A stretch of 64,000 bases of DNA from Bacteroidota bacterium (GTDB lineage Bacteria; Bacteroidota; Ignavibacteria; UBA10030; SZUA-254). Positions 1-64,000 of the stretch are shown in pieces. Both the position numbers and the translations under genes were made by a program. A model generated the notes under the pieces. The model was not told where the DNA came from. It saw nothing but the letters and a program-made list of their open reading frames with translations, and searched no databases. The DNA is taken from positions 36,157 through 100,156 of the forward strand of contig DATKPE010000033.1 in the NCBI GenBank assembly GCA_035524335.1, written 5' to 3'. Positions within the stretch are counted from its first letter, which is position 1. The number at the start of each line of letters is the position of its first letter.

Positions 1-1274
1 CCACCGGCGAATCCGACGGTTCCCTCTCCTTCCGCATCGACGAGGGAGCCATCAGACAAATACGGTACGAAGGGAATTATCTCACAAAGGACTACATCAT
101 CCGGAGAGAGTATCCCCTCGACGAAGGAGAGATCTTTACAATCGATAAAGCGACCAGGGGAGTCGTGAATATCAAGAGCACGGGACTGTTCGAGTATGTT
201 CTCCTCGATATCCGGTATGAATCGGACCGGCCGGTGATCATCCTCCGGGTCAAGGAAAAAAGCCCAGAACTGCTCCGGATCGGACTCCATGTGGATGATG
301 AACGAAGCATCGTTTCCACCTTCGACATCCGCGACGCGAACTTCCGCGGCGCATGGGAAGACCTTGGCCTTCTTGCCCGATACGGCTATCGTGACCGGGG
401 CGCCGAGTTCGGCTACACCATCCACAGAATCTTCAACACCTATTTCACCCTGAACCTGAAGAGCTACGTCGGCTCACGCGACATCTTCACCTACAAGGAC
501 GATTTTTCAGAAGGCGGCCGGGGATGGGACAGGATCGAAAACGGGGAATACCAGAAGGGAATGTACGGATGGTCGCTCGCCTTCGGGAGCCACTTCGAAC
601 GCTTCGGCGACGTCTCCGTCCAGTTCAGAATGGAAAATCAGAAGGTCACGGGCCTCGCCGGACTCGGCTACGTCCCCGATCAGATCAAGTTTGCAAGTCT
701 CCGGGTCCTCAGCACTATCGATACCGAGAACAAGTTTCTCTTCCCGACCGCGGGAACGTATGTATCGATCTCCTATGAATCGGCCACCCAGAACCTGGGC
801 AGTGAGGTCGGCTTCGGGAAAATGCTTGTCGTCTATGAAACCTATCTCACCCCCTCGGCCTCGCACACCTTCCGGCCGAGGATCACCTTCGGCTTCGCCG
901 ATAACACGCTCCCGCTCACCGAACAGTTCACCCTCGGGGGAAGAACTTCGTTCTACGGACTGCGGGAAGACGACAGCTACGGCCGCCAGCTCATGCTGAT
1001 GAACATGGAATACCGGTACGCACTCCCCTTCAAACTGATCTTCGATTCCTACCTGAAACTGCGGTGCGACCTCGGGTCGATTTCGCTTCAGCCGCAGGAA
1101 CTGAAACTGGCGAGTTTCCGGTATGCCTACGGCGGCGAGCTTGCGCTCGATACACCCCTCGGCGAAGCGTCGGTCGGCGCCGGCCAGTCGTTCTATCCCC
1201 GCCGGGATCTTCCGGGCAACCCGATCGGCTTCGGCCCCCTTCTGGTCTACTTCTCCATCGGCACCTCGCTCTGA
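1..1274 (+). CDS. Omp85/BamA-family outer-membrane protein (POTRA-like region + surface-antigen beta-barrel); 5' end lies outside the window
   Basis: Frame of ORF 165..1274 is open back to the window edge (TGESDGSLSFRIDEGAIRQIRYEGNYLTKDYIIRREYPLDEGEIF..., POTRA-like). The C-terminal half shows an alternating hydrophobic beta-strand pattern with Gly/aromatic-rich motifs (GGRTSFYGLRE..YGRQLML.NMEYRY) typical of Omp85/D15 barrels. Confidence 0.55.
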   Translation, partial: TGESDGSLSFRIDEGAIRQIRYEGNYLTKDYIIRREYPLDEGEIFTIDKATRGVVNIKSTGLFEYVLLDIRYESDRPVIILRVKEKSPELLRIGLHVDDERSIVSTFDIRDANFRGAWEDLGLLARYGYRDRGAEFGYTIHRIFNTYFTLNLKSYVGSRDIFTYKDDFSEGGRGWDRIENGEYQKGMYGWSLAFGSHFERFGDVSVQFRMENQKVTGLAGLGYVPDQIKFASLRVLSTIDTENKFLFPTAGTYVSISYESATQNLGSEVGFGKMLVVYETYLTPSASHTFRPRITFGFADNTLPLTEQFTLGGRTSFYGLREDDSYGRQLMLMNMEYRYALPFKLIFDSYLKLRCDLGSISLQPQELKLASFRYAYGGELALDTPLGEASVGAGQSFYPRRDLPGNPIGFGPLLVYFSIGTSL

Positions 1275-1319
1275 GCGCGGATTGGAATTGCGCCGGGCGG
1301 TTCGTATCTTTCCGGCGTC

Positions 1320-1739
1320 ATGCAGGCCTCGTTTTCCCTTGTGGAGCATCCATCCGATCTGGGGATTGAAGCACGCGGCGCCACACCGGCCGAGGCGTTT
1401 GAACAGGCCGCCTGCGGCCTCATCGCGGTCATCCTCGATCCTGCCACCGTCGTGAAGAACGAAAAGCGCAGTATTGAGGTCGAAGCCGCGGATATGGGAC
1501 AGCTTCTCGTCCGCTGGCTCTCCGAACTTCTCTATCTCTACGATGCGAAACATTTTATCGCCGGTTCGATCAGGATCGAACAGCTCGGCGACCGATCCCT
1601 CCGCGCGAGCGTGTGGGGCGAACAATACCGGCCGCCGCGCGCCGGCACCAGGTGCGATGTGAAAGCCGTCACCTATCACCAGCTTTCCCTCCGCTCCGAC
1701 ACGGACGGCACCGTTCTCCGCGTATTCCTCGATATCTGA
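1320..1739 (+). CDS. archease (RtcB activator/chaperone)
   Basis: 139 aa with archease-like N-terminus (FSLVEHPSDLGIEARGATPAEAFEQAA..) and sits immediately upstream of rtcB, which is the conserved archease-RtcB arrangement. Confidence 0.75.
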   Translation: MQASFSLVEHPSDLGIEARGATPAEAFEQAACGLIAVILDPATVVKNEKRSIEVEAADMGQLLVRWLSELLYLYDAKHFIAGSIRIEQLGDRSLRASVWGEQYRPPRAGTRCDVKAVTYHQLSLRSDTDGTVLRVFLDI

Positions 1740-1748
1740 ATCATTATC

Positions 1749-3188
1749 ATGCAGACCAACCCGGGATTGAAACAAATCGACCGGTACCGTTTTCTCCTCC
1801 CCACGGCGTACCGGAAGGGAATGCGGATCGAAGGGCTGATTATCGCCGATGAAACGCTGATGGCGCAGATCTCGCGCGACCAGACCATCGAACAGGTGGC
1901 CAACGTCGCCTCCCTGCCCGGTCTGGTCGGCCGCTCCCTCGCTATGCCCGACGCACACCAGGGATACGGATTCTGCATCGGGGGCGTCGCTGCGGCGGAC
2001 GCCGCCGAGGGAATCGTCTCTGCGGGAGGCGTCGGGTTCGACATCAACTGCGGCGTCCGGCTCCTCCGGACACCTTACCGGGACACCGACGTCCTTCCCC
2101 GGCTCGACAGCCTGATCGAGCGCCTCTTCCGGGATATCCCCTGCGGAACCGGTCGCAAGAGCCGGTTCCCTCTCGATCCGTCCGGTATGGATGGCGTGCT
2201 CGCACAGGGGGCGTCCTGGGCGGTGAGCGGAGGATACGGAACGGCGGAAGACTGCGCTCATATCGAGGACGGCGGCTGTCTCCCGGGAGCCGATCCGGCC
2301 GCAGTTTCCCCGCGGGCAAAGGAACGGGGCATGATTCAGCTCGGCACCCTCGGTTCGGGCAACCATTTCCTGGAAATCCAGGCCGTCGAACAGATCTACG
2401 ACGCCCCGCTCGCCGCACGATTCGGGCTCGCGGAAAAAAGCATCGCCGTGCTGATTCACAGCGGCTCCCGCGGCCTCGGGCATCAGGTGTGCACCGATTA
2501 TCTCGATATCATGCAGACTGCGATGCAGAAATACAGACTCTCCGTGCCCGACAGACAGCTCGCCTCCGTCCCGGTCCATTCAGCCGAGGGGCGCTCGTAT
2601 CTCGGGGCGATGGCCGCCGCGGCGAATTTCGCCTTCGCGAACAGACAGATGATCACCCATCTCACCCGGGAGGCGTTCTCCGCGATCCTCGGTTCAGGGA
2701 ATCTCCCTCTTGTCTACGACGTATGCCATAATATCGCAAAGACCGAAGAACACCGGGTGGATGGCGCCCGGAAACGGCTCCTCATCCACCGGAAGGGTGC
2801 AACCAGGGCATTTCCCGCGGGCCACCCGGCACTGCAGGGAGAATTCGCAGGGACGGGCCACCCGGTACTGATCCCCGGAAGTATGGGGACGGCCTCCTAT
2901 GTCCTGGTCGGGACCGACCGCGCGATGGAGGAAACATTCGGATCCTCCTGCCACGGCGCCGGCCGGCTGATGAGCCGGACGCAGGCGAAGCGGGAAACGA
3001 CCCCGGAAGAGCTTCTCACCGCGATGAACCGGAAACGGATCCTCGTCCGGGGCGAATCGAAAGGCGGTCTGGTGGAGGAAAAACCGGACGCTTACAAGGA
3101 CGTCGATCATGTTGTCGATGTCATCCACGGCGCCGGCATAGCCAGGAAAGTGGCCCGACTGATCCCCCTTGCCGTCATGAAAGGCTGA
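1749..3188 (+). CDS. rtcB: RNA-splicing ligase RtcB (3'-phosphate/5'-OH RNA ligase)
   Basis: 479 aa carrying RtcB signature motifs: HQGYGFCIGGVAA, GSGNHFLEIQ, HSGSRGLGHQV, and HRKGATRAFPAGHP (the GMP-histidine region). Confidence 0.9.
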   Translation: MQTNPGLKQIDRYRFLLPTAYRKGMRIEGLIIADETLMAQISRDQTIEQVANVASLPGLVGRSLAMPDAHQGYGFCIGGVAAADAAEGIVSAGGVGFDINCGVRLLRTPYRDTDVLPRLDSLIERLFRDIPCGTGRKSRFPLDPSGMDGVLAQGASWAVSGGYGTAEDCAHIEDGGCLPGADPAAVSPRAKERGMIQLGTLGSGNHFLEIQAVEQIYDAPLAARFGLAEKSIAVLIHSGSRGLGHQVCTDYLDIMQTAMQKYRLSVPDRQLASVPVHSAEGRSYLGAMAAAANFAFANRQMITHLTREAFSAILGSGNLPLVYDVCHNIAKTEEHRVDGARKRLLIHRKGATRAFPAGHPALQGEFAGTGHPVLIPGSMGTASYVLVGTDRAMEETFGSSCHGAGRLMSRTQAKRETTPEELLTAMNRKRILVRGESKGGLVEEKPDAYKDVDHVVDVIHGAGIARKVARLIPLAVMKG

Positions 3189-3228
3189 ACATGAAACCCA
3201 ACGACGCTTCAAACAGGAGATCCGCAGA

Positions 3229-6200
3229 ATGCTGACCGACCGTCAGCGGCAGGCACTCGCGCTCGACCGGCATCTTTCGGTCACGGCCAATGCAGGGGCG
3301 GGCAAGACCAAAGTTTTGGTCGAACGCTTCCTGCAGATCGTCCTCGGAACCGATACGCCGATCAACCAGGTTGTGGCGATCACCTTCACCGAAAAGGCCG
3401 CGGGAGAGCTTCGCGCGCGGATTGCCCAGGAAATCCGGGCATCGATCGCGACAGCCGGAAACGGGCGCGAGCGTTCGAAACGGGAGCAGGTCCGGGATAC
3501 GCTCGCAGAAGCGACCATCTGCACAATCCACGCCTTCTGCGCCCAGATTCTCAGGGAATACCCCGTCGAGGCCGGCATCGACGCCGGTTTCTCCATCTTG
3601 GAGGGCATCGACCAGCACTTCCTGCTCGACGAGGCGTACCGTGACGCAGTCGCCGATATCTTCGCCGAGGGCGGAACTGTCAAATCGGCATTCTCCCTCC
3701 TCTGCCGTTCCCTCGGCGTCGGGACTGCGGAACGATTCATCAGATCGCTCCTCGCGAACCGGGAACAGCTTCTTCAATGGAATGAAAACCTCTTCACCCC
3801 CGGCGGGGATGATGCCTCCATTCTTCAGAAGTGGAATTCACTCGCGGACGATGCACTCCTGGGCCTTCTTGGCACACCCGGACTGGGGGAAACGATGCAT
3901 CGCCTCGCCGCATCGGCGTCGGGCCGGAAGGGGTCCGCCCTCCTTCCATTTCTCAGGGATTTCGACGCACGTTCAGATCCGGCGGCGGGAACGGCGGCGA
4001 TTCTCGGCTTCATCGATCTCTATTTCACCAAACAGATGGAACCAAGAAAAGAGGTCGCCGGAAACCCCGCAGGCGGATCCCCGGCGGATATTTCGCTTCT
4101 CAAAGATATCGCCGCCCCGCTGAGAGAGCTCGCCCCCGACCCTGACGACGGCCCAGGGAACGGCCGGCTTCTCCAGCTGACCAGAATCCTCGTGGAGGTG
4201 GCGCTCCGGGTTTCGGAACGCTATGCCCGGAAAAAGTATGACGGCGGATATCTCGATTTCGACGACCTTCAGCTCCACCTCCGCGATATGCTCCGGAAAC
4301 CGGAGTCGCGCTCCCTCATCTCGAGAAAATATCGTTTTCTGATGATCGATGAGTTCCAGGATACGAATCATCTCCAGTATGAGATCATCCGCCTCCTGAT
4401 GGACGATTTCCGGCAGGGAAACCTCTTCATCGTCGGAGACCCGAAACAATCCATCTACGGCTTCAGGAACGCCGAGGTCGAGGTCTTCGAACAGTCCAAA
4501 AGGGACATCGGCGGCGGCGATGCGCCCGAGACCGCCGGCATTATCCTCGCCGAAAGTTTCCGGCTCCTCCCGGCCCTCACTTCCTTTACCAACCGCGTCT
4601 TTTCCGCGCTGATGGCTCCCGAAAGCCGCTTTGACGTTGGATACAATGAACTGGTATGCGCCCGACAGGCCCCTCTGGAAGGGTCTGTGGAACTCCTCCT
4701 CTCCCACGGATCGGGGGAAACGTCGCGGCGGGAGGCCGCCATGCAGGAAGCCCGCCTTATTACACAACGCCTCATCCGGCTCCATTCGGAAGGTCAACCG
4801 ATCGCCGGACCCGAAGGACTCCGTCCCTTCCGCTGGAGCGACGCCGCCGTCCTCCTCCGGAAAAGGACTCACATGGATGAAATCGAAGAGGCATTCCGGA
4901 CGGCAGGGATCCCCTTCACCCTCGCCGGAGGCCGGGGCTTTTATCAGTCCCAGGAGATCTACGATATCCTGAACTACCTTACCTTCCTCCTCAACAGGGA
5001 GGATGACGTGGCTCTCGCCGGCATCCTCCGGTCTCCGCTGTTTGCGATATCCGACCGGGTCCTCTTCTCTGTCGCGGCGAACGGCGGGAAAGAATCTTTG
5101 TGGGCAAAAATTATACGGAACGGAGATCGCGCTCCATTGCCCGATCCGCTCCGGAGAGCGGTGGACATCCTGAAAATCGACCTTGCGCTGGCCAACCGCA
5201 TTCCCATCTCCGATCTTATCCGGGGTATATGCAGGTCGACAGGCTGGTACGGTACCCTCTCGGGCCTCGACCGCGGAGCGCAGGCAATCGCCAATATCGA
5301 AAAGCTTCTCGCAATCTCCCGGGATTTTGAATCCCGCGGATTTCTGACACTCTACGATTTCGTCGGCCGGATCAAATTTCTCGCCGATGAGGAGGAGCAG
5401 GAAGGTCAGGCCCCATTTGAATCTACGGACGATGTCGTACATCTCATGACAATTCACGGGGCCAAAGGCCTTGAATTTCCGGTGGTTTTTCTCCCTTATC
5501 TCCACCATCCGTTTCAATATGATCGTCAACTCTTTCTGGACCCAACGGTTGGGGCGGGATTCAGAATACCTGATGAGGAGAACATGGAGGAGGTTGTCGA
5601 GCCGCGGCTGTACCGATATCTTAAGATAAAGAGCGTGCAAAAAACCGATGCGGAAGAAAAGCGAATATTCTATGTCGGCGTCACAAGAGCCAGAGACATG
5701 CTTATCCTTTCAGGTGCCGTGACCGAAAAAGAGTCCGCCAAATCGTGTCTCAGGTGGCTGTATACCTCCCTTGATATAGACGGACAGTCTCTCACGACCG
5801 GAAGTCTCACCCTCCCCCCGGTACCGCTAAAACGGCTCGAAATGAGCGGCGCAGCGGCCACGGATGAGAATTATGTTCTCAGGATTGACGTGACCGCCGG
5901 CGCAGGCGACACGAGGCCTCCTGTCTCCGCTCAAAAACTTCCGGAACCCCGACCGGCGCGTCCGGTCGTCCTCTCTCCGATCGGGGGACAGCGACAGGGG
6001 GAATATTTCGCGGCAACGCAGATCAGGACCTATCTCGAGTGTCCGGCCAAGTTCTATCTTAAGTACGTCCTCGGCATCCCGGAACGGGGCTCGCGACCGG
6101 CGGATTTCGACGAACATGAGGAACCCGACGACCGGTTGCGGGGGGAGATCCTCGGAACGATCATACACCATGTGCTGGAACAGCTGACGGATGCAAACCG

Positions 6201-6774
6201 GTCGGGGCCACCCCTCGAGGAGCTGGTCTCGGAGGTGGTAGATTCTCATCCTCCCCCGGAAAGTGGCCGCAGGGAGGAGTATATCAGGGAAGCGGTTCGC
6301 CAGGTGGGGAATTTTGTCACATCCCCCGCCGGTGAAGCGATCCTCAACGCAAAGCGATTCAATACTGAATTTTCGCTAACGACCGTACTGGGCGAGGATT
6401 ACCTGACCGGAACGATCGACCGGCTGTACGAAGCGGGGGATGGCAGATGGGCAGTCGTCGATTACAAGACCGACGCCGTGACAGAGCGCGAACTGCGGAA
6501 ACGGGCGGAGGGGTATAAAATTCAACTTGAAATTTACGCTCTCCTGGTGAGTCTGTTCCATGGTCAGCCGGAGGTTGATGCGACGATTCTCTTTCTCCGC
6601 CACACGGGCCGGCCGGTTCAATTTCATTTCGGCCCTACGGAGCTGACAGCCATTAAGGAAAAAATTTCGGCGATCATAACGGACATCAAATCGGGACGCT
6701 TCACGCAGGATTTCCGGCATTGTCCGGAATGCAGTTTTTCGGTCAAGGGCGGCTGTATTCTAAATCCCTCCTGA
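3229..6774 (+). CDS. UvrD/REP-family ATP-dependent helicase with C-terminal PD-(D/E)XK (RecB/Cas4-like) nuclease domain and Cys4 cluster (AddA-like helicase-nuclease)
   Basis: Walker A ANAGAGKT (helicase motif I), DEFQDTN (motif II), IHGAKGLEFPVVFL (motif V) and YVGVTRARD (motif VI). The C-terminus has IDRLYE...VVDYKTD (RecB nuclease motifs II/III) and cysteines in YLECPAKF...HCPECSFSVKGGC (C-Xn-CxxC-X5-C, an AddB/Cas4-like Fe-S arrangement). Confidence 0.8.
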   Translation: MLTDRQRQALALDRHLSVTANAGAGKTKVLVERFLQIVLGTDTPINQVVAITFTEKAAGELRARIAQEIRASIATAGNGRERSKREQVRDTLAEATICTIHAFCAQILREYPVEAGIDAGFSILEGIDQHFLLDEAYRDAVADIFAEGGTVKSAFSLLCRSLGVGTAERFIRSLLANREQLLQWNENLFTPGGDDASILQKWNSLADDALLGLLGTPGLGETMHRLAASASGRKGSALLPFLRDFDARSDPAAGTAAILGFIDLYFTKQMEPRKEVAGNPAGGSPADISLLKDIAAPLRELAPDPDDGPGNGRLLQLTRILVEVALRVSERYARKKYDGGYLDFDDLQLHLRDMLRKPESRSLISRKYRFLMIDEFQDTNHLQYEIIRLLMDDFRQGNLFIVGDPKQSIYGFRNAEVEVFEQSKRDIGGGDAPETAGIILAESFRLLPALTSFTNRVFSALMAPESRFDVGYNELVCARQAPLEGSVELLLSHGSGETSRREAAMQEARLITQRLIRLHSEGQPIAGPEGLRPFRWSDAAVLLRKRTHMDEIEEAFRTAGIPFTLAGGRGFYQSQEIYDILNYLTFLLNREDDVALAGILRSPLFAISDRVLFSVAANGGKESLWAKIIRNGDRAPLPDPLRRAVDILKIDLALANRIPISDLIRGICRSTGWYGTLSGLDRGAQAIANIEKLLAISRDFESRGFLTLYDFVGRIKFLADEEEQEGQAPFESTDDVVHLMTIHGAKGLEFPVVFLPYLHHPFQYDRQLFLDPTVGAGFRIPDEENMEEVVEPRLYRYLKIKSVQKTDAEEKRIFYVGVTRARDMLILSGAVTEKESAKSCLRWLYTSLDIDGQSLTTGSLTLPPVPLKRLEMSGAAATDENYVLRIDVTAGAGDTRPPVSAQKLPEPRPARPVVLSPIGGQRQGEYFAATQIRTYLECPAKFYLKYVLGIPERGSRPADFDEHEEPDDRLRGEILGTIIHHVLEQLTDANRSGPPLEELVSEVVDSHPPPESGRREEYIREAVRQVGNFVTSPAGEAILNAKRFNTEFSLTTVLGEDYLTGTIDRLYEAGDGRWAVVDYKTDAVTERELRKRAEGYKIQLEIYALLVSLFHGQPEVDATILFLRHTGRPVQFHFGPTELTAIKEKISAIITDIKSGRFTQDFRHCPECSFSVKGGCILNPS

Positions 6775-7060
6775 TTCCCTCAAGTAATCCCTCCTGTTTT
6801 ATCCGTTTTGGGATATTCACATCCGGTTTCGAACCCTCCAAATTTTGCAGAATTGTGGATATTTTTGTTTGGAACCTGTGGATAACCGGCAAATTATTAT
6901 CCTGTGAGCTTTAATTGTTTTAGCTCAAGCAATTCTTAAAAAAGTTCTTGCATCTTATTGTAAAATTATGTAACCTGTCGATATTTCAGGGGCAGGAAAA
7001 TCATTTTGACATCATGAAAACGGAATTGGAAAACAACTGGAAATTACGGGCAAATCTGTC
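6775..7060. promoter_or_regulatory. AT-rich intergenic region, probable promoter/5' regulatory region for the downstream hybrid histidine kinase
   Basis: 286-bp non-coding gap, visibly AT-rich against a GC-rich background. It contains TTGCAT/TTGACA-like hexamers and A/T tracts. No convincing ORF; the 64-aa ORF 6720..6914 has no coding signal. Confidence 0.3.
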
Positions 7061-9478
7061 ATGAATTCACCTCAAAAATACGAAGAGATACTCGAAGGTA
7101 TTTCGGGCGGATTTTTCGCATTGGACAGTGAATACCGGTTCACGTACTGGAACCGTGCGGCGGAGGAAGGTACGGGGCTCAAGCGTGAGGATGTGCTCGG
7201 AAAGAACGTGTTTGAGATTTTTCCGAATGCCAGGGATGCCGAGCTCGGTGAGAAGTACCGCACCGCGATGACGAAGAAATCGTTCCAGAGCATCGAGACA
7301 TCCTATCGCGACGAGCGGTTCGAGGCGTGGTACGACATCCGGGTCTACCCGACCGACAGCGGGATTTCCGTTTTCTTCCAGGACATCACCGAGCAGAAGC
7401 GACAGCAGAGGCAGAAGGAAATGCTGATGGAGGTGTCGCACGTCATCAACGTCGCACCGCATCTCGACGATCTTTGTCTCAACGCGGGCGAACGGATCGC
7501 CGCGTTTCTGGAAATCCCCTCCAAGTTCGTCTGCATCTACCGGTACGACCAGCGTTCCTCACTTCTCCACCTGATGGCGCCCTCGCTTCTCGATGTCCGG
7601 ATCGACCCGGAGGTGGAGCACCAGATCGTGGATGAGAAATCGACGACGATCGCCGTACAGACCGCCCTGGGCAAGAAGACCATCGTGACCGACGAGCTCT
7701 CGCGGAGTTCGATCGCCTCCTACTTTCTGACGGAGACGACGTCCCTGAACCTGAAGACGCTCATTTCCCTCCCCCTCCTCGTCCAGAATGAACTCCAGGG
7801 CGTGCTCGAAGTTCTGTCTCCCAAAGTCGACAAGTACGTCGACGAAGAGCTCAAAATGCTCTCCATCATCGCGAACGAACTTTCGATCGGCATGAGCCGG
7901 AAACGGCTCATGGACGAGATCACGATCAAGAACATCGAGCTCGAAAACGAGAAGAAACGGACAGACGACGCCAACGAGACGCTCAAGCGCTTCCTGGCGA
8001 CCTTCAGCCACGAACTCCGGGCTCCCCTCAACGCCATCGTCGGCTTCTCCGAGATCCTCACGAACGACCTGAGCATCCTCCCCGAGGCGAAGGTGAGCGA
8101 TTTCATGAAGAACATCCATGAAAGCGGAAAGCACCTGCAGGGACTGATCAACGACATCCTCGACCTGTCGAAGATCGAGGCGGGGAAAATGGAGCTCCAC
8201 GTCGAAGCCTATCCGATATCGTACTTTACGGAAAGCGTCGCCCGGGTCATGCAGTCGCTTCTCCACCAGAAACATGCCGAACTGAAATTCGACATTGCCC
8301 CGGAAATCGATCAATTGGTGGTCGACCAGACGAGATTCAAGCAAATTCTGGTCAATCTGGTCTCCAACGGCATTAAATACAGCAATCAGGGGGGTACGGT
8401 CACGGTCTCCATGCGTCGGTTCGTGAACGAAATCGAAATCGCCGTCATCGATACCGGCATCGGCATCAAGCCGGAGGACCTTCCCCGCCTGTTCCACGCG
8501 TTCCAACAGGGGAAGAACGCCCACGGGTCCAAGGAAGGGACAGGCCTCGGCCTGGTCATCACAAAACGGCTTGTCGAGCTCCACGGCGGTCAGATCACCG
8601 TCGAGAGCGAATGGGGGAAGGGGGCCACGTTCCGTTTCCGGATCCCGATGGTGGTTGCCGGCGAGGTCGTCGAATCAGCCGATCAGCTCCTCAGGGTTGT
8701 GAACGATCAGCAGGTCACGACGAAGGAGGGGGAAAAACCGCTCGTGCTGATCATCGAGGATAACCCGCAGGCCAGCCAGCTGATCCAGATGTACCTGCAG
8801 GAGGCGGGATACAGAACGGATACCGCCCGGGACGGTTCGGAGGGAATTGAAAAGGCGAAACGGCTCAAGCCGCACATCATCACGCTCGACATGATCATGC
8901 CGATCAAGGACGGCTGGCAGGTCCTGAAGGAACTGAAACGGCACCCGATCTGCAAGGATATTCCGATCATCATTATTTCGATCACGGACGAGAAAAAACT
9001 CGGCTTCAGCATGGGCGCGGTCGATTATTTCGTCAAGCCGGTGAACCGCGATGAACTGATCAAGGCGGTACAGCGGGTCCCCCTCCGGACGGTCAAGAAC
9101 AAGGATCATCCGAAAGTGCTCATCATCGACGACGACAAGACCGCCGCCGAGCTGATCCAGGTCATCCTCGAATCGGAAGGGTATGAAGTCATCAAATCGA
9201 TGCACGGGAAGGAAGGGGTGCACCTCGCCGCCTCGGAAAAACCCGACCTGATCATCCTCGACCTGATCATGCCCGATATTTCCGGCTTCAACGTCGCCTA
9301 TCAGCTGAAGCAACAGCAGTCGACCCGGAACGTTCCGATCATCATTCTCACCTCGATGGAGATCGACGAGGAGACGCGCGAGCAGATGCAGGGATTCATC
9401 TCCACGATCATGAGCAAATCCCGGTTTACGAAGAAGGACCTCCTCCGCGAAATCACCACCATCGAAAAGATGAAGTAG
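7061..9478 (+). CDS. hybrid sensor histidine kinase (PAS - GAF-like - HisKA - HATPase_c - REC - REC)
   Basis: PAS-like N-terminus (FALDSEYRFTYWNRAAEEGTGLKREDVLGKNVFEIFP), H-box FLATFSHELRAPLNAIVGFSE, N/G boxes (LVSNGIKYS, DTGIGI, GTGLGL), and two receiver domains (LIIEDNP...ITLDMIMP and VLIIDDD...IILDLIMP). Confidence 0.85.
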   Translation: MNSPQKYEEILEGISGGFFALDSEYRFTYWNRAAEEGTGLKREDVLGKNVFEIFPNARDAELGEKYRTAMTKKSFQSIETSYRDERFEAWYDIRVYPTDSGISVFFQDITEQKRQQRQKEMLMEVSHVINVAPHLDDLCLNAGERIAAFLEIPSKFVCIYRYDQRSSLLHLMAPSLLDVRIDPEVEHQIVDEKSTTIAVQTALGKKTIVTDELSRSSIASYFLTETTSLNLKTLISLPLLVQNELQGVLEVLSPKVDKYVDEELKMLSIIANELSIGMSRKRLMDEITIKNIELENEKKRTDDANETLKRFLATFSHELRAPLNAIVGFSEILTNDLSILPEAKVSDFMKNIHESGKHLQGLINDILDLSKIEAGKMELHVEAYPISYFTESVARVMQSLLHQKHAELKFDIAPEIDQLVVDQTRFKQILVNLVSNGIKYSNQGGTVTVSMRRFVNEIEIAVIDTGIGIKPEDLPRLFHAFQQGKNAHGSKEGTGLGLVITKRLVELHGGQITVESEWGKGATFRFRIPMVVAGEVVESADQLLRVVNDQQVTTKEGEKPLVLIIEDNPQASQLIQMYLQEAGYRTDTARDGSEGIEKAKRLKPHIITLDMIMPIKDGWQVLKELKRHPICKDIPIIIISITDEKKLGFSMGAVDYFVKPVNRDELIKAVQRVPLRTVKNKDHPKVLIIDDDKTAAELIQVILESEGYEVIKSMHGKEGVHLAASEKPDLIILDLIMPDISGFNVAYQLKQQQSTRNVPIIILTSMEIDEETREQMQGFISTIMSKSRFTKKDLLREITTIEKMK

Positions 9479-9490
9479 ACGCGGTACCGG

Positions 9491-10591
9491 TTACAGCAGA
9501 CCCTGTGCACGGAAGAAGCCCGCAAGGGCTTCTTTCATTTGCGGCCTGTCGAACCGGACCACCGTCCTTGCAATCGCCGCGGGATCGAACCGGAGCGTCC
9601 CGAACCGGCCGATCGCCTCAATGAGCGATTCCTCCGATTGGCGGGAAAAGAAGAGTCCGTTCACGCCGTCCACCACCGTCTCCAGCGCGCCTCCCCGCCC
9701 GAATGCAATCACCGGCTTTCCGCACGCCATCGCCTCGAGCGGGACGATGCCGAAATCCTCCTCCCCCGGAAAGATGAGCGCCTCGCACTCCCTGTACCGG
9801 CGCACCACTTCCCCGTCCGGAATGCGCCCCGTAAATTCAATGGTCGGACCGGCGATCCTGCGCAGATTGCCCTCTTCCGTACCCCCACCCACGACCACCA
9901 GCCGGTTCCCCAGCAGGTTGCAGGCCCGTACGGCAATATCGATCCGCTTGTAGGGCACAAGCCCCGCAACGACCAGGAAATACCCTTTTCCGGCGGTTGA
10001 AACGGAAAACCGGCGCAGATCAACGGGCGGATAGACGACATCCGCGTCCCGGCGGTAGATCCGGGAGATCCGTTCCCGGACATTCTCCGAGTTGGCGATG
10101 AAGCGGGTGACGCGCGCGGCAGAACCGAGGTCCCAGCGCCGGAAGGGCCCGCGGAGAAGCCGCATCACCATGCCGGCCGGGCTCCATGCCCTCGCGCCGC
10201 CGAAGTAATCGTCGAACTGGTCCCAGATATATCGCATCGGGGTGTGGCAGTAACAGATGTGGGGAACGCCCTCCGGAACGGCGATCCCTTTCGCCACGGC
10301 ATGACTGCTGGAGATCACCAGGTCCGCCGGCGGCAGTTTCATCGTGCGCGTGAGAAGGGGGAACAGGGGGAGATACCGCTGGTACTTCGTGCTTCCCCAC
10401 GGCAGACGCTGGAGCAGAGAGGTCAGAATCGTGCGCGATTCGATGGAGGGGGAACAGCTTCCGGTCCGGTGAACGAGCGTCACGACCGGCGCGGCGGGAA
10501 AAAGCTCGAGGAGCACCTCGAGGACCGCCTCGCCTCCGCGCATGCCGGTGAGCCAGTCGTGAACGATGACAACACGCCGATCGGTCTTCAT
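9491..10591 (-). CDS. glycosyltransferase family 4 (GT1/GT4 fold)
   Basis: 366 aa with the C-terminal GT4 motif EEDFGIVPLEAMACGKPVIAF and an N-terminal VVIVHDWLTGMRGGE region. Confidence 0.8.
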   Translation of the reverse strand: MKTDRRVVIVHDWLTGMRGGEAVLEVLLELFPAAPVVTLVHRTGSCSPSIESRTILTSLLQRLPWGSTKYQRYLPLFPLLTRTMKLPPADLVISSSHAVAKGIAVPEGVPHICYCHTPMRYIWDQFDDYFGGARAWSPAGMVMRLLRGPFRRWDLGSAARVTRFIANSENVRERISRIYRRDADVVYPPVDLRRFSVSTAGKGYFLVVAGLVPYKRIDIAVRACNLLGNRLVVVGGGTEEGNLRRIAGPTIEFTGRIPDGEVVRRYRECEALIFPGEEDFGIVPLEAMACGKPVIAFGRGGALETVVDGVNGLFFSRQSEESLIEAIGRFGTLRFDPAAIARTVVRFDRPQMKEALAGFFRAQGLL

Positions 10592-10721
10592 AGTCAGTCA
10601 ATATACGAAAATGCCTGTATTTTCACGCTTATTCCTGCCGGACCGTTTGCTTTGGATTTCTCCTCTGCCTATATTTGATTCCATGATCCGCATCCCACTC
10701 CTTCCGGCACGGCTTTAGGAC

Positions 10722-11630
10722 ATGTCGCTCCTCCTGGTGCTGGCGATTACCGCATTTCTGTTCCTCGCCACGGTGACGCTCATTCTTCTCCTCATCGGCC
10801 CGACACTTCTTCTCCGGCCGAAGCGCCGGCGGGCCGACTATTACCGCTCTATGGGCGCCCCGGCACACCCGGACGATCTCGGACTCCCCTCCGAATCGCT
10901 CCTGATCGGGACGGACGACGGGCTCACCCTGAACGCATGGCTCATCCCGGGAGCGGAACCGGTCCGGGGTACCATTCTCTACCTGCACGGGGTCGGCGAC
11001 TGCCGGATCGACGGGTTGCGCGCCGCAAAACTTTTCCATGACCACCATTATACCTCCGTCCTCTTCGATTCGAGGCGCCACGGAGAGAGCGGCGGCAGAT
11101 TCTGCACCTACGGGTATTACGAAAAGATCGACGTCATGAGGGTGATCGATCAGGTTCTCAAACGCAGTCCGGGCCCCCGCCCGCAGGTCGGACTCTTTGG
11201 AACATCGATGGGCGCCGCCGTGGCCCTCCAGGCCGCAGCCATCGACCCGCGGATCGCCGCGGTGGCGGCGGAGAACTCCTTCGCAACCCTCCGGTCGATT
11301 TTCGACGATTATCAGAAACGGATGATCAAACTTCCGTTCCATTACCTCAGAAACCTGGTCATCGTCCGCTCCGAATTCCTCGCCGATTTCAAGGCGAGCG
11401 ATGTTTCACCCCTCGACGCCGTTGGACGGATCCGGATCCCCCTGCTCATCGCGTACAGTGAACACGACGTCCGCATCCGGCCCGGGTATTCCCGGCAGAT
11501 CTACGCGGCCGCCCGCGGACCCAAGACGCTTCTTCCGATCGCGAACGCCCAGCACAACAACACGTGGGATTCGGGCGGCGAGAGCTACCACACTGCGATC
11601 CTCGATTTTTTCTCCCGCGCCCTGCAATGA
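10722..11630 (+). CDS. alpha/beta-fold hydrolase with N-terminal membrane anchor
   Basis: N-terminal TM helix. HGVGDCRIDG (oxyanion-hole HGxG-like), nucleophile elbow GTSMGAAVAL (GxSxG), and later D/H residues (SEHDVR..., AQHNN). Its stop overlaps the start of the next gene (ATGA). Confidence 0.7.
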   Translation: MSLLLVLAITAFLFLATVTLILLLIGPTLLLRPKRRRADYYRSMGAPAHPDDLGLPSESLLIGTDDGLTLNAWLIPGAEPVRGTILYLHGVGDCRIDGLRAAKLFHDHHYTSVLFDSRRHGESGGRFCTYGYYEKIDVMRVIDQVLKRSPGPRPQVGLFGTSMGAAVALQAAAIDPRIAAVAAENSFATLRSIFDDYQKRMIKLPFHYLRNLVIVRSEFLADFKASDVSPLDAVGRIRIPLLIAYSEHDVRIRPGYSRQIYAAARGPKTLLPIANAQHNNTWDSGGESYHTAILDFFSRALQ

Positions 11631-13906
11631 AAACCGTCGCCGCCGCCGCGCTCCTCCTGATCCTCTCAACCCCGGGCGCGGCAGGGGAACTCTTCTCCAC
11701 CGCACGGGCGTCTGAAACCGTCCGGCATCTCGCGGTCGACATAGGACCCCGCCCGATGGGATCTCCAGCCGAAGCCGCCGCCCTCCGCTTTGCCGCAGAT
11801 CAGTTCCGCGCGAACGGCTGTGACACCTCCTACATCATGCCGTTCGACTTTACCCACAAGGTCAACACCTCAAGCGGTATCGCGGTCGGCATCAAACGGG
11901 GAACCTCCGGTCGCATCATCGTCATCGGCGGCCACATCGACTCGAGCAGTCCGGAAGCCCCCGGCGCCGACGACGACGCCTCGGGCTCGGCCGTCGTTAT
12001 CGAGTGCTCCCGGGTGCTCGCGTCGTCCGTGCATGCCTCCACGATCGTCTTCTGCTGCTTCGGCGGGGAGGAACAGGATCTCTGCGGCTCCGAGTATTTC
12101 GCCGGACACTTCATCTCCATCGACAGCGTCACCCTCATGCTCCAGACCGACATGGCCAACGGTCTCGGCGTTCTGGACATCGATCCCGACGGCAGAGGCG
12201 GCATGAGCGCCCCTTCGTGGCTTGTTCGCGCTACGGTCGAGGAGTACCGGATCCTCGGCTATACGGCCCTCCGGTATCCGACCCACTTTTTTTCCCTGAA
12301 CTACGCGACCGGCTCCGGGGCCGGTTCTGACCATGAATCCTTCCTGGCCCGCGGGGTTCCCGCTATTGACTTTTCCACCGACATTGCAAGCCCCATCCAT
12401 ACACCGTGCGACAATATCGGAAATTTCGATCCCCGCGGCCTCGGCAGAACGGGCGAGCTCGTCCTCCGTCTCTTCAACCGGTTTGACGGCGGAGTCCCCT
12501 CCCGGTCGCCCGAGCGGTACTGGCTCTGGCTCGCCGGCCCTCTTGTGATCGTCCTTCCTGCCGGCGCACTCACTGCGCTACCCGTGCTAGCATTCCTCAC
12601 GGCTATCGCCGCATTTATCCGCCTCCGCAGGCAGGAACCGCCCGGGACACCCCGGGTGCGCTGGTCGTGTTTCAAGATCTGGCTGAGTTCGCTCATCCTC
12701 CTCAGCGCCGCAGTCTGTTCCGGCGACGTCGTCTCCCTCGTGCGTTCCGTCCGGTTTCCCTGGGTCACGAACGCAGGCGTCTACGTCCTGCTCGGGATCA
12801 GTTCGGCCGCCGTTCTGCTCCCGGTCTGGATTGTTCTTCTGAGGCGACTCCGGATTTCCCGCCGCCCTTCGGGGTATTTTCTGATTTCGGCCATCTCCCT
12901 GATTATCCTCACATTTCTCCTTTCGCTCCTGAACACAAAACTCGGCATCGAACCGGCGGCGGCTCTTCTTCTGCTGTCGCTTGCCGTCCTCGTTCCCTGG
13001 CCGGGGGTCAAAATTTCTCTCGCGCTCCTCGCGCCCGTCTGGCCGTTTCGGCTGGTATTCTCCGAATGGCTGGTCCTGCTCCTCAGGTCGTTCGCCGCAT
13101 CCCCGGTCTCGAACTGGCCGGTCCGGAACACAACGTTCGTCATCCTTCTGAGTCTCCTGAGCCTTCCGTTCCTCACCGGAACCGTCGCACTGGCCCGCCA
13201 GTCGGATCAGGTCGCGCGTGCACTGCGCAGAATGGCTGGTCCGGTCGGGAACCGGTTCGCCCTCGCAGTCATGATCGCCATATACTCCTATCTTCTGTTT
13301 GTGCCGGTTTTCTCCCCACGCTGGGAGCGGGAGGTCAACGTTCGGGCCGCCGTTTCGCTCAATACCGGCGCTTGCGGTCTTTCGCTTGAGGGGAGTGAGT
13401 TTCTGGACGGCATCGGATACCGGACGGGAGATACGGAGGGCGTTGTGTCGGGGCGCTCAACGGTCAGGGACCTGCCGGTCCCAGAGTATTTCGACACAAC
13501 GTGGGTTCACATTGACCGGTCCGACACGCTTTCCCGGAACGGTGACGTCTGCCGGCACGCTGTCACGCTCAGAATGCATTTTCAGTTCAGACCGTACACC
13601 GTGGCGGTCCGTTACAGCGGCACCCTGAATCCCGGCCGGACGCTCCGATCGCCGTGGAAGTACAGCATGGAGAAAGAGAGCACAGCGGTGATGTCGTGGT
13701 ATTCCTTCCCGGATTCCGATCTGACGGTGCCTGTTTCGTGGGAAATGGGGGCGGGCGACAAACTCGTCGAACAGATTCAGGTGACCTTTGACCGGCTCCC
13801 CTGCCGGATCGGCCTGACCCGTCCGGTGACCTATTTCATACCGCGGACGATGTACAGCGGGCGATGGACGTACAGCGGTGATGCGTCGATGGCTTCGGGA
13901 CTATGA
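11627..13906 (+). CDS. M28-family zinc peptidase domain fused to a C-terminal polytopic membrane region
   Basis: Signal peptide MKTVAAAALLLILSTPGAAG. M28 metal-binding motifs GGHIDSSSP...DDDASGSAVVIE...GGEEQDLCGSEY. Residues ~300-540 are multiple hydrophobic helices. Start chosen at the internal ATG that overlaps the upstream stop; the track ORF begins earlier at 11564. Confidence 0.7.
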   Translation: MKTVAAAALLLILSTPGAAGELFSTARASETVRHLAVDIGPRPMGSPAEAAALRFAADQFRANGCDTSYIMPFDFTHKVNTSSGIAVGIKRGTSGRIIVIGGHIDSSSPEAPGADDDASGSAVVIECSRVLASSVHASTIVFCCFGGEEQDLCGSEYFAGHFISIDSVTLMLQTDMANGLGVLDIDPDGRGGMSAPSWLVRATVEEYRILGYTALRYPTHFFSLNYATGSGAGSDHESFLARGVPAIDFSTDIASPIHTPCDNIGNFDPRGLGRTGELVLRLFNRFDGGVPSRSPERYWLWLAGPLVIVLPAGALTALPVLAFLTAIAAFIRLRRQEPPGTPRVRWSCFKIWLSSLILLSAAVCSGDVVSLVRSVRFPWVTNAGVYVLLGISSAAVLLPVWIVLLRRLRISRRPSGYFLISAISLIILTFLLSLLNTKLGIEPAAALLLLSLAVLVPWPGVKISLALLAPVWPFRLVFSEWLVLLLRSFAASPVSNWPVRNTTFVILLSLLSLPFLTGTVALARQSDQVARALRRMAGPVGNRFALAVMIAIYSYLLFVPVFSPRWEREVNVRAAVSLNTGACGLSLEGSEFLDGIGYRTGDTEGVVSGRSTVRDLPVPEYFDTTWVHIDRSDTLSRNGDVCRHAVTLRMHFQFRPYTVAVRYSGTLNPGRTLRSPWKYSMEKESTAVMSWYSFPDSDLTVPVSWEMGAGDKLVEQIQVTFDRLPCRIGLTRPVTYFIPRTMYSGRWTYSGDASMASGL

Positions 13907-14881
13907 TGTGATCCCGGAGCGGAGAATCGCGAGGAGTTCCGTCATATCGGCGGGAAGGGCGGAATCGAACCGTTTCCGTTCCCCGGTCACCGGGTGGATA
14001 AAACCGAGCGTTTTTGCATGGAGGGCCTGCCTCCCGATGATGGTGAGAAGCCGCTGGACGAAATCCCGGCGTGACGGCGTCGTCGGTCCCCAGGCGATTC
14101 TTCTTCCCCCGTAGATCGGATCCCCGAAGACCGGATGTCCGATATGGTGGAGATGCACGCGGATCTGGTGAGTCCGGCCGGTGAGGAGCTTAAGGGAGAG
14201 AAGCGAGAGAAATCCGAACTCTTCAACGACGCGATAGGTCGTCACCGCCGGTTTTCCCTCGGAGCGGACGGCGATTTTCTTCCTGTCGGATGCACTGCGC
14301 CCGAGGGCTGCCTCGATGACGCCTGATTTCTTACCGTCGAACGTTCCCCAGACGACCGCCTGATATTCGCGTTCGGTTTCTCTCCGGGAAAACTGGCCGG
14401 CGAGATGCGCGTGAACCGTGTCGTTCTTGGCGATCAGGAGAAGACCGCTGGTATCCTTGTCGAGCCGGTGTACGATGCCGGGGCGCGTGCGGTCATTGAC
14501 GGCGGAAAGGCCCGCTCCCGCGTGATGGAGGAGGGCATTGACCAGGGTCCCGGTATAATGTCCGAACGCCGGATGGGTCACCATCCCCGCCGGCTTGTTG
14601 ACGACCAGGAGAGCATCATCTTCGTAGACGATTTCGAGGGGGATGTTTTCCGGTTCCACGTCCGGGGGAGGCGGTTTGGGAATTGTGATATCGATCGATT
14701 CCCCGCCGGACACCCTGTAGCTCACCTTCGCTTCACTTCCGCCAATCCGGACGAGTCCCGCGCGAATGGCCTTCTGGACCTTTGCTCTGGTGGCGTTCTC
14801 GATGTGGCGGGTGAGATAGACGTCGAGCCGTTCGGGTGACTGTCCCGGCGGCACGTCGATGTGGATTTCCCGGGAGGGCAT
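13901..14881 (-). CDS. rluD: RluA-family 23S rRNA pseudouridine synthase (RluD-like) with N-terminal S4 domain
   Basis: S4-like N-terminus (RLDVYLTRHIENATRAKVQKAIRAGLVRIGG) and catalytic motif HRLDKDTSGLLLIAKN. Confidence 0.85.
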   Translation of the reverse strand: MPSREIHIDVPPGQSPERLDVYLTRHIENATRAKVQKAIRAGLVRIGGSEAKVSYRVSGGESIDITIPKPPPPDVEPENIPLEIVYEDDALLVVNKPAGMVTHPAFGHYTGTLVNALLHHAGAGLSAVNDRTRPGIVHRLDKDTSGLLLIAKNDTVHAHLAGQFSRRETEREYQAVVWGTFDGKKSGVIEAALGRSASDRKKIAVRSEGKPAVTTYRVVEEFGFLSLLSLKLLTGRTHQIRVHLHHIGHPVFGDPIYGGRRIAWGPTTPSRRDFVQRLLTIIGRQALHAKTLGFIHPVTGERKRFDSALPADMTELLAILRSGITS

Positions 14882-14886
14882 CCTCT

Positions 14887-15507
14887 TCAGGTCAGGGTGG
14901 AATCGGGGTTGCCGAGATCGGCTTCGGACACGGGTACCGGATCGGGCGTCCCGCTCCCGGGGGAAGTTCCGGTCTCAGCCGTGCGGCGGTGGGAAAAGAT
15001 CATGAGGATCACGCCGCAGGTGACCGAGGCGTCGGCGAGGTTGAAGACCGGGAAGCGGGAGAGATGATAGCCGAAAAAATTCAGCGTAAAAAAATCGGCA
15101 TCGATGAAATCGACGACTCTCCCGTAAAACAGCGGACCTTCGTGGAACAGGAGTCCGTAGAAGACGCGGTCGATGAGGTTGCCGATTGCGCCGCCGAGGA
15201 TCATGGCGAGGGAAATGCGGAAGGCAAGGTTTTCATGCCGCGCCTTGTACATGTAGAAAAGGATCCCGAGGCTTGCGAGGATGGAAAAGAGCGAAAAGAA
15301 GATCTTTCCACCGATGTCGATCCCGAACGCCATCCCGGGATTTTCGATGTAGGTCAGGCGGAGGATATTGCCGAAAATCGGCCGGCTCGAACCGATGGGA
15401 ACCCCGGCGAACCGGAGCCCGATCGCTGGTATCTGAATCCCCTTGATCCAGAGTTTCGTCAGCTGGTCGGCCAGAACGATGAATATGCTGAGGTTGAGAA
15501 CCTTCAC
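14887..15507 (-). CDS. lspA: lipoprotein signal peptidase (signal peptidase II)
   Basis: 206 aa, 4 TM, with LspA motifs IENPGMAFGID and FNLADASV. Directly downstream of ileS/dksA-like on the same strand, the conserved ileS-lspA linkage. Confidence 0.85.
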   Translation of the reverse strand: MKVLNLSIFIVLADQLTKLWIKGIQIPAIGLRFAGVPIGSSRPIFGNILRLTYIENPGMAFGIDIGGKIFFSLFSILASLGILFYMYKARHENLAFRISLAMILGGAIGNLIDRVFYGLLFHEGPLFYGRVVDFIDADFFTLNFFGYHLSRFPVFNLADASVTCGVILMIFSHRRTAETGTSPGSGTPDPVPVSEADLGNPDSTLT

Positions 15508-15518
15508 GCCGCTCTCCG

Positions 15519-16046
15519 CTATTTCCCCGACCGGAGCTTACACTGCAGACACTGCTGGGCGTGCGGAACCGCTTCAAGCCGCTCCTTCTCGATGAGCTTG
15601 CCGCAGTTGGTACACCGGCCGTACTCCCCTTTTTCGATGCGGGAGAGGGCGTCCTCGAGATAATTCAGAAATTTTCCCTCCCTCGAGGCGAAAAGAAAGG
15701 TTTTCTCGCGTTCCATCGCGTCGGTCCCCTGCTCCATATGCGTAGAGTACATGGAATTCTCGCTCGCATACTCCCCCGTCGCGGCATCCATCATGCTGTC
15801 GCGGAGCGTCTCCAGCTCTTCCAGAATCTCCTTTTTCTTTTCGATGATGATCTGTTTGAAATGCTGGAGATCATGGGCTGAGTAAACGGCCCGCTTCACG
15901 GGGGCCTTGGATTCATCGGTTTTCGCCAGTCGCGGCTTCACCTTGACCCTGGTTTTCGCTCCGGCCGGGGCGGGCTTCTCCATCTTCGCCTTCGGCTTTG
16001 TGCCTGATTTCGCCGTCACAGGAGCGGGTTTCTTTGCTTTTGCCAT
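15519..16046 (-). CDS. DksA/TraR-family C4 zinc-finger protein with Lys/Ala/Pro-rich basic N-terminal extension
   Basis: C-terminal CTNCGKLIEKERLEAVPHAQQCLQC (Cx2C-X17-Cx2C) preceded by a DksA-like coiled-coil. N-terminal ~58 aa are MAKAKKPAPVTAKSGTKPKAKMEKPAPAGAKTRVKVKP... Start placed at ATG 16046 with AAGGAA 7 nt upstream; the track ORF extends to 16265 through non-protein-like sequence. Confidence 0.7.
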   Translation of the reverse strand: MAKAKKPAPVTAKSGTKPKAKMEKPAPAGAKTRVKVKPRLAKTDESKAPVKRAVYSAHDLQHFKQIIIEKKKEILEELETLRDSMMDAATGEYASENSMYSTHMEQGTDAMEREKTFLFASREGKFLNYLEDALSRIEKGEYGRCTNCGKLIEKERLEAVPHAQQCLQCKLRSGK

Positions 16047-16104
16047 AGGTTCCTTCTTTCTGACAGTGAAGAAATATATTGACTGGTTCAGCCGTTGACG
16101 CAAT

Positions 16105-19100
16105 TCATGATTGGGCGACCACCCGCTCGATGCGGAGGCGGCACGATTCGCCGTTGACGTCGATCTCCTCCCCGGCCACTCCGGCGTCCGGGTGAATGTC
16201 GATCGCAAGCGTTTCATTTTTGATGTACGGAGCGAGCGCTGTGACAGCGCCGACCAGCCTCTCACTGCCGGTGAAGGCGATGCGGATCCGGTCGGTCACC
16301 TCGAATCCCGAATCCTTCCGGAGATTCTGCACCCTGTTGACGAATTCCCGGGCGAAACCCTCGTTCAGAAGCTCCTCATTCAGCTCCGTATCGAGGGCGA
16401 CGGTGAGACCGTTCGCCGATTCCGCCACCCAGCCCTTGACGTTCTCATGCAGGATCTCGACGTCGTCGCGCGTCACCGTGATTTCAATCCCGTTGATCGG
16501 CACCAGGATCTCACCCTGTTTTTCCAGCGCGGCGATCTCGGCCTGACCGAACGTCCTGATGGCGGCGGCCACCGGCTGGACCACTTTTCCGTGCTTTGGA
16601 CCGAGCGACTTAAAATTAGGTTTAATAGTCTTATGCACGATCCGGGAATCGTCCTGCACGTACTCGATCGCCTTCACGTTGATCTCTTCGAGGATGATCT
16701 CCTCCATGCGCGCAATGCTCTGCCGGTGCCTGTCGCCCGTCACCGGAATGATCACCCGCCGGAGCGGCTGACGCACCTTGAGATTCACCCTGTTCCGGAT
16801 CGCCCGCACCAGCGAGACGATCTGTTCCGCCTGCGCCATTCTTGCCTCGAGCTCAGGATCAAGCGCCTCTGTTTCGACCTCCGGAATGAATGCCAGATGC
16901 ACCGATTCGGCGGCTTCCTTCTTCGTGACCCCGCTCAGATTGCGGTACAGCTCCTCGGCGAGGAACGGCGCAAACGGGGCGATCAGCTTTGCGATCACCA
17001 TCAGACAGTCGTAAAGGGTCTGGTAGGCGCACAGCTTGTCGGGCCCCATCTCGCTCTTCCAGAAGCGCCGCCGGTTCCGGCGGACGTACCAGTTCGAGAG
17101 CTGATCGATGGTGAAGTCGCTCACCGCCCGGGCGGCCCGCGTCACATCGTACTCATCCATCGCCGTCCGGTAGTTCTTCACGAGAGTGTTCGCCGCCGAG
17201 AGAATCCAGCGGTCGATTTCGGGACGTTCGGCGACCGGGATCCGCCCCTTCGCGTAGGTGAACCGGTCGATGTTGGCGTACAGCGAGAAGAACGAATAGG
17301 TGTTCAGGAGCGTGCCGAAAAATTTCCTCTGGACCTCGACCAGACCCTGTTCATCGAACAGCGTCGGCCTCCAGGGCGGGCTCGTCGCCACGAGATACCA
17401 CCGGAGCGTATCGGCGCCGTATTTCTCGATGATCGCGAAGGGATCGACCGTGTTTCCCTTCGTCTTGGACATCTTCATCCCTTCCTTGTCCAGGATCAGT
17501 TCGTTCACGATCACGTTCCGGAACGCCGGTCTGTTGAAGAGGAAGGAGCTGATGGCATGAAGCGAATAAAACCAACCGCGCGTCTGATCGATTCCTTCGC
17601 AGATGTAATCCGCCGGATGCCGCTCCCCGAAGAGGTCGCTGTTCTCGAACGGATAGTGCCACTGCGCAAACTGCATCGCACCCGAATCATACCAGACATC
17701 GATCAGTTCCGGCGTTCTCCGCATCTCCCCTCCGCACGAACAGTCGAAGGTCACTTCATCGACATACGGCTTGTGGAGATCGACCGGTTCGGCGAAATGT
17801 TTGCCCGCCTTGAGTTCCTCAATACTGCCGATGCACTTGTGCCCGCCACAGCTGCCGCAGACCCAGATCGGCAGGGGCGTGCCCCAGAAACGATCGCGCG
17901 ACAGGGACCAATCCTTGTTCTCCTCGAGCCAGTTACCGAACCGGCCCACCCCGACCTCGGGCGGATACCAGTTGATCGCCGTATTCAGTTCCACCATCCG
18001 GCGGGCATACTTTGTGGTCGCGATGTACCACGATTCACGCGCATAATAGAGGAGCGGAGTCTTGCACCGCCAGCAGTGCGGATAGCTGTGGGTGATCGTC
18101 TCCTTCTTGTAGAGGATTCCGCGTTCGCGGAGATTCCAGATGATCTCCGCGTCGGCCTCCTTGACGAATTTCCCCGCAAAGTCGCTCACGGCGGACTCGA
18201 ACTCGCCGCTGGTATTCACCGGGTGAATCGTCGGCAGGCCGAATTTGCGCGATACCTGATAGTCGTCCTCACCGTAGGCCGGAGCGATATGGACAATGCC
18301 CGTGCCGTCCTCGGTGGTGACAAAATCGGCGGTGACGACATAGAACGCTTTCTCCCGCACCGCGTGATAGTTGAAGATCCGTTCGTATTCCCTGCCTGCC
18401 AGCGTTCCGCCCTTGAACCGTTCCAGCACGGTATACTCTCCCTCGAGGACGCCGAGACGGGCTTCGGCGAGTATCCAGGTCTCGCCGCGGTAGGAAACGC
18501 GGACATAGTCGATCTGCGGATGAACCGCCAGGGCGACGTTGGATATGAGTGTCCATGGCGTCGTAGTCCAGACGAGGAAAAAGGTCTGCTCTTCTCCGCG
18601 GACCTTCATCTTGACATAGACGCTCGGGTCCTTGACATCCTCATACCCCTGGGAGACCTCATGGGATGACAGCGGCGTTTCACAGCGGGGACAGTAGGGT
18701 TGAACCTTGAATCCCTTGTAGATCAGATCGGCGTCGTAGTACTGTTTGAGGGACCACCAGACCGATTCGATATACCTGTTCTCGAAGGTGATGTAGGGAT
18801 CGGAGAGATCGACCCAGTAGCCCATCCGCTGGGTCATCGATTCCCACTCGGTCTTATACTTCCAGACCGATTTCCGGCATTCCTCATTGAATTTCGCGAC
18901 ACCGAATTTCACGATGTCGTCCTTGTGACGGAAGCCGAGGGCTTTTTCGACCTCGATCTCGACCGGGAGCCCGTGAGTGTCCCATCCCGCCTTCCGGTGA
19001 ACCTGATAGCCGCGCATCGTCTTGTAGCGGCAGATCAGGTCCTTGAGGGTCCGGCTCATGACATGGTGGATGCCCGGGCGGCCGTTGGCGGTCGGAGGTC

Positions 19101-19236
19101 CTTCGAAGAAGGTAAAGCCTTCGCCCCCTTCGCGGCCCGACACGCTTTTTTCAAATATTTTCTGTTTCCGCCAGAATTCGAGGGTCCGTTTCTCGAGACC
19201 GGCGTACTGGAGTTTATCGGATAATTCTTTGAACAC
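16105..19236 (-). CDS. ileS: isoleucyl-tRNA synthetase (type 2)
   Basis: 1043 aa with class I motifs PPTANGRPGIHHVMSRT (HIGH-type) and KMSKTKGN (KMSKS). Editing and anticodon-binding regions are collinear with IleS. Confidence 0.95.
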   Translation of the reverse strand: MFKELSDKLQYAGLEKRTLEFWRKQKIFEKSVSGREGGEGFTFFEGPPTANGRPGIHHVMSRTLKDLICRYKTMRGYQVHRKAGWDTHGLPVEIEVEKALGFRHKDDIVKFGVAKFNEECRKSVWKYKTEWESMTQRMGYWVDLSDPYITFENRYIESVWWSLKQYYDADLIYKGFKVQPYCPRCETPLSSHEVSQGYEDVKDPSVYVKMKVRGEEQTFFLVWTTTPWTLISNVALAVHPQIDYVRVSYRGETWILAEARLGVLEGEYTVLERFKGGTLAGREYERIFNYHAVREKAFYVVTADFVTTEDGTGIVHIAPAYGEDDYQVSRKFGLPTIHPVNTSGEFESAVSDFAGKFVKEADAEIIWNLRERGILYKKETITHSYPHCWRCKTPLLYYARESWYIATTKYARRMVELNTAINWYPPEVGVGRFGNWLEENKDWSLSRDRFWGTPLPIWVCGSCGGHKCIGSIEELKAGKHFAEPVDLHKPYVDEVTFDCSCGGEMRRTPELIDVWYDSGAMQFAQWHYPFENSDLFGERHPADYICEGIDQTRGWFYSLHAISSFLFNRPAFRNVIVNELILDKEGMKMSKTKGNTVDPFAIIEKYGADTLRWYLVATSPPWRPTLFDEQGLVEVQRKFFGTLLNTYSFFSLYANIDRFTYAKGRIPVAERPEIDRWILSAANTLVKNYRTAMDEYDVTRAARAVSDFTIDQLSNWYVRRNRRRFWKSEMGPDKLCAYQTLYDCLMVIAKLIAPFAPFLAEELYRNLSGVTKKEAAESVHLAFIPEVETEALDPELEARMAQAEQIVSLVRAIRNRVNLKVRQPLRRVIIPVTGDRHRQSIARMEEIILEEINVKAIEYVQDDSRIVHKTIKPNFKSLGPKHGKVVQPVAAAIRTFGQAEIAALEKQGEILVPINGIEITVTRDDVEILHENVKGWVAESANGLTVALDTELNEELLNEGFAREFVNRVQNLRKDSGFEVTDRIRIAFTGSERLVGAVTALAPYIKNETLAIDIHPDAGVAGEEIDVNGESCRLRIERVVAQS

Positions 19237-19326
19237 AGGATGAATATTCAGTTAAACATGGGCCGCCGGATGCCGGAGCAGTCGGCAGGTCTGCATGATC
19301 GTTGAAAGGGATACAATATACATGAA

Positions 19327-20157
19327 TTAGAGACGTCCCACAAGTTCCTTCATGATCATCGTCAACTTCGGCTCGGCCGCATTTGCAACCGCGATGATCT
19401 CGGCAACGTCGACGGGACGGAGCGTCTCGGGGAAACATTCGTCGGTGATGATCGACATTCCGAAGACCCGCATGCCCATGTGGTTGGCCACAATCGATTC
19501 CGGAACGGTCGACATGCCGACCGCATCGGCGCCGATCTTCCGGAGAAACCGGTACTCGGCTCTGGTTTCAAGATTGGGCCCCTGGACCGCCACGAAGACG
19601 CCGCGGCGAAGCGGAATCCGCTTCCGGCCGGCGAGCCTGCCGGCAAGCGCGATCAGGCCGCGGTCGTACGGTTCCGACATGTCGGGGAACCGGGGACCGA
19701 GCTCCGGATCGTTCGGGCCGATGAGAGGATTGTCTCCCTGGAGGTTGATATGATCCGTAATGATCATCAGATCGCCGCGGCGGAATTTCGGGTTCATTCC
19801 CCCTGCGGCGTTCGAGATGAGAAGGGTGCCGACCCCGAGGCCCGCCTTTGCCGACATGACGCGGACCGGGTAGGTCACCTGCTGCATCGTGTAGCCTTCA
19901 TAATAGTGAAACCGCCCCTGCATCGCCACGATCCGCTTTCCCGAAAGCGTTCCGAAGATCAGCTTCCCGTGATGCGACTCGACGGTCGACACGGGAAAAT
20001 GCGGGATCTCCTCGTAGTCGAGGACCGTTTCCGCGTCGATCTCCTTCACCAGCCCGCCGAGTCCCGTTCCGAGGATGATGCCGATCTCCGGCTTCGACCG
20101 GGTGTGCCGCCGGATGTACCGGAGGGTTTCGCCGAGCTGTTTCTTCAACGGACTCAT
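19327..20157 (-). CDS. purine nucleoside phosphorylase (PNP family I, PunA/MTAP-like)
   Basis: 276 aa. [12 protein letters not shown] phosphate-binding loop, GRFHYYEGY, and a MSTVPE/ITDE region typical of trimeric PNP/MTAP. Confidence 0.8.
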
Positions 20158-20696
20158 TGTTCGTCACCGAGAGTTTTGATGATCTCTTCGATCTCCCGCA
20201 TCTCGTCCGACTCCTTCAGACCGGTGCGGACGCGTTCGGGGGAGAACGACGGTTCCCCGCTGTCGAATGACCGGATCATATCAAGTTCCGACTGGAGGAA
20301 AAGCTTCAGCCGTTCGCGGATGGCGTCCCTCTTCGCGGTCAGGATGATCGTCGCCTCCTTCACCCCGGTCAGCGCGGCGTACGCCTCCTCGATGGTGCGC
20401 GCCGCCTTTCCCGCCGCCTCCTGACGGATGAGATCGGCCTCCTTCTTCGCGGCATCGACGGTTCGCGCGCTGGTCTCCTGGGCCTGCACCAGCGTCTGCT
20501 GGATGGAGCGTTCGAGCGTCCGGACGGCGTTCACCTCCGCTTCGAGCGAGGCGACACGCTGTTCGAGCTGGTCCTTCTGCAGGACGAGAAGCCGGCAATA
20601 GTCGGCGACCTCCCGCAGAAACGAATTGACTTCAGACGAGTCGGCACCGCGGAATTTCCGCCGGAACGTCCGTCCTGCCACCATGTTGGGATCCAT
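20154..20696 (-). CDS. DivIVA-domain protein
   Basis: N-terminal DivIVA motif ([23 protein letters not shown]) followed by a long coiled coil. Start set at MDPNM (20696), 2 nt from the yggS stop; its stop overlaps the PNP start. Confidence 0.7.
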
Positions 20697-20697
20697 T

Positions 20698-21411
20698 TCA
20701 GTCTCTCCTGTTCTGGAGGCCGACCGGGACGGCCGGGGTGCGCGCTCCAAAAATAGCGGTCCCCACCCGGATCAGCGTTGCACCTTCTTCGACTGCAATT
20801 TCAAAATCGTTCGTCATGCCCATCGACAGATGGGGAAGAAAAATACCATCCCGCCTGCAGGAATCCTGGAGACCTGCGAGTTCGCGGAACGCCGGACGCG
20901 ACTGCTCCGGATCGGGAAGCATCGGCCCGATGGTCATGAACCCTGCGACCGCGAGACGGGGAAGAGCGAGGAGACGCTCCGTCAGGCCTTGGGCATCCTT
21001 CACCGCAGTGCCGAATTTTGTCCGCTCACCGGTCGTATTCACCTGGACGAGGACCGTCGCGACGATGCCCGCGTCCGACGCTCTGGCGGATATTTCCTGC
21101 CCGAGCTGAAACGAATCGACGGAGTGGATGAGCCCGACACGGCCGATCAGCGATCGGACCTTGTTCCGCTGCAGGTGGCCTATGAAATGCCAGCGAACAC
21201 GGGGATCCTTCACAATCTCCTGTTTTCGCAGCATTTCCTGCACGTAATTTTCACCGATGTCCGCAACGCCGGCCTCAACGGCTTCGGAGATCAACGAACC
21301 GGGAAACGTCTTCGCAACGGCGAGAAGGACAACATCCTGCGGATTCCGACCTCTCCGTGCGCACGCACCCGCGACGCGATCGCGGATATTTCGGATATTC
21401 TCGGAGATCAT
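20698..21411 (-). CDS. yggS: YggS-family pyridoxal-5'-phosphate homeostasis protein
   Basis: 237 aa, alanine-racemase N-terminal barrel fold. PLP lysine lies in LLAVAKTFP. C-terminal IGTAIFG motif. Confidence 0.8.
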   Translation of the reverse strand: MISENIRNIRDRVAGACARRGRNPQDVVLLAVAKTFPGSLISEAVEAGVADIGENYVQEMLRKQEIVKDPRVRWHFIGHLQRNKVRSLIGRVGLIHSVDSFQLGQEISARASDAGIVATVLVQVNTTGERTKFGTAVKDAQGLTERLLALPRLAVAGFMTIGPMLPDPEQSRPAFRELAGLQDSCRRDGIFLPHLSMGMTNDFEIAVEEGATLIRVGTAIFGARTPAVPVGLQNRRD

Positions 21412-21559
21412 CGGCGTGCCAGGAGATCAATATACCTGATTTCCGTCAAAAAATCAACGAACTGCACCGGGGGATTACTTGACTTAGGATTATTTTTTTG
21501 TTTCCTTGCATCAAATACGACTGTTTCAGACAAACGGTCAGCTCCGACAACCGCTCCCT

Positions 21560-22972
21560 ATGGATACTTTCGAATTCGACGATACCGAACACCGGGACGA
21601 TTTCGATCAGAACAAAAGCGACGACGAACAGATTCAGCGCCTGCAGGAACACCTCCACGACCAGGGCTTTCTGAATATCGAGTCGCTCGAGGAAATCATC
21701 AATTATTACTTCGAAAAGGAACGGTTCGAAGATGCGCTCCATTTCACCTCCCTTCTGCTCGAACACCTGCCGTTCAATGCCGACGCATGGCAGAGAAAAG
21801 GGATCATCCTCAATCATCTTCAACGGCATGAGGAGGCGCTCGCCTGCTTCGACAAGGCGCTGGCGCTCAATCCCGTCGACGCCGAACTCTTTCTGAACCG
21901 GGGCATCGCGCTGGAACACCTCGGCCGCTATGAGGAAGCCCTCGCATCGCTCGACAAGCTCCTCGAACTCGATTCCTTCAATGAGGACGGACTCTTCAGC
22001 AAGGGGATCGTGTTCGAAAAGCTCGAGCGGTTCCCCGAGGCGATCGGGATATTCCAGTATCTCCTCGACATCACCCCCCAGCACAAGGACGCCCTCTACG
22101 AGCTCGGCTACTGTTACGACTGTTCGAACAACCTCGAGGAGGCCCTCCGCTGTTACGAACGCCACCTCGACCTCGATCCGTTCAACTACAACGCCTGGTA
22201 CAACCGCGGCATCGTCCTGAACCGGCTCGCCCGCTATTCCACCTCGATCGAGAGCTACGACCTCGCCATCGCGCTCCGGCCGGAGTTCACCGCCGCCTGG
22301 TACAACAAGGGAAACGCCTTCGCCAACCTCGGCAGACTGCACGACGCGATCCACTGCTACCGCGAAACGCTCCGCATCGACGTGAAGGACATCCCCGCCT
22401 GGCATAATCTGGGCAACGCCTACGAGGAACTCGGCCTCTTCACGGAGGCGATCAAGTGCTTCACCCAGGCGATCAAATTTGATCCGACCCATTACGAATC
22501 GTACTTCGGCCGCGGGAGCTGTTACGATTCCCTCGCCCAGCACCGGAAGGCCTACAACGACTACAACAAGGCGCTCACCCTCTGCAAAACCTATCCCGAA
22601 CTCTGGTACGCGAAGGCCGACGCGGCCTATAATCTCGGAAAGTGGAAGGAAGCGCTCTACAGCTACCGGATGACGGTCCGCTTCGATCCCGCCAATACCG
22701 AAGCCTGGTTCGACCTCGGCGAAACACTACTCGAATACGGATATTTCAAGGAAGCCCTCAAATCGTTCAACAAATGCATCGAACTGGAACCGAAGTGGTC
22801 CGATCCCCACTACAGCAGGGCCAAGGTTCTCTTTCTCATGCGCAAGACGTTCGATGCCATCGAATCCCTCAAGACATCCTTCCAGCTCGACCCGCTCAAG
22901 AAAAACATGTTCGAACAGGAGTTTCCCGGCGTCCACTCGCTTTCGGAATTCACCCGCATCCTGAAAAAGTAG
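21560..22972 (+). CDS. tetratricopeptide-repeat (TPR) protein
   Basis: About 12 consecutive 34-aa TPR units (e.g. AWYNRGIVLNRLARYSTSIESYDLAIALRPEFTAAWYNKGNAF...). Start is ambiguous: 21506 in the track or 21560, the first Met of the protein-like region. Confidence 0.75.
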   Translation: MDTFEFDDTEHRDDFDQNKSDDEQIQRLQEHLHDQGFLNIESLEEIINYYFEKERFEDALHFTSLLLEHLPFNADAWQRKGIILNHLQRHEEALACFDKALALNPVDAELFLNRGIALEHLGRYEEALASLDKLLELDSFNEDGLFSKGIVFEKLERFPEAIGIFQYLLDITPQHKDALYELGYCYDCSNNLEEALRCYERHLDLDPFNYNAWYNRGIVLNRLARYSTSIESYDLAIALRPEFTAAWYNKGNAFANLGRLHDAIHCYRETLRIDVKDIPAWHNLGNAYEELGLFTEAIKCFTQAIKFDPTHYESYFGRGSCYDSLAQHRKAYNDYNKALTLCKTYPELWYAKADAAYNLGKWKEALYSYRMTVRFDPANTEAWFDLGETLLEYGYFKEALKSFNKCIELEPKWSDPHYSRAKVLFLMRKTFDAIESLKTSFQLDPLKKNMFEQEFPGVHSLSEFTRILKK

Positions 22973-22998
22973 CCGGACCGAGCGGACCCGAACCCAGC

Positions 22999-23859
22999 AT
23001 GAACCGGGACCTAGAAGAGAAATATCTCCATCTGCAGTCGATTCTCCGTTCGATGGACTCCCTCGTCATCGGCTATTCCGGCGGGGTCGACAGCACACTC
23101 CTCCTGAAGGTCGCCGCCGACGTCCTGGGCGCCCGCGCACTCGCCGTCATCGGAAAATCCGAAACCTATCCGACCCGCGAATACGAGGAGGCGGTGAAGG
23201 TCGCCGCGGAGATCGGCGCCCGTGTGGCGGAAGTCCGGACCGAGGAAACCGACAACCTCAAATTCCGGGAGAACCCGGCCGACAGATGTTACTACTGCAA
23301 GACGGAACTTTTTTCGAAACTCCGCGCAATTGCGGCCGAACGATCGATCCGGTGGATCGCCGACGGCACCATCGTCGACGACCTGTCCGACTTCCGGCCC
23401 GGCATGCTGGCGCGGTCGGAGCAGGAAGTCCGCTCGCCGCTCCTCGAGGCCGGATTCCGGAAGCAGGATGTCCGCGATCTCTCCCGGGAACTCAACCTGC
23501 CGACCTGGAACAAGGGCTCATTCGCCTGTCTCTCCTCCCGCTTTCCGTACGGGACGGGGATCACGAAGGAGAATCTTTCCCGGGTCGACCGGGCGGAATC
23601 GCTCTTCCGCGACAACGGTTTCCGGCATTTCCGGGTCCGACAGCATGATGAACACACCGCCAGGATCGAAGTGGGTCCCGAGGAGATCGGGCGCCTGTTC
23701 GAGGGGGAACTGCGGACGGCGATCGTCGCGCGCCTGAAGGAGCTCGGCTTCACCTATGTGACCCTCGATCTGCAGGGATACCGCACCGGCTCGATGAACG
23801 AGGTTCTGCCGCAGGACCCTCACGGGACCGCGGGCGGCACTGCGCCGCTCCCGGCGTAA
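22999..23859 (+). CDS. larE: LarE-family ATP-dependent sacrificial sulfur transferase / PP-loop ATP pyrophosphatase (TIGR00268-like)
   Basis: PP-loop SGGVDST near the N-terminus, CYYCK, and the LarE-type motif SFACLSSRFPYG (Ser-x-Cys-Leu-Ser-Ser-Arg). Track ORF 22642.. extends upstream through arginine-rich non-protein-like sequence, so the start is set at MNRDLEEKY. Confidence 0.75.
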   Translation: MNRDLEEKYLHLQSILRSMDSLVIGYSGGVDSTLLLKVAADVLGARALAVIGKSETYPTREYEEAVKVAAEIGARVAEVRTEETDNLKFRENPADRCYYCKTELFSKLRAIAAERSIRWIADGTIVDDLSDFRPGMLARSEQEVRSPLLEAGFRKQDVRDLSRELNLPTWNKGSFACLSSRFPYGTGITKENLSRVDRAESLFRDNGFRHFRVRQHDEHTARIEVGPEEIGRLFEGELRTAIVARLKELGFTYVTLDLQGYRTGSMNEVLPQDPHGTAGGTAPLPA

Positions 23860-23927
23860 CATTCCGCCCCGGGAACTCTGCGGGATTCCGGATGGTTTAA
23901 CGATTATTGATGACAAGGATCGATCCG

Positions 23928-26900
23928 ATGAAACGTGCCGCTGTACTGCTGTTCTGTTCCCTCGCGGTTCTGTTTTCCTCCGCCTCCGCCCAGGATACCC
24001 AGTTCGGTCAGAATAAGGTCCAGTACCGCGAATTCGAATGGTACTACATCCAGTCGAACCACTTCGACGTCTATTACAGTCTCGGCGGGGAACAGCTGGC
24101 GGCCTTCGCGGCCGATATCGCCGAATCCTCCTACGCGCGGATCAGCGCGTCGTTCCGCTACCAGATCACGAACCGGATCGCCATCGTGGTCTATAATTCG
24201 CACAACGACTTTCAGCAGACGAACGTCGTGAATTCCTATCTCGAGGAAGGCATCGGCGGCGTGACCGAAATGTTCAAGAACCGGGTCGTCCTTCCCTTCG
24301 AGGGGGACTACAAGAAATTCCGGCACGTCATTCACCACGAACTCGTCCATGCCGTCATCAACGACATGTTCTACGGCGGGTCGATCCAGTCGATCATCAC
24401 AAACAACATCACGCTCCAGCTTCCCCTCTGGTTCAACGAGGGGCTGGCGGAATACGAGTCGCTTCACTGGGATACGAACTCCGACATGTTCCTGCGCGAC
24501 GCCGCCCTGCACGAGTATCTCCCGCCGATCAACCGGCTGGACGGGTATTTCGCCTACCGCGGAGGCCAGTCGGTCTGGAACTATATCGCGACCAAGTACG
24601 GGGAGCAGAAGATCTCGGAAATCCTGATGCGCATCAGGAGCTCGCACAATGTGGACCAGGGATTCCGCGCGGCGATCGGGCTCAACGTCGAGGAGCTCTC
24701 TGAGCGCTGGCAGAAGGAGCAGAAAGTGCTCTACTGGCCGGATATCGCAAAACGGACGGAGGCGGAGGATTATGCGAAGCGCCTCACCGATCACCGGAAG
24801 GACGGCAGTTTTTACAACACGAGCCCGGCTCTTTCTCCGGCCGGCGACCGGCTTGCCTTCATCTCCAATCCGGACGCCTACTTCGACGTCTATATCATGA
24901 GCGCCGCCGACGGTTCCTCGCGCGACAAGCTCATCAGCGGCCAGCGCACGCCCGACTTTGAGGAGCTCCACCTTCTGACGCCCGGCATGTCGTGGTCCCC
25001 CGACTCCCGCTTTCTCGCCCTTGCGGCGAAAAGCAGTGACCAGGACGCCATCATCATAAAAAATGTCCAGAACGGCGACGAACAGAAGATTGAACTCGGC
25101 CTCGACGGCATCTTCTCGGTCAGCTGGTCGCCGGAGGGAACCGACTCCCTTCACCCGCGTCACCAGCTTGCCTTCATCGGACTCAAAAACGGCAGATCGG
25201 ACATCTACACCTACGATCTGGACTCGCACCGGCTCGAAAACCTCACGCACGATCCGTTCAGCGACGCCGACCCCTCCTGGTCCCCCGACGGCACGGCCAT
25301 CTATTTCTGCTCCGACCGCGGCGACAACCTGGACCCCGACCGCATCCCCGAAAACTTCAGGATGCAGCACTACGATTTTCACCAGCTCGATCTCTACCGG
25401 CTCGACCTCGCGACAAAAAAGATCTCCCGCCTGCTCCATCTTCCCCAAAGCGACGAGACGTCGCCCGTCGCCGCTCCGGACGGAAAACACCTCCTCTTCG
25501 TCTCCGACCTGAACGGGATCAACAACATCTATGCGCTCTCGCTCGACAGCGGGACCTACCGGCCGCTCACCAATTCCATCAGCGGTGTCTACCAGCTCTC
25601 CCTCTCGAAAGACGGGACAAAACTGGCCTTCAGCTCGCTCGTCTACGCCGGCTTCGACCTCTTCATCCTCCGGAATCCCCTCGATCAGAAAACGCCCCTC
25701 GCATCGCTCGAACCGACGGAGTTCCTCCGGCAGCTTTCGCTCCGGCCCGCCCCCAGGCATGACGACGCCGGCCATCCGGACAGCGTCGCCATCGCGGATG
25801 ATGTCGTGATCAGAACCGACACCCACGATACCAGCGGCGTCTTCGGCAACGCCGTGAAGCTCGACCTCCGCAATTATGTCTTCAACGACAACTACCGCGA
25901 CCGGAAGGAACGGAAACCGGACACCGCGAGGTTCCCCCTTGCCGCGCATAATATCGATTCCCTCGGAAATTACGTGCCGACGAAATACAAGCTGAATTTT
26001 TCAACCGACATCGTCTACGGTAACGCCGGTTATAACACCTTCTACGGCGTCCAGGGATCGACCATCATGGCGTTCAGCGACATGCTGGGCAACCATCAGA
26101 TCTACCTCCTCACCGATCTCTACTTCGATTTCAAGAACAGCAACCTCGCGCTTGCGTACATGTACCTCCCCAAGAGGATCGATTACGGCATCCAGATCTT
26201 TCACAGCGCAAGATTCCTCTACCTGGACGACGATACGCTCGGCGAGCATCTCTACCGCTTCCGCAATTACGGTCTGACCGGGATGGCGTCGTACCCCATC
26301 AATAAATTCAACCGCTGGGAGGGATCCCTCTCCTGGTTCAACATCTCGCGGGAAAACATGGATATCCTGGACGAGCCCGCACAGACCCGGACAGTAATCC
26401 TCCCGTCGGTCAGCTACGTCCACGACAACAGTCTCTGGGGGATGATTTCTCCCGACAACGGCGAGCGCTACAACTTCACCGCCATGGCAAGCCCGAAGAT
26501 TCTCGGCCTGTCGCTCGGGTTCACGAGCATCCTGGGCGACTACAGAAATTACTATCACCTCGGGAAGAACTACACCTTCGCGCTCCGCCTGGCGGCGGGC
26601 GGCAGTTTCGGTCCCGATCCCCAGCGCTTCGTGGTCGGCGGCGTCGACAACTGGATCAACCGGCAGTTCGAAGGAAACCACATTCCGATCGACAGCGCCG
26701 AGGATTTCGTGTTCCTCACCTCGGGCGTCCCGCTCCGCGGCTATAATTACAACGCCGAAATCGGAACGAAATACGGTCTGGTGAATCTCGAGATGCGATT
26801 CCCCTTCTTCGGATACTTTGCCGCCGGCCCGCTTCCCATCTTTTTCCAGAGTCTCTCGGGGGTCCTGTTTCTCGACGTCGGCGCCGCGTGGAATCACCGG

Positions 26901-27089
26901 AGCGACTTCAAGGCCTTCGACCGCGATGCGGGCGGCACGGTCTACATGCGGGATCTCCTGTCGGGAATGGGCTACGGCCTCCGGGTCGCTTTCCTCGGAT
27001 TTCTCCTCAAGATGGACGTGGCGTACGCCTACACGCTGAAGGAATTTTCGGACCCGAAATTTTACCTCTCCCTCGGACCCGATTTCTGA
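23928..27089 (+). CDS. large outer-membrane protein: signal peptide + HExxH metallopeptidase-like domain + TolB-like (PD40) beta-propeller repeats + C-terminal Omp85/surface-antigen beta-barrel
   Basis: Signal peptide MKRAAVLLFCSLAVLFSSASA. HVIHHELVHAVINDMFYGG...NEGLAEYES (zincin-like HExxH...E). Repeated PD40-like segments (SPAGDRLAFISNPDAYFDVYIM; SWSPDGTAIYFCSDRGDN; APDGKHLLFVSDLNGINNIY; SKDGTKLAFSS). The last ~400 aa show the Omp85 barrel pattern (QRFVVGGVDN...LRGYNYN...YTLKEFSDPKFYLSLGPDF). Confidence 0.7.
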   Translation: MKRAAVLLFCSLAVLFSSASAQDTQFGQNKVQYREFEWYYIQSNHFDVYYSLGGEQLAAFAADIAESSYARISASFRYQITNRIAIVVYNSHNDFQQTNVVNSYLEEGIGGVTEMFKNRVVLPFEGDYKKFRHVIHHELVHAVINDMFYGGSIQSIITNNITLQLPLWFNEGLAEYESLHWDTNSDMFLRDAALHEYLPPINRLDGYFAYRGGQSVWNYIATKYGEQKISEILMRIRSSHNVDQGFRAAIGLNVEELSERWQKEQKVLYWPDIAKRTEAEDYAKRLTDHRKDGSFYNTSPALSPAGDRLAFISNPDAYFDVYIMSAADGSSRDKLISGQRTPDFEELHLLTPGMSWSPDSRFLALAAKSSDQDAIIIKNVQNGDEQKIELGLDGIFSVSWSPEGTDSLHPRHQLAFIGLKNGRSDIYTYDLDSHRLENLTHDPFSDADPSWSPDGTAIYFCSDRGDNLDPDRIPENFRMQHYDFHQLDLYRLDLATKKISRLLHLPQSDETSPVAAPDGKHLLFVSDLNGINNIYALSLDSGTYRPLTNSISGVYQLSLSKDGTKLAFSSLVYAGFDLFILRNPLDQKTPLASLEPTEFLRQLSLRPAPRHDDAGHPDSVAIADDVVIRTDTHDTSGVFGNAVKLDLRNYVFNDNYRDRKERKPDTARFPLAAHNIDSLGNYVPTKYKLNFSTDIVYGNAGYNTFYGVQGSTIMAFSDMLGNHQIYLLTDLYFDFKNSNLALAYMYLPKRIDYGIQIFHSARFLYLDDDTLGEHLYRFRNYGLTGMASYPINKFNRWEGSLSWFNISRENMDILDEPAQTRTVILPSVSYVHDNSLWGMISPDNGERYNFTAMASPKILGLSLGFTSILGDYRNYYHLGKNYTFALRLAAGGSFGPDPQRFVVGGVDNWINRQFEGNHIPIDSAEDFVFLTSGVPLRGYNYNAEIGTKYGLVNLEMRFPFFGYFAAGPLPIFFQSLSGVLFLDVGAAWNHRSDFKAFDRDAGGTVYMRDLLSGMGYGLRVAFLGFLLKMDVAYAYTLKEFSDPKFYLSLGPDF

Positions 27090-27095
27090 TGACGG

Positions 27096-28568
27096 TCAGC
27101 TGAGCGGAAGGGTGACGATGAACGTGCTTCCCGCACCCGGCTCGCTCTCGACCGCGATTGTGCCGTGGTGCAGGCCGACGATCCATTGTGCGATGGAGAG
27201 CCCGAGCCCGCTTCCCCCCATGTCGCGCGATCTCCCTTTCTCAACCCGGTAAAACCTGTCGAAGATCTTATTCTGCTCTTCCGGCGCGATACCGACGCCC
27301 GTATCGGCGACGCGGATAACGGCATGCGCTTCCGTCCGGTCGGCGCTCAGGATGACGGTTCCCCCTTCGGGGGTGTATTTCACCGCATTGTCGAGAAGAT
27401 TGAGGAACAGCTGGCGGAGGCGGACCGGATCGCCGAGGACGACCGCATCGGTGTTTCTCGAGAGGCGTACGGTGATCTGTTTTTTCGAGGCGATGACCTC
27501 GCTGTCCTCGTAGAGTTCCGCGATGAGATCGCGGATATTGACCGGCTGGAGCGGAATGTCGGCCAGATCGGCGTCGGCCTTGGCAAGAGCGAGGAGACTG
27601 TCGATAATGGTGGCCAGGCGGAGAATTTCCTCCAGGTTGCTGACGAGGACGCGCCTGTATTCCTCGGGTTCCTTCGTATTCCGGAGGGCGAGCTCGACCT
27701 CCCCTCTCATGATCGTGAGAGGAGTCCGCAGTTCATGGGAAGCGTCGACGGAAAATTGCCGGATGCGGTCGAACGAGAGCCGGAGCCGTTCGATCATGTC
27801 ATTGAAGGTGGCGACCAGCCGGCCGATTTCATCCTGGACGGCCCGGGGAGGGATGCGGGTGGCGAGATTGTGCGCCGAGATCTCGCGGGCGGCCTTCGTT
27901 ATTTCGTCGACCGGGCGGAGCGAGGTATAGGCGAGGAACCAGCCTCCGCCGATGGAGATGGCGAGCGCAATCGGAATGAGAATAAGGAAAATGGAGAAGA
28001 GGTTGTCGAGCACCTCGGTAACCTCGCCGAGCGGATAGGCGACGTAGATGCGGGTCATTTTGGTCGCGGTGGCCACGACACGGAAATCCGTTCCCCGCTC
28101 GCTCCGGACGGTGATGATCCTGGTGGTATCGAGCGGCACTTCGCCGACCATGGGATTCTCCTCTCCCACAGTGAAGGACCGGAAGACGACCAGACCCGAC
28201 TTGTCGGTCACCTCGATCATGGTCTTCTTCCAGTTCATGAGGGCATGCTCATAGATCTGGTTCCAGACCTCTTCATCGGCATCGGACGGCTCCTGGCCTT
28301 CTTCGGGAAGGGGAGGCTGTTCGGGAAGGACGATCGTTTTTTTCTTGGAGACGAATTTTTTGCTCGGGCGCATCCCGCTTCCCCGCGGCTCGATGATCGC
28401 CCTGACCCAGTGGACTTCGTTCAGGAGCGACTTGTCGAGATTATCGAGGAGTTGTTCGCGTGAATAGGTATAGGCGATCAGACCGAAGGCGACGAGGGTG
28501 GTCAGCAGGATGAGGGAATACCAGAGGGTGAGGCGGGTACGGATCGATTTGAAAAAGCCGAGCATCAC
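27096..28568 (-). CDS. two-component sensor histidine kinase (TM - periplasmic - TM - HAMP - HisKA - HATPase_c)
   Basis: Two TM helices flank a ~150-aa periplasmic region. H-box ASHELRTPLTIMRGE. N/G boxes LLDNAVKYT, DTGVGI, GGSGLGLSIA. Its stop overlaps the response-regulator gene start region. Confidence 0.85.
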   Translation of the reverse strand: MMLGFFKSIRTRLTLWYSLILLTTLVAFGLIAYTYSREQLLDNLDKSLLNEVHWVRAIIEPRGSGMRPSKKFVSKKKTIVLPEQPPLPEEGQEPSDADEEVWNQIYEHALMNWKKTMIEVTDKSGLVVFRSFTVGEENPMVGEVPLDTTRIITVRSERGTDFRVVATATKMTRIYVAYPLGEVTEVLDNLFSIFLILIPIALAISIGGGWFLAYTSLRPVDEITKAAREISAHNLATRIPPRAVQDEIGRLVATFNDMIERLRLSFDRIRQFSVDASHELRTPLTIMRGEVELALRNTKEPEEYRRVLVSNLEEILRLATIIDSLLALAKADADLADIPLQPVNIRDLIAELYEDSEVIASKKQITVRLSRNTDAVVLGDPVRLRQLFLNLLDNAVKYTPEGGTVILSADRTEAHAVIRVADTGVGIAPEEQNKIFDRFYRVEKGRSRDMGGSGLGLSIAQWIVGLHHGTIAVESEPGAGSTFIVTLPLS

Positions 28569-29236
28569 TCGTCCTTGAGAACGTACCCGACGCCGCGGAC
28601 GGTGTGCAGCAGTTTCTTCTCGAAAGCGTCGTCGATTTTGCTCCGGAGGTGATTGATATAGACGTCGATCACATTTGTGCCGGTGTCGAAATTATAGCTC
28701 CAGATATGTTCGGAGATGATCGTCCGGGTGAGGACGCGGTTGAGGTTGCGCATGAAATATTCGAGGAGGGCGTATTCGCGGCCGGTGAGGTCGATCAGTT
28801 TCTCCCCGCGCCGCGCCTTATGGGAGACGGTATCGAGCTGAAGGTCGGCGACGCGCAGCATGGTGGTCTTTTCGGTGGCGCCGCGGCGGAGGAGGGAGCG
28901 CGTGCGTGCGAGAAGTTCGGCAAAGGCGAACGGTTTGGTCAGATAATCGTCGGCGCCGCTGTCGAGTCCCTCCACTTTATCGTCGGTGGATGATTTGGCG
29001 GTGAGGATCAGGACGGGGACGGTCATTTTTTTTGCGCGGAGGTTCCGCAGGACGGTGATGCCGTCCTTGATGGGGAGAAAAATGTCGAGAATGATCAGAT
29101 CATAGCCCCCGTCGGAGGCGAGGATTTCTCCCTGGTCTCCGTCGCCGGCGACATCGACCGCGTAGTGCTCCTCCTCCAGACCCTGCTGAATGAATTTCGC
29201 CACCTTTTTTTCATCTTCCACAACGAGAATCTTCAT
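28565..29236 (-). CDS. OmpR-family DNA-binding response regulator
   Basis: MKILVVEDE, phospho-acceptor region LIILDIFLP, and winged-helix C-terminus (LTGREYALLEYFMRN...VRGVGY). Confidence 0.85.
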   Translation of the reverse strand: MKILVVEDEKKVAKFIQQGLEEEHYAVDVAGDGDQGEILASDGGYDLIILDIFLPIKDGITVLRNLRAKKMTVPVLILTAKSSTDDKVEGLDSGADDYLTKPFAFAELLARTRSLLRRGATEKTTMLRVADLQLDTVSHKARRGEKLIDLTGREYALLEYFMRNLNRVLTRTIISEHIWSYNFDTGTNVIDVYINHLRSKIDDAFEKKLLHTVRGVGYVLKDE

Positions 29237-29399
29237 TCACCACTCCGATTGTTTCCATCAATATAAGAAAGTGGTCTTTGGGATGATATTAATGCAATAT
29301 TAAAATTTTTTAAGAAGACGGGCGGATCGGAGATCCCGGCATCCACGGGAACGTCCGCTCTTTCAGGTCAGCGGGAGTTTTTGTATATTAGGCGCACCG
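29237..29399. promoter_or_regulatory. AT-rich divergent intergenic region (promoters of the response-regulator/histidine-kinase operon and the TatT/DctP pair)
   Basis: 163-bp gap between divergently oriented genes, visibly AT-rich (ATATTAATGCAATATTAAAATTTTTTAAGAAG). Confidence 0.3.
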
Positions 29400-30257
29400 A
29401 TGAAGATCCTTCCGCTGCTCATACTCCTCATCTTCGCGGCCGGGGGCTGCATCCAGCAGATCGCGCTCAACTCCCTCGGATCGGTTCTCGACACCGGCTT
29501 CGACGTCATCAACAGGGAGGAGGATCTCACCCTCGCCCAGGCATCAATCGCCTCCGACCTCAAGCTTCTCGAAACGCTCATCGCCCGGGATCCCGGCAAT
29601 GCGCATTACCTTCTTCTCGCATCGATGGGATATTCGAGCTATGCCCTCGGTTTCGCCGAGGACGACAGCGTCGAACGGGCGAAACTGTTCTATGCGCGCG
29701 GGCGTGATTTCGGCTTCAGAATTCTGGACGCCGGCGACGCGTTCAGGACGGCACGGGGACAGGGGCCGCAGGAATTCCGGGAAGCGCTCCGGTCGCTCTC
29801 CCGCGACGATGTTCCGGCCGTGTTCTGGACCGCGGTCGGCTGGGGCAATTCCGTGCTTCTGAATCTTTCGGATCCGGCCGCGCTGGCCGATCTCCCGAAG
29901 ATCGAGGCGATGATGGAGTTCGTCGTCCGGAACGATTCGACGTACTTCTACGGCGGCGCCCTGAGTTTTCTCGGGGCCTATCACGGAAGCAGGCCCGCCA
30001 TGTTTGGAGGCGATCCGCGGCTCGCGAAAAATTATTTCCACCGCGCTCTCGGCATCTCGGGGGGAAAATTCCTGATGACTTACATCCTTTTCGCCAAAAC
30101 CTGCGCCGTCCAGAGCCAGGACCGACAGCTCTTCGAGAGCTGTCTCACCGCGGTCGACACGGCATCGCTCGACCGGCTCCCGGAGGCGCGTCTGTCGAAC
30201 GCGATCGCAAAAAAGAAAGCGATGATTCTCCGCTCAAAAACCGACACACTTTTCTGA
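29400..30257 (+). CDS. TatT-like TPR-fold lipoprotein (TRAP-transporter T component family)
   Basis: Lipoprotein signal MKILPLLILLIFAAGGC. Mostly helical 285-aa protein located immediately upstream of a DctP-type solute-binding protein, as in the T. pallidum TatT/TatP(T) arrangement. The family call is by recollection, not a search. Confidence 0.5.
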   Translation: MKILPLLILLIFAAGGCIQQIALNSLGSVLDTGFDVINREEDLTLAQASIASDLKLLETLIARDPGNAHYLLLASMGYSSYALGFAEDDSVERAKLFYARGRDFGFRILDAGDAFRTARGQGPQEFREALRSLSRDDVPAVFWTAVGWGNSVLLNLSDPAALADLPKIEAMMEFVVRNDSTYFYGGALSFLGAYHGSRPAMFGGDPRLAKNYFHRALGISGGKFLMTYILFAKTCAVQSQDRQLFESCLTAVDTASLDRLPEARLSNAIAKKKAMILRSKTDTLF

Positions 30258-30271
30258 CCTTCGGATATCCC

Positions 30272-31297
30272 ATGAGGCGTATCATTCTTCGAACAGTCCT
30301 GATCCTTTTCCTCCTCGCCCCCTCCTCCCCACTCGGCGCGCAGGAATATATCATCAAGTTCGCCACCGTCGCGCCGGAGGGAAGCACATGGATGAACGTC
30401 ATGAAGGAATACGACCAGGCCGTCCGGGCGGAGAGCCACGGAAGAATCGGCTTCAAAATTTACCCGGGGGGCGTTCAGGGGGATGAAAAAGACGTCCTGC
30501 AGAAAATCCGCCTCGGCCAGCTTCAGTGCGCCGGAGTCACCGGCAACGGCCTTACCACCATCGCCCCCGCGGCCCGGATCCTCGACGCTCCCTTTCTCTT
30601 CCGGAACTATGACGAAGTCGACCGGGTCTACGCGACCTTCGATGCGGAATTCGAGCGGGCATTCGAAGAGAACGGCTATGTGAACCTCGGCTGGGCGGAG
30701 GTGGGATTCGTCTACGTATTCACCAACACGCGCGTTGAAGGCCCGGCCGACATGAAAAATGTCCGGATGTGGATCTGGGAAGGGGACCCGATCGCGGAAG
30801 CGGCCATCGCCGCCCTCAACGTGCACGACGTTGTTCCGCTCGCCATCACCGACGTGTTCACCTCTCTTCAGACCCATCTCATCGACGGCGTCTACGCATC
30901 CCCCCTTGCGATGATCGCCCTTCAATGGTTTTCCCGCACGAAATATATGCTCGACGTCCCGCTTGCGGATGCCGCGGGAGCGGTCGTCATATCAAAGAAA
31001 AAGTTCGATCAGCTGCCGGCGGACCTGCAGGAAATTCTCCGCCGCAACGGGAAAATATATCTCGGGAAGCTCACCCGCCTGAGCCGCGAAGAGAACAGAA
31101 AATCGCTCGATGCGCTGAAGAAAAACGGCGTGATCATCGTCGAACCGAAGAACTCGAAGGACCTCGCTGAATACGAACAGCTCGGGAAGCAGGCACGGCA
31201 GACCCTGGCCGGAAAACTCTTTACGGCGGACCTGCTGAACCGCGTCGAACAGGAAATCGCCCGCCTCCGTCCGGGATCCGGCGCAGGCAGGAAATAG
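30272..31297 (+). CDS. TRAP-transporter solute-binding protein, DctP family
   Basis: Signal peptide. The core motif set for this family is present: IKFATVAPEGSTWMNVMKEYDQAV...GRIGFKIYPGGVQGDEKDVLQKIRLGQLQCAG. Confidence 0.75.
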   Translation: MRRIILRTVLILFLLAPSSPLGAQEYIIKFATVAPEGSTWMNVMKEYDQAVRAESHGRIGFKIYPGGVQGDEKDVLQKIRLGQLQCAGVTGNGLTTIAPAARILDAPFLFRNYDEVDRVYATFDAEFERAFEENGYVNLGWAEVGFVYVFTNTRVEGPADMKNVRMWIWEGDPIAEAAIAALNVHDVVPLAITDVFTSLQTHLIDGVYASPLAMIALQWFSRTKYMLDVPLADAAGAVVISKKKFDQLPADLQEILRRNGKIYLGKLTRLSREENRKSLDALKKNGVIIVEPKNSKDLAEYEQLGKQARQTLAGKLFTADLLNRVEQEIARLRPGSGAGRK

Positions 31298-31319
31298 TAT
31301 CAGCGCGCGAAGGAGTGCA

Positions 31320-31844
31320 GTGATGAAACGGCTTCTGCTGTTTGTCTTCCTCTTCGTCTCAACCGCCTTCCCCCAGCAGGGGCGCCTCATTAAAAATCCG
31401 CTCCGGGAACTTCCCGTCTGGGCACGCCTCGCCTTCACCCGCCAGAAACTGGATTCCCGGTTCGCCATCACCCTGGAACGGTACCCGCATCTCCTGAAAG
31501 GAGACTTCAACGCGGACAACAGACGGGACGTCGCCCTCCAGATAACCGATCTCGCCGGCGGAAGCCAGGGCATCGCCATTATGCATGCCCCCCGGCCTCA
31601 GGCCGAGCAGATCCGGATTGTCATCATCGGCGCCGGCGTCAGCAGTCCCGAATTTCCGGAAAATCTGAAAGCCTACCCGCACTGGTCCATCCTCCCGAAC
31701 GACGAGATCGACGGCACCGGCCTTCCGCGGGAGCTGAAAGGCGACGCCATCCGCCTCCAGAAGAGCGACAGCTCGGGAGCCTATATCTACTGGGACGGGA
31801 AAAAATATCAGTGGCAGCCGTTCCGGAGAAAAACACCCCGCTAG
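31320..31844 (+). CDS. hypothetical secreted protein (signal peptide)
   Basis: 174 aa with N-terminal signal (MMKRLLLFVFLFVSTAFP). Composition is protein-like, with no recognisable motif. Confidence 0.45.
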   Translation: MMKRLLLFVFLFVSTAFPQQGRLIKNPLRELPVWARLAFTRQKLDSRFAITLERYPHLLKGDFNADNRRDVALQITDLAGGSQGIAIMHAPRPQAEQIRIVIIGAGVSSPEFPENLKAYPHWSILPNDEIDGTGLPRELKGDAIRLQKSDSSGAYIYWDGKKYQWQPFRRKTPR

Positions 31845-31871
31845 AGCCCCCCGTCCCGGCCTCATCGTCCC

Positions 31872-33665
31872 TCAGCGGACGTCGAACGGGATTTTTACAG
31901 TCCGGTCGTCGAAAATGCAGAGCGAAGTGTACCGGCCCGAATGGAGACCGGACACATCGGCCGCGGCAATGTGCCTGCCGGGGAGTTCGACCGCATCGAC
32001 CACGCTTGCAACCTCCCTGTTCCGCTGATCCAGGATGCGGAGAATCACGGGCGTCACCCGCACGAGTTCGTACGGAAAGTAAACGGTCGACGAGCCGGCG
32101 GGCTGGAACGGCTCTTTCACGACGCCCGAATCGCGGAAGACCCGGGATATGACGGCGAGCTCCGAGACCGGCAACCGCTCTTTTCCCGGGAGACTCTCGT
32201 TCCAGAGCCGGTCGACCGCGGTCACACTGTAGGAGTACCCCGCTCTTCCGTTTTCCCGGATGGTGTCGAGGTAGGAATGGCGCACGGGCGGCAGGATCGC
32301 GACGATATTCCCGGGCCTGGTCCGGTCAGGCTCGCCATCGGGGGAGCGGTAGACCACATAGGCCGCGGGAAGCTCGCCGTCGGCCGCCGGAAGAGGCGTG
32401 GACCATCGGAGGACGACGATCCCGTCGTTCATCGTGCGAACGCGAAGATCCGCCGGCGGGAGCGGCGGAACGGAATCTCTCCAGAGCATGGGGGGAATCA
32501 GCGCCGGGGCAGGATATCTCCCTCCCATCGCGAGAAAATCCTCAATATTGCTGTACCGGAAAAACGAGTTGCCCTGCATCCCCTCCTCCCGGCTCAGGTC
32601 GATCAGCCGGGGAATGTCCGGAAAAACGGCCGGCTTATAGGCGCCGATGCCGGGATAGAGATGCCGGCCGCCGGCATGTTCGCTCCAGTCGCGCAGGACC
32701 AGGGCAAAATCGGGATCGCCGGAGCCGCCGCCGAGCGGCCAGTAGAGCTGAGGAGCGAGATAATCCTGCCATCCCTCCAGGATCCATCGCCGGGAATCCT
32801 GATACAGGTCGGTGTAGCTCTGGAGACCCCGGAATCCGGACGTGTTCCGGTAAATGCCTATTGGACTCGAGCCGATTTTGAGGCGGGGACGGACGGCAAG
32901 CGCCGAATCCCGGAACTGCCGGGCGATGGCGTTGATATTGTCCCTGCGCCATTCATCCTTCGGCACCGATCTGCCGTAGTGCCGGTACGTCGTCTGGTCC
33001 GGGAATTCCTGGACGGGATAGCGGAGAAAATCGAACTGAAAACCGTCGATGTCGTATTTGCGGACGAGGTCCATCGCAACATTAATGAGATAGCGGCGTG
33101 CGTCGGGAATGCCGGGATCGAGCCACCATTCGCCGTTGACCTCATGGATCCAGTCGGGATGGGCGAGGATGAGGTGCCGGGGGGAAGATTCGGCGGGTGG
33201 ACCGCCGCCGTTTTTCACCATGACGGTGTTGAACCAGGCGTGCACTTCCATACAGCGGGCATGCGCCTCCTCCAGAACGACGGCGAGGGGATCCCAGCCC
33301 GGATCTTTGCCGAGGGTGCCGGTGAGCTGGGGAGACCACGGTTCATAGTCCGATCGGTACATCGCATCGGCGCGGCCGCGGACCTGAAAAAAGATGGTGT
33401 TAAAGTGAGCCGCCGCGAGCTTCCGGATCATCTCCCTGAGAGAACGCTCCTGTTCCTCCCGGTCGGCGGATTTCGGCCAGTCGAGTCCGAGCACGGTTGC
33501 TATCCAGACGGCGCGCACCTCCCGTTTGGGAGGAGCGGGGCCGGAGGCGGTTGCCGCGGAGGCCGTGAACAGGAAAAGAAAGATGCCGGAAAAAAACCTG
33601 AGGAGTCCGGCGGGGAAAAAGATGCGCACGCACGTGGTCCGGAAATTGGTTCCGGCAATATACAT
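31872..33665 (-). CDS. glycoside-hydrolase-like family 10 protein (GHL10 / COG1649, YddW/YngK-like) with C-terminal beta-rich extension
   Basis: Signal peptide, then REVRAVWIATVLGLDWP and HAWFN...DGFQFDF segments typical of the GHL10 TIM-barrel family. Start set at internal MYIAG (33665), the first Met of the signal peptide. The long plus-strand ORF 31941..33674 is the R/G-rich antisense. Confidence 0.6.
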   Translation of the reverse strand: MYIAGTNFRTTCVRIFFPAGLLRFFSGIFLFLFTASAATASGPAPPKREVRAVWIATVLGLDWPKSADREEQERSLREMIRKLAAAHFNTIFFQVRGRADAMYRSDYEPWSPQLTGTLGKDPGWDPLAVVLEEAHARCMEVHAWFNTVMVKNGGGPPAESSPRHLILAHPDWIHEVNGEWWLDPGIPDARRYLINVAMDLVRKYDIDGFQFDFLRYPVQEFPDQTTYRHYGRSVPKDEWRRDNINAIARQFRDSALAVRPRLKIGSSPIGIYRNTSGFRGLQSYTDLYQDSRRWILEGWQDYLAPQLYWPLGGGSGDPDFALVLRDWSEHAGGRHLYPGIGAYKPAVFPDIPRLIDLSREEGMQGNSFFRYSNIEDFLAMGGRYPAPALIPPMLWRDSVPPLPPADLRVRTMNDGIVVLRWSTPLPAADGELPAAYVVYRSPDGEPDRTRPGNIVAILPPVRHSYLDTIRENGRAGYSYSVTAVDRLWNESLPGKERLPVSELAVISRVFRDSGVVKEPFQPAGSSTVYFPYELVRVTPVILRILDQRNREVASVVDAVELPGRHIAAADVSGLHSGRYTSLCIFDDRTVKIPFDVR

Positions 33666-33943
33666 CGGCAGTGAGGGAATTGCAACAGATCTTCCCCTGT
33701 TCGCCGGGGCTCTGCAGGAGTTCCCGGATAAGGGGAAGGCCGAAGCCTCCATCCGGGAGGGTCAATTGTGAAGGGGGGATTCCGCCGGAGTAAGCGACAG
33801 TGCCGGAACCGGCATGCTAACATCCGACGGTGAAGTGCGTAAAATGATTGACTTTCTTAGAAAATAGACGTATATTTTTATTCCGAAATCTTCAGATATC
33901 ACCAATTTTCCACCATTTCCAACCAAGAGTGTAAGGGATCGTT

Positions 33944-35839
33944 GTGAAAAAGAACCGCGGCAAGCTCATTTTTATCCTCATTTTCATCTTCCTGGCGCTC
34001 TATTTTCTGTACCCGACCTACAGGGATTACAACTTTACGCAGGATCTTCGCAAGCTGACAGGGAAAGACAGCATCGAATACCTTGATCAGCATGAAGCGG
34101 CGATGCGCGACGCAAAGTCGAAGCGGATCAAGCTCGGTCTCGATCTGCAGGGCGGCATGCGGATAGTGCTTGAGGTCAATACCCTGAAGCTGATCGAGGA
34201 TCTCGCCAAGAACAAGGACGATCTCTTTACCGGTCTGATGGATGAGGTGAAGGCTCAGGCGAAGGCTTCGCCCGATGAGGATGTGATCGATATTCTCCTG
34301 GCCAGGTTCCAGGCAAAGCAGGTGCGTCTCAGCAGGTATTACGGGAGCATCCGGGACTCGGACGACGACATCATCAAGCGGCTCAGGGATGAGACGACCA
34401 ACGCCGTTGACCGGGCGAAAGAAATCGTCCGGAACCGCGTCGACCAGTACGGCGTGTCGGAGCCTTCGATACAGAAACAGGGCGCCCGCCGGATCATTGT
34501 GGAACTTCCCGGCGTGAGCAACGAGAAGGACGTGCAGGAACTGCTGAACAGCACGGCACTGCTGGAGTTCAAGCTGGTGACCGATCCCGACATCATGATC
34601 AAGGTGTACGATTCCATCGACAAACTGCTCGCCGGAAAGCCGCTGAACGATTCCGCCTCCGCGGCCGATTCCGCGAAAAATCTGGCGGCGCAGAAGACCG
34701 ATTCGACGCATGCCGCCGACAGCTCGCTCGCAAAAACGTCTGTCAGCGATAAACAGGCCCAGGAACAGGCCGAGAAGGATCACCCCTTCTTCACGCTCGC
34801 CAATCCGATGCAGGGACAGAATCAGGGATGGAGCGGCGATCTGTTCACGGCAGAAAACGACCGGCACCGGGTCGACCGCATCCTGGCGCGGCCGGATGTC
34901 CAGCGGCTGGTCCCCTCCGAGGTTGCGTTCGTCTGGGAAGCCAAACCGCGCTTCACCGCCGACGGCAAAAAATTCTTCGCCCTCCATGCGGTCAAGAAAA
35001 CGGCCGAACTCACCGGCGGCGTGATCGTCAACGCGAAGGCGACCATCGATCCGCAATTCAACACCCCGGTCGTCGATATGGAGATGAACAGCGAAGGGTC
35101 GCATGAATGGGCCCGGATCACCGGCGCGAACGTCAAGAAGAAGATCGCCATCATCATGGACAACGCCTGCTATTCGGATCCGGTGGTGCAGACGAAAATC
35201 ACCGGCGGGCGGTCGCAGATCACCGGCATGGCCGACGCCGAAGAGGCAAACCGGCTGGCGATCGTGCTCAAATCGGGCGCACTTCCCGCACCGGTCGATA
35301 TCATCCAGCAGGTCACCGTCGGACCTTCGCTCGGCGAAGACTCCATCCGTCAGGGTATCTGGTCGGCGATCCTCGCCCTGGGCCTGACGGTGGCGTTCAT
35401 GGTCATATACTACAGCACCGGCGGCACGATGGCGGACATTGCGCTGTTTCTGAACATCCTCTTCGTCCTCGGGGTTCTGGCGGCATTCAAAGGCACGCTG
35501 ACCCTCCCGGGCATCGCGGGCATCATTCTGACGGTCGCCGTCGCGGTCGACGCGAACGTGCTGATCTATGAGCGTATCAGGGAGGAATCGGTCACGGGGA
35601 AGACGCTTACCGCCGCGATCGACGCCGGCTATACCCGCGCCTTCACGGCGATCTTCGATGCGAACCTGACGGCCTTCATCACCGGCGTGATTCTCTACCA
35701 GTTCGGGACCGGACCGGTCCAGGGCTTCGCACTGACGCTCATGATCGGCATTGTGGCCAGCGTCTTCAGCGCCGTCGTCGTCAGCCGCGTGATCATCGAA
35801 ATGCTGATCGAACGCGGCAAACATGTGAGTTTTGGCTGA
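33944..35839 (+). CDS. secD: protein translocase subunit SecD
   Basis: GTG start. N-terminal TM, large periplasmic domain, and C-terminal 6-TM SecD block (GPSLGEDSIRQGIWSAILALGLTVAFMVIYY...). Confidence 0.9.
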   Translation: MKKNRGKLIFILIFIFLALYFLYPTYRDYNFTQDLRKLTGKDSIEYLDQHEAAMRDAKSKRIKLGLDLQGGMRIVLEVNTLKLIEDLAKNKDDLFTGLMDEVKAQAKASPDEDVIDILLARFQAKQVRLSRYYGSIRDSDDDIIKRLRDETTNAVDRAKEIVRNRVDQYGVSEPSIQKQGARRIIVELPGVSNEKDVQELLNSTALLEFKLVTDPDIMIKVYDSIDKLLAGKPLNDSASAADSAKNLAAQKTDSTHAADSSLAKTSVSDKQAQEQAEKDHPFFTLANPMQGQNQGWSGDLFTAENDRHRVDRILARPDVQRLVPSEVAFVWEAKPRFTADGKKFFALHAVKKTAELTGGVIVNAKATIDPQFNTPVVDMEMNSEGSHEWARITGANVKKKIAIIMDNACYSDPVVQTKITGGRSQITGMADAEEANRLAIVLKSGALPAPVDIIQQVTVGPSLGEDSIRQGIWSAILALGLTVAFMVIYYSTGGTMADIALFLNILFVLGVLAAFKGTLTLPGIAGIILTVAVAVDANVLIYERIREESVTGKTLTAAIDAGYTRAFTAIFDANLTAFITGVILYQFGTGPVQGFALTLMIGIVASVFSAVVVSRVIIEMLIERGKHVSFG

Positions 35840-35864
35840 TCACCTTTTAACCGGAGATTTTTGA

Positions 35865-36827
35865 ATGCGATTTTTCCGCAAGACATCGATTGATTTCATG
35901 GGAAAGAGGAAAATGTGGTATACCATTTCCCTTACCGTCATCCTCCTCGGGATCCTGTCGCTCTCCATCAAGGGCTTTCACTTCGGGATCGACTTTCTCG
36001 GCGGAACCGAGATGATCGTCCAGTTCAATCAGCCGGCCGACGTGGGCCGTATCCGGACGCTGATGGACAACTCCGGTTTTCCGCGCTCGGAACTGAAGGC
36101 GTACGGCAATCCGAACACGATCCTCATACGGACGCTTCTGCAGGGAGAAGGAACCTCGGTCGCCGACCGGATCAAGGCGGAACTGCAGAAGACCTTCCCC
36201 GATCAGAATCCCCGGGTTCTGTCGGAACAGAAGATCGGCCCGAAGATCGGTTCCGAACTCCGGCGGAACGCCCTCCTCGCGGTGCTCTCGTCCCTGATCG
36301 CCATGTCCCTCTATGTGGCGTTCCGGTTCAAGTTCATCTACGGGGTCGGGGCTCTGGTCGCGCTCTTTCATGACGTCATGGTGACGCTCGGCCTGGTCTC
36401 GGTCCTCGACGGGTTGACGCCCTATACCAATTTCGAAATCGACCAGAACATGATCGCGGCGTTCCTCACGATCATCGGTCTTTCCATGAACGACACTGTC
36501 GTCATCTTCGACCGGATCCGCGAAAACCAGAAAATCTACCGGTCGATGGGACTCATGGAGCTCATCAACAAAAGCCTGAACGAGACCCTGAGCCGCACGA
36601 TCATCACATCGGGCACCGTGTTCGTCATTACGACGATCCTCTTCTTTTTCGGCGGGGAGGTGAACCGCGGGTTCTCCTTCGCGCTGACCATCGGCATCAC
36701 GACCGGCACGTATTCCTCCATCTACATCGCGAGCGCCATCGTGCTCGACTACACCCTCCGGAAGCTCGGGAGGGTCCAACAAACCGTCGCCACCCCGAAA
36801 CCGCACTATGAAACTGCGAACAAGTGA
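35865..36827 (+). CDS. secF: protein translocase subunit SecF
   Basis: 320 aa with SecF TM block (DFLGGTEM...; LSMNDTVVIFDRIREN). Directly follows secD. Confidence 0.9.
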   Translation: MRFFRKTSIDFMGKRKMWYTISLTVILLGILSLSIKGFHFGIDFLGGTEMIVQFNQPADVGRIRTLMDNSGFPRSELKAYGNPNTILIRTLLQGEGTSVADRIKAELQKTFPDQNPRVLSEQKIGPKIGSELRRNALLAVLSSLIAMSLYVAFRFKFIYGVGALVALFHDVMVTLGLVSVLDGLTPYTNFEIDQNMIAAFLTIIGLSMNDTVVIFDRIRENQKIYRSMGLMELINKSLNETLSRTIITSGTVFVITTILFFFGGEVNRGFSFALTIGITTGTYSSIYIASAIVLDYTLRKLGRVQQTVATPKPHYETANK

Positions 36828-37149
36828 ACTCGACGGCGTCGTCGTCATTCAGCTGGAAGGAAGCGTCCTCGGCGGGCCGGACGCCACCGCGCTGAACGAT
36901 GCCCTCCACAAACTGCTGGAAAAGAAGAAGAAACAGGTCGTGGTCGACCTGGCGGACGTCGAAACGATGAACAGCTCGGGCCTCAGCATGCTCATCAATG
37001 CGCTGAACACCATGCGGAAGGCGTCCGGCGACATGAAGCTCGCCGCGGCATCGAAAAAAATCGAGAGCCTCCTCGTGATCACAAAGCTCAGCACCGTGTT
37101 CGAGGTCCATCCAACCGTGAAAAAAGCGGTCGGGAGCTTCAAATCCTGA
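36808..37149 (+). CDS. STAS-domain anti-sigma-factor antagonist (SpoIIAA-like)
   Basis: 113 aa (VVVIQLEGSVLGGPDATALNDAL...VVVDLADVETMNSSGLSMLINAL). Overlaps the secF 3' end by 20 nt. Confidence 0.7.
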   Translation: MKLRTSELDGVVVIQLEGSVLGGPDATALNDALHKLLEKKKKQVVVDLADVETMNSSGLSMLINALNTMRKASGDMKLAAASKKIESLLVITKLSTVFEVHPTVKKAVGSFKS

Positions 37150-37177
37150 TCCCGATGCAGTCGCAGTAAATCTTTCC

Positions 37178-37214
37178 CTCCGGTGCCGCTTCCAGCACAC
37201 CGGAGTTTTCATTT
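37178..37214 (+). terminator. intrinsic terminator after the secD-secF-STAS unit
   Basis: CTCCGGTG - 12-nt loop - CACCGGAG, followed by TTTTCATTT, 29 nt after the STAS stop. Confidence 0.55.
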
Positions 37215-37225
37215 GCAGGTGCACC

Positions 37226-38500
37226 GTGCCAGTCCAGATCATCGTCGGCGCCCAGTGGGGCGATGAAGGAAAGGGAAAAATCGTCGACCACCTCAGCGCG
37301 GAGGTCGATATCGTCGCCCGCTACCAGGGCGGCGCGAACGCCGGCCATACCGTCGTCATCGGCCAGACCACCCACGTCCTCCACCTCATCCCCTCCGGCA
37401 TCTTCCACCCCCGCGTCACCTGCGTCATCGGCAACGGCGTCGTCATCGACCCGATCGCCCTGCTCGAGGAAATCGAGCAGATCAGAAAGATGAAGATCGA
37501 TATCGCGGGCCGGCTCCTCATCAGCCATAACGCCCACCTCATCATGCCGTACCACAAGCTTCTCGATACGATCCGGGAACGGACAGCGGATAAAATCGGC
37601 ACCACGGGACGCGGCATCGGACCCGCCTATATCGATAAATTCATGCGGACCGGGATCCGGATCGTCGATCTCCTCGACCGGGACGTCTTTGTCGGCAAAC
37701 TGAGACGCAACATCGAGGAAAAAAATCAGATCCTCAACAAGGTCTATGAATCCCCGGGCCTTGACGTCGACCGGATCGTTGCGGACTATGAGGAGTTCGA
37801 TAAGAAGATCGACCCGTACGTCACCGATACCGTCGTCTACCTCAACCAGGCGCACCGGGCGGGCAAAAAGATCCTGGCCGAAGGAGCACAGGGCGCGTTG
37901 CTCGACATCGACCATGGAACCTATCCCTTCGTCACCTCCTCGAATCCGACCAGCGGCGGCGCCTGCACGGGCCTCGGCATTCCCCCCACCGCCATCCAGT
38001 CGATCCTCGGAGTCGTCAAAGCATACACCACCCGCGTCGGCAACGGCCCCTTCCCGACGGAAGAGGCGAACGAGACCGGCGATCGGATCCGCTCGCTCGG
38101 GGGCGAATTCGGCGCAACCACGGGCAGGGCGCGGCGCTGCGGCTGGTTTGACGCCGTCGCCGTCCGCTACTCGGCCCTCGTCAACGGCATCACCAAAGCC
38201 GCCATCACCAAACTCGATGTTCTGGACGGATTCGACGAGATCAGGATCTGCACCGGCTATACCATCGGGGGCAAGGTGCTCAAAACGTTTCCCACAGATC
38301 TCCGGACGCTCGAACGGGTCGTGCCGGTGTACGAGACCGTCGACGGGTGGAACCAGCCGACCGCCGGGGCAAAATCGTATGCCGAACTCCCGGCCCGGGC
38401 CCAGGCTTATCTGACCATGCTCGCACACCTGACCGGAACGGAGATCATTATGGTGTCGGTCGGAGCCCGGCGGGATCAGCTGATTTCTCTTCCGGTGTGA
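37226..38500 (+). CDS. purA: adenylosuccinate synthetase
   Basis: GTG start. GAQWGDEGKGKIVD P-loop, GGANAGHTV, and GTTGRGIGPAY motifs. Confidence 0.9.
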   Translation: MPVQIIVGAQWGDEGKGKIVDHLSAEVDIVARYQGGANAGHTVVIGQTTHVLHLIPSGIFHPRVTCVIGNGVVIDPIALLEEIEQIRKMKIDIAGRLLISHNAHLIMPYHKLLDTIRERTADKIGTTGRGIGPAYIDKFMRTGIRIVDLLDRDVFVGKLRRNIEEKNQILNKVYESPGLDVDRIVADYEEFDKKIDPYVTDTVVYLNQAHRAGKKILAEGAQGALLDIDHGTYPFVTSSNPTSGGACTGLGIPPTAIQSILGVVKAYTTRVGNGPFPTEEANETGDRIRSLGGEFGATTGRARRCGWFDAVAVRYSALVNGITKAAITKLDVLDGFDEIRICTGYTIGGKVLKTFPTDLRTLERVVPVYETVDGWNQPTAGAKSYAELPARAQAYLTMLAHLTGTEIIMVSVGARRDQLISLPV

Positions 38501-38505
38501 ACGTC

Positions 38506-39723
38506 ATGGCAGGGCCCCGATCCGCCAATATCAAGCTGATTCTCCTCATCGCCGCGGTGATCATCGTGGTGGCGACGCTCCTCTACACGAGAATCCTCGT
38601 CAACGAACTTCTCGAGCGTGAACGGGAAGTCGCCGACATCTATGCGAAATCGATCGAATTCGTTGCCAACCGGCCGGCGGAAAAATCCGGCGAACAATCG
38701 GATTACAGTTTTATCTTCGATGAGATGATCCGGACGATCGATTTTCCGGTCGTCCTCTCGGACCCGGGCAATTCCCCGCTCGCTCCGTATTATACCAGCG
38801 CCAAGAACGTCCAGTTCGACACCACCCTCTCCCCCGATCAGCAGAGGGAATATCTCGCGGGCGTGATCAGGGAGCTGGACATGGTCAATCAGCCGATCAG
38901 GGTCATGCTCCAGGATACCGTGCTCGTCAGTTATGTCCACTACGGCAATTCCCGCCTCATCACCCGCCTCCGGTGGCTTCCCTACATCGAAATCGCCGTG
39001 GCCGGCATGTTCATCATTCTGGGATACGTCGGGTTCAGCTATATCAAGCGGAACGAGCAGAGCAACATCTGGGTGGGAATGTCGAAGGAAACCGCCCATC
39101 AGCTCGGGACGCCTATCTCGAGCCTCCTCGGATGGGTCGAGATCATCAAGGGGATGGAACACGACCGGTCGAAGCTCATTCCGACCATCGAGGAAATGGA
39201 ACGGGACATCCAGCGTCTCCAGCGCGTGTCCGACAGATTTTCCAAGATCGGTTCACGACCGAGTCTCCGGGAGGAGGATCTGGACGAACTGATCGGATCG
39301 ACCATTCAGTATTTCAAAACACGGCTTCCCTCCCGTTACGGCGAGGGACGGCAGATCGATATCGTGATCGAGGAATCGTCCCATCCCAAAGCGCTCGTCA
39401 ACAGGGAACTGTTCGGCTGGGTGATCGAAAATCTGATCCGCAACGCCGTCGATGCATTCGAGGAAGGGAAGGGAAAGATTTCCTTCTCCCTCGCCGACCG
39501 CGGCGCGGAGGTGGTCATCGACGTCCGGGATACGGGAAAGGGAATCGATAAATCGCTCCGGAGGGACATCTTCCGCCCCGGGTTCAGCACGAAACAGCGC
39601 GGCTGGGGTCTCGGGCTCAGCCTTTCAAAACGGATCATCGAATCGTACCACAAGGGGAAAATTTTCGTCAAGGAAAGCAGGACCGGAAAAGGGACCACTT
39701 TCCGGATCCGCCTCCCGAAGTAA
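38506..39723 (+). CDS. sensor histidine kinase (2 TM + HisKA-like + HATPase_c)
   Basis: TM1 (IKLILLIAAVIIVVATLLY) and TM2 (LPYIEIAVAGMFIILGYVGF). H-box region GMSKETAHQLGTPISSLLGW. N/G boxes LIRNAVDAF, DTGKGI, GWGLGLSL. Start set at ATG 38506; the track ORF begins at 38347 inside purA. Confidence 0.8.
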   Translation: MAGPRSANIKLILLIAAVIIVVATLLYTRILVNELLEREREVADIYAKSIEFVANRPAEKSGEQSDYSFIFDEMIRTIDFPVVLSDPGNSPLAPYYTSAKNVQFDTTLSPDQQREYLAGVIRELDMVNQPIRVMLQDTVLVSYVHYGNSRLITRLRWLPYIEIAVAGMFIILGYVGFSYIKRNEQSNIWVGMSKETAHQLGTPISSLLGWVEIIKGMEHDRSKLIPTIEEMERDIQRLQRVSDRFSKIGSRPSLREEDLDELIGSTIQYFKTRLPSRYGEGRQIDIVIEESSHPKALVNRELFGWVIENLIRNAVDAFEEGKGKISFSLADRGAEVVIDVRDTGKGIDKSLRRDIFRPGFSTKQRGWGLGLSLSKRIIESYHKGKIFVKESRTGKGTTFRIRLPK

Positions 39724-39732
39724 CCCCGGCCG

Positions 39733-41814
39733 TCAGGGAACCGGTACGACCAGATCCGGATCGGTCTCCTCCCACGTGCCGGAGAGGATCTCCTCCCGCC
39801 CCCGCAGAACCGTCCACGACGCCTCATACGGAAGAAGCTCCGGATTCGACCGAGCGCCGGCAGGCGCGATCCAGACGATCATTCCGTCCGCCAGATACGG
39901 ATTTTCGATCGCCTGAACGAGCGTGAGCGAGCTGTCGGCGACCGTTTCCCCGCCGGCAGTCACCGAATCGCCGGAGACCCGGAACGGAAATTTATCCAAC
40001 AGCCGTCCGACCGCCGAGTTTTCATCCGCCCGCCCGTAGAGGAGAACATCGTCCCGCTGAAGATCCGCGAGGGTGGCCTGCCGGTCGCTGACGACCGTTA
40101 CGGACCATCCGCTCCTGTCCATTTCCGAGGAATCGCGACGTGCAAGCCCGGCCAGATGGCCCGACGGGTCAGTGGAACCGACGATCATCGTGCAGGACCC
40201 CGGATCGGACAGATCGCTGATTTTCACCGGCATTTTCTGATACTTCAGGAGCACGCCGGAAGGATCGGCAATGACCCGGCGCGGTCTGCGCGGGGTAACG
40301 AGGGAAAACGGAACATCATTCCGGTAGACGCCGGTTGAATCCTCTCCGAGCCAGACGGTGCACCTGCCGGTTCCGGCCGCCGAATCGCACCCGATTTCGA
40401 CCGGTGAGGTGAATTTTTCATAACCGACAATTCTGACCCTTCCGCGCGTCGTCCATCCCCCGCCCGAGGCCGCCGTCCTGACATTATAGAGTCTGAACCG
40501 CGGAATTCCGCCGCCGCCGGTCCACTGATCAAAAAACCACCTGAGCTTTTTCCCCGAAATCTCCTCCGCGAGCCGTTCAAAATCATCCTGGCTCGTCTCC
40601 TTCAGGCGGAATCTGACTGCCCATTCATGATAGAGCCGGAAGAAGGCGCTGTCGCCGATGATTTTCCGGAGCATGGAATGGACGAAACTCGATTTCAGAT
40701 AATGCGTCGGCAGGGCCCGGAGATCGATTTTCCGCCGGAGCGGAAGATCCTGATGGCGGGCGATACGGCGGAGAAGCGATCGGAGGAGGGGGTGATGCTG
40801 AAGCGAATCGCGGACCGAGAGGGTTCCCTGTAGCTCACCGTACAGGAGAGCCGAATACTCGCACATTCCCTCGCTGAGAAGCGCGGCGTCGGTATCATCG
40901 ATGAACACCGTCATCGGCCACCATTGATGGGCGATTTCGTGCGGGAGGACCGCCTCGACCCGGTCGAAACGGGAAGCGGCATGCAGTGCCCGGTGTTTGA
41001 CGAGAATCATGCCGGGTACCGCGATCGCGAGCACGCCGCGCCCGGCGATCCAGTCTTCCACCTCGACAATGGTAAGACGGGGAAACCGGTAGGGGGTAAA
41101 CATTGACCCGTAGACGCGGAGGATATCACGGGCACGTTCTGCGATGCCCTTTCCGCGGGCGGAATCGTCCGGCATGAGCGCCACCGTGACGCCGGAATCG
41201 GCATATTCACTGCGGCGGCCTGCACAGATCCAGCCGAGAACCGGCGCCACAGAATCCAGACGGTATGTCGTGACGAGAGAATCCGCCGTACTACGCCGGG
41301 CCGCCGGTTCACCCGGGGCATAGACCTGCCATCCGGCGGGAACTTCGACCGAGGTGACCGTTTCTCCGATCGTCCGGGATCCCCCGGGAAGGATTTCCTC
41401 GCTCCGGAGCGCGGCTTCTTCGGAGCCGATGCGCGAAAATTCAGAATGGGGGTCGATGGTCCCCGAATAGGAGATGGCGGCCGTCAGCACGGTTTCCGCC
41501 GGACAGCGAAGGAGGACAAGATGTTCTCCCCGCCGGCTGAAGGGCACCGGACGACCGTTGATCTGAACCGCCGCCACCTCATAGCGGGGGAGGAGGAACA
41601 GATCGATCGAATCGGCCCCGGGCTGAGGTCGTCTGAGAAGAAGCGTATCTTCCGCCGTAAATCCGGCCTGGCCCGGGAAGATCCGGAGGAAGCAGTGCTG
41701 GCGGATGAATTCAACCGCCTCTCCGGAACCGGCGCGTGCCGGGAGAGCGGCGGCGAGAAGCACGGCCAGTATCGCTGTGCGGCGGAGTATCAGATGTCGG
41801 ATCGCAGAACGCAC
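39733..41814 (-). CDS. M1-family (gluzincin) metallopeptidase, secreted
   Basis: Signal peptide. HEIAHQWW...LSEGMCEY gives HExxH-X18-E. Confidence 0.75.
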   Translation of the reverse strand: MRSAIRHLILRRTAILAVLLAAALPARAGSGEAVEFIRQHCFLRIFPGQAGFTAEDTLLLRRPQPGADSIDLFLLPRYEVAAVQINGRPVPFSRRGEHLVLLRCPAETVLTAAISYSGTIDPHSEFSRIGSEEAALRSEEILPGGSRTIGETVTSVEVPAGWQVYAPGEPAARRSTADSLVTTYRLDSVAPVLGWICAGRRSEYADSGVTVALMPDDSARGKGIAERARDILRVYGSMFTPYRFPRLTIVEVEDWIAGRGVLAIAVPGMILVKHRALHAASRFDRVEAVLPHEIAHQWWPMTVFIDDTDAALLSEGMCEYSALLYGELQGTLSVRDSLQHHPLLRSLLRRIARHQDLPLRRKIDLRALPTHYLKSSFVHSMLRKIIGDSAFFRLYHEWAVRFRLKETSQDDFERLAEEISGKKLRWFFDQWTGGGGIPRFRLYNVRTAASGGGWTTRGRVRIVGYEKFTSPVEIGCDSAAGTGRCTVWLGEDSTGVYRNDVPFSLVTPRRPRRVIADPSGVLLKYQKMPVKISDLSDPGSCTMIVGSTDPSGHLAGLARRDSSEMDRSGWSVTVVSDRQATLADLQRDDVLLYGRADENSAVGRLLDKFPFRVSGDSVTAGGETVADSSLTLVQAIENPYLADGMIVWIAPAGARSNPELLPYEASWTVLRGREEILSGTWEETDPDLVVPVP

Positions 41815-41824
41815 ACGATGATGG

Positions 41825-42367
41825 TCAGACCGAAGCCGCGGGCGGCGGCGGGGGCATCGGGGTCAGACCCTTCGGTTTGTAGACGCTGTAACCGATGAGA
41901 CCGCCCAGGAGACCGAAACCGCCGAACAGCACGACGGAAAAGACCAGGTTTTTCACGAACTTGACGACCGTGAGCTCCTCGGCGAGCGATTCCTCGATCT
42001 TCCGGAGAGCCTCTTCGGGGATCTTGATGCTGGAATTCCGCAGGAAGTCGATGACGAATTTCCCCGCGACGTCGCCGAGCATGGCGGTAATCACTGCGCT
42101 GACGGTCGCGGCGATAACGGCTCCTATCACCCCGGCCAGAAAACCGGCCAGGAGACAATCGGATGAGGTGAAGCCCGGATCGCCGGGGGGAAAATTGTCG
42201 TGATAGAATTTTGCTGTCAGAAATCCGCCAAACAGAATACCGGCACAGCAGAAGCAGTTGACGAAGCTGACGAAGGGAATCGACGAAATTGCGCCGATCA
42301 CGATGCCGCCGTACAGCACCGGCATCTTCATATCGGGTTTTTCATTCATGGGTGCTCCTTGGTTCAT
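41825..42367 (-). CDS. hypothetical small membrane protein
   Basis: Three or four hydrophobic helices (VLYGGIVIGAISSIPFVSFVNCFCCAGILFGGFL...). Start uncertain, with alternative Met codons at 42349 and 42331. Confidence 0.45.
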   Translation of the reverse strand: MNQGAPMNEKPDMKMPVLYGGIVIGAISSIPFVSFVNCFCCAGILFGGFLTAKFYHDNFPPGDPGFTSSDCLLAGFLAGVIGAVIAATVSAVITAMLGDVAGKFVIDFLRNSSIKIPEEALRKIEESLAEELTVVKFVKNLVFSVVLFGGFGLLGGLIGYSVYKPKGLTPMPPPPPAASV

Positions 42368-42830
42368 GGATACGCGGTGTGAAGAGGCCTGCGATCGCGT
42401 TCATCGCATCGGGAAGAAGGACAAAGCCGGCCGTGAGGCCGAAGAGCGCTCCGGTGAACGTTCTGGTCAGCACGCCGGCCTCGTGGAGACCGGTCAGGTC
42501 GGCGGCAACGTCGATGAGCATCGGGGAGACGCCGATGAGCCAGAACGGCAGTGTGCTCCGAGGGCGGACCGGGGGCACGAAGGGAGCGGCGATCAATGCC
42601 GCGAAAAAACCGGCATAGACGGCCGTACAGCGGATGCAGACCGCGAAGGGGTGTCCGGTGAGAAAAAACGACCTTGCGGCGTCCTGGTGGCAGACCGGAC
42701 GGAAGAAGCGGTAGATGTCGGCCGCCGCCGGCACTCCCCATGCCGCCAGGACCGGAGCCGCGATGATCAGTGCGCACCAGAGGGCGGCGGCGAAAAGGAG
42801 ACCTGCATATATCAGTGGACGGGATTGCAT
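42342..42830 (-). CDS. DUF2085-like membrane protein
   Basis: TM helices plus CHQ...C-x-R-C motif (RPVCHQDAARSFFLTGHPFAVCIRCTAVYAGFF). Start set at internal MQSRPLIY (42830). Confidence 0.5.
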   Translation of the reverse strand: MQSRPLIYAGLLFAAALWCALIIAAPVLAAWGVPAAADIYRFFRPVCHQDAARSFFLTGHPFAVCIRCTAVYAGFFAALIAAPFVPPVRPRSTLPFWLIGVSPMLIDVAADLTGLHEAGVLTRTFTGALFGLTAGFVLLPDAMNAIAGLFTPRIHEPRSTHE

Positions 42831-42994
42831 CGGGGTAAAGTAGCAGAAAATGGTTATATAATCAAGGACGGAATTGAAAAAGAAGGAGGAATCAGGTATA
42901 TTCAAATCGTTTCCGGAGACCGCAGGGGCGGGAAGCGGATTTCCCTCCCTGCCCCGTCGCCGATTCTCACAGTTCGTCACCCAGGAATGCGTTC

Positions 42995-43891
42995 ATGAAA
43001 ACACTCGGCATCGCAAAAAACTATCTCGGTATAGAAGATGAATATTCCGGCTACGCCGGCTCGCGGGTGGTCGTCCTTCCGGTCCCCTATGAGCAGACCG
43101 TCAGCTACGGCGGCGGCGCCAGGCGGGGTCCGGGCGCCATCCTCGACGCATCCCACTACGTCGAATTCTACGATGAGGAAACGGGCCGGGAGGTCTACCG
43201 CCAGCTCGGCATCGCCACGCTCGCCCCGATGACGTTTCCGGCGAAACAGCAGGAGAGCTCGCTGGAAAAAATCTACCGCACCGTCAGCGATCTCCTGCAC
43301 GATAAAAAATTTGTCGTTGCCCTCGGGGGGGAACATACCATCTCGCAGGCCACGGTTGCCGCCTGCGCCGAACGGTTCAGAAATCTCTCGGTCCTCCAGA
43401 TCGACGCGCATTCCGATCTGAGGGCGGAATATCAGGGGAACAAATTCAGCCACGCGTCGGTGATGGCCCGTATCGCGGAGTTCATCGATCCCCGCCGAAT
43501 CGTTCAGGTCGGGATCCGGGCCCAGTGTATCGAGGAAGCGGACTATATCCGGCGGAGCGGCATTCACACCTTCTACGCCCATGAGATCAGAGGGGGAACC
43601 TACTCGAAAATCGTGAAGGACTGGGACGACCTGGCGGTCGAAAAACTGACCGATCATGTCTATGTCACGTTTGACGTCGACGGCCTCGATCCGTCGATCA
43701 TGCCCTCCACCGGAACGCCCGAACCGAACGGCCTCTTCTGGCATGAGACGATGAAACTCCTCCGCAAGGTCGGCAAACGGAGGCATGTCGTCGGCTGTGA
43801 TATCGTCGAGCTCGCCCCGATCCCGCGCCTGCATCACGCCGATCTCGCCGCGGCGAAGATCGTCTCGAAAATGATCAACTATTTCTGCTGA
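42995..43891 (+). CDS. speB: agmatinase / arginase-family ureohydrolase
   Basis: GGEHTIS, DAHSDL, and FDVDGLDPS metal-binding motifs. Confidence 0.8.
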   Translation: MKTLGIAKNYLGIEDEYSGYAGSRVVVLPVPYEQTVSYGGGARRGPGAILDASHYVEFYDEETGREVYRQLGIATLAPMTFPAKQQESSLEKIYRTVSDLLHDKKFVVALGGEHTISQATVAACAERFRNLSVLQIDAHSDLRAEYQGNKFSHASVMARIAEFIDPRRIVQVGIRAQCIEEADYIRRSGIHTFYAHEIRGGTYSKIVKDWDDLAVEKLTDHVYVTFDVDGLDPSIMPSTGTPEPNGLFWHETMKLLRKVGKRRHVVGCDIVELAPIPRLHHADLAAAKIVSKMINYFC

Positions 43892-43918
43892 GACCGTTCC
43901 CCAACCTCACCTCCGACC

Positions 43919-45904
43919 ATGGCAACAACCGCCCCGACAGCCCTCACGCTTGAACGCGTGGGACCGGCCCGGGTGGTCCGTCTGACCGCCGACGGATTCG
44001 ACCGGCTCACTCCGAAGGAAAAAATATTCTGCTATTACCTCTCGCAGGCGGCGATCGCCGGCCGGGATATCGCCGTCGACCAGCACCACCCCGACGCCCT
44101 CGAACTGAGGGACCTTCTGGAGGAACTCTTCACCCATCCCGCCGGGATCGATCCGGACGTTTTCCGGGCGGTCGGGAACTACCTCAGGCTCTTCTGGATC
44201 AACAACGGCTTTTACGACACTCTGACGTCGGCAAAATTCCTGCTGGAGTGCACCTTCGGGGATTTACAGAAGGCATGCCGCGCGGCTGTGTCAGGCGGCG
44301 CACGCTTCAACCCTTCGAATGACCATCTGGATCAGACCCTCGAACGGTTCCGTCACCACCTGTTCGATCCGGAATTCGACCGGCAGATGACGAATAAATC
44401 GCCGGGAGAGGACTGGATCAGGGGAAGCGGAGTGAATTTCTACGGCCGGGGGATCACGGCGGACGAGGTCTCCGCGTGGGCTGACCGGGGCGGCGAACAG
44501 CATCCGCTCAACGCCTCGGTTCTCCGGAAGAACGGACGTCTGTACGAGGAAGTGTGGCGTGCAGGCTCCGCCGATGTGCCGCCGGGGCGGTATGCGAGGG
44601 AACTTTCCGCCGTCATCGGCTGTCTCGAACAAGCTCTCCCCTATGCGGCATCTGAACGGCAGGCGCAATCGATCCGCCTCCTCATCCGCTTCTTCCAGAC
44701 CGGCGATCAGGACGATTTCCGGAAATACAACATCCATTGGATCACGGACGATTCCCCGGTCGATTTCATCTTCGGATTCATCGAGGTTTACATCGACCCC
44801 CGGAGCAGAAAGGGCGAATGGGAATCGTCGGTGCTGTACACCGATCCCGGACAGACGGCCCTGATGCAGGGCATCGCATCGAGGGCACAGTATTTTGAAG
44901 ACCGGGCTCCATGGGCGGAAGAGTACAGAAAACATGCGCACACCATTCCGCTCGCCCGCGCGGTGGACGCGCTGTTCCAGACCGGCGGCACCGGGCCCAT
45001 CTCGCCGATCGGCATCAATCTTCCCAACGAACAGTCGATCCGGCAGGCGTTTGGGAGCAAGAGCGTGCTTCTGAGGAACGTGGCAGACATCACCACGCTT
45101 GCGAACGGTCGGGCGATCCTGAACGAATTTGCCTTCGATCGCGAGGAGATCGGGGAGGATGACCGGTACGGAATACGCGCCGGTCATCTTCACACCGCAC
45201 TTCATGAAATTGCCGGGCACGGATCGGGAAAAGTGAGTGCGCGTCTGGAGGAAAAGGACCCGTCCCATATTTTCCCGGGACTGTACAGCACGCTCGAAGA
45301 GACCCGGGCCGATCTCGTCGCGCTCTGGCATGCCTGGGATCCGGAACTCATCGCGATCGGTGTCGCCAAAGACCGGGAAGAGCTGGAGGGCATCGCGAAA
45401 ACGATGTACCGGCAGGCGATCCTGGCCGCGCTCACCCAGCTCCGCCGCATAGGGAAAAGCGAACGGCTCGAGGAGGATCACATGAGGAACCGCCAGCTCA
45501 TCGCGCACTACATCATGGCAAATTCCCGTGCGGTGGAAACTGTGCGGCGGAACGTAAAAACGTACTATCACATTGTCGACTTCGCAGAGGCGCGGAAGTG
45601 TGCCGGCAGGCTTCTTGCGGAGGTCATGCGGATCAAGGCGGAGGGCGATCTGGACGCATGCAGAACGCTGACAGAACAGTACGGCACGTCCGTCGACCTT
45701 CGGCTGAGGGACGAGGTACAGATACGGGCGGAGGGACTCGACGTGGCTTCCTATTGTGCCTTCGTCCAGCCGGAGCTCCGGCCGGTGCGCGACGCGGCCG
45801 GATCGATCACCGGCGTCGAGCTCGGATACCCGGAGAGCCTCGCCGAGCAGATGCTGGGGTTTTCCCGTTTCACAAGTGCGTTGAGGAAACACGCGGGCGG
45901 GTGA
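43919..45904 (+). CDS. dipeptidyl-peptidase III (peptidase family M49)
   Basis: M49 zinc motifs HEIAGHGSGK (HExxGH) and LEETRADLVALW (EExRAE-type). Confidence 0.75.
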   Translation: MATTAPTALTLERVGPARVVRLTADGFDRLTPKEKIFCYYLSQAAIAGRDIAVDQHHPDALELRDLLEELFTHPAGIDPDVFRAVGNYLRLFWINNGFYDTLTSAKFLLECTFGDLQKACRAAVSGGARFNPSNDHLDQTLERFRHHLFDPEFDRQMTNKSPGEDWIRGSGVNFYGRGITADEVSAWADRGGEQHPLNASVLRKNGRLYEEVWRAGSADVPPGRYARELSAVIGCLEQALPYAASERQAQSIRLLIRFFQTGDQDDFRKYNIHWITDDSPVDFIFGFIEVYIDPRSRKGEWESSVLYTDPGQTALMQGIASRAQYFEDRAPWAEEYRKHAHTIPLARAVDALFQTGGTGPISPIGINLPNEQSIRQAFGSKSVLLRNVADITTLANGRAILNEFAFDREEIGEDDRYGIRAGHLHTALHEIAGHGSGKVSARLEEKDPSHIFPGLYSTLEETRADLVALWHAWDPELIAIGVAKDREELEGIAKTMYRQAILAALTQLRRIGKSERLEEDHMRNRQLIAHYIMANSRAVETVRRNVKTYYHIVDFAEARKCAGRLLAEVMRIKAEGDLDACRTLTEQYGTSVDLRLRDEVQIRAEGLDVASYCAFVQPELRPVRDAAGSITGVELGYPESLAEQMLGFSRFTSALRKHAGG

Positions 45905-46008
45905 GGATCCCGGGAGAGAGGGGACGGCAGGTTGCACAATCGCTCCGTTTTATGTACATTTAAACTGCAAGCAACCATTCTTCACTTTCTCACGAGTATA
46001 AAAGAACT

Positions 46009-47166
46009 ATGCGTATCGGCATCCTGACCGGGGGCGGTGATGTCCCCGGCCTCAATCCATGCATAAAAGCCGCAGTCACCAGGGCATCGGAAGACGGGCA
46101 TGAAATTATCGGCGTGCGGCGGGGCTGGGGCGGCCTGCTGAGGTACAATCCCGACGATCCCTCGTCGCAGACAGAGCACATCATTCCGCTGAACCGGGTG
46201 AACACCCGGACGATTGACCGGACGGGCGGGACCTATCTGCACACCTCGCGGACGAATCCCGGCAAGGTGAAACCGAAGGAGCTTCCGGATTTTCTGAAGG
46301 AGGCGTTCCCCCCGCAGGGAAAGGATCAGCCGATCGATTGCACGAAGCACGTTCTGCGGGTGCTCGAACAGCTGAAGATCGACGCCCTGATCGCGATCGG
46401 GGGCGATGACACGCTGAGCTATGCCGTACGGCTTCACAAGGAGAATTTTCCGATGGTCTGCATTCCGAAGACCATGGACAACGATGTCTACGGCACGGAT
46501 TACTGCATCGGGTTTTCGACGGCGGTCACGCGGAGCGTGGAATTCATTCATGCCCTGCGGACGCCGACGGGGTCGCACGAGCGGATCTGCGTCGTCGAGC
46601 TGTTCGGCCGCTACTCCGGTGAGACGTCGCTGATATCGGCCTATCTGGCGGGGGTCGACCGCGCGGTGATATCGGAAATCGATTTCGACGTCCAGCGTCT
46701 CGTCGATTTTCTCGTCGAGGACCGGAACCACAATCCGAGCAACTATTCGATCATGACCATTTCGGAAGGGGCAAAGCCGATCGGCGGGGAAATGATGATG
46801 ATGGGCGAAGCGGACGCCTACGGTCACAAGAAACTGCGCGGCATCGGCGATTTCATCAGTCAGGAAATCGAAAAACGCTCGGGGACGAAAACCATTTTCC
46901 AGCCTCTCGCCTATCTCATGCGGAGCGGCGCTCCGGACGCGCTTGATCTGATGGTTTCGACGAGCTACGGATATCTGGCGACGGATCTGCTGGTGAAAAA
47001 ACAGACCGGCCGGATGGTCGCCCTGCGGGACGGAAAGTACACGACCGTCTCGGCCAATATCATCACCGAGGGGAAAAAACGCGTCGATGTCGACGAACTG
47101 TACGATAAGGAACGCTACCGTCCGAAAGTGGCTCACCTCCTCGGCAAACCGATGTTTCTCTACTGA
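46009..47166 (+). CDS. pfk: 6-phosphofructokinase, probably pyrophosphate-dependent
   Basis: [18 protein letters not shown] in place of ATP-type GGDGS, and PKTMDND in place of PGTIDND, the Asp/Lys pair associated with PPi-dependent PFKs. Confidence 0.85.
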
Positions 47167-47184
47167 GCTCCTGCGAACCGCCAG

Positions 47185-47526
47185 ATGCGCGAATACCTGC
47201 ACGGAAAAATCCACAGAGCCCGGGTGACCGAGGCCAGTCCGGATTACATCGGCTCGATCACCATCGACGAAGACCTTCTGGAAAAAGCCGACCTCCGGGA
47301 ACACCAGAAGGTTCTCGTCGCCAGTCTCAATTCGGGAAACCGGGTTGAGACCTACATCATCCGCGGTGTCCGCGGCTCGGGTCAGATCTGCATGAACGGC
47401 CCGGCCGCGCACCTGATCAATGTCGGCGATATCGTCGTCATCATGGGGTTCGAAATCACGGAAGAACCTCCGCCGCCCAACATCGTTCTCGTCGACGACG
47501 ACAACAGATTCGTCCGCTATCTGTAA
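47185..47526 (+). CDS. panD: aspartate 1-decarboxylase proenzyme
   Basis: 113 aa: MREYLHGKIHRARVTEA...YIGSITID (Gly-Ser self-cleavage site). Confidence 0.85.
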   Translation: MREYLHGKIHRARVTEASPDYIGSITIDEDLLEKADLREHQKVLVASLNSGNRVETYIIRGVRGSGQICMNGPAAHLINVGDIVVIMGFEITEEPPPPNIVLVDDDNRFVRYL

Positions 47527-47533
47527 CCCCCTG

Positions 47534-47580
47534 CCCTGCGGCCGCATCCGGACCGCAGGGCTTCCATCGCCGGTTCTTTT
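47534..47580 (+). terminator. possible weak intrinsic terminator after panD
   Basis: CCCTGCGG - 11-nt loop - CCGCAGGG, then a U-poor tail (CTTCCATCGCCGGTTCTTTTCC). Confidence 0.3.
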
Positions 47581-47711
47581 CCATGACGCCATGTTCCGCT
47601 CTCTCTCCGCGGCCGGCGTCTCTTAACCCGACGGCACCGGCCCTCCCGGATGACGATGCAACAATCCCGCCATCCCCCCGTACCGGTAATATAGCCATTC
47701 ACCCGGGAAGC

Positions 47712-49223
47712 ATGATGAAAGTTTCCGCTCTCCTGCTCCGCTTCGCCGCGATTGCAGGTCTTCTCTACGTTGCGCTGTTCGTCTATGTGGCGATTTCACG
47801 CATATCGTATCCTTACGAACTTGAATGGATGGAGGGGGGCATGCTCGACCAGATCGGACGGGTGCTCACCGGATTGCCGCTGTATACACATCCCTCGGTC
47901 AGCTATGTCCCCTTCATCTATCCCCCTCTCTATACATATCTGTCCGCCGGATGCTCCCTGCTCATCGGAGCGGGGTTTCTGCCGCTTCGTCTGATCTCCC
48001 TCTGCGCCACCCTTGGCTGTTTCGTCGTTCTGTATATGTTCGCACGCAGGGAGACCGGCTCGGCCGCCGCCGGTGCGATCGCGGCGGGCCTTTTTGCTGC
48101 CATGTTCGAGATCTGCGGCTCATGGTTCGACATCGCCAGGATAGATTCTCTGTTTCTCCTTTTCATCCTTCTTGGTGCGTACCTGCTCCGGTTCAGGACG
48201 GGCGCCCGCGGCATCATCATCTCGGGTCTCATGTACGTTCTGGCCCTCTTCACCAAACAGTCGGCCAATGTGACGATCATCGCCTTCACCATTTTTCTTC
48301 TCCTCACCGTCCGGGACAAATCGCGCTGGTACTTCCCTGCCGTCGTCATTCTGGCGGGCGGAGGGGCTGTTGTCCTCCTCCAGTGGCTGAACAGCGGATG
48401 GTACTTTTATTACGTGTTTCTTCTCCCGCTGAAACACGCTTCGAATTATGCGATGATCGAGTATTTTTTCCTGCGCGACATCGGGTTGCGGCTCCTGCCG
48501 GGATGCGCGGTCGCCCTCGCAGGCCTCGCCGCGATGTACCGGCACAGGACGAAACCCGTCCCGTTGTTCTACGTTTTTCTGACGGCCGGGATGGCAGTGA
48601 CTGCGCTTGTTTCCAGAATCCACCGCGGGGGATATGTCAATGTTCTTATGCCCGTCTGCGCGGTGATCGCGCTGATGGCCGGCATCGCATGCGGCACATT
48701 CGCCGTCCGGCGGAAGCACCGGGGTGAGGAACCGGAATCGGATCCTGCGCCCCCCTCCCGGCTCGCCGGCGTACTCGCGTTTGCGATTCCCGCCTTCTGC
48801 ATTTTCCAATTTTCCCTGCTCTGGTATTCGCCCGTGAAGCAGATCCCGAGTCCGGCGGACCGGCGCGGGGGCGACGCCCTCGTCCGCACGGTCGCCGCAA
48901 TTCCGGGCGAAGTCTATCTTCCCTTCCACGGCCACCTCGGACCTCTTGCAGGGAAATCCACCTTCGCACACGCTATGGCCATTGACGACATCCTGTACAG
49001 CAGTGACGACCGGATGAGGAACGCGCTCATGAGCGACATTTCGGCCGCGATCGTCGCCAGGAAATTTTCGGCCATAATTTCGGATCAACCTTTTTTTTCA
49101 ACCCCTATCTCCGAAAATTACCGGTATGCAGGGAGGATCTTTGACACCGCGGACGTTTTCTGGCCGGTCGTCGGGTATAAAGTCAGACCCACCGCGATCT
49201 TTCTCGCCCGAAAAGGGGATTGA
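47712..49223 (+). CDS. polytopic membrane glycosyltransferase-like protein (ArnT/PMT GT39/GT83-like fold)
   Basis: About 11 TM helices and an N-terminal loop with conserved acidic residues. Start set at MMKVSALLL (47712); the track ORF begins at 47583 in P/A-rich sequence. Confidence 0.5.
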   Translation: MMKVSALLLRFAAIAGLLYVALFVYVAISRISYPYELEWMEGGMLDQIGRVLTGLPLYTHPSVSYVPFIYPPLYTYLSAGCSLLIGAGFLPLRLISLCATLGCFVVLYMFARRETGSAAAGAIAAGLFAAMFEICGSWFDIARIDSLFLLFILLGAYLLRFRTGARGIIISGLMYVLALFTKQSANVTIIAFTIFLLLTVRDKSRWYFPAVVILAGGGAVVLLQWLNSGWYFYYVFLLPLKHASNYAMIEYFFLRDIGLRLLPGCAVALAGLAAMYRHRTKPVPLFYVFLTAGMAVTALVSRIHRGGYVNVLMPVCAVIALMAGIACGTFAVRRKHRGEEPESDPAPPSRLAGVLAFAIPAFCIFQFSLLWYSPVKQIPSPADRRGGDALVRTVAAIPGEVYLPFHGHLGPLAGKSTFAHAMAIDDILYSSDDRMRNALMSDISAAIVARKFSAIISDQPFFSTPISENYRYAGRIFDTADVFWPVVGYKVRPTAIFLARKGD

Positions 49224-49375
49224 CTGGGCTTTTTCCGGCCGTCTTCCAGTCCGGGAAAGGAACCCTTTCCGGGTTGCCGGCGGAGCCTTCCGAATTGCTT
49301 TTTGGGCAATCTTTTCATTGATTCATTATATTTACTTCCGGCATGCCGCCGACCGCTGCCCCTTCGAACGGAGAT

Positions 49376-52003
49376 ATGAATTCAACCCCCTTAATGAAGC
49401 AATACGCCCAGCTGAAGGCGAAGTACCCCGATACGGTCCTTCTTTTTCGCCTGGGTGATTTTTACGAGACATTTGAGGACGACGCGGCGATCACGTCACG
49501 GGTTCTCGGTCTGACCCTCACGCGAAGGAACAACGGCGCCGCCGGCGACATCCCCCTTGCCGGGTTCCCCTACCACGCGCTGGAATCGTACATGCCGAAG
49601 CTCCTGAAAGCGGGGTACCGGGTGGCGGTCTGCGAACAGATGGAGGATCCAAAATTCGCCAAGGGACTCGTCAAAAGGGAAGTCACCGAAGTGGTGACCC
49701 CGGGCGTCTCCTATTCCGACACCGTTCTGGACCGGAAGAAAAACAACTACCTTCTCTCCCTCGCGCTTCCGAGTGCAGTCGCGACCGGAGATACGCTCAT
49801 CGGCATCTCCTGGGTTGACGTATCCACCGGTGAATTCCGGGCGGCGGAACTCCGCTTTTCCGACGCTGTCAACCACATCCTCTCCCTCCAGCCGGCCGAA
49901 ATTCTGGTACAGAAACGCGACCGCGAAACAATTGAGGATCTCCTCCGGAATTCAACCTCGCCGGTGATTTCAAAACTCGACGACTGGATTTTCACCTACG
50001 AGTACGCCTACGAGCTTCTCATCGGACAGTTCAAAACCCAGACACTGAAGGGATTCGGAATGGAGGAATTCCGCCCCGGCATCATCGCCGCAGGGGCGAT
50101 TCTCAACTACCTCCAGGAAACGCAGAAGTCGAACCTCCTCCACATCACAAAAATCACCCCCTTTCAGCCGTCCGATTATATCGCTCTCGATCCCTCCACA
50201 AAGCGAAACCTGGAGATCATCCGTTCCATCGAGGGAAAAGAGGACGGCACCCTCTTCTGGGTACTCGACCGGACCACAACTCCGATGGGAGCCCGGTTGC
50301 TGAAACAGTGGCTCAACCGCCCGCTCAGGTCTCTCCCGCTCATCCGCGAACGGCTGGAGGCGGTGCGGGGTCTTTTCCGTGATCATTCCCTCCGGGAAAA
50401 GCTCTCCGCCGAGCTTGCGACGATCGGCGACCTGGAACGGCTCATCTCCAGAATATCGACACAGCGGGCGACGCCGAGGGAAGTCGCGGCATTCCATCTC
50501 ATGCTTGGAGGATGCGAACGGGTCAAATCCCTTGTGAGCGACGCGTGCCGGGCGGACGAGTCTCTTCGCCTGGCGGGTTTTGCCGACGCCATCGATCCGC
50601 TCACCGGCCTGCGGAAAACCATCGCCGCAACGCTGAGCGACGACCCGCCCGCCCTTCTCGGGGACGGCGGCGTGATCCGGACCGGATTCAACAGCGAACT
50701 CGACGAACTCCGGTCGATCGCCGTGAACGGCAAAAGCTGGATCGCTCATCTCCAGAAATCGGAACGTGAACGGACCGGCATCTCCTCACTGAAAATCGGG
50801 TTCAACAACGTGTTCGGCTACTATATCGAAATCACGAACACGCACAAGGAGAAGGTCCCTCTCGACCGCTATCACCGGAAGCAAACCCTGGCTAACGCTG
50901 AGCGGTATATCACCCCCGAACTGAAGGAATATGAAGAGAAAATCCTCCATGCGGAGGAAAAGATCGGCGCGCTGGAAAACGAGCTCTTCACAAAGCTCCG
51001 GCAGGCAATAGCCGCCGAGGCCGTCCGGGTCCAGCAGAACGCATCGCTGATCGCGACGCTCGACTGTTTCACGGCGCTTGCAGGGGTGGCGCACGAACAG
51101 CGCTATACGGAACCGGAAGTCGACGACGGGGAGATCATCGAGATCCGCGAGGGCCGGCACCCGGTGATTGAAAAACTGCTCCCCCCGGGCGAGACCTTTA
51201 CGCCGAATGACGTCGTTCTCGACAACGGTGAAAACCAGATACAGATCATCACCGGCCCTAACATGAGCGGCAAGTCGAGCTACCTCCGCCAGACGGGGCT
51301 CATCGTTCTCCTTGCGCAGACGGGCAGTTTCGTCCCCGCCGCCCGCGCCCGGATAGGGCTGGTCGACCGGATCTACACCCGCGTGGGCGCCAGCGACAAT
51401 ATCTCCTCCGGCGAGAGTACCTTCCTCGTGGAAATGCACGAAGCCGCCAACATCGTCAATACCGCATCCGCCCGGAGTCTCATTCTGCTCGACGAAGTCG
51501 GACGGGGAACAAGCACCTTCGACGGCATCAGCATCGCCTGGGCGCTTACGGAGTACCTTGCCAACCGGATCGGCGCGAAAACCCTCTTCGCCACCCACTA
51601 TCACGAGCTGAACGAGCTTGCCGACCTGTTTCCCCGGATCAAAAATCTCAAGGTCGAAGTGCGCGAATACGGCGACAAAGTAATCTTCCTCCATAAAGTC
51701 ACGCCGGGTTTCGCGGACCACTCATACGGAATCCAGGTCGCACAAATGGCGGGGCTTCCGGAGGAAATCATCCGGCGAGCAACCACCATTCTCCACAACC
51801 TCGAACAGAGCGACCTGACACCCCATGGCGCCGGACGGAAACCGAAAGGACGGATCGGTGCATCGGAAATGCAGCTCACTCTCTTTGAAATGAAGGATGA
51901 TGCGCTCCGCGAGGAACTGAACCGGATCGACCCCGAAAAGATGACCCCCCTCGACGCACTGCAGAAGCTCATCGATCTGAAAAAAAAGTCCGGATCGTCC
52001 TGA
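49376..52003 (+). CDS. mutS: DNA mismatch repair protein MutS
   Basis: TPLMKQYAQLKAKYPD aligns with the E. coli MutS N-terminus. Walker A GPNMSGKSSYLRQ and STFLVEMHEAA motifs. Start at ATG 49376 with GGAG 4 nt upstream; the alternative is 49343. Confidence 0.9.
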   Translation: MNSTPLMKQYAQLKAKYPDTVLLFRLGDFYETFEDDAAITSRVLGLTLTRRNNGAAGDIPLAGFPYHALESYMPKLLKAGYRVAVCEQMEDPKFAKGLVKREVTEVVTPGVSYSDTVLDRKKNNYLLSLALPSAVATGDTLIGISWVDVSTGEFRAAELRFSDAVNHILSLQPAEILVQKRDRETIEDLLRNSTSPVISKLDDWIFTYEYAYELLIGQFKTQTLKGFGMEEFRPGIIAAGAILNYLQETQKSNLLHITKITPFQPSDYIALDPSTKRNLEIIRSIEGKEDGTLFWVLDRTTTPMGARLLKQWLNRPLRSLPLIRERLEAVRGLFRDHSLREKLSAELATIGDLERLISRISTQRATPREVAAFHLMLGGCERVKSLVSDACRADESLRLAGFADAIDPLTGLRKTIAATLSDDPPALLGDGGVIRTGFNSELDELRSIAVNGKSWIAHLQKSERERTGISSLKIGFNNVFGYYIEITNTHKEKVPLDRYHRKQTLANAERYITPELKEYEEKILHAEEKIGALENELFTKLRQAIAAEAVRVQQNASLIATLDCFTALAGVAHEQRYTEPEVDDGEIIEIREGRHPVIEKLLPPGETFTPNDVVLDNGENQIQIITGPNMSGKSSYLRQTGLIVLLAQTGSFVPAARARIGLVDRIYTRVGASDNISSGESTFLVEMHEAANIVNTASARSLILLDEVGRGTSTFDGISIAWALTEYLANRIGAKTLFATHYHELNELADLFPRIKNLKVEVREYGDKVIFLHKVTPGFADHSYGIQVAQMAGLPEEIIRRATTILHNLEQSDLTPHGAGRKPKGRIGASEMQLTLFEMKDDALREELNRIDPEKMTPLDALQKLIDLKKKSGSS

Positions 52004-52030
52004 CCCACATTTTTCCGGAGAACCGCTCCC

Positions 52031-52540
52031 ATGAATCTGACCGAAATCAGAGAATTATTCCGGTACAACAGCTGGGCGCACCGGCGGATGTTCGACATCG
52101 TCGCACAGGTTCCCCATAACCTCTACATGCAGAGCGCCGGGACGAGTCACGGCAGTCTCCACGGCACCGTCACCCATACCATCGGGGCCGAGGGGCTCTG
52201 GCTCCTCCGCTGGAACGGACATTCCCCGACCGCCCTCCCTTCGCCGGCGGATTTCCCCGACTTCGCCGCCGTACGGAGTCAATGGGAGGAGACCGACAGG
52301 GATCTCCAGGCATTCTGCATCGCCCTCGCGACCGAAGAAAGTCTCGGCCGGGTTATCCGCTACACCGACCTGAAGGGCAATCAGCACAGCGAACAGCTTC
52401 ACCGGCTCATGAAGCATCTGGTGAATCATTCTTCCTACCACAGAGGCCAGATAGCGATGTTCCTGCGGCAGTACGGATGCATACCGGCGTCTACTGACCT
52501 GCTGATCTACTTCAGGGAGCATCCGGCTCCTGCATATTGA
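52031..52540 (+). CDS. DinB/YfiT-like (DinB_2) four-helix-bundle metalloprotein
   Basis: WAHRRMF...HGTVTHTIGAEGLW...HLVNHSSYHRGQI (His triad). Confidence 0.7.
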   Translation: MNLTEIRELFRYNSWAHRRMFDIVAQVPHNLYMQSAGTSHGSLHGTVTHTIGAEGLWLLRWNGHSPTALPSPADFPDFAAVRSQWEETDRDLQAFCIALATEESLGRVIRYTDLKGNQHSEQLHRLMKHLVNHSSYHRGQIAMFLRQYGCIPASTDLLIYFREHPAPAY

Positions 52541-52766
52541 CTTCAGATCCCCATTTCCATATCTTCGGATAATCCCTTTCGCTGACGGCTGAATGTCCGG
52601 ACCGCTGATCGGGCCCGGGCCCCCGGATGAATGAAACTGTCGCGATTGATGTCCCGCTCCCGCAGGCCCGGGACACGGATCCGCCTCAGCGTTCCTGTTT
52701 GGCATGGCCGGCGGGGAGGGTGCATATCCACCCCCGGAACGGCCGCTCCATGCGGAGAGGAACACC

Positions 52767-55700
52767 ATGAACCGAATTTCGCAGATCCTGATCGCCCTTT
52801 CCATCGCCGGCGCAGTCGCCGCCGGTATCATTGCCGGATTCAAACCGCCGCCTGCCGAACGCGAAGATGCGACAGGCGCACTGCAGGCGCTCGATTTCTG
52901 GACACGGGCGCGGGCCTATCCACGAAACGATATTCCCCCCGGAAAATACGCGTCCGCCGTCCGGCATGTCCGTCAGACGATGAAACGGCTCCCCCCCTCG
53001 GTGAACGGAAATTCGGTCTGGACATCGATCGGTCCGATGAATCTGTCCGGCCGTGCGCTGAGCGTGGCGGTCAACCCGCAGAACAGCAGTACGGTCTATG
53101 TCGGATCCGCGAGCGGAGGCCTCTGGCGGTCATACACTGCCGGTCTTGAGGGAGACTGGCAGCGCGTCCCGACCGGATATCCGGTCCTGGGCGTTGGCGC
53201 AATCGCGTTTGTGCCCCACGATTCCACACGTATGTATATCGGAACGGGAGAGGTCTATCAGTACCGAACCGCCCTCGGAGGGTTAATCATCCGGACAACC
53301 CGTGGAAGCTATGGAATCGGCATTCTCAAATCGATCGATGGCGGGAAAAGCTGGCAGAAATCGCTCGACTGGTCGATGGATCAGGAAGCCGGGGTCGACT
53401 GCATCCGGATCAACCCGCTCAATCCCTCCACTCTTTTGGCGGGGACGAGCGAGGGGATCCTCAAATCGACCGACGCGGGGACATCCTGGACCAACGTCCT
53501 TCCGTATCAGATGGCGGAGGATATTCTCATCAATCCGCAAGACACGACAACCGCCATTGCAGTCGTCGGAAACTTCAACAGCGATTATGCCGGGCTGTAT
53601 TATTCGTTCGATGCAGGCGACGACTGGTACAACGTGCCGACCTTCCCAGCCTTTTCGGGGAAAGTGAAGCTGGAAATGTACCAGGCCTCCCCCAACGTCG
53701 TCTATGCAAGTGTTGCAGACAGCACGACGAGCGTCAGTTCGCTCTGGCGTTCGACCAATTTCGGCGCTTCGTGGCGCGAGGTGAACGGCACCGATGTCGC
53801 CGGAGTCCAGGGGTGGTATTCACACTATGTCGCAGTGCACCCGAACGATTCTTCCCAGATCATCAGGGGAGGCATTGATATTTTCAAATCGGTGACGGGC
53901 GGATCCACATTCTTCGGCGCCGCGGGCTCGTATTCGGATCATCACGGCTTCGCCCACGATCCGAACAACCCCGACATCATTTACGACGCCAACGACGACG
54001 GACTCTACCGGTCGACCGATTTCGGGGAAACCTACACCTGGGTCAGCTACGGCATGCAGACGGGACAATTTTACAACGGATTTTCCTGCTCCTCCCAGGA
54101 TTCCCTCTTTGCCATCGGCCAGGTTCAGGATCATATCCCGGGCTATTCCTATTTCGGAAGTCAGGACTGGGGCAGAACAGCCGTCGACGAATGCGGCTGG
54201 ACCGCCGCCAATCCGCTCAACGATCATCAGCTCTACGCCGTCGACAGGAACGGCGGATCGGTATACCGGTCGACCGACCGCGGGAATTTGTTTCTTCCAC
54301 TTTACGGGGATACGGAATTCGGCGCCTGGAACACTCCTGTCGCAATCGCCCCTTCCAACCCGTCAGTCCTTTACTTTGCCAAAAATTCGATTCACAAAAG
54401 CACCGACGGCGGCACAACATGGTACAATACCGGCTCGTATGTCACGAACGACGGCGATGTCGCTATTTCCATGGCAATTGCTCCAACCAGCCCCGACACC
54501 GTTTTCATCGGCAAGGCCCCGTATACCCCCGGACATGCGCATATCTACAGGACTGTGAACGGCGGCCTGTCCTGGGTCGATGTCACAGGGACTCTTCCCG
54601 ATGCATACCCGCTTGACATCGCAATCGACCCGCATCATGCATCGGTCGTTTACGCTGCCTACGGGGGATTCTTCACGGGACATATCTTCAAATCGATCAA
54701 TTGCGGCATCAGCTGGACGGACATCTCGGGATCGCTCCCCGACATTCCCGTCACCGCGATCGCGATCGATCCGCAGAATTCCTCCTACGTCTACATCGGA
54801 ACCGACGTCGGTGTGGAAGTTTCGACCGACGCCGGCGCCAGCTGGAACGATTTTTCAGAAGGACTTCCGGAAGCCATCCTCGTCTCCGACCTCGTCGTCT
54901 CCCCGAGCAACCGTATGCTGAGGGTCGTCACCCATGGGAATGGAGTATACGAACGCCCCCTGCCGGCCGTCATTCCGTTCGTGACCCTTCAGTCACCCGC
55001 CGGAGGGGAACATTGGGATGCGGTCGACGACCACCGCATCTCCTGGGATGAAGCGGGCGCACCGCTCCTCCGGCTGGAGATCTCCACCGACGGGGGATCC
55101 GGCTGGACGCTGATTGCCGACAGCGTAAACGGTTTCACGCGCTCGTATATCTGGCATACCCCCTACCTGGTAACCGATCAGGCCGTGATGAGAATCAGCG
55201 TCGACGGAAATCTCTCCGTCCACAGCCAGACGCCGGCCCCCTTTGCCCTCTATTATCACGGGGACGCCCTGCCGGTTTCGGCCGGATGGAACATGATTTC
55301 TCTTCCGGTCAATCCGAAAGACTCGGCCGCGGCAGATCTCTTCCCCGGCGCCAGCTCCCCGCTGTTTTCCTACACCGGAGGATCCGGTTACAGCTACAGC
55401 GGAACCGCTGCTCCCGGCCCGGGGTACTGGATCCGGTACGCATCGGCGCAGACCGTACTCCTCCCGGGCGACTCACTGACGATTCAACAGATCGCGGTCA
55501 CCACCGGCTGGAATCTCATCGGATCGATCGGGACTCCGATTCCGGCCGGTTCGATCGGCTCGATCCCCCCGGGGATCATCAGCGGAAATCTCTTCACCTA
55601 CAGTTCCTCCAGCGGCTACGTCATCGCCGATTCAATTACCCCCGGAAATGCATACTGGGTGAATACCACCTCTGCAGGGACGCTGACGCTTTCGACCATA

Positions 55701-56387
55701 CCGGTCCCTGCGGCGGGACGGACACCCGATGCAGAGGGAACTTCCGCACCGACAGATACAATATTCATGACCGATGATGCCGGACGGACCGGTTACCTGC
55801 TTGTCACGGACGGAGATGCGGCATCGGAGCAGAAAGAATCGGCCCTGCCGCCCGTTCCGCCCGAGGGCGCCTTCGACATCCGGTTTGCCGGCGACAGATT
55901 CCGGGCTGGTCTCTCCACTCCGGAAAACGGCATAAAGCCGATTCCACTGAGCCTTCGCGGTATCCGTTATCCGCTCCGGGTGCGATGCGGTCATTCACCC
56001 CTGTTTCCCCTCTCGATTTTTGTGAACGGAAAGGAGCGGCTTCTTCCGGCCGCGGGTGAACTCGTCGTGGCGGAACCGGGCACCGGCATCGCACTTGGAC
56101 GGAGCAGTACCTCCGGTCTGCCGGCGGCCTTCGCGCTTCACCAGAATTATCCGAATCCCTTCAATCCGTCTACCACCGTCCGGTTTGATCTCCCGGTCCA
56201 TTCCCATGTACGGCTCGATCTTTACTCGACGCTCGGTTCGTTCCTGGAGACCGTGTTCGAAGCCGATTCCCCCGCAGGAAGCAGATCCGTCGTCTGGAAC
56301 GGGGCAGGCCGCCCGAGCGGGGTCTATTTTCTCCGGATGACCGCAGGGAATTTCACCCGGACCGAGAAAATCGTCCTTCTCCGCTAA
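52767..56387 (+). CDS. secreted BNR/Asp-box repeat beta-propeller protein with C-terminal T9SS sorting domain
   Basis: SD GGAGAGG upstream, signal peptide, and more than six SxDxGxTW repeats (STDAGTSW, STNFGASW, STDGGTTW, SINCGISW, STDAGASW...). The C-terminal ~80 aa (NYPNPFNPSTTVRFDLPVHSHVRLDLY...GVYFLRMTAGNFTRTEKIVLLR) is a type-A T9SS sorting domain. Confidence 0.75.
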   Translation: MNRISQILIALSIAGAVAAGIIAGFKPPPAEREDATGALQALDFWTRARAYPRNDIPPGKYASAVRHVRQTMKRLPPSVNGNSVWTSIGPMNLSGRALSVAVNPQNSSTVYVGSASGGLWRSYTAGLEGDWQRVPTGYPVLGVGAIAFVPHDSTRMYIGTGEVYQYRTALGGLIIRTTRGSYGIGILKSIDGGKSWQKSLDWSMDQEAGVDCIRINPLNPSTLLAGTSEGILKSTDAGTSWTNVLPYQMAEDILINPQDTTTAIAVVGNFNSDYAGLYYSFDAGDDWYNVPTFPAFSGKVKLEMYQASPNVVYASVADSTTSVSSLWRSTNFGASWREVNGTDVAGVQGWYSHYVAVHPNDSSQIIRGGIDIFKSVTGGSTFFGAAGSYSDHHGFAHDPNNPDIIYDANDDGLYRSTDFGETYTWVSYGMQTGQFYNGFSCSSQDSLFAIGQVQDHIPGYSYFGSQDWGRTAVDECGWTAANPLNDHQLYAVDRNGGSVYRSTDRGNLFLPLYGDTEFGAWNTPVAIAPSNPSVLYFAKNSIHKSTDGGTTWYNTGSYVTNDGDVAISMAIAPTSPDTVFIGKAPYTPGHAHIYRTVNGGLSWVDVTGTLPDAYPLDIAIDPHHASVVYAAYGGFFTGHIFKSINCGISWTDISGSLPDIPVTAIAIDPQNSSYVYIGTDVGVEVSTDAGASWNDFSEGLPEAILVSDLVVSPSNRMLRVVTHGNGVYERPLPAVIPFVTLQSPAGGEHWDAVDDHRISWDEAGAPLLRLEISTDGGSGWTLIADSVNGFTRSYIWHTPYLVTDQAVMRISVDGNLSVHSQTPAPFALYYHGDALPVSAGWNMISLPVNPKDSAAADLFPGASSPLFSYTGGSGYSYSGTAAPGPGYWIRYASAQTVLLPGDSLTIQQIAVTTGWNLIGSIGTPIPAGSIGSIPPGIISGNLFTYSSSSGYVIADSITPGNAYWVNTTSAGTLTLSTIPVPAAGRTPDAEGTSAPTDTIFMTDDAGRTGYLLVTDGDAASEQKESALPPVPPEGAFDIRFAGDRFRAGLSTPENGIKPIPLSLRGIRYPLRVRCGHSPLFPLSIFVNGKERLLPAAGELVVAEPGTGIALGRSSTSGLPAAFALHQNYPNPFNPSTTVRFDLPVHSHVRLDLYSTLGSFLETVFEADSPAGSRSVVWNGAGRPSGVYFLRMTAGNFTRTEKIVLLR

Positions 56388-56404
56388 CCATCACTCAAGG
56401 TGCC

Positions 56405-57190
56405 ATGAACAGCCATCAGACCCTTCTTTGTTCCTCTTCCGACGGAATTCTCACCGTCACAATGAACCGTCCGGAAGTTTTCAACGCCCTTAACGAGCAG
56501 ATGAAAACGGAGCTGAATGCCGTTTTCGCCACCGACGCCGCCGCTCCCGACGTGCGGTGCGTGGTTCTCAGGGGTGCGGGCGACCGGGCCTTCTGTTCCG
56601 GCCAGGATCTGAAGGAGCACGGGAACGCCAGCCGGTCGCTCAGGGAATCCCTGCAGAAACAGTACAATCCCCTCATCCTGAAAATCAGACAGCTGGAAAA
56701 GCCGGTCATCGCCATGATCAACGGAGTGGCCGCGGGGGCGGGATGCAGTCTCGCACTTGCCTGCGATATGCGCATCATGTCGGCCTCCGCGAAACTGATC
56801 GAGGTGTTCATCCGGATCGGTCTGGTGCCGGATTCCGGCTCGCACTGGTTCCTTCCACGGCTTGCGGGAATGGCCCGGGCCTTTGAATACGCCGCCACCG
56901 GGAGGGATATCGGTCCCGAGGAAGCCGAGCGCGCGGGACTCGTGAATGCCGTCGCCCAGCCGGAAGCGCTGGAAGCCGAAACGATGTCTCTCGCACGGAC
57001 GCTCGCCTCCGGCCCGACCCGGTCGATCGGCCTCATCAAACGGACGCTCAATCAGGCGATGATATCCGATCTCCCCGCCCTCCTGGAGTACGAGGCGATG
57101 ATGCAGGAGATCGCTTCGCGCACCGCGGATCATCGCGAGGGAATTGCCGCTTTCCTGGAGAAGAGAAAAGCCCGGTTCACGGGCCGATAA
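56405..57190 (+). CDS. enoyl-CoA hydratase/isomerase (crotonase family)
   Basis: ILTVTMNRPEVFNAL...FCSGQDLKE...INGVAAGAGCSLALACD. Confidence 0.85.
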   Translation: MNSHQTLLCSSSDGILTVTMNRPEVFNALNEQMKTELNAVFATDAAAPDVRCVVLRGAGDRAFCSGQDLKEHGNASRSLRESLQKQYNPLILKIRQLEKPVIAMINGVAAGAGCSLALACDMRIMSASAKLIEVFIRIGLVPDSGSHWFLPRLAGMARAFEYAATGRDIGPEEAERAGLVNAVAQPEALEAETMSLARTLASGPTRSIGLIKRTLNQAMISDLPALLEYEAMMQEIASRTADHREGIAAFLEKRKARFTGR

Positions 57191-57196
57191 CCGGCT

Positions 57197-57238
57197 CGGC
57201 ACGCACCGGGCCGATCAGGTGCCGGTCTGTTCTTCCCC
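57197..57238 (+). terminator. possible weak terminator after the enoyl-CoA hydratase gene
   Basis: CGGCAC - 16-nt loop - GTGCCG, followed by GTCTGTTCTTCC. Confidence 0.25.
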
Positions 57239-57312
57239 TCCGGAGAGTGATAACCCGTTGTTTCTCAACGACGCATTCCGTACATTGGGGCCAGTCCTCT
57301 CCATCTGACACC

Positions 57313-58407
57313 ATGATTCCGATTCTTCTGTTTGTCCTGATCCTCTTATACGCCGCCGAGATGGGATGGCTTTACGCCGGCATCCAGCGGGCGGGCCGCT
57401 GTCGGCGGGTCGAAGATTACGAACCGGCGGTTTCGGTGATCGTCGCAGCCCGGAACGAGGAGGAATATATCGCCGGCTGTCTCCGGTCGCTTCTGAAGCT
57501 CGAATACCCCCGCGAAAAGCTGGAAATCATCATTGTCAATGACAGCTCCACCGACCGGACGGGCGAAATACTCTCCGGATTCCCTCCCGACCCGAGGATC
57601 AGGATATTGCAGACCACTCCCGGAAGCGGCAACCTGCACGGCAAGGCGAATGCGCTTGCCGCGGGGATCCGGGGCTCGCACGGTGAAATCATCATGCTGA
57701 CGGATGCCGACTGTACCGTCCGGCCCGGGTGGGTGCGGGAGACGGTCAAATATTTCACCCCCGGCACCGGAATCGTGGGCGGGTTCACGGTGCTGGAGGG
57801 ATCGGGGGCATTCAGCGGGATCCAGGCGCTCGACTGGTTCTTTCTCTTCAATGTCGCCGCAGGGACGGCGGGGTGGCGCTACCCGCTGACGGTCATCGGC
57901 AATAATTTCGCAGTGCGGCGCGAGGCGTATGAGGCCGCGGGAGGATATGAAGCGATCCCGTTCAGCGTGACGGAGGATTACGCACTGGTGCGGTCGATCG
58001 TGCGGACCGGCAGATTCGGCGTGGAGTTTCCGCGCGACGCCGGGTGCAGTGTGGAAAGCCGGCCCTGCAGAAATGCCGGACATCTTTTCCGGCAGAAACA
58101 ACGCTGGGGTGTCGGCGGACTCGACATGATTCTCGGGGGGATGCTCATCATGGCGGTCAGCTGGTGTACGCGGGTCATGGTGATCGCGGCGCTTCTGTAT
58201 ATGCCGCTGACGGCCGGGCTCGTTTCCGCCGCGCTTCTCTGCGTGACGGATCTCTGTTTCCTGACCGGGACCGCCCGGCGGTTCGGCGCGGCGCGGCGGC
58301 TCGGGTATTTTCCGCTCTTCGAACTCTATCTCACCTTCTACGCTCTCCTGATCCCCTTCGTAGCGCTCTTCAGCAGGAAGATCATCTGGAAACACCGCAG
58401 TCTGTAA
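57313..58407 (+). CDS. family 2 glycosyltransferase (membrane-anchored)
   Basis: N-terminal TM. SVIVAARNEE...IIVNDSSTD...LTDADC gives the GT2 DxD context. C-terminal TM helices. Start at MIPILLF (57313). Confidence 0.7.
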   Translation: MIPILLFVLILLYAAEMGWLYAGIQRAGRCRRVEDYEPAVSVIVAARNEEEYIAGCLRSLLKLEYPREKLEIIIVNDSSTDRTGEILSGFPPDPRIRILQTTPGSGNLHGKANALAAGIRGSHGEIIMLTDADCTVRPGWVRETVKYFTPGTGIVGGFTVLEGSGAFSGIQALDWFFLFNVAAGTAGWRYPLTVIGNNFAVRREAYEAAGGYEAIPFSVTEDYALVRSIVRTGRFGVEFPRDAGCSVESRPCRNAGHLFRQKQRWGVGGLDMILGGMLIMAVSWCTRVMVIAALLYMPLTAGLVSAALLCVTDLCFLTGTARRFGAARRLGYFPLFELYLTFYALLIPFVALFSRKIIWKHRSL

Positions 58408-58413
58408 ACGAAA

Positions 58414-58446
58414 AACCCCCGAACCGCGGGGAGCGGAACGGGGGTT
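58414..58446. terminator. GC-rich hairpin between convergent genes; candidate bidirectional intrinsic terminator
   Basis: AAAAA-AACCCCCG-(loop)-CGGGGGTT-AT. The A5 tract reads as U5 for the minus-strand regulator gene, and TT follows on the plus strand. Confidence 0.45.
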
Positions 58447-58473
58447 ATCGAGAGACGATCTGAAATCCGCCGG

Positions 58474-59502
58474 TCAGGCGCGCGAGCGCGAGCTGGCGAT
58501 ATTGAGGCGTTTCAGCTTGTACCGGAGGGTCTGCTCGGTCATGCCGAGGAAACCGGCCGCCTTCGACTGGTTGAACCCGAATTTCTGCAGTGCCCGTTCG
58601 ATGATCCCCTTCTCGATCGCATCGAGAGACTTGTCCAGAATGAAATCCTGCCCGTTCTGGATGTTGTTGATCATCTTCACGACCTCGGTCTTTTCGTCGA
58701 CGAGTTCGGGCGGGAGCATGAACCGGCCGCCGTTGGAGAAGAGGACCGATTTATCGATGACCGCCTTCAGCTCGCGGATATTCTCCCGCCAGCTCTGGCG
58801 GACGAGGACGTCGATGGCGTTGATATCGATGACCAGTTCCCCGATGCCGATTTCGTGGCAGAGTTCGTTGGCGAAATGTTTCACGAGGAGCGGGATATCC
58901 TCGGGGCGTTCGCGGAGCGGCGGAATTTCGAGCCGTTCGAAGTCGCTCAGCTTGGTGAACAGTTCCTCGAGCAGTTTCCGTTTATCCACGAGCGACCGGG
59001 GGTCCTCCTTCAGGGTAAAGATCAGGCGGATATCGATCGGTTCGGACTGGGAACCGCCGATGCGGCTCGTGAGCCGTTCATTCAGGAAGGTGAGGATCTT
59101 CATCTGATTACGGAAGCTGGCTTCCTCGACCTCCTCGATGAGGACGGTCCCGCCGTTGGCGATTTCGAAGAGGCCCCGTTTGGTGGTATAGGGAAGTCCT
59201 TCCGCGCCGCGGTCAAATCCGAAGAGAACCGCTTCGAGCTCCTTATCATCGAGGACGGAGAGGTTGATCGACATGAACGGCGATTTCGACCCCTCGACGG
59301 CGCCGAGAGAGTAGATGTTTTTGGCGACGGCGCCCTTCCCGACGCCGGCCTCGCCGACGATGACCACGTCGTTGCGGTTTTTTGCAAGTCTGCCGATCTG
59401 TTTCAGCAGCTGCTCGACGGCCCGGCTCTTGCCGATAATCGGGTATTCCATCGATCCGCCCTTCGCTTCATCGGGTGATTTTACCTTCTTGTCTTTATCC
59501 AT
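58474..59502 (-). CDS. sigma-54-activator-family (bEBP-like) AAA+ ATPase with Fis-type HTH, lacking an N-terminal sensory/receiver domain
   Basis: Walker A VGEAGVGKGAVAKN and a Walker B-like GGTVLIEEVEEA (EE where DE is usual). The GAFTGA region reads FGFDRGAEGLPYTTKRGLFEIANGG. R-finger/sensor II region present. C-terminal HTH AAGFLGMTEQTLRYKLKRL. Start set at MDKDKK (59502). Confidence 0.7.
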   Translation of the reverse strand: MDKDKKVKSPDEAKGGSMEYPIIGKSRAVEQLLKQIGRLAKNRNDVVIVGEAGVGKGAVAKNIYSLGAVEGSKSPFMSINLSVLDDKELEAVLFGFDRGAEGLPYTTKRGLFEIANGGTVLIEEVEEASFRNQMKILTFLNERLTSRIGGSQSEPIDIRLIFTLKEDPRSLVDKRKLLEELFTKLSDFERLEIPPLRERPEDIPLLVKHFANELCHEIGIGELVIDINAIDVLVRQSWRENIRELKAVIDKSVLFSNGGRFMLPPELVDEKTEVVKMINNIQNGQDFILDKSLDAIEKGIIERALQKFGFNQSKAAGFLGMTEQTLRYKLKRLNIASSRSRA

Positions 59503-59540
59503 ACTATCCTCGTAGTAAATAAATCGTCCTGCCACAACCG

Positions 59541-60668
59541 TTACTTGCCCTGTGAATTCTGGAACAGGCGCCCGTTGAAAAGCTTGAAATTGAAGAACCG
59601 CTCCAGGATGAGGTTGTCGACCCAATCCCGCCAGCGGCTGATCGTCTGCGGGTTGCTCGCCAGTTCCAGCTCGTAGAATTCGCCCTGCACCGAGGTAATG
59701 AACCGCAGACGGAGGACGAAGAACCAGACGATGAAGAACTCGACGAAAATCGTGACGTACTGGGAGACGGCGAACAGATCGGCGAATGAGGAAAATTCGA
59801 CGCTGTGGCTGAACCCCCAGTTATGGAGGATCTCCATCGACGAGAGGAGGAGGAACAGGAACATGATCTTGTCGATATACGCCCCCTGGGGCGGATCCTT
59901 CTTGAACTGGTAAAGGAAAAACAGCAGTATGAAGACGATGAAGAAGACGTTCATGTAGACGATGCTCATGTTCATCGGCTTCCAGAGCAGGATGATGTAG
60001 TTGTTGCCCGCAAGGTACGGCATCAGATATTCGATACGGCGGATATTCTGATCCGGGTAAAGATCGCCGACGGCGCGTCCGTCTTCCCACGACTGCAGTT
60101 TGACGGATCCGGCAAGCTGGATGGCCGAAGGGGTTTCCTTCGCGGGATCGACCGCCTGGTAGAGCGTCTTGAACTGCTTGATGTCCTGCGTCGAGTAGAG
60201 ATACAGCGGATCATGAAAATACGGCTGGAAGATCATCCAGCTGACGATGACCGAAAGGGCGATTGCGGCGAGATATTTCTGATAGATCCTCAGCTCGCGG
60301 AATATCTGATCGATCACGATGTAGCAGATGGCGAGCGACATGAAAACCTGGAATCCGATCAGGGTATACTGGTGCAGAATGTGGGTGGCGAATTTGTTCT
60401 CGGTGAAGATCGACACGCCGACGAAATCGAAGAAATAATGGCTGACCGAGACGGTGAACAGGAAGATAAAATTCAGGAAGATGAATTTATTTTTCGGATT
60501 CGGCTCACTGCGGTAAATCAAAACGGACAGAATGAGAAGCAGAATCTGAATAGCCCTGTTGAAAACGCCTTCGAGGTCGATCGGGTGGTGTGGAAACAGC
60601 ACCAGGGCCACGCAATAAACTGCGTGAAAAACAAGTAGAAAGAAAAATGCTTTGACAAGATTTTTCAT
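59541..60668 (-). CDS. hypothetical polytopic membrane protein (about 8 TM), first gene of the operon with the bEBP-like regulator
   Basis: 375 aa with hydrophobic helices throughout. Begins directly at an AT-rich promoter region and ends 38 nt upstream of the regulator gene. Its antisense ORF (59805..60638) is the acidic mirror translation. Confidence 0.55.
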   Translation of the reverse strand: MKNLVKAFFFLLVFHAVYCVALVLFPHHPIDLEGVFNRAIQILLLILSVLIYRSEPNPKNKFIFLNFIFLFTVSVSHYFFDFVGVSIFTENKFATHILHQYTLIGFQVFMSLAICYIVIDQIFRELRIYQKYLAAIALSVIVSWMIFQPYFHDPLYLYSTQDIKQFKTLYQAVDPAKETPSAIQLAGSVKLQSWEDGRAVGDLYPDQNIRRIEYLMPYLAGNNYIILLWKPMNMSIVYMNVFFIVFILLFFLYQFKKDPPQGAYIDKIMFLFLLLSSMEILHNWGFSHSVEFSSFADLFAVSQYVTIFVEFFIVWFFVLRLRFITSVQGEFYELELASNPQTISRWRDWVDNLILERFFNFKLFNGRLFQNSQGK

Positions 60669-60954
60669 AAGTAAAGACCGGGTACGAAGTCCGATCCCTC
60701 GTTTTGTTTAAATTTATCGCTTTTTTGAACAAATGTCAATAGCATTCGCAATTTTTTTTCTATATGCTCAAATCTGTGATTCGCAACACGCCATAATATT
60801 CGTGATATTTTTTCAGAATAAAATAGCAAAATTCTTGCGAATTTTCACATAATATCGTAACTTGTCCTTGGAGTTTTTCCCCTCATTACCCCTTTAATGC
60901 GAATATACAAAAATATTTTTCATAATCAATTAATTAAATCCGAGGAGAGTTACC
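60669..60954. promoter_or_regulatory. AT-rich divergent intergenic region with repeated octamer ATTCGCAA / TTGCGAAT
   Basis: 286 bp, visibly AT-rich. ATTCGCAA at 60744-60751 and 60779-60786, inverted TTGCGAAT at 60835-60842, and a 7/8 inverted copy ATGCGAAT at 60897-60904. SD-like GGAGAG precedes the downstream small ORF. Confidence 0.45.
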
Positions 60955-61197
60955 ATGACTGCCATCACACGTCGTAATGCAAAGCGGATCGGATCCCTTC
61001 TGATCGCTTTACTGATCGTTCTTGTGACCAATATCGCCATCTCCCTGGCCGATAACGCACGCACGCTCGATCCGAACAATCCGATCTACGGTTCGCCCCG
61101 TCCCAAGACGCTCGATCCGAATAATCCGATCTATGGCTCGCCCCGTCCCAAGACGCTCGATCCGAACAATCCGATCTACGGTTCACCGCGCCCGTAA
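60955..61197 (+). CDS. small (80 aa) signal-peptide/membrane-anchor protein with three tandem copies of TLDPNNPIYGSPRP separated by Lys
   Basis: GGAGAG 7 nt upstream of ATG. N-region RRNAKR, hydrophobic IGSLLIALLIVLVTNIAISLA, then DNAR-TLDPNNPIYGSPRP-K-TLDPNNPIYGSPRP-K-TLDPNNPIYGSPRP-stop. All inter-repeat nucleotide differences are synonymous. Confidence 0.55.
   Translation: MTAITRRNAKRIGSLLIALLIVLVTNIAISLADNARTLDPNNPIYGSPRPKTLDPNNPIYGSPRPKTLDPNNPIYGSPRP
61063..61197 (+). repeat. 3 x 45-bp tandem coding repeat inside the small ORF
   Basis: Copies at 61063-61107, 61108-61152 and 61153-61197. They differ only at third codon positions: aac/aat, tac/tat, ggt/ggc, tcg/tca, ccc/ccg, cgt/cgc, ccc/ccg. 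Confidence 0.9.
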
Positions 61198-61245
61198 GGC
61201 ACGGCCCGCGGCATTTGCCGCGCGTTCGGTAACTCCATAATTGAT

Positions 61246-61287
61246 ACACCCCGCCTGCGGTCCGCCGCGGACGGGGTGTTTTTTTTC
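61246..61287 (+). terminator. strong Rho-independent terminator downstream of the repeat-peptide ORF
   Basis: ACACCCCG - loop containing the nested TCCGC/GCGGA pair - CGGGGTGT, followed by T8 (TTTTTTTT). Confidence 0.7.
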
Positions 61288-61345
61288 CCGGGACTCCGAT
61301 TACCATTTCTCGTGATTTTTTTTTATTTTTCCCTGAAATACCTCC

Positions 61346-62347
61346 ATGGAGCCCGTCTACCCATCAGATCCGACCACTTTCAGCTGGCAGGGACAACCAC
61401 CCCCGCCTCCACGGCCATGGAAATCGTACCTCTTCCATGCGTCGCTCTTCCTTCTGACGTTCATCACCACAACACTCGCGGGCGTCCTATGGCTCCTGAA
61501 AGACCCGTTTGAACTGTCCAATTTCCCTGCGGGATTTCCCTATTCCCTCAGTCTCCTGGCAATCCTCACGGCCCACGAATTCGGGCATTACTTTGCGGCG
61601 CGACGCTACCATATTCCGACCACCCTCCCCTACTTCATCCCGATGCCGCCGTTTCTCATCAACCTTTTCGGCACCATGGGGGCGGTGATCAGGATCAGGG
61701 GGGCGATCGGAACCAGAAAACAGCTCTTCGACATCGGCGCCGCCGGACCGATCGCGGGTCTTATCGTTACCCTGGGTGTCCTCGCCCTCGGCATGGCGAC
61801 GCTTCCCCCGATCAGCTATCTGTACGGAATACATCCCGAATATATCGGCCTTTCTGCAATCCCCAACGGAGGGCTGACCTTCGGCTCCTCTCTCTTCTTC
61901 CGCGGGTTTCTCCGCCTGTTCGCACACGGCCGGTTTATTCCCCCCATGAATGAAATTTACCATTATCCCTATCTCTGCGTCGGCTGGTTCGGCCTGTTCA
62001 TCACCGCGATGAACCTGATCCCCGTCGGCCAGCTGGATGGCGGCCATATCCTCTATTCCATGGTCGGACGCCGGCAGGGGCTGATCGCGAAAATCTGCTT
62101 CGGCATACTCATCCTGATCGGCCTCGTGGCGTTCATTCCCGCATTCGGTTCCCATATTCAGCTGGGGACCCTCGGCTGGCTCATTTTCGCCGTCATCCTG
62201 TTTTTCGTCATCAAGCTCAATCACCCCGAAATCCACGATCCGGAACCTCTCGACTCATCGCGAACCTTCCTCGGATGGATTCTCATGGCCCTCTTCATCC
62301 TCATTTTCACCCCGGTGCCGTTCTATGAAATCTCCCCGGCACCTTGA
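61346..62347 (+). CDS. site-2 protease family (peptidase M50) intramembrane zinc metalloprotease, no PDZ domain
   Basis: HExxH inside a TM helix (LAILTAHEFGHYFAARRY) and the second S2P motif NLIPVGQLDGGHIL. Multiple TM helices. Confidence 0.8.
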   Translation: MEPVYPSDPTTFSWQGQPPPPPRPWKSYLFHASLFLLTFITTTLAGVLWLLKDPFELSNFPAGFPYSLSLLAILTAHEFGHYFAARRYHIPTTLPYFIPMPPFLINLFGTMGAVIRIRGAIGTRKQLFDIGAAGPIAGLIVTLGVLALGMATLPPISYLYGIHPEYIGLSAIPNGGLTFGSSLFFRGFLRLFAHGRFIPPMNEIYHYPYLCVGWFGLFITAMNLIPVGQLDGGHILYSMVGRRQGLIAKICFGILILIGLVAFIPAFGSHIQLGTLGWLIFAVILFFVIKLNHPEIHDPEPLDSSRTFLGWILMALFILIFTPVPFYEISPAP

Positions 62348-62471
62348 CTTTCAACGACGATTTTCGTAGATTTTCAATACTCAATAACTTTCCCGGACGC
62401 ATTATCTGCCCCATGGTATAGAGTTTGACCCGACGATCCCGTCACGTTTTTGAAAGGGCAGGTCTATTTCG

Positions 62472-63353
62472 ATGCGTCGCACCATTTCCACCGTTCTGAT
62501 CCCCCGGGTGTTCCGGACGATATCCCCATACCGCCGGATTCTTCCTGTCGTCATACTTGTGGTCGCGGGACTGGCAGGCTGCCGGCGCGAGTATTCCGGT
62601 ACGCTCGACCCGCCCCTCACCGCGCCGTATCTGTATCAGGCGCAGATCGGGGTCTCGCTCGTCGATCTCGATACCTCCTCCGCATCCGTCGTAAAACAGA
62701 TTTCGCCCGGGACCTACGAGATCACCGATTCTCTTTCCGCCGTGGTGCTCGATCCGGTGAGCGGAGACGATATCACCTCCTGCACCTACAGCGTCACGTC
62801 GCCGGGCATCTCGACGCCTTTTCTCACAGGGAACCTGAACCGGATCTCGGTGTCGTCCAATCAGGCGAATTTCAGCACGAAGTTTGCCTTCCTCGTCCGG
62901 CGCGACCAGATAGGTCCGTACATTATCGAAATCGACGCCTCAGGGCAGGCAGGGTATGTCGCGAATGCCCGACGGGTCACCCTCTCTATTATCAGAAACG
63001 ACGCCCGGCCGGTCATCTCGAATCTCCTCGCACCCGACACCCTGGTCCGGCCGCAATCCGGTTCCCGGATGGTCCGTCTCGCCATTTCGGCCTCCGATTC
63101 GGACGGCCTCGGCGACATCGTCAAAGTTTTCTTCCGGAGCATCAACTCCACCTCCCCCGATTTTGAACAACCGATGTTCGACGACGGGAATCTGGCGGTG
63201 GACGGTGATTCCGTTGCGGGCGACGGCCGCTATGCCAGACTTCTGCCGCTCGATTCAACGGCCACGGCGGGAATCAAGGAATTTCGCTTTTTCGCGCGCG
63301 ACAAAGCGGGAGCGGTGAGCGATTCAATCGTCCATTATATCGTCATCCAATGA
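62472..63353 (+). CDS. hypothetical lipoprotein (beta-rich)
   Basis: Lipobox VVAGLAGC after a hydrophobic stretch. Ser/Thr/Val-rich beta-strand-like composition. Its stop overlaps the start of the next gene (ATGA). Confidence 0.5.
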   Translation: MRRTISTVLIPRVFRTISPYRRILPVVILVVAGLAGCRREYSGTLDPPLTAPYLYQAQIGVSLVDLDTSSASVVKQISPGTYEITDSLSAVVLDPVSGDDITSCTYSVTSPGISTPFLTGNLNRISVSSNQANFSTKFAFLVRRDQIGPYIIEIDASGQAGYVANARRVTLSIIRNDARPVISNLLAPDTLVRPQSGSRMVRLAISASDSDGLGDIVKVFFRSINSTSPDFEQPMFDDGNLAVDGDSVAGDGRYARLLPLDSTATAGIKEFRFFARDKAGAVSDSIVHYIVIQ

Positions 63354-64000
63354 TCAGCCGCACCGGACTCCATATCGTCCTCGCTCTCCTCGTGGCATTC
63401 GGGCTCCATTCACGGTCCTCGGGACAATCCAGATACCTCCGTCATTTTTCCCCCTATACGAGTGAGGGCTCGGCGATTCCCCCGAGCAACAACATCTCCC
63501 ATGCCGCCGTCTCCGGCGGGATCCTCTGGTTCGGAACCAGCAAGGGCCTCACCCGTTCCATGGACACGGGAAAAACGTGGACCTCCTTCAGGTCAAATCC
63601 GGCCTTCGCCAACGACGGCATCTATGCCACCGATGCCGCCGACTCGATCGTCTGGGCCGCCACGGGATATGACAAGGATATGGGAGACGGCTCCACGGTG
63701 CAGACCGGGAGCGGGTATGCCTTCAGCACAAACGGCGGCGCGACATGGACCCACAGGGGGCAGGCGCTCGACGGCCTCCACGACACGCTGATCGCCTACG
63801 GGATCAACGATTCGCTGAGGATTCTTCCGGTGGTCGTTCCGGAACAGAACGTCACCTTCGATATCTCGCTTCAGGGGCGCAATGTCTGGATCGCCAGCTG
63901 GGCCAGCGGTCTCCGCCGCTCGTCCGACAACGGCGCGACGTGGCAGAGAATCCTTCTCCCGTCCGATATCCAGAGCACGCTGTCACCGACCGACACTCTC
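63350..64000 (+). CDS. BNR/Asp-box repeat protein, 3' end outside the window
   Basis: Frame open to the window end and not listed in the track because it has no stop. Signal peptide-like start MISRTGLHIVLALLVAFGL. Repeats SMDTGKTW, STNGGATW, SSDNGATW. Confidence 0.6.
   Translation, partial: MISRTGLHIVLALLVAFGLHSRSSGQSRYLRHFSPYTSEGSAIPPSNNISHAAVSGGILWFGTSKGLTRSMDTGKTWTSFRSNPAFANDGIYATDAADSIVWAATGYDKDMGDGSTVQTGSGYAFSTNGGATWTHRGQALDGLHDTLIAYGINDSLRILPVVVPEQNVTFDISLQGRNVWIASWASGLRRSSDNGATWQRILLPSDIQSTLSPTDTL

What the first reader, a model, noticed from the sequence alone, without database searches (positions are those of the whole stretch)
23928..27089. Omp85-type beta-barrel fused to an HExxH metallopeptidase-like domain and a TolB-like PD40 propeller instead of POTRA domains
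Canonical Omp85/BamA/TamA proteins carry N-terminal POTRA domains. Here the roughly 650 residues in front of the barrel contain a zincin-like HHELVHAV...NEGLAEYE region and about six PD40/TolB-like repeats. A second Omp85-family protein, with a POTRA-like region, lies at the 5' window edge. This architecture suggests an outer-membrane-embedded protease or protein-capture module, and I cannot assign it to a characterised family.
Basis: partly seen in the sequence, partly recalled or inferred. Interest (0 to 1): 0.55.

Follow-up and report, generated by a model that had tools for sequence, protein, structure and literature searches.

The report
Protease-and-propeller Omp85 outer-membrane protein
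This gene encodes an outer-membrane barrel protein that carries a zinc protease and a TolB-like propeller instead of the usual POTRA domains; the design is real and widespread, was catalogued in 2014 as the "WD40-like Omp85" subfamily, and has never been tested functionally.

Summary
Window 23928-27089 (+) encodes a 1053-aa secreted protein with four parts:
- a gluzincin zinc-peptidase domain (HELVH, then NEGLAE)
- a six-bladed PD40/TolB-like propeller
- a disordered tether of about 75 residues
- a 16-stranded Omp85 barrel with both Omp85 signature motifs

No POTRA domain is present.

It is not a new architecture. Heinz & Lithgow 2014 defined a "WD40-like Omp85" subfamily. Their supplementary table already lists BamA/TamA, TolB and M1/M9-peptidase fold matches for its members. 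A 2024 paper still calls the subfamily uncharacterised. An identical protein is in NCBI, from a Bacteroidota MAG. Relatives number in the thousands and keep the same length and domain order.

The peptidase ligands and the barrel motifs are invariant or nearly so, down to about 30% identity. The protein is therefore probably an active, outer-membrane-tethered, periplasm-facing metallopeptidase.

One lead appears to be new. In other lineages the gene repeatedly sits beside outer-membrane biogenesis genes: tamB, a bamA-like gene, rseP, an lpxH-like gene and hldE-type genes. This suggests, but does not prove, a quality-control or processing role in outer-membrane assembly, like a BepA fused to its Omp85. 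This window itself shows no such linkage.

Verdict: a new member of a known but unstudied kind, of moderate interest.

The parts
23928..27089 (+). Complete CDS (1053 aa plus stop) of the peptidase-PD40-Omp85 protein
   Evidence: ORF list. Identical 1053-aa NCBI protein and gene calls on three contigs.
23928..23993 (+). Sec signal peptide (aa 1-22, MKRAAVLLFCSLAVLFSSASAQ), SPase I type. There is no lipobox: the residue before the Cys is Phe.
   Evidence: Read directly from the sequence. The classification is my inference; no signal-peptide predictor was run.
24039..24797 (+). Gluzincin (thermolysin-like, clan MA) metallopeptidase domain, aa 38-290
24249..24284 (+). Conserved loop GIGGVTEMFKNR (aa 108-119), just before the predicted edge strand. 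E114 and R119 are invariant. It may correspond to the M1 GxMEN substrate-N-terminus-binding motif.
   Evidence: Invariant columns in A1, A4 and A5. pLDDT is low. The GxMEN analogy and the spacing comparison rest on my knowledge of M1 enzymes and were not tested.
24336..24350 (+). HELVH zinc-binding and catalytic motif (H137, E138, H141)
   Evidence: Invariant in 96 close and 50 diverse homologues. Coordinates.
24435..24452 (+). NEGLAE motif. E171 is the inferred third zinc ligand; E175 is the acidic residue at +4.
   Evidence: W168, E171, G172 and E175 are invariant in the diverse set. The motif lies on the helix that follows the HExxH helix in the model. The ligand assignment is by motif homology to gluzincins (my knowledge).
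24810..25697 (+). Six-bladed PD40/TolB-like beta-propeller (aa 295-590)
   Evidence: Pfam PD40, E 2.6e-20. NCBIfam TolB propeller partial match, 135 bits. PDB sequence hits to TolB, E 1.6e-11. Foldseek TolB 2hqs, E 5e-13. pLDDT is about 85-94.
25698..25928 (+). Tether between propeller and barrel (aa 591-667). It is rich in Asp and Arg, variable in sequence and predicted disordered. There is no POTRA.
   Evidence: pLDDT <50 for aa 606-667. No consensus in these alignment columns. Composition. No POTRA hit.
25929..27086 (+). Omp85-type 16-stranded beta-barrel (aa 668-1053), ending in ...LGPDF
   Evidence: Pfam Omp85, E 1.2e-10. Foldseek TamA 4c00, E 3e-10; TamA barrel-only 8us4, TM 0.70; many BamA hits. 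DSSP shows 14 confident strands, and aa 676-721 has room for two more.
26730..26750 (+). Loop-6 signature PLRGYNY, the Omp85 (V/I)RG(Y/F) lid-lock motif, between strands 11 and 12
   Evidence: R937 and G938 are invariant in A1 and >=90% conserved in the diverse sets. The motif definition comes from PMC4490367 (abstract).
26868..26882 (+). FLDVG, the Omp85 inner-wall (F/G)xDxG motif on strand 13
   Evidence: F981 and D983 are invariant in A1 and >=90% conserved in the diverse sets. Position.

Best explanation
The gene encodes a member of the WD40-like (PD40) Omp85 subfamily.

**Shown.**
- A Sec signal peptide is followed by a zincin domain and a six-bladed propeller. These are predicted as one compact module.
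- A disordered tether of about 75 residues follows, then a canonical 16-stranded Omp85 barrel. The barrel keeps the loop-6 RGY lid-lock motif, the strand-13 FxDxG motif and a C-terminal aromatic residue.
- The catalytic residues are strictly conserved across the family.

**Inferred.**
- The barrel is inserted in the outer membrane. The N-terminal module stays in the periplasm, as every POTRA domain does and as the enzyme domain of PlpD does. The module hangs on a flexible leash.
- The propeller captures or filters unfolded polypeptide segments, and the zinc site cleaves them. Propeller-gated peptidases (S9 family, tricorn) work this way.

**Most speculative step.** The substrates are proteins in transit to, or stalled at, the outer membrane. 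The protein would then be a processing or quality-control protease of outer-membrane biogenesis. Functionally it would resemble BepA docked on BamA, but covalently fused to its own Omp85 barrel. It may act alongside TamB or BamA.

**My estimates.** Active membrane-tethered metallopeptidase: about 0.8. Periplasmic orientation: about 0.65. Role in outer-membrane biogenesis or quality control: about 0.35.
For: **Domains and folds.**

**Conservation.** H137, E138, H141, E171, G172, E175, E114, R119 and Y210 are invariant in 50 homologues of 29-48% identity. In the barrel, D718, Y744, P790, R796 and R873 are invariant, and R937, G938, F981 and D983 are >=90% conserved.

**Fixed architecture.** A search with the N-domain alone finds 931 clusters (50% identity) at E<=1e-30. 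Nearly all full-length hits are 930-1190 aa, with the domain at residues about 20-300. Pfam finds PD40 in 39 of 39 diverse members, Peptidase_MA_2 in 32 of 39 and Omp85 in 21 of 39.

**Model confidence.** Confidence stays high across the peptidase-propeller junction (pLDDT 76-93). It collapses only in the tether.

**Topology precedent.** The PlpD enzyme domain is periplasmic (PMC11116518).

**Gene context in relatives.**
- Ignavibacteria-type loci: 41 of 57 loci with >=5 kb of upstream sequence carry a TamB-like gene on the same strand within 3.5 kb upstream, 40 of them with RNase R in between. In the loci examined further upstream, the order is hldE-type kinase, adenylyltransferase, TamB-like, RNase R, X.
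- A second, deeply diverged lineage: dxr, rseP, BamA-like Omp85, TamB, X, often followed by uvrD, in 9 loci.
- Three loci: rseP, X, uvrD. In L085 the full rpsB-to-rseP run is seen, so X sits where bamA sits in E. coli.
- A third arrangement: a divergent LpxH-like gene within 1.5 kb in 15 loci.
- Overall, 25 of 45 diverse loci with >=5 kb upstream have TamB, RseP or the LpxH-like gene nearby.

**BepA precedent.** A zinc peptidase acting on stalled barrels at an Omp85 is described in PMC8423444 and PMC13478230.
Against: - No experiment exists for any member of the family.
- In this window the neighbours say nothing about the envelope. They are a TPR protein, a LarE-like ATPase and a convergent two-component system. 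No TamB or RNase R lies within the 64 kb.
- 20 of 45 diverse loci show none of the linked genes.
- In the Ignavibacteria arrangement an unrelated RNase R gene lies between tamB and X, so part of that linkage may be inherited synteny.
- The LpxH-like and BamA-like neighbours score below NCBIfam cutoffs.
- Zinc-site geometry and the orientation of the active site relative to the propeller channel could not be inspected, because coordinates are not returned.
- The domain-only model was of low confidence (pLDDT 56.8).
- The first two barrel strands and the GxMEN-like loop are also of low confidence.
- Endopeptidase versus aminopeptidase activity is undetermined.
Confidence: 0.45

Rival explanations
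1. General periplasmic peptidase that merely uses the barrel as an anchor. The Omp85 barrel is only a membrane anchor for an oligopeptide-degrading, possibly aminopeptidase-type, enzyme. The enzyme trims periplasmic peptides for nutrition or turnover and has no specific link to outer-membrane assembly.
For: - The propeller resembles those of S9 peptidases and tricorn, which filter small peptides.
- The catalytic domain resembles M1 aminopeptidases, and it carries an invariant GxxTE loop at an LTA4H-like spacing from HExxH (the spacing rests on my knowledge).
- In this window, and in 20 of 45 diverse loci, no envelope-biogenesis neighbour is seen.
Against: - A plain anchor would not need to conserve the loop-6 RGY and strand-13 FxDxG lid-lock motifs, or several invariant barrel residues, over such divergence.
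- Proximity to tamB, a bamA-like gene, rseP and an lpxH-like gene recurs in at least three different gene arrangements.
Confidence: 0.2
2. Type V-like self-export. The barrel translocates the N-terminal peptidase-propeller 'passenger' to the cell surface, with the tether lying in the pore. There it acts as a surface protease for protein foraging or for interactions with other cells. This is what was originally proposed for PlpD (type Vd).
For: - The layout of an N-terminal enzyme, a long unstructured linker and a C-terminal barrel mirrors autotransporters.
- Heinz & Lithgow raised translocation as a possibility for enzyme-bearing Omp85 proteins.
Against: - A 16-stranded barrel starts on the periplasmic side.
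- The conserved loop-6 lid-lock implies an occluded lumen, as in BamA and TamA.
- The only tested precedent, PlpD, keeps its enzyme domain in the periplasm. Post-folding export was judged energetically unfavourable (PMC11116518).
- The neighbours are biogenesis genes, not nutrient-uptake genes.
Confidence: 0.12
3. Non-proteolytic scaffold, the original 2014 suggestion. The propeller makes the protein a fused 'BamA plus BamB/TolB-like' platform. It recruits partners such as Pal-like lipoproteins, peptidoglycan-associated factors or BAM components. The zincin domain serves as a binding module.
For: - TolB is the best structural match of the propeller.
- Heinz & Lithgow's discussion proposes this.
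- The barrel motifs are conserved.
Against: - Every catalytic residue of the zincin site (H, E, H, E, plus a candidate Tyr) is invariant down to about 30% identity. That is the signature of a working enzyme, not a degenerate binding domain.
- The TolB N-terminal TolA-binding domain is absent, and the TolB model scores 135 bits against a cutoff of 343.
Confidence: 0.1
4. POTRA-less outer-membrane partner of TamB. Where no TamA or TamL gene lies beside tamB (the Ignavibacteria-type cluster), X is the Omp85 subunit of a variant translocation and assembly module for proteins or lipids. The peptidase would be an accessory activity.
For: - In the Ignavibacteria-type loci that were inspected, X is the only Omp85 gene near the TamB-like gene. 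A kinase and an adenylyltransferase lie upstream of tamB, and the POTRA-Omp85 model found no hit in the close set.
- TamB lies directly upstream of X in 9 loci of another lineage.
Against: - TamB is known to bind TamA through POTRA1 (my knowledge), and X has no POTRA.
- In the second lineage a POTRA-bearing Omp85 already precedes tamB.
- RNase R lies between tamB and X in Ignavibacteria.
- In this window's genome the two genes are not linked.
Confidence: 0.1

Closest known systems
WD40-like Omp85 subfamily (Heinz & Lithgow 2014, Front Microbiol 5:370; PMC4104836)
   Same: The domain order is the same: PD40 repeats in front of a PF01103 barrel and no POTRA. The supplementary Table S3 lists, for each member, BamA/TamA barrel hits, TolB propeller hits and M1-aminopeptidase or collagenase hits. 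That matches here. By my recollection of the accession prefixes, the list includes Ignavibacterium and Melioribacter entries, and an Ignavibacterium album MAG carries a 56%-identical orthologue.
   Different: Nothing structural differs, so this protein is a member. The 2014 main text discusses only the propeller, as a BamA-BamB-like fusion. It does not discuss the peptidase domain, the conserved catalytic residues or the gene context.
PlpD / patatin-like Omp85 ('type Vd')
   Same: An enzyme domain is fused to the N-terminus of an Omp85 barrel. The enzyme domain has been shown to remain in the periplasm (PMC11116518).
   Different: PlpD keeps one POTRA domain and carries a lipase rather than a peptidase plus propeller. 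It forms homodimers. The two N-terminal modules are not homologous.
BepA (M48 zinc metallopeptidase with a TPR domain) acting at BAM
   Same: As proposed here, it is a periplasmic zinc peptidase that uses a non-catalytic repeat domain and works at an Omp85 machine. It rescues or degrades stalled barrel substrates (PMC8423444, PMC13478230).
   Different: It is not homologous: M48 versus MA_2/thermolysin-like, and TPR versus PD40. BepA is a soluble protein that docks on BamA, whereas here the peptidase is covalently fused to its own barrel. The functional parallel is a hypothesis only.
TolB (Tol-Pal system)
   Same: Its six-bladed PD40 propeller is the best sequence and structure match of aa 300-590.
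   Different: TolB is soluble. It has an N-terminal alpha/beta domain for TolA and has neither a peptidase nor a barrel. The TolB equivalog model scores 135 bits against a cutoff of 343.
Gluzincin peptidases: M9 collagenases, M30 and M1 aminopeptidases (LTA4H, ERAP1, APN, tricorn factor F3)
   Different: Sequence similarity is only remote: there is no PDB sequence hit, even with a profile. The protein lacks the M1 N-terminal beta domain and C-terminal ARM domain, and it lacks the M9 activator and accessory domains. It is assigned only to the generic Pfam family Peptidase_MA_2.
Propeller-gated proteases (tricorn, S9 family DPP-IV and acylaminoacyl peptidases)
   Same: A PD40-type propeller is joined to a peptidase domain. 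Precomputed Pfam hits to Tricorn_N, Tricorn_2nd and DPPIV_N fall on the propeller.
   Different: Their catalytic domains are serine hydrolases rather than zincins. They are soluble and have no membrane barrel.

Membership tests
Omp85 superfamily | C-terminal 16-stranded barrel that matches PF01103 above the gathering score | tested here: met
   41.9 bits against a cutoff of 24. Foldseek hits to TamA and BamA, with TM 0.70 to a TamA barrel-only structure. 14 confident strands, plus room for two more in aa 676-721.
Omp85 superfamily | Loop-6 (V/I)RG(Y/F) motif and strand-13 (F/G)xDxG motif (PMC4490367) | tested here: met
   PLRGYNY at aa 935-941 lies between strands 11 and 12. FLDVG at aa 981-985 lies on strand 13. 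Both are conserved across the family.
Omp85 superfamily (classical definition) | [quoted passage not shown] | tested here: not met
   No POTRA hit at E<=1. aa 606-667 is disordered and variable. The 2014 classification defines the superfamily by the barrel alone, so this does not exclude membership.
WD40-like Omp85 subfamily (Heinz & Lithgow 2014) | PD40/WD40-like repeats N-terminal to the barrel, with TolB as the best structural match | tested here: met
   The subfamily's domain strings (PF07676 repeated, then PF01103) appear in their Table S2.
WD40-like Omp85 subfamily (Heinz & Lithgow 2014) | Additional N-terminal aminopeptidase- or collagenase-like fold (their Table S3 column 'best aminopeptidase hit') | tested here: met
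Gluzincin (clan MA(E)) metallopeptidase | HExxH on the active-site helix, plus a Glu third ligand on the following helix, in a thermolysin-like fold | tested here: met
Gluzincin (clan MA(E)) metallopeptidase | Zinc binding and peptide hydrolysis | not testable with these tools
   Needs biochemistry.
M1 aminopeptidase family | GxMEN exopeptidase motif, HExxH-x18-E spacing, N-terminal beta domain and C-terminal helical domain, and a match to PF01433 | tested here: not met
   There is no PF01433 hit. The spacing is x29. The loop reads GGVTEM rather than GxMEN. The flanking M1 domains are absent.
TolB | Equivalog model TIGR02800 above its cutoff, and an N-terminal TolA-binding domain | tested here: not met
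   135 bits against a cutoff of 343, and only the propeller part of the model matches.
BamA | TIGR03303 above its cutoff, and five POTRA domains | tested here: not met
   24.9 bits against a cutoff of 297. No POTRA.
TamA / TamL | Three POTRA domains, a family model above its cutoff, and a gene adjacent to tamB | tested here: not met
   TamL model: 23.4 bits against a cutoff of 400. No TamA hit is listed. No POTRA. There is no tamB in this window, although tamB is adjacent or near in many relatives.
Type V (autotransporter-like) secretion | The N-terminal passenger is exported to the cell surface through, or with the help of, the C-terminal barrel | not testable with these tools
   Needs topology experiments. 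The precedent from PlpD argues against it.

The most novel reading that the evidence does not exclude
The protein would be the first proteolytic Omp85. It would be an outer-membrane 'degradase' or processing station, genetically tied to TamB and BamA. Its barrel would engage stalled or incoming beta-barrel or TAM substrates at its seam. Its own tethered propeller-zincin module would then cut them. In Ignavibacteria-type genomes it could also be the POTRA-less outer-membrane partner of TamB. This would be a built-in alternative to BepA for quality control in FCB-group and other non-proteobacterial diderms.
Probability: 0.18. Interest if true: 0.75.

Novelty: new member of a known kind. Interest (0 to 1): 0.4.

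Why it matters
Every Omp85 protein studied so far either inserts or translocates proteins; PlpD is a lipase.

A large and ancient subfamily has replaced POTRA domains with a conserved, apparently active zinc peptidase and a propeller. There are at least several hundred species in one genome-per-species collection, and 931 clusters at 50% identity with strong matches. If it works as proposed, the Omp85 scaffold would have been reused for proteolysis at the outer membrane.

Its repeated placement next to tamB, bamA-like, rseP, lpxH-like and hldE-type genes makes a role in envelope biogenesis or quality control directly testable. Suitable hosts would be tractable bacteria that carry orthologues. 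By my recollection of the 2014 accession list, these include myxobacteria and Cytophagia.

For this particular window the finding is an ordinary member of that family.

Tried and rejected
- **PDB sequence searches.** The whole protein found only TolB and S9 propellers. A 36-sequence profile of the peptidase domain found nothing meaningful. The peptidase assignment therefore rests on Pfam and on fold comparison.
- **afdb50 fold library.** It was not available, so I could not obtain a UniProt-based taxonomic spread.
- **The listing of cluster members.** It returned no organism names for distant members.
- **Organism names for the 2014 accession list.** They are not in the held supplements. My accession-to-organism assignments are from memory.
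- **Literature searches.** Searches for Omp85 with PD40, Peptidase_MA_2, Bac_surface_Ag, or propeller plus metallopeptidase found no functional study. The two TAM papers I searched contain no occurrence of WD40 or PD40.
- **Identities rejected.** TolB, BamA, TamA/TamL and M1 aminopeptidase all fail family cutoffs or defining features.
- **Operon partner in the window.** I found none. Upstream lie a TPR protein and a LarE-like gene; downstream lies a convergent histidine kinase and response regulator. This synteny is shared only with close relatives.
- **Paralogues and RNA genes.** The window holds no paralogue of the gene, no tRNA and no Rfam family.


Full report
**1. What is in the sequence**

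The window carries one long ORF on the + strand, 23907-27089. It begins with a typical Sec signal peptide, MKRAAVLLFCSLAVLFSSASA|QD. There is no lipobox. An identical 1053-aa protein exists in NCBI as 'MAG TPA: BamA/TamA family outer membrane protein [Bacteroidota bacterium]'. Gene callers on three public contigs use the same start.

Pfam finds three domains above their gathering scores:
- Peptidase_MA_2, aa 68-263, E 3.6e-15
- PD40 repeats, E 2.6e-20
- Omp85, aa 840-1053, E 1.2e-10

NCBIfam adds a partial TolB-propeller match of 135 bits against a cutoff of 343. It also gives weak BamA, TamL and Omp85 matches, all far below their cutoffs. No POTRA hit appears even at E<=1.

The quoted motifs sit at aa 136-143 (HHELVHAV) and aa 170-177 (NEGLAEYE). 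The second Omp85 at the 5' edge is real. Window 3-1271 (+) is a truncated Omp85 with one visible POTRA, and its best family match is BamA.

**2. Structure**

An AlphaFold2 model was built from 96 homologues (mean pLDDT 75.7). It shows four regions:
- A helical domain with a small sheet (aa 38-290, pLDDT mostly 85-94). HExxH lies on helix 128-149, and NEGLAE lies on the next long helix, 167-179.
- A propeller of 22-24 strands, that is six blades (aa 300-590, pLDDT about 85-94). It follows the first domain without any drop in confidence.
- A disordered segment (aa 606-667, pLDDT <50). It is rich in Asp and Arg and has no consensus in the alignment.
- A barrel (aa about 668-1053).

Fourteen barrel strands are confidently predicted. 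The 46 residues at 676-721 are of low confidence but highly conserved, and they can hold two more strands.

With that numbering, the PLRGYNY motif (aa 935-941) falls in the long loop between strands 11 and 12. FLDVG (aa 981-985) falls on strand 13. These are the positions of the two Omp85 signature motifs, the loop-6 lid-lock and the inner-wall motif (PMC4490367, seen). The chain ends in ...LGPDF. A terminal aromatic residue is usual for BAM substrates (my knowledge).

Foldseek against the PDB returns:
- TolB for the propeller (2hqs, E 5e-13)
- TamA and BamA for the barrel (4c00, E 3e-10; barrel-only TamA 8us4, TM 0.70)
- S9-peptidase propellers and tricorn

- M61

**3. Is the peptidase likely to be active?**

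Two alignments were examined: 96 close homologues (59-84% identity) and 39-50 diverse representatives (29-49% identity). The following residues are invariant in both:
- H137, E138, H141
- P166, W168, E171, G172, E175
- E114, R119
- Y210, G213

E171 lies in an 'NE' motif on the helix after HExxH. An acidic residue follows four positions later. Thermolysin's NExxSD and the M1 family's LNEG motif are built the same way (my knowledge of those families). On this basis E171 is the inferred third zinc ligand.

The His-to-Glu spacing is 29 residues, which is closer to M9 than to M1 (my knowledge).

The invariant loop GIGGVTEMFKNR lies just before the predicted edge strand. Its Glu is 23 residues before HExxH. 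This is reminiscent of the GxMEN motif of M1 enzymes, where the spacing is 24 in LTA4H (my knowledge). Aminopeptidase activity is therefore possible, but the loop has low model confidence and I leave the endo-versus-exo question open.

Strict conservation of the whole catalytic set argues for a working enzyme. It argues against the purely scaffolding role suggested in 2014.

**4. How common is it, and is the architecture fixed?**

- The whole protein finds 6347 clusters (90% identity) at E<=1e-5 among the candidates scored. The top 120 are all about 1040-1100 aa.
- The peptidase domain alone finds 3956 clusters (50% identity) at E<=1e-3 and 931 at E<=1e-30. The listed full-length hits are almost all 930-1190 aa, with the domain at residues about 20-300. 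Shorter hits look like fragments.
- Among 39 diverse members, Pfam detects PD40 in 39, Peptidase_MA_2 in 32 and Omp85 in 21. The barrel columns align with conserved residues in all of them.
- In a one-genome-per-species collection, two strict peptide patterns alone recovered at least 584 loci. The best 80 are Bacteroidota, Ignavibacteria and Kryptonia MAGs, including Ignavibacterium album.

**5. What is already known**

Heinz & Lithgow (2014, PMC4104836) divided the Omp85/TpsB superfamily into ten subfamilies. One is 'WD40-like', with domain strings of repeated PF07676 followed by PF01103. For each member, their supplementary Table S3 lists three kinds of hit:
- a BamA or TamA barrel hit
- a TolB hit
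- a 'best aminopeptidase hit', namely 1z5h, 4kxd, 3qnf or 4fgm, or the collagenases 4ar1 and 4ar9

This is the same triad I obtained. [quoted passage not shown]

Their separate 'Metallo' subfamily carries PF00149. Pfam describes PF00149 as a calcineurin-like phosphoesterase. The WD40-like group is therefore the one that actually bears a peptidase.

Hanson et al. (2024, PMC11116518) state that the WD40-like subfamily remains uncharacterised. They also show that the enzyme domain of PlpD, the one studied enzyme-bearing Omp85, stays in the periplasm.

I found no functional study of this subfamily in the searchable library.

The architecture is therefore catalogued, and this gene is an ordinary member of it.

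**6. Gene context**

In this window the neighbours are uninformative:
- Upstream on the same strand lie a TPR protein (21560-22972) and a LarE-like PP-loop ATPase (22999-23859).
- Downstream lie a convergent histidine kinase and response regulator, then TRAP-transporter genes.

Only close relatives share parts of this arrangement.

Relatives tell a different story.

(a) *Ignavibacteria-type loci.* Among loci 49-68% identical to the window protein, 57 have >=5 kb of upstream sequence. Of these, 41 carry a TamB-like gene on the same strand within 3.5 kb upstream, 40 of them with RNase R in between. The TamB-like gene is about 1385 aa, matches NCBIfam TamB at E 4e-26 and hits DUF748/AsmA. In the loci examined further upstream, the order is:
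1. heptose-7-phosphate kinase
2. heptose-1-phosphate adenylyltransferase (both hldE-type and above their NCBIfam cutoffs)
3. TamB-like gene
4. RNase R
5. X

(b) *A deeply diverged lineage.* Here X is about 28-35% identical to the window protein, and the TamB proteins are only about 30% identical to each other. Nine loci read dxr, rseP, BamA-like POTRA-Omp85, TamB (PF04357), X, often followed by uvrD. The TamB-to-X gaps are 50-245 bp.

(c) *The bamA slot.* Three loci read rseP, X, uvrD. In L085, the one with the full upstream run, the order is rpsB, tsf, pyrH, frr, (fdx), uppS, cdsA, dxr, rseP, X. X therefore sits exactly where bamA sits in E. coli K-12.

(d) *An LpxH-like neighbour.* Fifteen further loci have a gene within 1.5 kb of X, most of them immediately upstream and divergently transcribed, whose best family match is LpxH. 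It scores 83-102 bits, which is below the cutoff of 134.

Overall, 25 of 45 diverse loci with >=5 kb of upstream sequence have TamB, RseP or the LpxH-like gene nearby.

The two TAM papers I searched contain no occurrence of WD40 or PD40.

Several caveats apply:
- Loci within a lineage are not independent.
- RNase R interrupts the Ignavibacteria cluster.
- 20 of 45 diverse loci show none of the linked genes.
- The window itself has no TamB within 64 kb.

I treat the linkage as a real but moderate pointer towards outer-membrane biogenesis.

**7. Most likely mechanism**

The shown facts are these:
- a secreted protein
- a rigid zincin-propeller module
- a flexible tether of about 75 residues
- a canonical Omp85 barrel with an intact lid-lock
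- conserved catalytic residues

The inferences are these:
- The barrel is inserted in the outer membrane.
- The chain enters strand 1 from the periplasmic side, so the module hangs in the periplasm. POTRA domains do this, and so does the PlpD enzyme domain.
- The propeller selects unfolded segments, and the zinc site cleaves them. S9 peptidases and tricorn work this way.

From gene context, and from the BepA precedent (PMC8423444, PMC13478230), I propose that the substrates are proteins in transit to, or stalled at, the outer membrane. The protein would be a fused Omp85-protease for processing or quality control, possibly acting with TamB or BamA.

My probabilities:

| Claim | Probability |
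|---|---|
| Active tethered metallopeptidase | about 0.8 |
| Periplasmic orientation | about 0.65 |
| Role in biogenesis or quality control | about 0.35 |

The rivals are:
- a general periplasmic oligopeptidase that is merely anchored by the barrel
- surface display by type V-like self-export
- a non-catalytic TolB- or BamB-like scaffold
- a POTRA-less outer-membrane partner of TamB

Each is listed with evidence and refutation tests in the rival section.

**8. Verdict**

The protein belongs to the catalogued WD40-like Omp85 subfamily, which has not been studied experimentally. It is not TolB, BamA, TamA/TamL or an M1 aminopeptidase, because all of these fail family cutoffs or defining features.

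This work adds two things to the 2014 catalogue. The first is the strict conservation of a complete gluzincin active site together with both Omp85 signature motifs. The second is the recurrent placement of the gene next to tamB, bamA-like, rseP, lpxH-like and hldE-type genes in several arrangements.

Novelty: new member of a known kind. Interest: moderate, 0.4. The family is an attractive and testable target, but this locus is a typical member and offers no special context.

Noticed in passing
Related loci L009-L083, e.g. L022:1370-5527 (TamB-like), L073:5826-7925 (RNase R), L112:1116-2788 (hldE-type genes): In Ignavibacteria-type genomes the gene lies in a conserved same-strand block: heptose-7-P kinase, heptose-1-P adenylyltransferase, TamB-like (about 1385 aa), RNase R, then the peptidase-PD40-Omp85 gene. 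41 of 57 loci with enough upstream sequence carry TamB-like, 40 of them with RNase R in between. No other Omp85 gene was detected next to this tamB.
   Followed up: yes
L086:56-13398, L088:250-13579, L089, L090, L093, L094, L102, L130, L137; also L085:1-13767, L092, L132: A deeply diverged lineage has dxr, rseP, BamA-like POTRA-Omp85, TamB, X, often followed by uvrD. Three loci have rseP, X, uvrD; in L085 the full rpsB-to-rseP run shows X occupying the position bamA has in E. coli (rpsB-tsf-pyrH-frr-dxr-ispU-cdsA-rseP-bamA).
   Followed up: yes
L110, L113, L114, L120, L121:337-1113(-), L123, L124, L127, L128, L133, L146, L153; L084:13760-14482(-): In another set of distant loci a protein of about 240-260 aa is encoded within 1.5 kb of X, in most of them immediately upstream and divergently transcribed. 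It is a calcineurin-type phosphoesterase whose best family match is LpxH (lipid A synthesis), though it scores below the cutoff.
   Followed up: partly
window 3-1271 (+), 1275-1736 (+), 1749-3188 (+): A 5'-truncated Omp85 with one visible POTRA (best match BamA, 106 bits) is followed directly by an ORF matching NCBIfam PRK00407 (archease-like by my recollection) and by RtcB RNA ligase. It is only distantly similar to the BamA-like Omp85 of L088 (25% identity).
   Followed up: partly
window 24249-24284 (aa 108-119) and 25950-26096 (aa about 675-723): Two segments are almost invariant across the family yet have very low AF2 confidence. One is the GIGGVTEMFKNR loop next to the active site. The other is the stretch that should form barrel strands 1-2 (YKLNFSxD...FSDMLGNH). 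They may be mobile functional elements, for example a substrate-binding loop and a lateral-gate region.
   Followed up: partly
Heinz & Lithgow 2014 (PMC4104836), 'Metallo' subfamily: The paper calls the PF00149-bearing Omp85 group 'metalloproteases'. Pfam describes PF00149 as a calcineurin-like phosphoesterase. The subfamily that really carries a metallopeptidase domain is the WD40-like one. A free-standing PF00149 (LpxH-like) gene is also a recurrent neighbour of X.
   Followed up: partly
window 3229-6774 (+): A 1181-aa UvrD-type helicase fused to a PD-(D/E)XK nuclease (AddA-like). A plain uvrD is a recurrent downstream neighbour of X in other lineages, but here it lies 17 kb away.
   Followed up: no
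window 11564-13906 (+) and 7061-9478 (+): A 780-aa protein with an M28 peptidase domain, and an 805-aa hybrid sensor kinase with PAS, GAF, HisKA, HATPase and receiver domains.
   Followed up: no
window 60001-62000: GC drops to 0.51 against about 0.59 elsewhere, around an apparent gap between ORFs at about 60670-61345. No tRNA or Rfam family was found anywhere in the window.
   Followed up: partly
window 23907-23927: The mechanical ORF starts at a TTG 21 nt upstream of the ATG and would add MMTRIDP. Public gene calls and the NCBI protein use the ATG at 23928, which places the signal peptide at the N-terminus.
   Followed up: partly

Follow-up and report, generated by a model that had tools for sequence, protein, structure and literature searches.

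Homology to EBPs, combined with a lost or altered GAFTGA motif and often with non-consensus Walker motifs, defines the atypical EBPs (PMC6158489). Those without GAFTGA and a canonical Walker B, for example VpsR, TyrR, HupR, PhhR, NtrX and the NtrC of R. capsulatus, act at sigma-70 promoters (PMC6158489; bioRxiv 10.1101/2023.06.06.543975). The set considered here, comprising V. cholerae VpsR, E. coli TyrR, P. putida PhhR, R. capsulatus HupR and NtrC, Brucella and Caulobacter NtrX and Caulobacter NtrC, shares an NtrC-type AAA+ domain, a Fis HTH and the loss or alteration of GAFTGA, with a non-consensus Walker B in several members such as VpsR. These proteins work at sigma-70-type promoters, ATP, where it is used, is bound rather than hydrolysed, and all of them carry an N-terminal sensor (REC or ACT/PAS). 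To our knowledge, sigma-54-independent EBPs have been recognised only as a handful of Proteobacterial regulators, each of which has its own sensor domain. A different solution is found in PspF and HrpR/S, which consist of AAA+ and HTH domains without an N-terminal regulatory domain, and whose input comes from a separately encoded partner, PspA(BC) and HrpV respectively, which is membrane-associated in the Psp system. A third comparison is offered by the pheromone circuits of Enterococcus and Streptococcus, which bring together a small secreted peptide, an M50 (Eep/RseP-type) protease and a regulator.

The locus described here lies in a stretch of 64,000 nt, hereafter the window, of a Bacteroidota bacterium (UBA10030; SZUA-254; assembly GCA_035524335.1, contig DATKPE010000033.1, positions 36,157-100,156 of the forward strand); the positions below are those of the window. 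Its regulator, which we name REG (58474-59502, minus strand), is a 342-aa bEBP-family protein with an AAA+ domain, a lid and a Fis-type HTH, as assigned from Pfam, NCBIfam, PDB alignments and the lengths of its homologues. The membrane protein gene upstream is named MEM, and two further neighbours M50 and GT2. We lean towards the view that REG is an independently derived, sigma-54-independent and hydrolysis-deficient atypical EBP, whose sensory input would be provided in trans by MEM. REG displays the EBP homology, the altered GAFTGA and the non-consensus Walker B by which atypical EBPs are recognised. In contrast to the described members, it has no N-terminal sensor; its GAFTGA shows a residue-for-residue replacement and no deletion; it also lacks the sensor I Asn and both arginine fingers; and a polytopic membrane protein is linked to it. 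PspF and HrpR/S have the same sensor-less architecture as REG, but they have kept GAFTGA, the DE of Walker B and the arginine fingers, and are strictly sigma-54-dependent ATPases.

The reading frame of REG extends mechanically to a TTG at 59625. The ATG at 59502, with the stop at 58474, is nevertheless the preferred start, since the homologues measure 325-350 aa (almost all 339-345), MxKxKK is the common N-terminal start of REG and its homologues, and a GAGGA Shine-Dalgarno sequence lies 5 nt ahead of this ATG. On the 3' side of the gene, a terminator-like hairpin is followed by a T-run (58416-58432, minus strand; dG about -9.7 kcal/mol). The Pfam domain Sigma54_activat (PF00158) covers residues 22-188 (E 4e-36; profile positions 1-165 of 168; 124.6 bits against a cut-off of 20.2), followed by AAA_lid_14 at residues 197-260 and by the Fis-type HTH_8 at residues 293-333 (58504-58626, minus strand). 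Upstream of residue 22 no Pfam domain was found, and the homologues are likewise short, in agreement with the preliminary description, according to which the protein starts directly with the AAA+ domain and has no REC, GAF or PAS module. All NCBIfam equivalog scores are far under their cut-offs (TyrR 144.6 against 576, NtrX 171.5 against 600, PspF 173 against 443.55), so that REG is no orthologue of any named bEBP. Among its PDB matches, which include PspF structures, the canonical NifA (phmmer E 5e-41) ranks above VpsR (E 2e-25), and the structures of VpsR, NtrX and LuxO are less similar to REG than those of the canonical NifA and NtrC1. With an alignment of 16 sequences, AF2 gave a poor model of REG (pLDDT 52), which was left unused. 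The databases label the REG family as sigma-54-dependent. PexR appeared relevant by title and was set aside as a relative, being a canonical, GAF-containing sigma-54 activator.

The central observation is the simultaneous alteration of four elements of the AAA+ domain, as established by phmmer alignment of REG with the NifA, NtrC1 and ZraR structures, which is ungapped across the motifs. Where GAFTGA would contact sigma-54, REG has an L1 loop reading GAEGLP (G99-P104; 59191-59208, minus strand), in which both the Phe and the Thr are substituted. None of the six translated frames of the window contains a GAFTGA-like string at a shifted place. In the Walker B (59131-59145, minus strand), VLIEE followed by VEE places Glu123 where the canonical Asp would stand, with GGTVLIEEVEE of REG opposite GGTLFLDEIGE of the solved bEBPs. 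The two substitutions on which the preliminary description was built, a replaced GAFTGA and a Walker B reading IEEVEE where DE is usual, are thus confirmed at the aligned sites. Three changes go beyond that list. Sensor I has Leu164-Lys165 for the canonical Thr-Asn ('TLK' for 'ATN'; 59008-59013, minus strand), with the Asn replaced by Lys165; the arginine-finger region reads LEELFTK (58951-58971, minus strand), both Arg of FRxDLYYRL being replaced, by Leu178 and Lys184; and one extra residue is inserted ahead of PPLRER. Other elements are kept, namely the Walker A GEAGVGKG with the P-loop Lys56 (59332-59355, minus strand), the second Walker B Glu124, the sensor II Arg243 (ENIRELK) and the pre-sensor I 'RIGG' region. 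Nearly all of the best 120 homologues have a GxEGLP-like loop and a Walker B of the form hhhEE(I/V/L)EE, so that, at the level of sequence, the substitutions are conserved rather than due to chance. The replacement of the L1 contact loop and of three catalytic features (Walker B Asp, sensor I Asn, both arginine fingers), conserved as it is, provides good support for sigma-54 independence and impaired ATP hydrolysis, both of which we infer for REG. The exchange of Asp for Glu in the Walker B is conservative and may not, by itself, fully abolish hydrolysis. It is most likely that REG binds ATP without hydrolysing it.

MEM (59541-60668, minus strand) encodes an uncharacterised 375-aa polytopic membrane protein with eight predicted helices. 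The gene has the same orientation as REG and lies 38 nt upstream of it, no terminator having been found between the two genes in the window. It directly precedes REG in every locus with enough flank; over 73 loci this order and a short gap (median 49 nt, range -16 to 106 nt) are invariant, whereas the other neighbours vary. The protein has an outside insert of about 65 aa (around residues 155-222) and a conserved cytoplasmic C-terminal tail of about 50 aa, which is its most conserved part and carries no catalytic signature. No Pfam domain characterises the MEM homologues (272-429 aa in all), although weak matches to 7TMR-DISM_7TM were obtained in 4 of 42 members, the MEM of the window not being among them, and weak matches to PAP2_3 in 3 of 42. 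In one source, a MEM orthologue bears the label 'predicted neutral ceramidase superfamily lipid hydrolase'. The AF2 model of MEM is confident (pLDDT 84); among known structures it is matched best by GPCR-type 7TM domains, the Foldseek scores being non-significant (E >= 0.1, TM-score 0.3-0.38). The predicted fold of MEM is a helical bundle of GPCR-like appearance. MEM differs from 7TMR-DISM proteins by its eight predicted helices, by the absence of an extracellular DISMED domain, and by an output domain that is not fused to it but encoded by a separate downstream gene. Beyond the transmembrane core, the tail of MEM co-varies with REG (partial Mantel r=0.45, p=0.0005), a signal that is inseparable from phylogeny. 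The coupling does not extend to the wider REG family, since P0241, the nearest sensor-less outgroup regulator (52% identity), has no adjoining MEM gene; it is equally absent from the more distant sensor-less relative P0275.

On the other side of MEM, a 286-nt spacer separates the operon from a divergent gene encoding a secreted tandem-repeat peptide (60955-61197, plus strand), which has a signal peptide and three copies of TLDPNNPIYGSPRPK, the repeat unit in this genome being TLDPNNPIYGSPRP(K). The divergent position of this gene, pointed out from the outset, is kept in 49 loci that possess a counterpart, and the precursors contain 2-6 copies of a Pro-rich unit of about 13 aa with the consensus KSGVxxxPDxPRP. 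A strong intrinsic terminator (61246-61287, plus strand; dG -26.4 kcal/mol, then T8) lies 3' of the peptide gene, and further downstream is found M50, a membrane metalloprotease of the site-2 protease family (61346-62347, plus strand; Pfam E 1.5e-17). Convergent with REG is GT2, a Glyco_transf_21-type membrane glycosyltransferase (57313-58407, plus strand; start as called in L001; mechanically, the ORF begins at 57247). M50 and GT2 are syntenic in most loci, and a similar GT2 is also found near P0241. Closed genomes with the module include OY970334.1 (4.2 Mb) and the 3.75-Mb contig CAVZWW010000003.1. The association of a secreted peptide gene with an M50 protease and a regulator recalls the pheromone circuits of Enterococcus and Streptococcus. 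Those circuits, however, belong to another phylum and use RRNPP/Rgg regulators rather than a bEBP-like one, and their peptides are unlike the tandem 13-aa Pro-rich repeats of the REG locus.

The spacer contains two promoters of primary-sigma type. That of the MEM-REG operon is sigma-70-like, TTGACA-17-TAAATT (60711-60739, minus strand), and that of the repeat-peptide gene is a Bacteroidota-style sigma-A promoter, TTG-N20-TAACTTGT (60835-60865, plus strand). Under looser criteria, 42 of the 47 related loci have a TTG(ACA)-N20-TAnnTTT promoter in matching register; a stricter scan of these loci missed the copy of the window. By contrast, the best matches to a -24/-12 element (GG-N10-GC) in the 47 orthologous intergenic regions are no better than those in shuffles, in a scan that presumes the targets of REG to be the adjacent genes. 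These promoters are consistent with an action of REG at primary-sigma promoters. Neither an RpoN box nor a GAFTGA was found when the window and the flanks of 85 loci were translated in six frames, a result that says little on whole genomes. In the literature, nothing usable on rpoN or sigma-54 in Ignavibacterium or Ignavibacteria was found, and the Chlorobi and Bacteroidetes are not mentioned by name in Francke et al. 2011. Two kinds of motif within the spacer are candidate operators. The palindrome GTGATTCGCAACAC (60776-60789), of GTGA-N6-TCAC type, has its midpoint about 114 nt upstream of the start codon of MEM. Allowing one mismatch at most, 38 of the 47 distinct intergenic regions contain a palindrome of this type, where shuffles give 4.2 +/- 2.0; the distance from its centre to the MEM start is 98-117 nt in 32 of these 38 regions (full range 79-210). 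As its layout is that of a CRP/FNR box (TGTGA-N6-TCACA), it could serve as the site of a different regulator. Alternative candidate half-sites are provided by three TTGCGAA/TTCGCAA motifs (60745-51, 60780-86 and 60835-41), the last of which overlaps the -33 element of the peptide promoter. Three of the seven copies of this motif in the 64-kb window fall within the 286-nt spacer; in the intergenic regions TTGCGAA is found 20 times against 1.6 expected (12-fold), and TGCGA 62 times against 20.6. None of the spacer motifs near REG resembles the operator sequences of VpsR.

We propose that REG, which keeps its Fis-type HTH, would behave as a conventional DNA-binding regulator at sigma-A-type promoters, either as an activator or as a repressor. 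Its most probable targets would be the two divergent promoters of the spacer 5' of its own operon. Action at the MEM-REG promoter would amount to autoregulation, and action at the peptide promoter could control the secreted repeat peptide and, by read-through, the M50 protease and the envelope operon. Because REG has no sensor domain, we propose that its activity is set in trans by MEM. The likely contact would be the conserved cytoplasmic tail, and MEM might act by sequestering and releasing REG or by controlling its oligomerisation. In its logic, such a control would resemble that of PspF by PspA; PspA and HrpV are nevertheless unrelated to MEM, and the gating of REG by MEM, already suggested in the preliminary description, is proposed from their invariant operon linkage only.

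Several other readings of REG were weighed. The degeneracy of several canonical motifs might denote a non-functional bEBP in decay. REG orthologues, however, are present in at least 145 Ignavibacteria-like species genomes with 67-86% identity to the protein of the window, the frame is intact, and the altered residues are themselves invariant. As REG is also the best conserved gene of its own neighbourhood (median identity to the window protein 75%, against 53% for M50, 43% for GT2 and 42% for MEM), a decaying remnant is vanishingly improbable and was rejected. REG could also have remained a sigma-54 activator, with a lineage-specific GxEGLP loop matched to a co-evolved sigma-54, and with Glu123/Glu124 and the Lys184 finger supporting hydrolysis. 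Several points would fit this proposal: the database annotation, the AAA+ fold signature kept together with 'RIGG', the Lys of Walker A and the Arg of sensor II, and the chemically conservative exchanges of Asp for Glu and of Arg for Lys. We consider it improbable, as four independent catalytic or coupling elements are altered together and conserved in this state, with both the Phe and the Thr of GAFTGA gone, while the adjacent promoters are of sigma-A type with -24/-12 matches at the level of shuffles, and characterised proteins with comparable losses work at sigma-70 promoters. The loss of the hydrolysis residues in an AAA+ fold that is still competent for oligomerisation would equally suit a pseudo-ATPase anti-activator, a dead subunit poisoning or modulating the rings of canonical bEBPs encoded elsewhere. 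Mixed rings are indeed known for HrpR/HrpS. Yet the linker and the HTH of REG are nearly invariant among homologues, and this HTH, together with the operator-like motifs adjoining the gene, argues for sequence-specific DNA binding by REG itself; moreover, no canonical bEBP gene is linked to REG in any locus examined. A role of this kind seems to us very improbable. The initial suggestion of a regulator that is sigma-54-independent or impaired in its ATPase, comparable to the TyrR and HupR type, is well supported by the sequence, in which the contact loop and the catalytic residues are replaced and conserved as such beside sigma-A-type promoters, in agreement with the atypical EBPs of PMC6158489.

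The role of MEM leaves more room for discussion. REG could be an atypical, sigma-A-dependent regulator for which MEM is not the sensor; MEM would then be a protein of the envelope that is regulated together with it, for instance a transporter, a lipid enzyme or a structural component. Control of REG by a nucleotide or small ligand in the degenerate AAA+ pocket, or by its level of expression, may be envisaged in that case. The nearest outgroup regulator P0241 lives without a MEM neighbour, the ceramidase-type label and the weak PAP2_3 matches point to lipid chemistry, a lipid-type GT2 is tightly linked as well, and the retained Walker A and sensor II leave the nucleotide pocket as a possible sensor, as in TyrR and the NtrC of R. 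capsulatus. Against this stand the MEM-REG order and gap, invariant in the 73 loci where other neighbours vary, the conservation of a cytoplasmic tail without catalytic signature as the foremost feature of MEM, and a predicted fold whose matches, non-significant as they are (Foldseek E >= 0.1), are receptors and not enzymes. We regard a MEM that is no sensor as possible, if doubtful. A bolder hypothesis, which we find rather unlikely, would unite the peptide precursor, a GPCR-like MEM of 7/8 TM and an ATPase-dead REG in an undescribed autocrine or quorum-type circuit. The processed peptide would be sensed by MEM, whose tail would directly hold or release REG, and REG would in turn control the peptide gene and the M50/envelope operon. 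No co-variation was detected between the peptide unit and the outside loop of MEM (partial Mantel r -0.29), the Mantel signals being confounded by phylogeny. If this circuit were real, a bacterial 7TM receptor would be coupled directly to an AAA+ transcription factor, and not to a kinase or cyclase.

To return to the reading that we favour, REG represents an independent lineage of atypical EBPs in Ignavibacteria-like Bacteroidota, sensor-less, with its nucleotide pocket kept, and co-operonic with the receptor-like MEM. The arrangement of MEM, peptide gene and REG suggests an undescribed signalling module. If the coupling between MEM and REG is real, it would constitute a new route from a membrane signal to a transcription factor, and a clean natural case in which an AAA+ motor has become a switch. 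At the level of the family, the databases contain hundreds of entries annotated as 'sigma-54-dependent Fis family transcriptional regulator' or 'NtrC family response regulator', and it is probable that these proteins do not depend on sigma-54 and are not response regulators either.

The gene of REG, a regulator of the bEBP family (bacterial enhancer-binding proteins), is real and runs on the minus strand from an ATG at 59502 to a stop at 58474 (342 aa). The longest mechanical reading frame reaches a TTG at 59625, upstream of this ATG; a ribosome-binding site, GAGGA, precedes the ATG by 5 nt, and the homologues, which measure 325-350 aa (almost all 339-345), share a Lys/Glu-rich MxKxKK start. 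A Pfam search identified Sigma54_activat (residues 22-188, E 4e-36), AAA_lid_14 (197-260) and HTH_8 (293-333) and no domain N-terminal to residue 22, so that the sensor-less architecture proposed in the preliminary description holds. In NCBIfam, REG matches many named bEBPs, each far under its equivalog cut-off (PspF 173 vs 443, TyrR 145 vs 576, NtrX 171 vs 600), and it is therefore considered a member of the family that is orthologous to no named one.

The catalytic motifs were read from phmmer alignments to the solved structures of NifA, NtrC1 and ZraR, which are ungapped across the catalytic core; aligning REG jointly with canonical bEBPs led to the same assignments. The L1 loop GAFTGA is replaced by G99-AEGL-P104, and the Walker B motif GGTLFLDEIGE by GGTVLIEEVEE, in which Asp has become Glu123 and Glu124 is kept. 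The degeneracy of these two motifs had thus been correctly described, but its extent was understated, the sensor I Asn and the two arginine fingers having been lost as well: AATN reads FTLK (Thr to Leu164, Asn to Lys165) and FRxDLYYRL reads LLEELFTKL (Arg to Leu178, Arg to Lys184). A one-residue insertion precedes PPLRER, while Lys56 of the P-loop (GEAGVGKG) and Arg243 of sensor II (ENIRELK) are kept. An intact but shifted GAFTGA is excluded, as a search of all reading frames in the window found no GAFTGA-like string.

These substitutions are shared by the homologues. The best 120 retrieved from a 5.8-billion-protein database are 73-100% identical to REG and nearly equal in length, and carry GxEGLP-type loops and an hhhEE(I/V/L)EE Walker B. 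When one genome per species was scanned, 145 species genomes proved to carry an orthologue. Of these, 80 were retrieved; each comes from a MAG with the label Ignavibacteria, Ignavibacteriota, Bacteroidota or 'Chlorobiaceae' and is 67-86% identical to the window protein. The whole ortholog group forms a single cluster at the 50%-identity level, outside which lie further sensor-less proteins (300-347 aa, 35-52% identical), also without GAFTGA and a DE Walker B. REG is the slowest-evolving gene of its neighbourhood, with a median identity to the window protein across related loci of 75%, against 53% for an M50 protease, 43% for a GT2 glycosyltransferase, 42% for MEM, the membrane protein encoded upstream, and 31% for a 293-aa unknown. 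The HTH and the linker joining it to the lid are almost invariant among orthologues. This linker (residues ~260-291; 58630-58725, minus strand; FMLPPELVDEKTEVVKMINNI..GQDF.LDK) is almost invariant family-wide. Such constancy is unusual for a linker in bEBPs and suggests an additional surface for interaction or dimerisation.

MEM (59541-60668, minus strand) is a 375-aa polytopic membrane protein whose gene is co-oriented with that of REG and ends 38 nt before it, with no terminator between them in the window. An orthologue lies immediately upstream of REG in every related locus with enough flank (median gap 49 nt, range -16 to 106, n=73); the two genes form a conserved operon. MEM matches no Pfam or NCBIfam family, and its 378 detectable homologues (272-429 aa) are all annotated as 'hypothetical'. 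A confident AF2 model (pLDDT 84, pTM 0.81, from a 42-sequence alignment) shows eight long helices, with ~65 residues inserted between the fifth and the sixth, followed at the C-terminus by two short ones. The positive-inside rule would place the N-terminus, the C-tail and the invariant KKDPPQGAYIDK loop in the cytoplasm and the insert outside. Conservation within MEM is highest in the tail, …RLRFITSVQGEFYExELAxNPxxxSRWRDWVDN…FFNFKxFNGRLFQ, and the protein can be called 'receptor-like' with moderate confidence only.

The preliminary description had placed the operon divergently to a repeat-peptide gene. This arrangement is borne out: the peptide gene (60955-61197, plus strand) lies between MEM and the M50 gene, and an equivalent is found in 49 loci. 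The precursor consists of a signal peptide, conserved at its '...TNIAISYA' end, and then 2-6 near-identical tandem units, mostly of 13 aa (consensus KSGVxxxPDxPRP across the 49 loci), which are near-identical inside one genome and differ from genome to genome; the C-terminus is nearly always PRP or PKP. Its organisation resembles that of a multi-copy precursor for a short secreted peptide. The window gene has 3 copies of a 15-aa unit, TLDPNNPIYGSPRPK, and two other assemblies of the same organism have 4 (L001, 8260-8547, and L002), reflecting either copy-number variation or assembly collapse. A very stable intrinsic terminator before the M50 gene (61246-61287, plus strand; dG -26.4 kcal/mol, then T8) suggests that the peptide gene would be its own strongly expressed unit, with read-through only into the downstream operon.

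The 286-nt spacer separating MEM from the peptide gene contains a sigma-A-type promoter towards each. The MEM-ward one is TTGACA-17-TAAATT (60739-60711, minus strand), and the peptide-gene promoter is TTG-N20-TAACTTGT (60835-60865, plus strand). TTG(ACA)-N20-TAnnTTT, the Bacteroidota-style form of primary-sigma promoters, occurs in the same register in 42/47 orthologous spacers under looser criteria, a stricter scan having overlooked the window copy. The spacers also conserve two classes of operator-like element, either of which may be bound by REG. A GTGA-N6-TCAC palindrome with at most 1 mismatch, shaped like a CRP/FNR box (window copy 60776-60789), occurs in 38/47 distinct spacers against 4.2 +/- 2.0 in shuffles. 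The second class is made up of TGCGA, with 62 occurrences where 20.6 are expected, and TTGCGAA, with 20 where 1.6 are expected. Because of the phylogenetic relatedness of the spacers, none of these counts represents independent events. In 32/38 spacers the centre of the palindrome falls 98-117 nt upstream of MEM's start codon (range 79-210), at a variable distance from the peptide gene (123 to 425 nt). Its location, ~80 bp upstream of where MEM transcription starts, would suit activation of class-I type or autoregulation. Three of the 7 TTGCGAA copies of the 64-kb window fall within the spacer, and in many genomes the TGCGA/TTGCGAA motifs overlap the peptide promoter at its -33 element or flank its -7 element; such an overlap fits either repression or class-II activation. 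Across the window, the palindrome (again with at most 1 mismatch) occurs 38 times against 20.1 +/- 4.4 in dinucleotide shuffles, mostly inside coding sequence, an excess that may stem from the structure of codons or composition and not from binding sites. GC content is 0.51 at 60001-62000, spanning the MEM gene and the AT-rich spacer, and ~0.59 elsewhere.

Two further linkages recur in most loci. Upstream, a divergent operon with a cell-envelope theme (61346-64000, plus strand; L001 2078-8111) follows the peptide gene and includes the M50 metalloprotease, the 293-aa unknown, a 541-aa BNR/sortilin-like protein, a 324-aa unknown, a 303-aa UPF0164/DUF5723-like (outer-membrane-type) protein and a DsbH-type thioredoxin; its genes are possible REG targets. 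Downstream and convergent lies a Glyco_transf_21-type GT2 (57313-58407, plus strand) with weak HpnI/HpnB similarity. The nearest sensor-less outgroup regulator, P0241 (52% identity), adjoins clustered genes for a radical-SAM enzyme, a polysaccharide deacetylase, a GT2 and a GT28. As a similar GT2 is present there, the GT2 linkage may be older than the MEM linkage; the radical-SAM, deacetylase and GT2 genes of this locus (L086, 11605-14341) recall hpnJ-hpnK-hpnI. P0241 has no MEM gene at its locus, and the MEM coupling is therefore specific to the REG ortholog group. A 1227-aa BNR/sortilin-like protein (52704-56387, plus strand) bears a C-terminal T9SS-type sorting tail (…NYPNPFNPSTTVRFDL…), which fits a Bacteroidota/Ignavibacteria origin of the window.

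In REG, the sigma-54 contact loop and four hydrolysis elements are lost, and this loss is conserved, with the nucleotide-binding elements and the HTH retained. What GAFTGA, Walker B, sensor I and the arginine fingers do in bEBPs is established, and on this basis REG would be unable to remodel the sigma-54 holoenzyme and would probably lack ATP hydrolysis. ATP binding may still drive its oligomerisation, as reported for R. capsulatus NtrC (bioRxiv 10.1101/2023.06.06.543975). We propose from the genomic context that REG would regulate the divergent promoter pair of the spacer, and that its missing sensory input may be supplied by MEM via the cytoplasmic tail. REG and the MEM tail co-vary weakly (partial Mantel r 0.45, p 0.0005), and the peptide and the MEM outside loop not at all in the same kind of test, both comparisons being confounded by phylogeny.

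Four rival explanations have to be weighed. Decay into a pseudogene would account for lost motifs, and is rejected since the substitutions are themselves conserved and no gene of the neighbourhood evolves more slowly. REG could also, with low probability, retain residual sigma-54 dependence; the best matches to the -24/-12 consensus in the spacers do not beat shuffled spacers. It might instead, again with low probability, act as a dominant-negative subunit of a ring, its AAA+ fold being retained and its hydrolysis elements lost. The serious rival is that MEM is co-regulated with REG but non-signalling. Of the interpretation first offered for REG, sigma-54 independence and ATPase impairment have a strong, sequence-based case, while gating by the membrane protein is circumstantial.

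REG would work most like the atypical EBPs VpsR, TyrR, PhhR, HupR, NtrX and the NtrC of R. capsulatus and Caulobacter (PMC6158489; bioRxiv 10.1101/2023.06.06.543975), although it is orthologous to none of them and lacks the N-terminal sensor that is a feature of theirs. It shares its architecture with PspF and HrpR/S, regulators that likewise have no sensor domain and are controlled in trans, but appears to fail their defining sigma-54 and ATPase features. Our searches of open-access literature brought up no sensor-less atypical EBP with a polytopic membrane protein as its partner. The REG family represents widespread, very conserved and mis-annotated regulators; together with MEM it would constitute a plausible new membrane-to-transcription coupling, and the module offers a testable link to a secreted repeat peptide.

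Follow-up and report, generated by a model that had tools for sequence, protein, structure and literature searches.

The window analysed here, a stretch of 64,000 nucleotides taken as a whole, carries two divergent operons separated by a gap that is markedly poor in GC (0.32, vs ~0.55-0.62 in the flanks; Table 1). The gap lies between two start codons, the ATG at 60668 of a minus-strand gene for a membrane protein and the ATG at 60955 of a plus-strand peptide gene, bearing out, in coordinates as in composition, the AT-rich 286-bp island between divergent operons that a previous sequence-only reading had described. The membrane protein is listed in databases as hypothetical and matched no Pfam or NCBIfam family. 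The regulator gene lies 38 nt downstream of it; its longest open reading frame opens with a TTG, but the likely start is the ATG at 59502. On the opposite side, the peptide and M50 peptidase genes are followed by a third plus-strand gene, encoding a putative lipoprotein.

Table 1. Genes, predicted promoters and candidate elements at the locus. Map positions are given in the orientation of the membrane-protein gene, the first T of TTGACA being position 0; promoter coordinates are approximate and relative to the predicted transcription starts.
Feature	Window position	Strand	Map position	Promoter coordinate	Remarks
AAA+ (Sigma54_activat, AAA_lid) + HTH_8 regulator	58474-59502	-			342 aa, no N-terminal sensor domain
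Membrane protein	59541-60668	-			375 aa, ~8 transmembrane helices; first gene of operon
Control region between divergent operons	60669-60954				286 bp, GC 0.32
Predicted -10 TAAATT, membrane-protein/regulator operon	60711-60716	-	23 to 28	-12 to -7	TATATT in orthologs; 17-nt spacer; identity 0.97
Variable 17-nt spacer			6 to 22
Predicted -35 TTGACA, membrane-protein/regulator operon	60734-60739	-	0 to 5	-35 to -30	Preceded by five variable bases; identity 0.99 across 25 orthologs
Octamer copy 1, TTGCGAA(T) box	60744-60751	-	-12 to -6 (TTGCGAA)	~-47 to -41	5 nt upstream of -35
A-tract ATATAGAAAAAAAA (TATATAAAAAAATAT in orthologs)	60752-60765	-	-25 to -13	~-60 to -48	Resembles UP element
T-run CTTTTT			-35 to -31	-70 to -66
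Proximal dyad GTG-N8-CAC	60776-60789		centre -44.5	-79.5 (membrane start), -86.5 (peptide start)	14 bp; spacing equal to GTGA-N6-TCAC; G/T/G and TCAC invariant or nearly
Octamer copy 2	60779-60786				Fills the 8-nt variable spacer of the proximal dyad exactly
Distal dyad GTGAAAA-N-TTTTCAC, then GAA	60798-60816		centre -71	~-106 (membrane start), ~-60 (peptide start)	Degenerate here, CTGAAAAAATATCAC+GAA; holds quasi-copy ATTCGTGA
Octamer copy 3	60835-60842	+			TTGCGA is the predicted peptide-operon -35 hexamer
Predicted -35 TTGCGA, peptide operon	from 60835	+	T at -96 (AAATTCTTGnnn, other strand)		First six bases of octamer copy 3; preceded by conserved AAATTC
Predicted -10 TAACTT, peptide operon	60858-60863	+	~-124 to -119 (TAAnTT, other strand)		17-nt spacer; TA..(T)T kept at fixed spacing
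Octamer copy 4, 7/8 match ATGCGAAT	60897-60904	+			~28 nt into predicted peptide 5' UTR
Shine-Dalgarno GAGGAG, peptide gene	60942-60947	+
Peptide precursor	60955-61197	+			80 aa; N-terminal hydrophobic segment ending AISLA, then 3 x KTLDPNNPIYGSPRP
Peptidase M50 (site-2-protease family) membrane protein	61346-62347	+

The gap contains a repeated octamer. ATTCGCAA is found at 60744-60751 and 60779-60786, both on the plus strand, its reverse complement TTGCGAAT at 60835-60842, and a 7/8 match, ATGCGAAT, at 60897-60904. The sequence-only reading had placed all four copies exactly, and had overlooked a fifth, degenerate one (ATTCGTGA, 60798-60805). The three exact copies all lie in the gap and none elsewhere in the window, for which 2.9 are expected; a 20-nt inverted repeat, 80% complementary, embeds copies 1 and 3. 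Chance was assessed with 5000 dinucleotide-preserving shuffles of the 286-bp gap, counting 8-mers on both strands. Some 8-mer, chiefly an A/T run, occurred at least three times in 18% of shuffles; among 8-mers with two or more G/C, the figure fell to 1.6%. The repetition, once held to be very unlikely by chance, is thus unusual for a G/C-containing word and less extreme than had been implied when any 8-mer is counted. It is real and moderately unlikely by chance, and alone it is not decisive. A known structured RNA in the gap was ruled out, since an Rfam scan of 60300-61400 (E ≤ 10) returned matches at noise level, with a top score of 20.6 bits vs a gathering threshold of 60 and all E ≥ 0.3.

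Orthologous loci were collected with the membrane protein as query. A genome collection yielded 27 loci at 37-59% identity, all of them (27/27) from MAGs labelled Ignavibacteria, Ignavibacteriales, Chlorobiaceae or Bacteroidota. Scanning metagenomes added 30 further loci, with one 100%-identical contig followed only by loci at ≤55%, and a protein search with contig look-ups brought closer relatives at 83%, 61%, 58%, 58% and 57% identity, L058 being the closest found (83% protein identity). The resulting orthologous set comprises ~45 loci from Ignavibacteria-like MAGs. Synteny extends over all five genes in ~22 genome loci, and in metagenome loci besides. Nearly every locus that reaches far enough has the genes for the membrane protein and the regulator to one side of the gap and those for the repeat peptide, the M50 protease and the lipoprotein to the other, although L006 and L007 have no adjacent M50 gene.

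When anchored on TTGACA, ~170 bp of the gaps align without gaps or indels across 25 non-redundant loci of widely ranging GC. On both strands there are -35 and -10 hexamers at the 16-18 nt spacing of sigma-70-type promoters, and in the minus-strand promoter the hexamers are conserved as the spacer drifts. This promoter (TTGACA-17-TAAATT) matches the consensus at 10/12 positions, with a predicted transcription start near 60704 (minus strand). The plus-strand TTGCGA-17-TAACTT is weaker and falls under the threshold of a consensus scanner; its predicted start lies near 60870 (plus strand), and its TTG and TA..T hold a fixed spacing in orthologs. The two predicted -35 elements are exactly 96 bp apart. 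The gap therefore reads as a deeply conserved, back-to-back pair of predicted sigma-70-type promoters with fixed geometry, and its earlier description as a divergent control region agrees with the presence of such promoters in the orthologous gaps. The box was also considered as the -35 of a second promoter, and this was rejected because no conserved -10 hexamer lies 17 nt downstream.

Mean pairwise identity, computed element by element across the 25 orthologs, was 0.99 for the -35 and 0.97 for the -10 of the membrane-operon promoter, 0.85 for the A-tract with the box, 0.63 for the proximal dyad with the T-run and 0.57 for the distal dyad. The 17-nt spacer of the same promoter reached 0.37, vs 0.30 expected from base composition. 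With the spacer this close to the neutral level, neutral positions must be saturated, and the remaining conserved elements are therefore under selection. A profile of the block (nhmmer, 135 nt) gave a single match at each locus and none besides in 460 kb, and the pattern YTGCG-N6-TTGAC marks the membrane-operon promoter in 40 loci, with two other matches in the 460 kb that are probably due to chance. We thus rejected the block as a general promoter style of these genomes; it is confined to this locus, which makes the architecture a property of this gene pair. Indel-free geometry across a deep clade usually indicates a stereospecific protein-DNA complex. As DNA, the region is an object of a normal kind, a divergent promoter region with operator-like sites, of which it provides a new and well-footprinted example: the map comprises both predicted promoters and four or five candidate protein-binding elements.

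Among these elements, the dyads stand out by their words. Family-wide, the word with the highest enrichment in orthologous gaps is AGGAG, and the strongest words other than ribosome-binding sites come from the dyad arms (ATCAC, 41 vs 13.4 expected; GGTGA, 27 vs 7.9). For words of the octamer other than those in the box the excess is modest (TCGCAA, 15 vs 6.2 expected, z 3.7; TCGCA, 26 vs 15.2). The proximal dyad takes the form (T/C)GTGA-N6-(A/G)TCAC, which we take to be a CRP-type half-site and spacing; compared with the CRP/FNR-type TGTGA-N6-TCACA, its arms and spacing match, whereas the distal dyad has N7 instead. Between GTG and CAC the two dyads have N8 and N9, respectively, an awkward fit to a single rigid dimer. 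Of the dyad centres relative to the two predicted starts (-79.5 and -106; -60 and -86.5), the -60 site alone matches a textbook Class I position. A look for covariation between the dyad arms found a symmetric change in L043 (ATG...CAT) and one-sided changes in L032 and L042. The UP element, an A/T-rich tract at -40 to -60 that contacts alpha-CTD, offers a second comparison: the A-tract at -60 to -48 fits it, but the box at -47 to -41, with its invariant C, G and A, does not. ACGAAT was rejected as a conserved element of the membrane-gene 5' UTR, being limited to a subset of loci.

The copies of the octamer have had different fates. Copy 1 forms the core of a box that stands at a fixed place, and hardly varies, in ~40 orthologous promoters; its T.CGA is invariant in an alignment of 18 sequences (A2), and a distant clade carries CTGCG in its place. 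For copy 3, AATTCTTGCGAA shows no variation among the six genomes of the sub-clade to which the window belongs, in each of which TTGCGA-N17-TA(A/T)A(C/T)T can be read, and ATTCGCAAGAATT (copy 3) is invariant together with TGCGAA (copy 1) in the sub-clade alignment, at 57-83% protein identity. Outside the sub-clade only AAATTCTTG is kept, the last three bases of the hexamer being variable. Copies 1 and 3, inverted relative to each other and facing outwards, bracket the region. Copy 2 is common to L058 only and absent from the 57-61% relatives in the sub-clade alignment; L010 has a similar TTGCGAT in the dyad spacer, which we take to have arisen independently. The ATTCGC of copy 4 is likewise kept in L058 only, and is missing from relatives at 57-61% identity and from more distant ones. 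A conserved (T/C)ACGAA (TCACGAA in the alignment) that flanks the distal dyad is the counterpart of the quasi-copy ATTCGTGA in the orthologs. Copies 2 and 4 appear to be young, lineage-specific repeats of the octamer word.

The sequence-only reading had taken the octamer for a probable binding motif and named conservation in orthologous regions as a check. By that check copy 1 is a selected element, copy 3 is conserved within the sub-clade, and copies 2 and 4 fail past the 83% relative; one or two of the four copies are thus part of the conserved layout. Four equivalent octamer sites are not supported: two are unconserved, and enrichment of the words outside the box is modest, with the dyad arms far stronger. 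The distant clade has three TGCG-containing sites around its two promoters, with two TGCG(A) words beyond the box near the peptide promoter. The enrichment of octamer words outside the box is ~2-fold across the family and partly reflects shared ancestry.

HMMER alignments placed GAEGLP of the regulator opposite the GAFTGA of NifA, NtrC1 and ZraR, and a G(A/V/T)EG(L/M)P-type replacement is found in 25/25 aligned orthologs. GAFTGA is essential for contact with sigma-54, and TyrR, DhaR and HupR, which lack it, use sigma-70 (PMC3162934). Since the motif is replaced in all aligned orthologs, the regulator is, judging from its sequence, most likely a sigma-54-independent AAA+ protein of the TyrR/DhaR/VpsR kind. 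It combines the three marks of an atypical EBP, i.e. a Sigma54_activat core, a C-terminal HTH and a defective GAFTGA (PMC3162934). In Walker B it has EE in place of DE, so its ATPase activity is uncertain, and no equivalog model matched it at cut-off. NtrX is a further sigma-70-dependent EBP homologue with a defective GAFTGA. The label of sigma-54-dependent regulator that the domains suggest is corrected by the family-wide loss of GAFTGA beside sigma-70-type promoters. The regulator is also the best conserved protein compared, with a median ortholog identity of 81% vs 51% for the membrane protein, 58% for the protease and 31% for the lipoprotein, and its HTH is nearly invariant, which would fit an equally conserved DNA target. 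We looked for a change of the recognition helix that matched the box variant: the distant clade, with its CTGCG, differs by one L->F, presumably at a core-facing position by analogy with Fis, and the comparison was uninformative.

A scan for the GG at -24 and GC at -12 of sigma-54 promoters (TGGCAC-N5-TTGC) found no GG-N10-GC on either strand of 60640-60990, and in 34 orthologous gaps the 18 matches are scattered, low-scoring and never at a shared position. The candidate put forward in the sequence-only reading, TAGCA-N6-TTGCG at 60824-60839, does have the right spacing, with AG where GG is needed, as had been stated; it is no GG site, and its AG stands opposite unrelated bases in the A2 orthologs. 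A minus-strand look-alike at 60840 matches 10/12 positions with CG in place of GG. The dyads, at ~-79.5 and -106, precede a predicted sigma-70-type promoter, unlike the upstream activating sequence of a bEBP, whose dyads lie some 80-150 bp ahead of a sigma-54 promoter.

We think it fairly probable that the gap is a bidirectional sigma-70-type promoter region whose conserved elements would be bound by the co-encoded regulator in an autoregulatory loop. Under this scheme the near-consensus TTGACA-N17-TAAATT on the minus strand would drive the membrane-protein/regulator operon, and the weaker TTGCGA-N17-TAACTT on the plus strand the repeat-peptide/M50-protease operon. Between the two -35s lie two operator-like dyads, the A-tract and, adjoining the minus-strand -35, the TTGCGAA box; the octamer is the core of the box (copy 1) and, in the sub-clade, also the predicted -35 of the opposite promoter (copy 3). 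The AAA+/Fis-HTH protein, presumably unable to contact sigma-54 because of its lost GAFTGA, would bind these elements and act together with sigma-70 RNA polymerase, in a VpsR-like way at the box and, at the distal dyad, from ~-60 of the weak peptide promoter, a classical activator position. In such a feedback the regulator would tune its own strong promoter and activate the weak peptide promoter, and the outcome would be an autoregulatory loop in which peptide production is coupled to the expression of the regulator operon. That the regulator binds the octamer, the box or the dyads is plausible; since all of them are found together at every locus, their joint presence cannot tell which element it binds. 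The proximal dyad, with its CRP/FNR-type geometry, may belong to an unlinked global regulator or to another protein.

Known systems offer precedents for parts of this scheme. VpsR of Vibrio cholerae is, like the regulator here, an AAA+ EBP homologue without the residues that contact sigma-54, and its target, as the promoters here by prediction, is of the sigma-70 type. Its footprint at PvpsL spans -31 to -53, and it has been proposed to be a Class II activator with sigma-70 RNA polymerase (PMC6158489). That footprint covers the zone occupied here by the box and part of the A-tract (-60 to -41). However, VpsR has a receiver domain and needs c-di-GMP, whereas the regulator here lacks a sensor domain and has a membrane protein as its partner gene product; the sequences of the VpsR site and of the putative site here are unrelated. 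TyrR, DhaR and HupR share with our regulator a Sigma54_activat-type core, a C-terminal HTH and the loss of GAFTGA (PMC3162934). They differ in that the regulator here has no ACT, PAS or receiver domain, and the dyads are GTG-N8/N9-CAC. Regulators of the TyrR/DhaR/HupR type recognise dyads, e.g. the TyrR box TGTAAA-N6-TTTACA. In its domain composition our regulator resembles PspF-type EBPs, which consist of AAA+ and HTH only; since it has no N-terminal regulatory domain, control in trans by a separate membrane-associated partner is plausible by analogy with PspF. Yet PspF has GAFTGA and acts on sigma-54 promoters, and its partner is PspA-like, whereas the candidate partner here is a polytopic membrane protein.

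It is also possible, though in our judgement unlikely, that both predicted promoters are real and that no dedicated protein recognises the octamer. The box would then be a contact of RNA polymerase itself (alpha-CTD or sigma region 4, UP-like), copy 3 a variant of the -35 in the sub-clade, and copies 2 and 4 products of chance or slippage in AT-rich DNA. The box is indeed contiguous with the conserved A-tract in the UP-element zone, and its surroundings (AAATATTTG...) resemble the context of the peptide -35 (AAATTCTTG...), but UP elements are A/T-rich, unlike the invariant C, G and A found here. In the same direction, copy 3 sits exactly at the -35 with TTG alone kept outside the sub-clade, and copies 2 and 4 are unconserved; against this, an exact octamer fills the 8-nt spacer of the proximal dyad, L010 has TTGCGAT there, in our view independently, and the distant clade surrounds its two promoters with three TGCG-containing sites. 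The shuffles cut both ways, a triple 8-mer of some kind being common enough for chance and a G/C-containing one much less so.

A binder other than the co-encoded regulator seems distinctly improbable for the dyads. They would be sites of an unlinked CRP/FNR-family or other global regulator, the AAA+ protein would bind elsewhere or only TGCGAA words, and global and local signals would be integrated in the gap. The presumed CRP-type form of the proximal dyad points this way, as do its being the sole operator-like element kept in close and distant clades and the enrichment of dyad-arm words above all others but the ribosome-binding sites. The conserved block, however, occurs at this locus alone in 460 kb, the distal dyad has N7, not N6, between GTGA and TCAC, the site centres fit Class I phasing poorly, and no CRP-family gene is linked. 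As for the suggestion that the octamers are an upstream activating sequence from which the adjacent bEBP activates a sigma-54 promoter at TAGCA-N6-TTGCG, it draws on the Pfam assignment of the neighbouring regulator (Sigma54_activat + HTH_8), the correct spacing of that candidate and the 10/12 look-alike on the minus strand, but we reject it, and give it next to no chance of being right, because there is no canonical or conserved site, GG at -24 is missing on both strands, GAFTGA is lost in the regulator and its orthologs, and conserved -35/-10 pairs explain both directions.

Returning to the autoregulatory reading, the genes flanking the predicted promoters allow a wider one. The AlphaFold2 model of the membrane protein (pLDDT 84.5, pTM 0.81) has ~8 transmembrane helices and, after helix 5, an insert of ~70 residues; its C-terminal tail is conserved. 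Judged by the positive-inside rule, the insert would be exposed outside and the tail would be cytoplasmic. The predicted fold resembles most closely GPCR-type 7TM bundles, a likeness of fold and not evidence of homology. A permissive Pfam scan of 40 homologues of the membrane protein gave one faint match to 7TMR-DISM_7TM (E 3.8e-4) and nothing consistent. In the peptide precursor, the segment ending in AISLA is, by inspection, a putative Sec signal peptide. A secreted repeat peptide, an M50 protease and a receptor-like membrane protein permit a peptide-signalling circuit and do not prove it. There is a precedent in Firmicutes, where Eep and other M50 proteases mature peptide pheromones (PMC10202637, PMC3150281). 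At its fullest, the gap would be the control hub of an undescribed circuit across Ignavibacteria-like Bacteroidota, with a species-specific repeat peptide, processing aided by the M50 protease, sensing by the membrane protein, control of the sensor-less regulator, and feedback through the TGCGAA box and the dyads on both operons. We offer this as a tentative model whose chances, taken whole, are low. If it were a true cell-cell signalling system, it would be unusual for the Bacteroidota/Chlorobi group. The module itself (secreted tandem-repeat peptide, M50 protease, membrane protein of receptor-like fold, AAA+ regulator) has no characterised member, and it is this, along with the rigid architecture and the corrected annotation of the regulator, that gives the locus its interest.

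A parallel in layout comes from autoregulated peptide-signalling loci of Gram-positive bacteria such as shp/rgg, where, as here, a gene for a small secreted peptide diverges from a regulator gene across a shared control region, and where Eep, an M50 protease, takes part in pheromone maturation (PMC10202637, PMC3150281). They belong to another phylum, however, and their regulator is an RRNPP protein; the locus described here would instead use an AAA+ protein and a membrane protein of predicted receptor-like fold, and its peptide is a multi-copy tandem precursor. Every peptide ortholog has a conserved N-terminal hydrophobic segment ending ...N(I/F)AIS(Y/F)A and a tandem unit, usually in 3-5 copies of 11-15 residues, although L022 is without a clear repeat. 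Units are nearly identical within a precursor and differ between genomes. Most of them end in PRP or PKP, as a rule with K or R next, and L015 (PFP) is an exception.

The gene on the plus-strand side of the control gap looks, from its sequence, like one for a multi-copy pro-peptide. The 80-aa precursor starts with a hydrophobic segment ending in AISLA, by inspection only a putative Sec signal peptide, which is followed by three copies of KTLDPNNPIYGSPRP. The comparison covered the orthologs of loci L002-L026, L058 (the closest relative found) and L060. A homologous N-terminus and tandem copies of a unit were found in nearly all of them, the copies being near-identical inside one gene and different from genome to genome (for example STVPLLPDSPRPK, SGVATIPDMPRPK and SGIGMLPGNTPRPK). 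PRP or PKP is the commonest end of the unit; in L015 it is PFP, and in L022 a clear repeat was not seen. The precursor matched no family in Pfam or NCBIfam.

Coordinates of the features discussed
Feature	Position	Strand	Note
Protein with T9SS-like C-terminus, 1227 aa	52704-56387	+	C-terminal pattern of T9SS (Por) sorting domain
EBP-like regulator	58474-59502	-	AAA+ and HTH_8
Repeat-peptide precursor gene	60955-61197	+	hydrophobic N-terminal segment, then tandem repeats
Strong terminator-like hairpin	61246-61286	+	ACACCCCG...CGGGGTGT then T7; between peptide and M50 protease genes
Peptidase_M50 gene	61346-62347	+	downstream of peptide gene
Putative lipoprotein gene	62472-63353	+	downstream of peptide gene

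In most orthologous loci, Peptidase_M50 and putative lipoprotein genes come after the peptide gene. In the window, the terminator-like hairpin between the peptide gene and the M50 protease gene suggests that the peptide transcript would far exceed any transcript reading through into the protease. Two loci, L006 and L007, have no adjacent M50 gene; its place is taken by a 490-aa protein of unassigned family, whose C-terminus resembles, by eye only, the T9SS sorting tail of other window proteins.

In a distant clade (L016-L018, L025, L048 and L050), the predicted peptide promoter reads TTGACA-TTCAATTGCGACTATAT-TATATT-TTCTGCGAG. Its -10 is flanked by two TGCGA words at a distance of 20 nt from each other, and the TTCTGCG word on this side is also the box (the element just upstream of the -35) of the opposite promoter. 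This clade is an independent instance of a TGCG-type word recurring at both predicted promoters.

The EBP-like regulator has no sensor domain; GAEGLP stands where GAFTGA, the loop needed for sigma-54 contact, is expected, and Walker B has EE, not DE. With a single exception, the full-length orthologs in the comparison show 71-86% identity, and conservation of the regulator is far higher than that of the neighbouring genes. Its longest ORF begins with TTG at 59625 and runs into the upstream gene, which makes ATG at 59502 the more probable start codon.

The C-terminus of the 1227-aa protein, whose L058 ortholog matches Por_Secre_tail and, faintly, Sortilin/BNR, fits a Bacteroidota/Ignavibacteria origin of the window.
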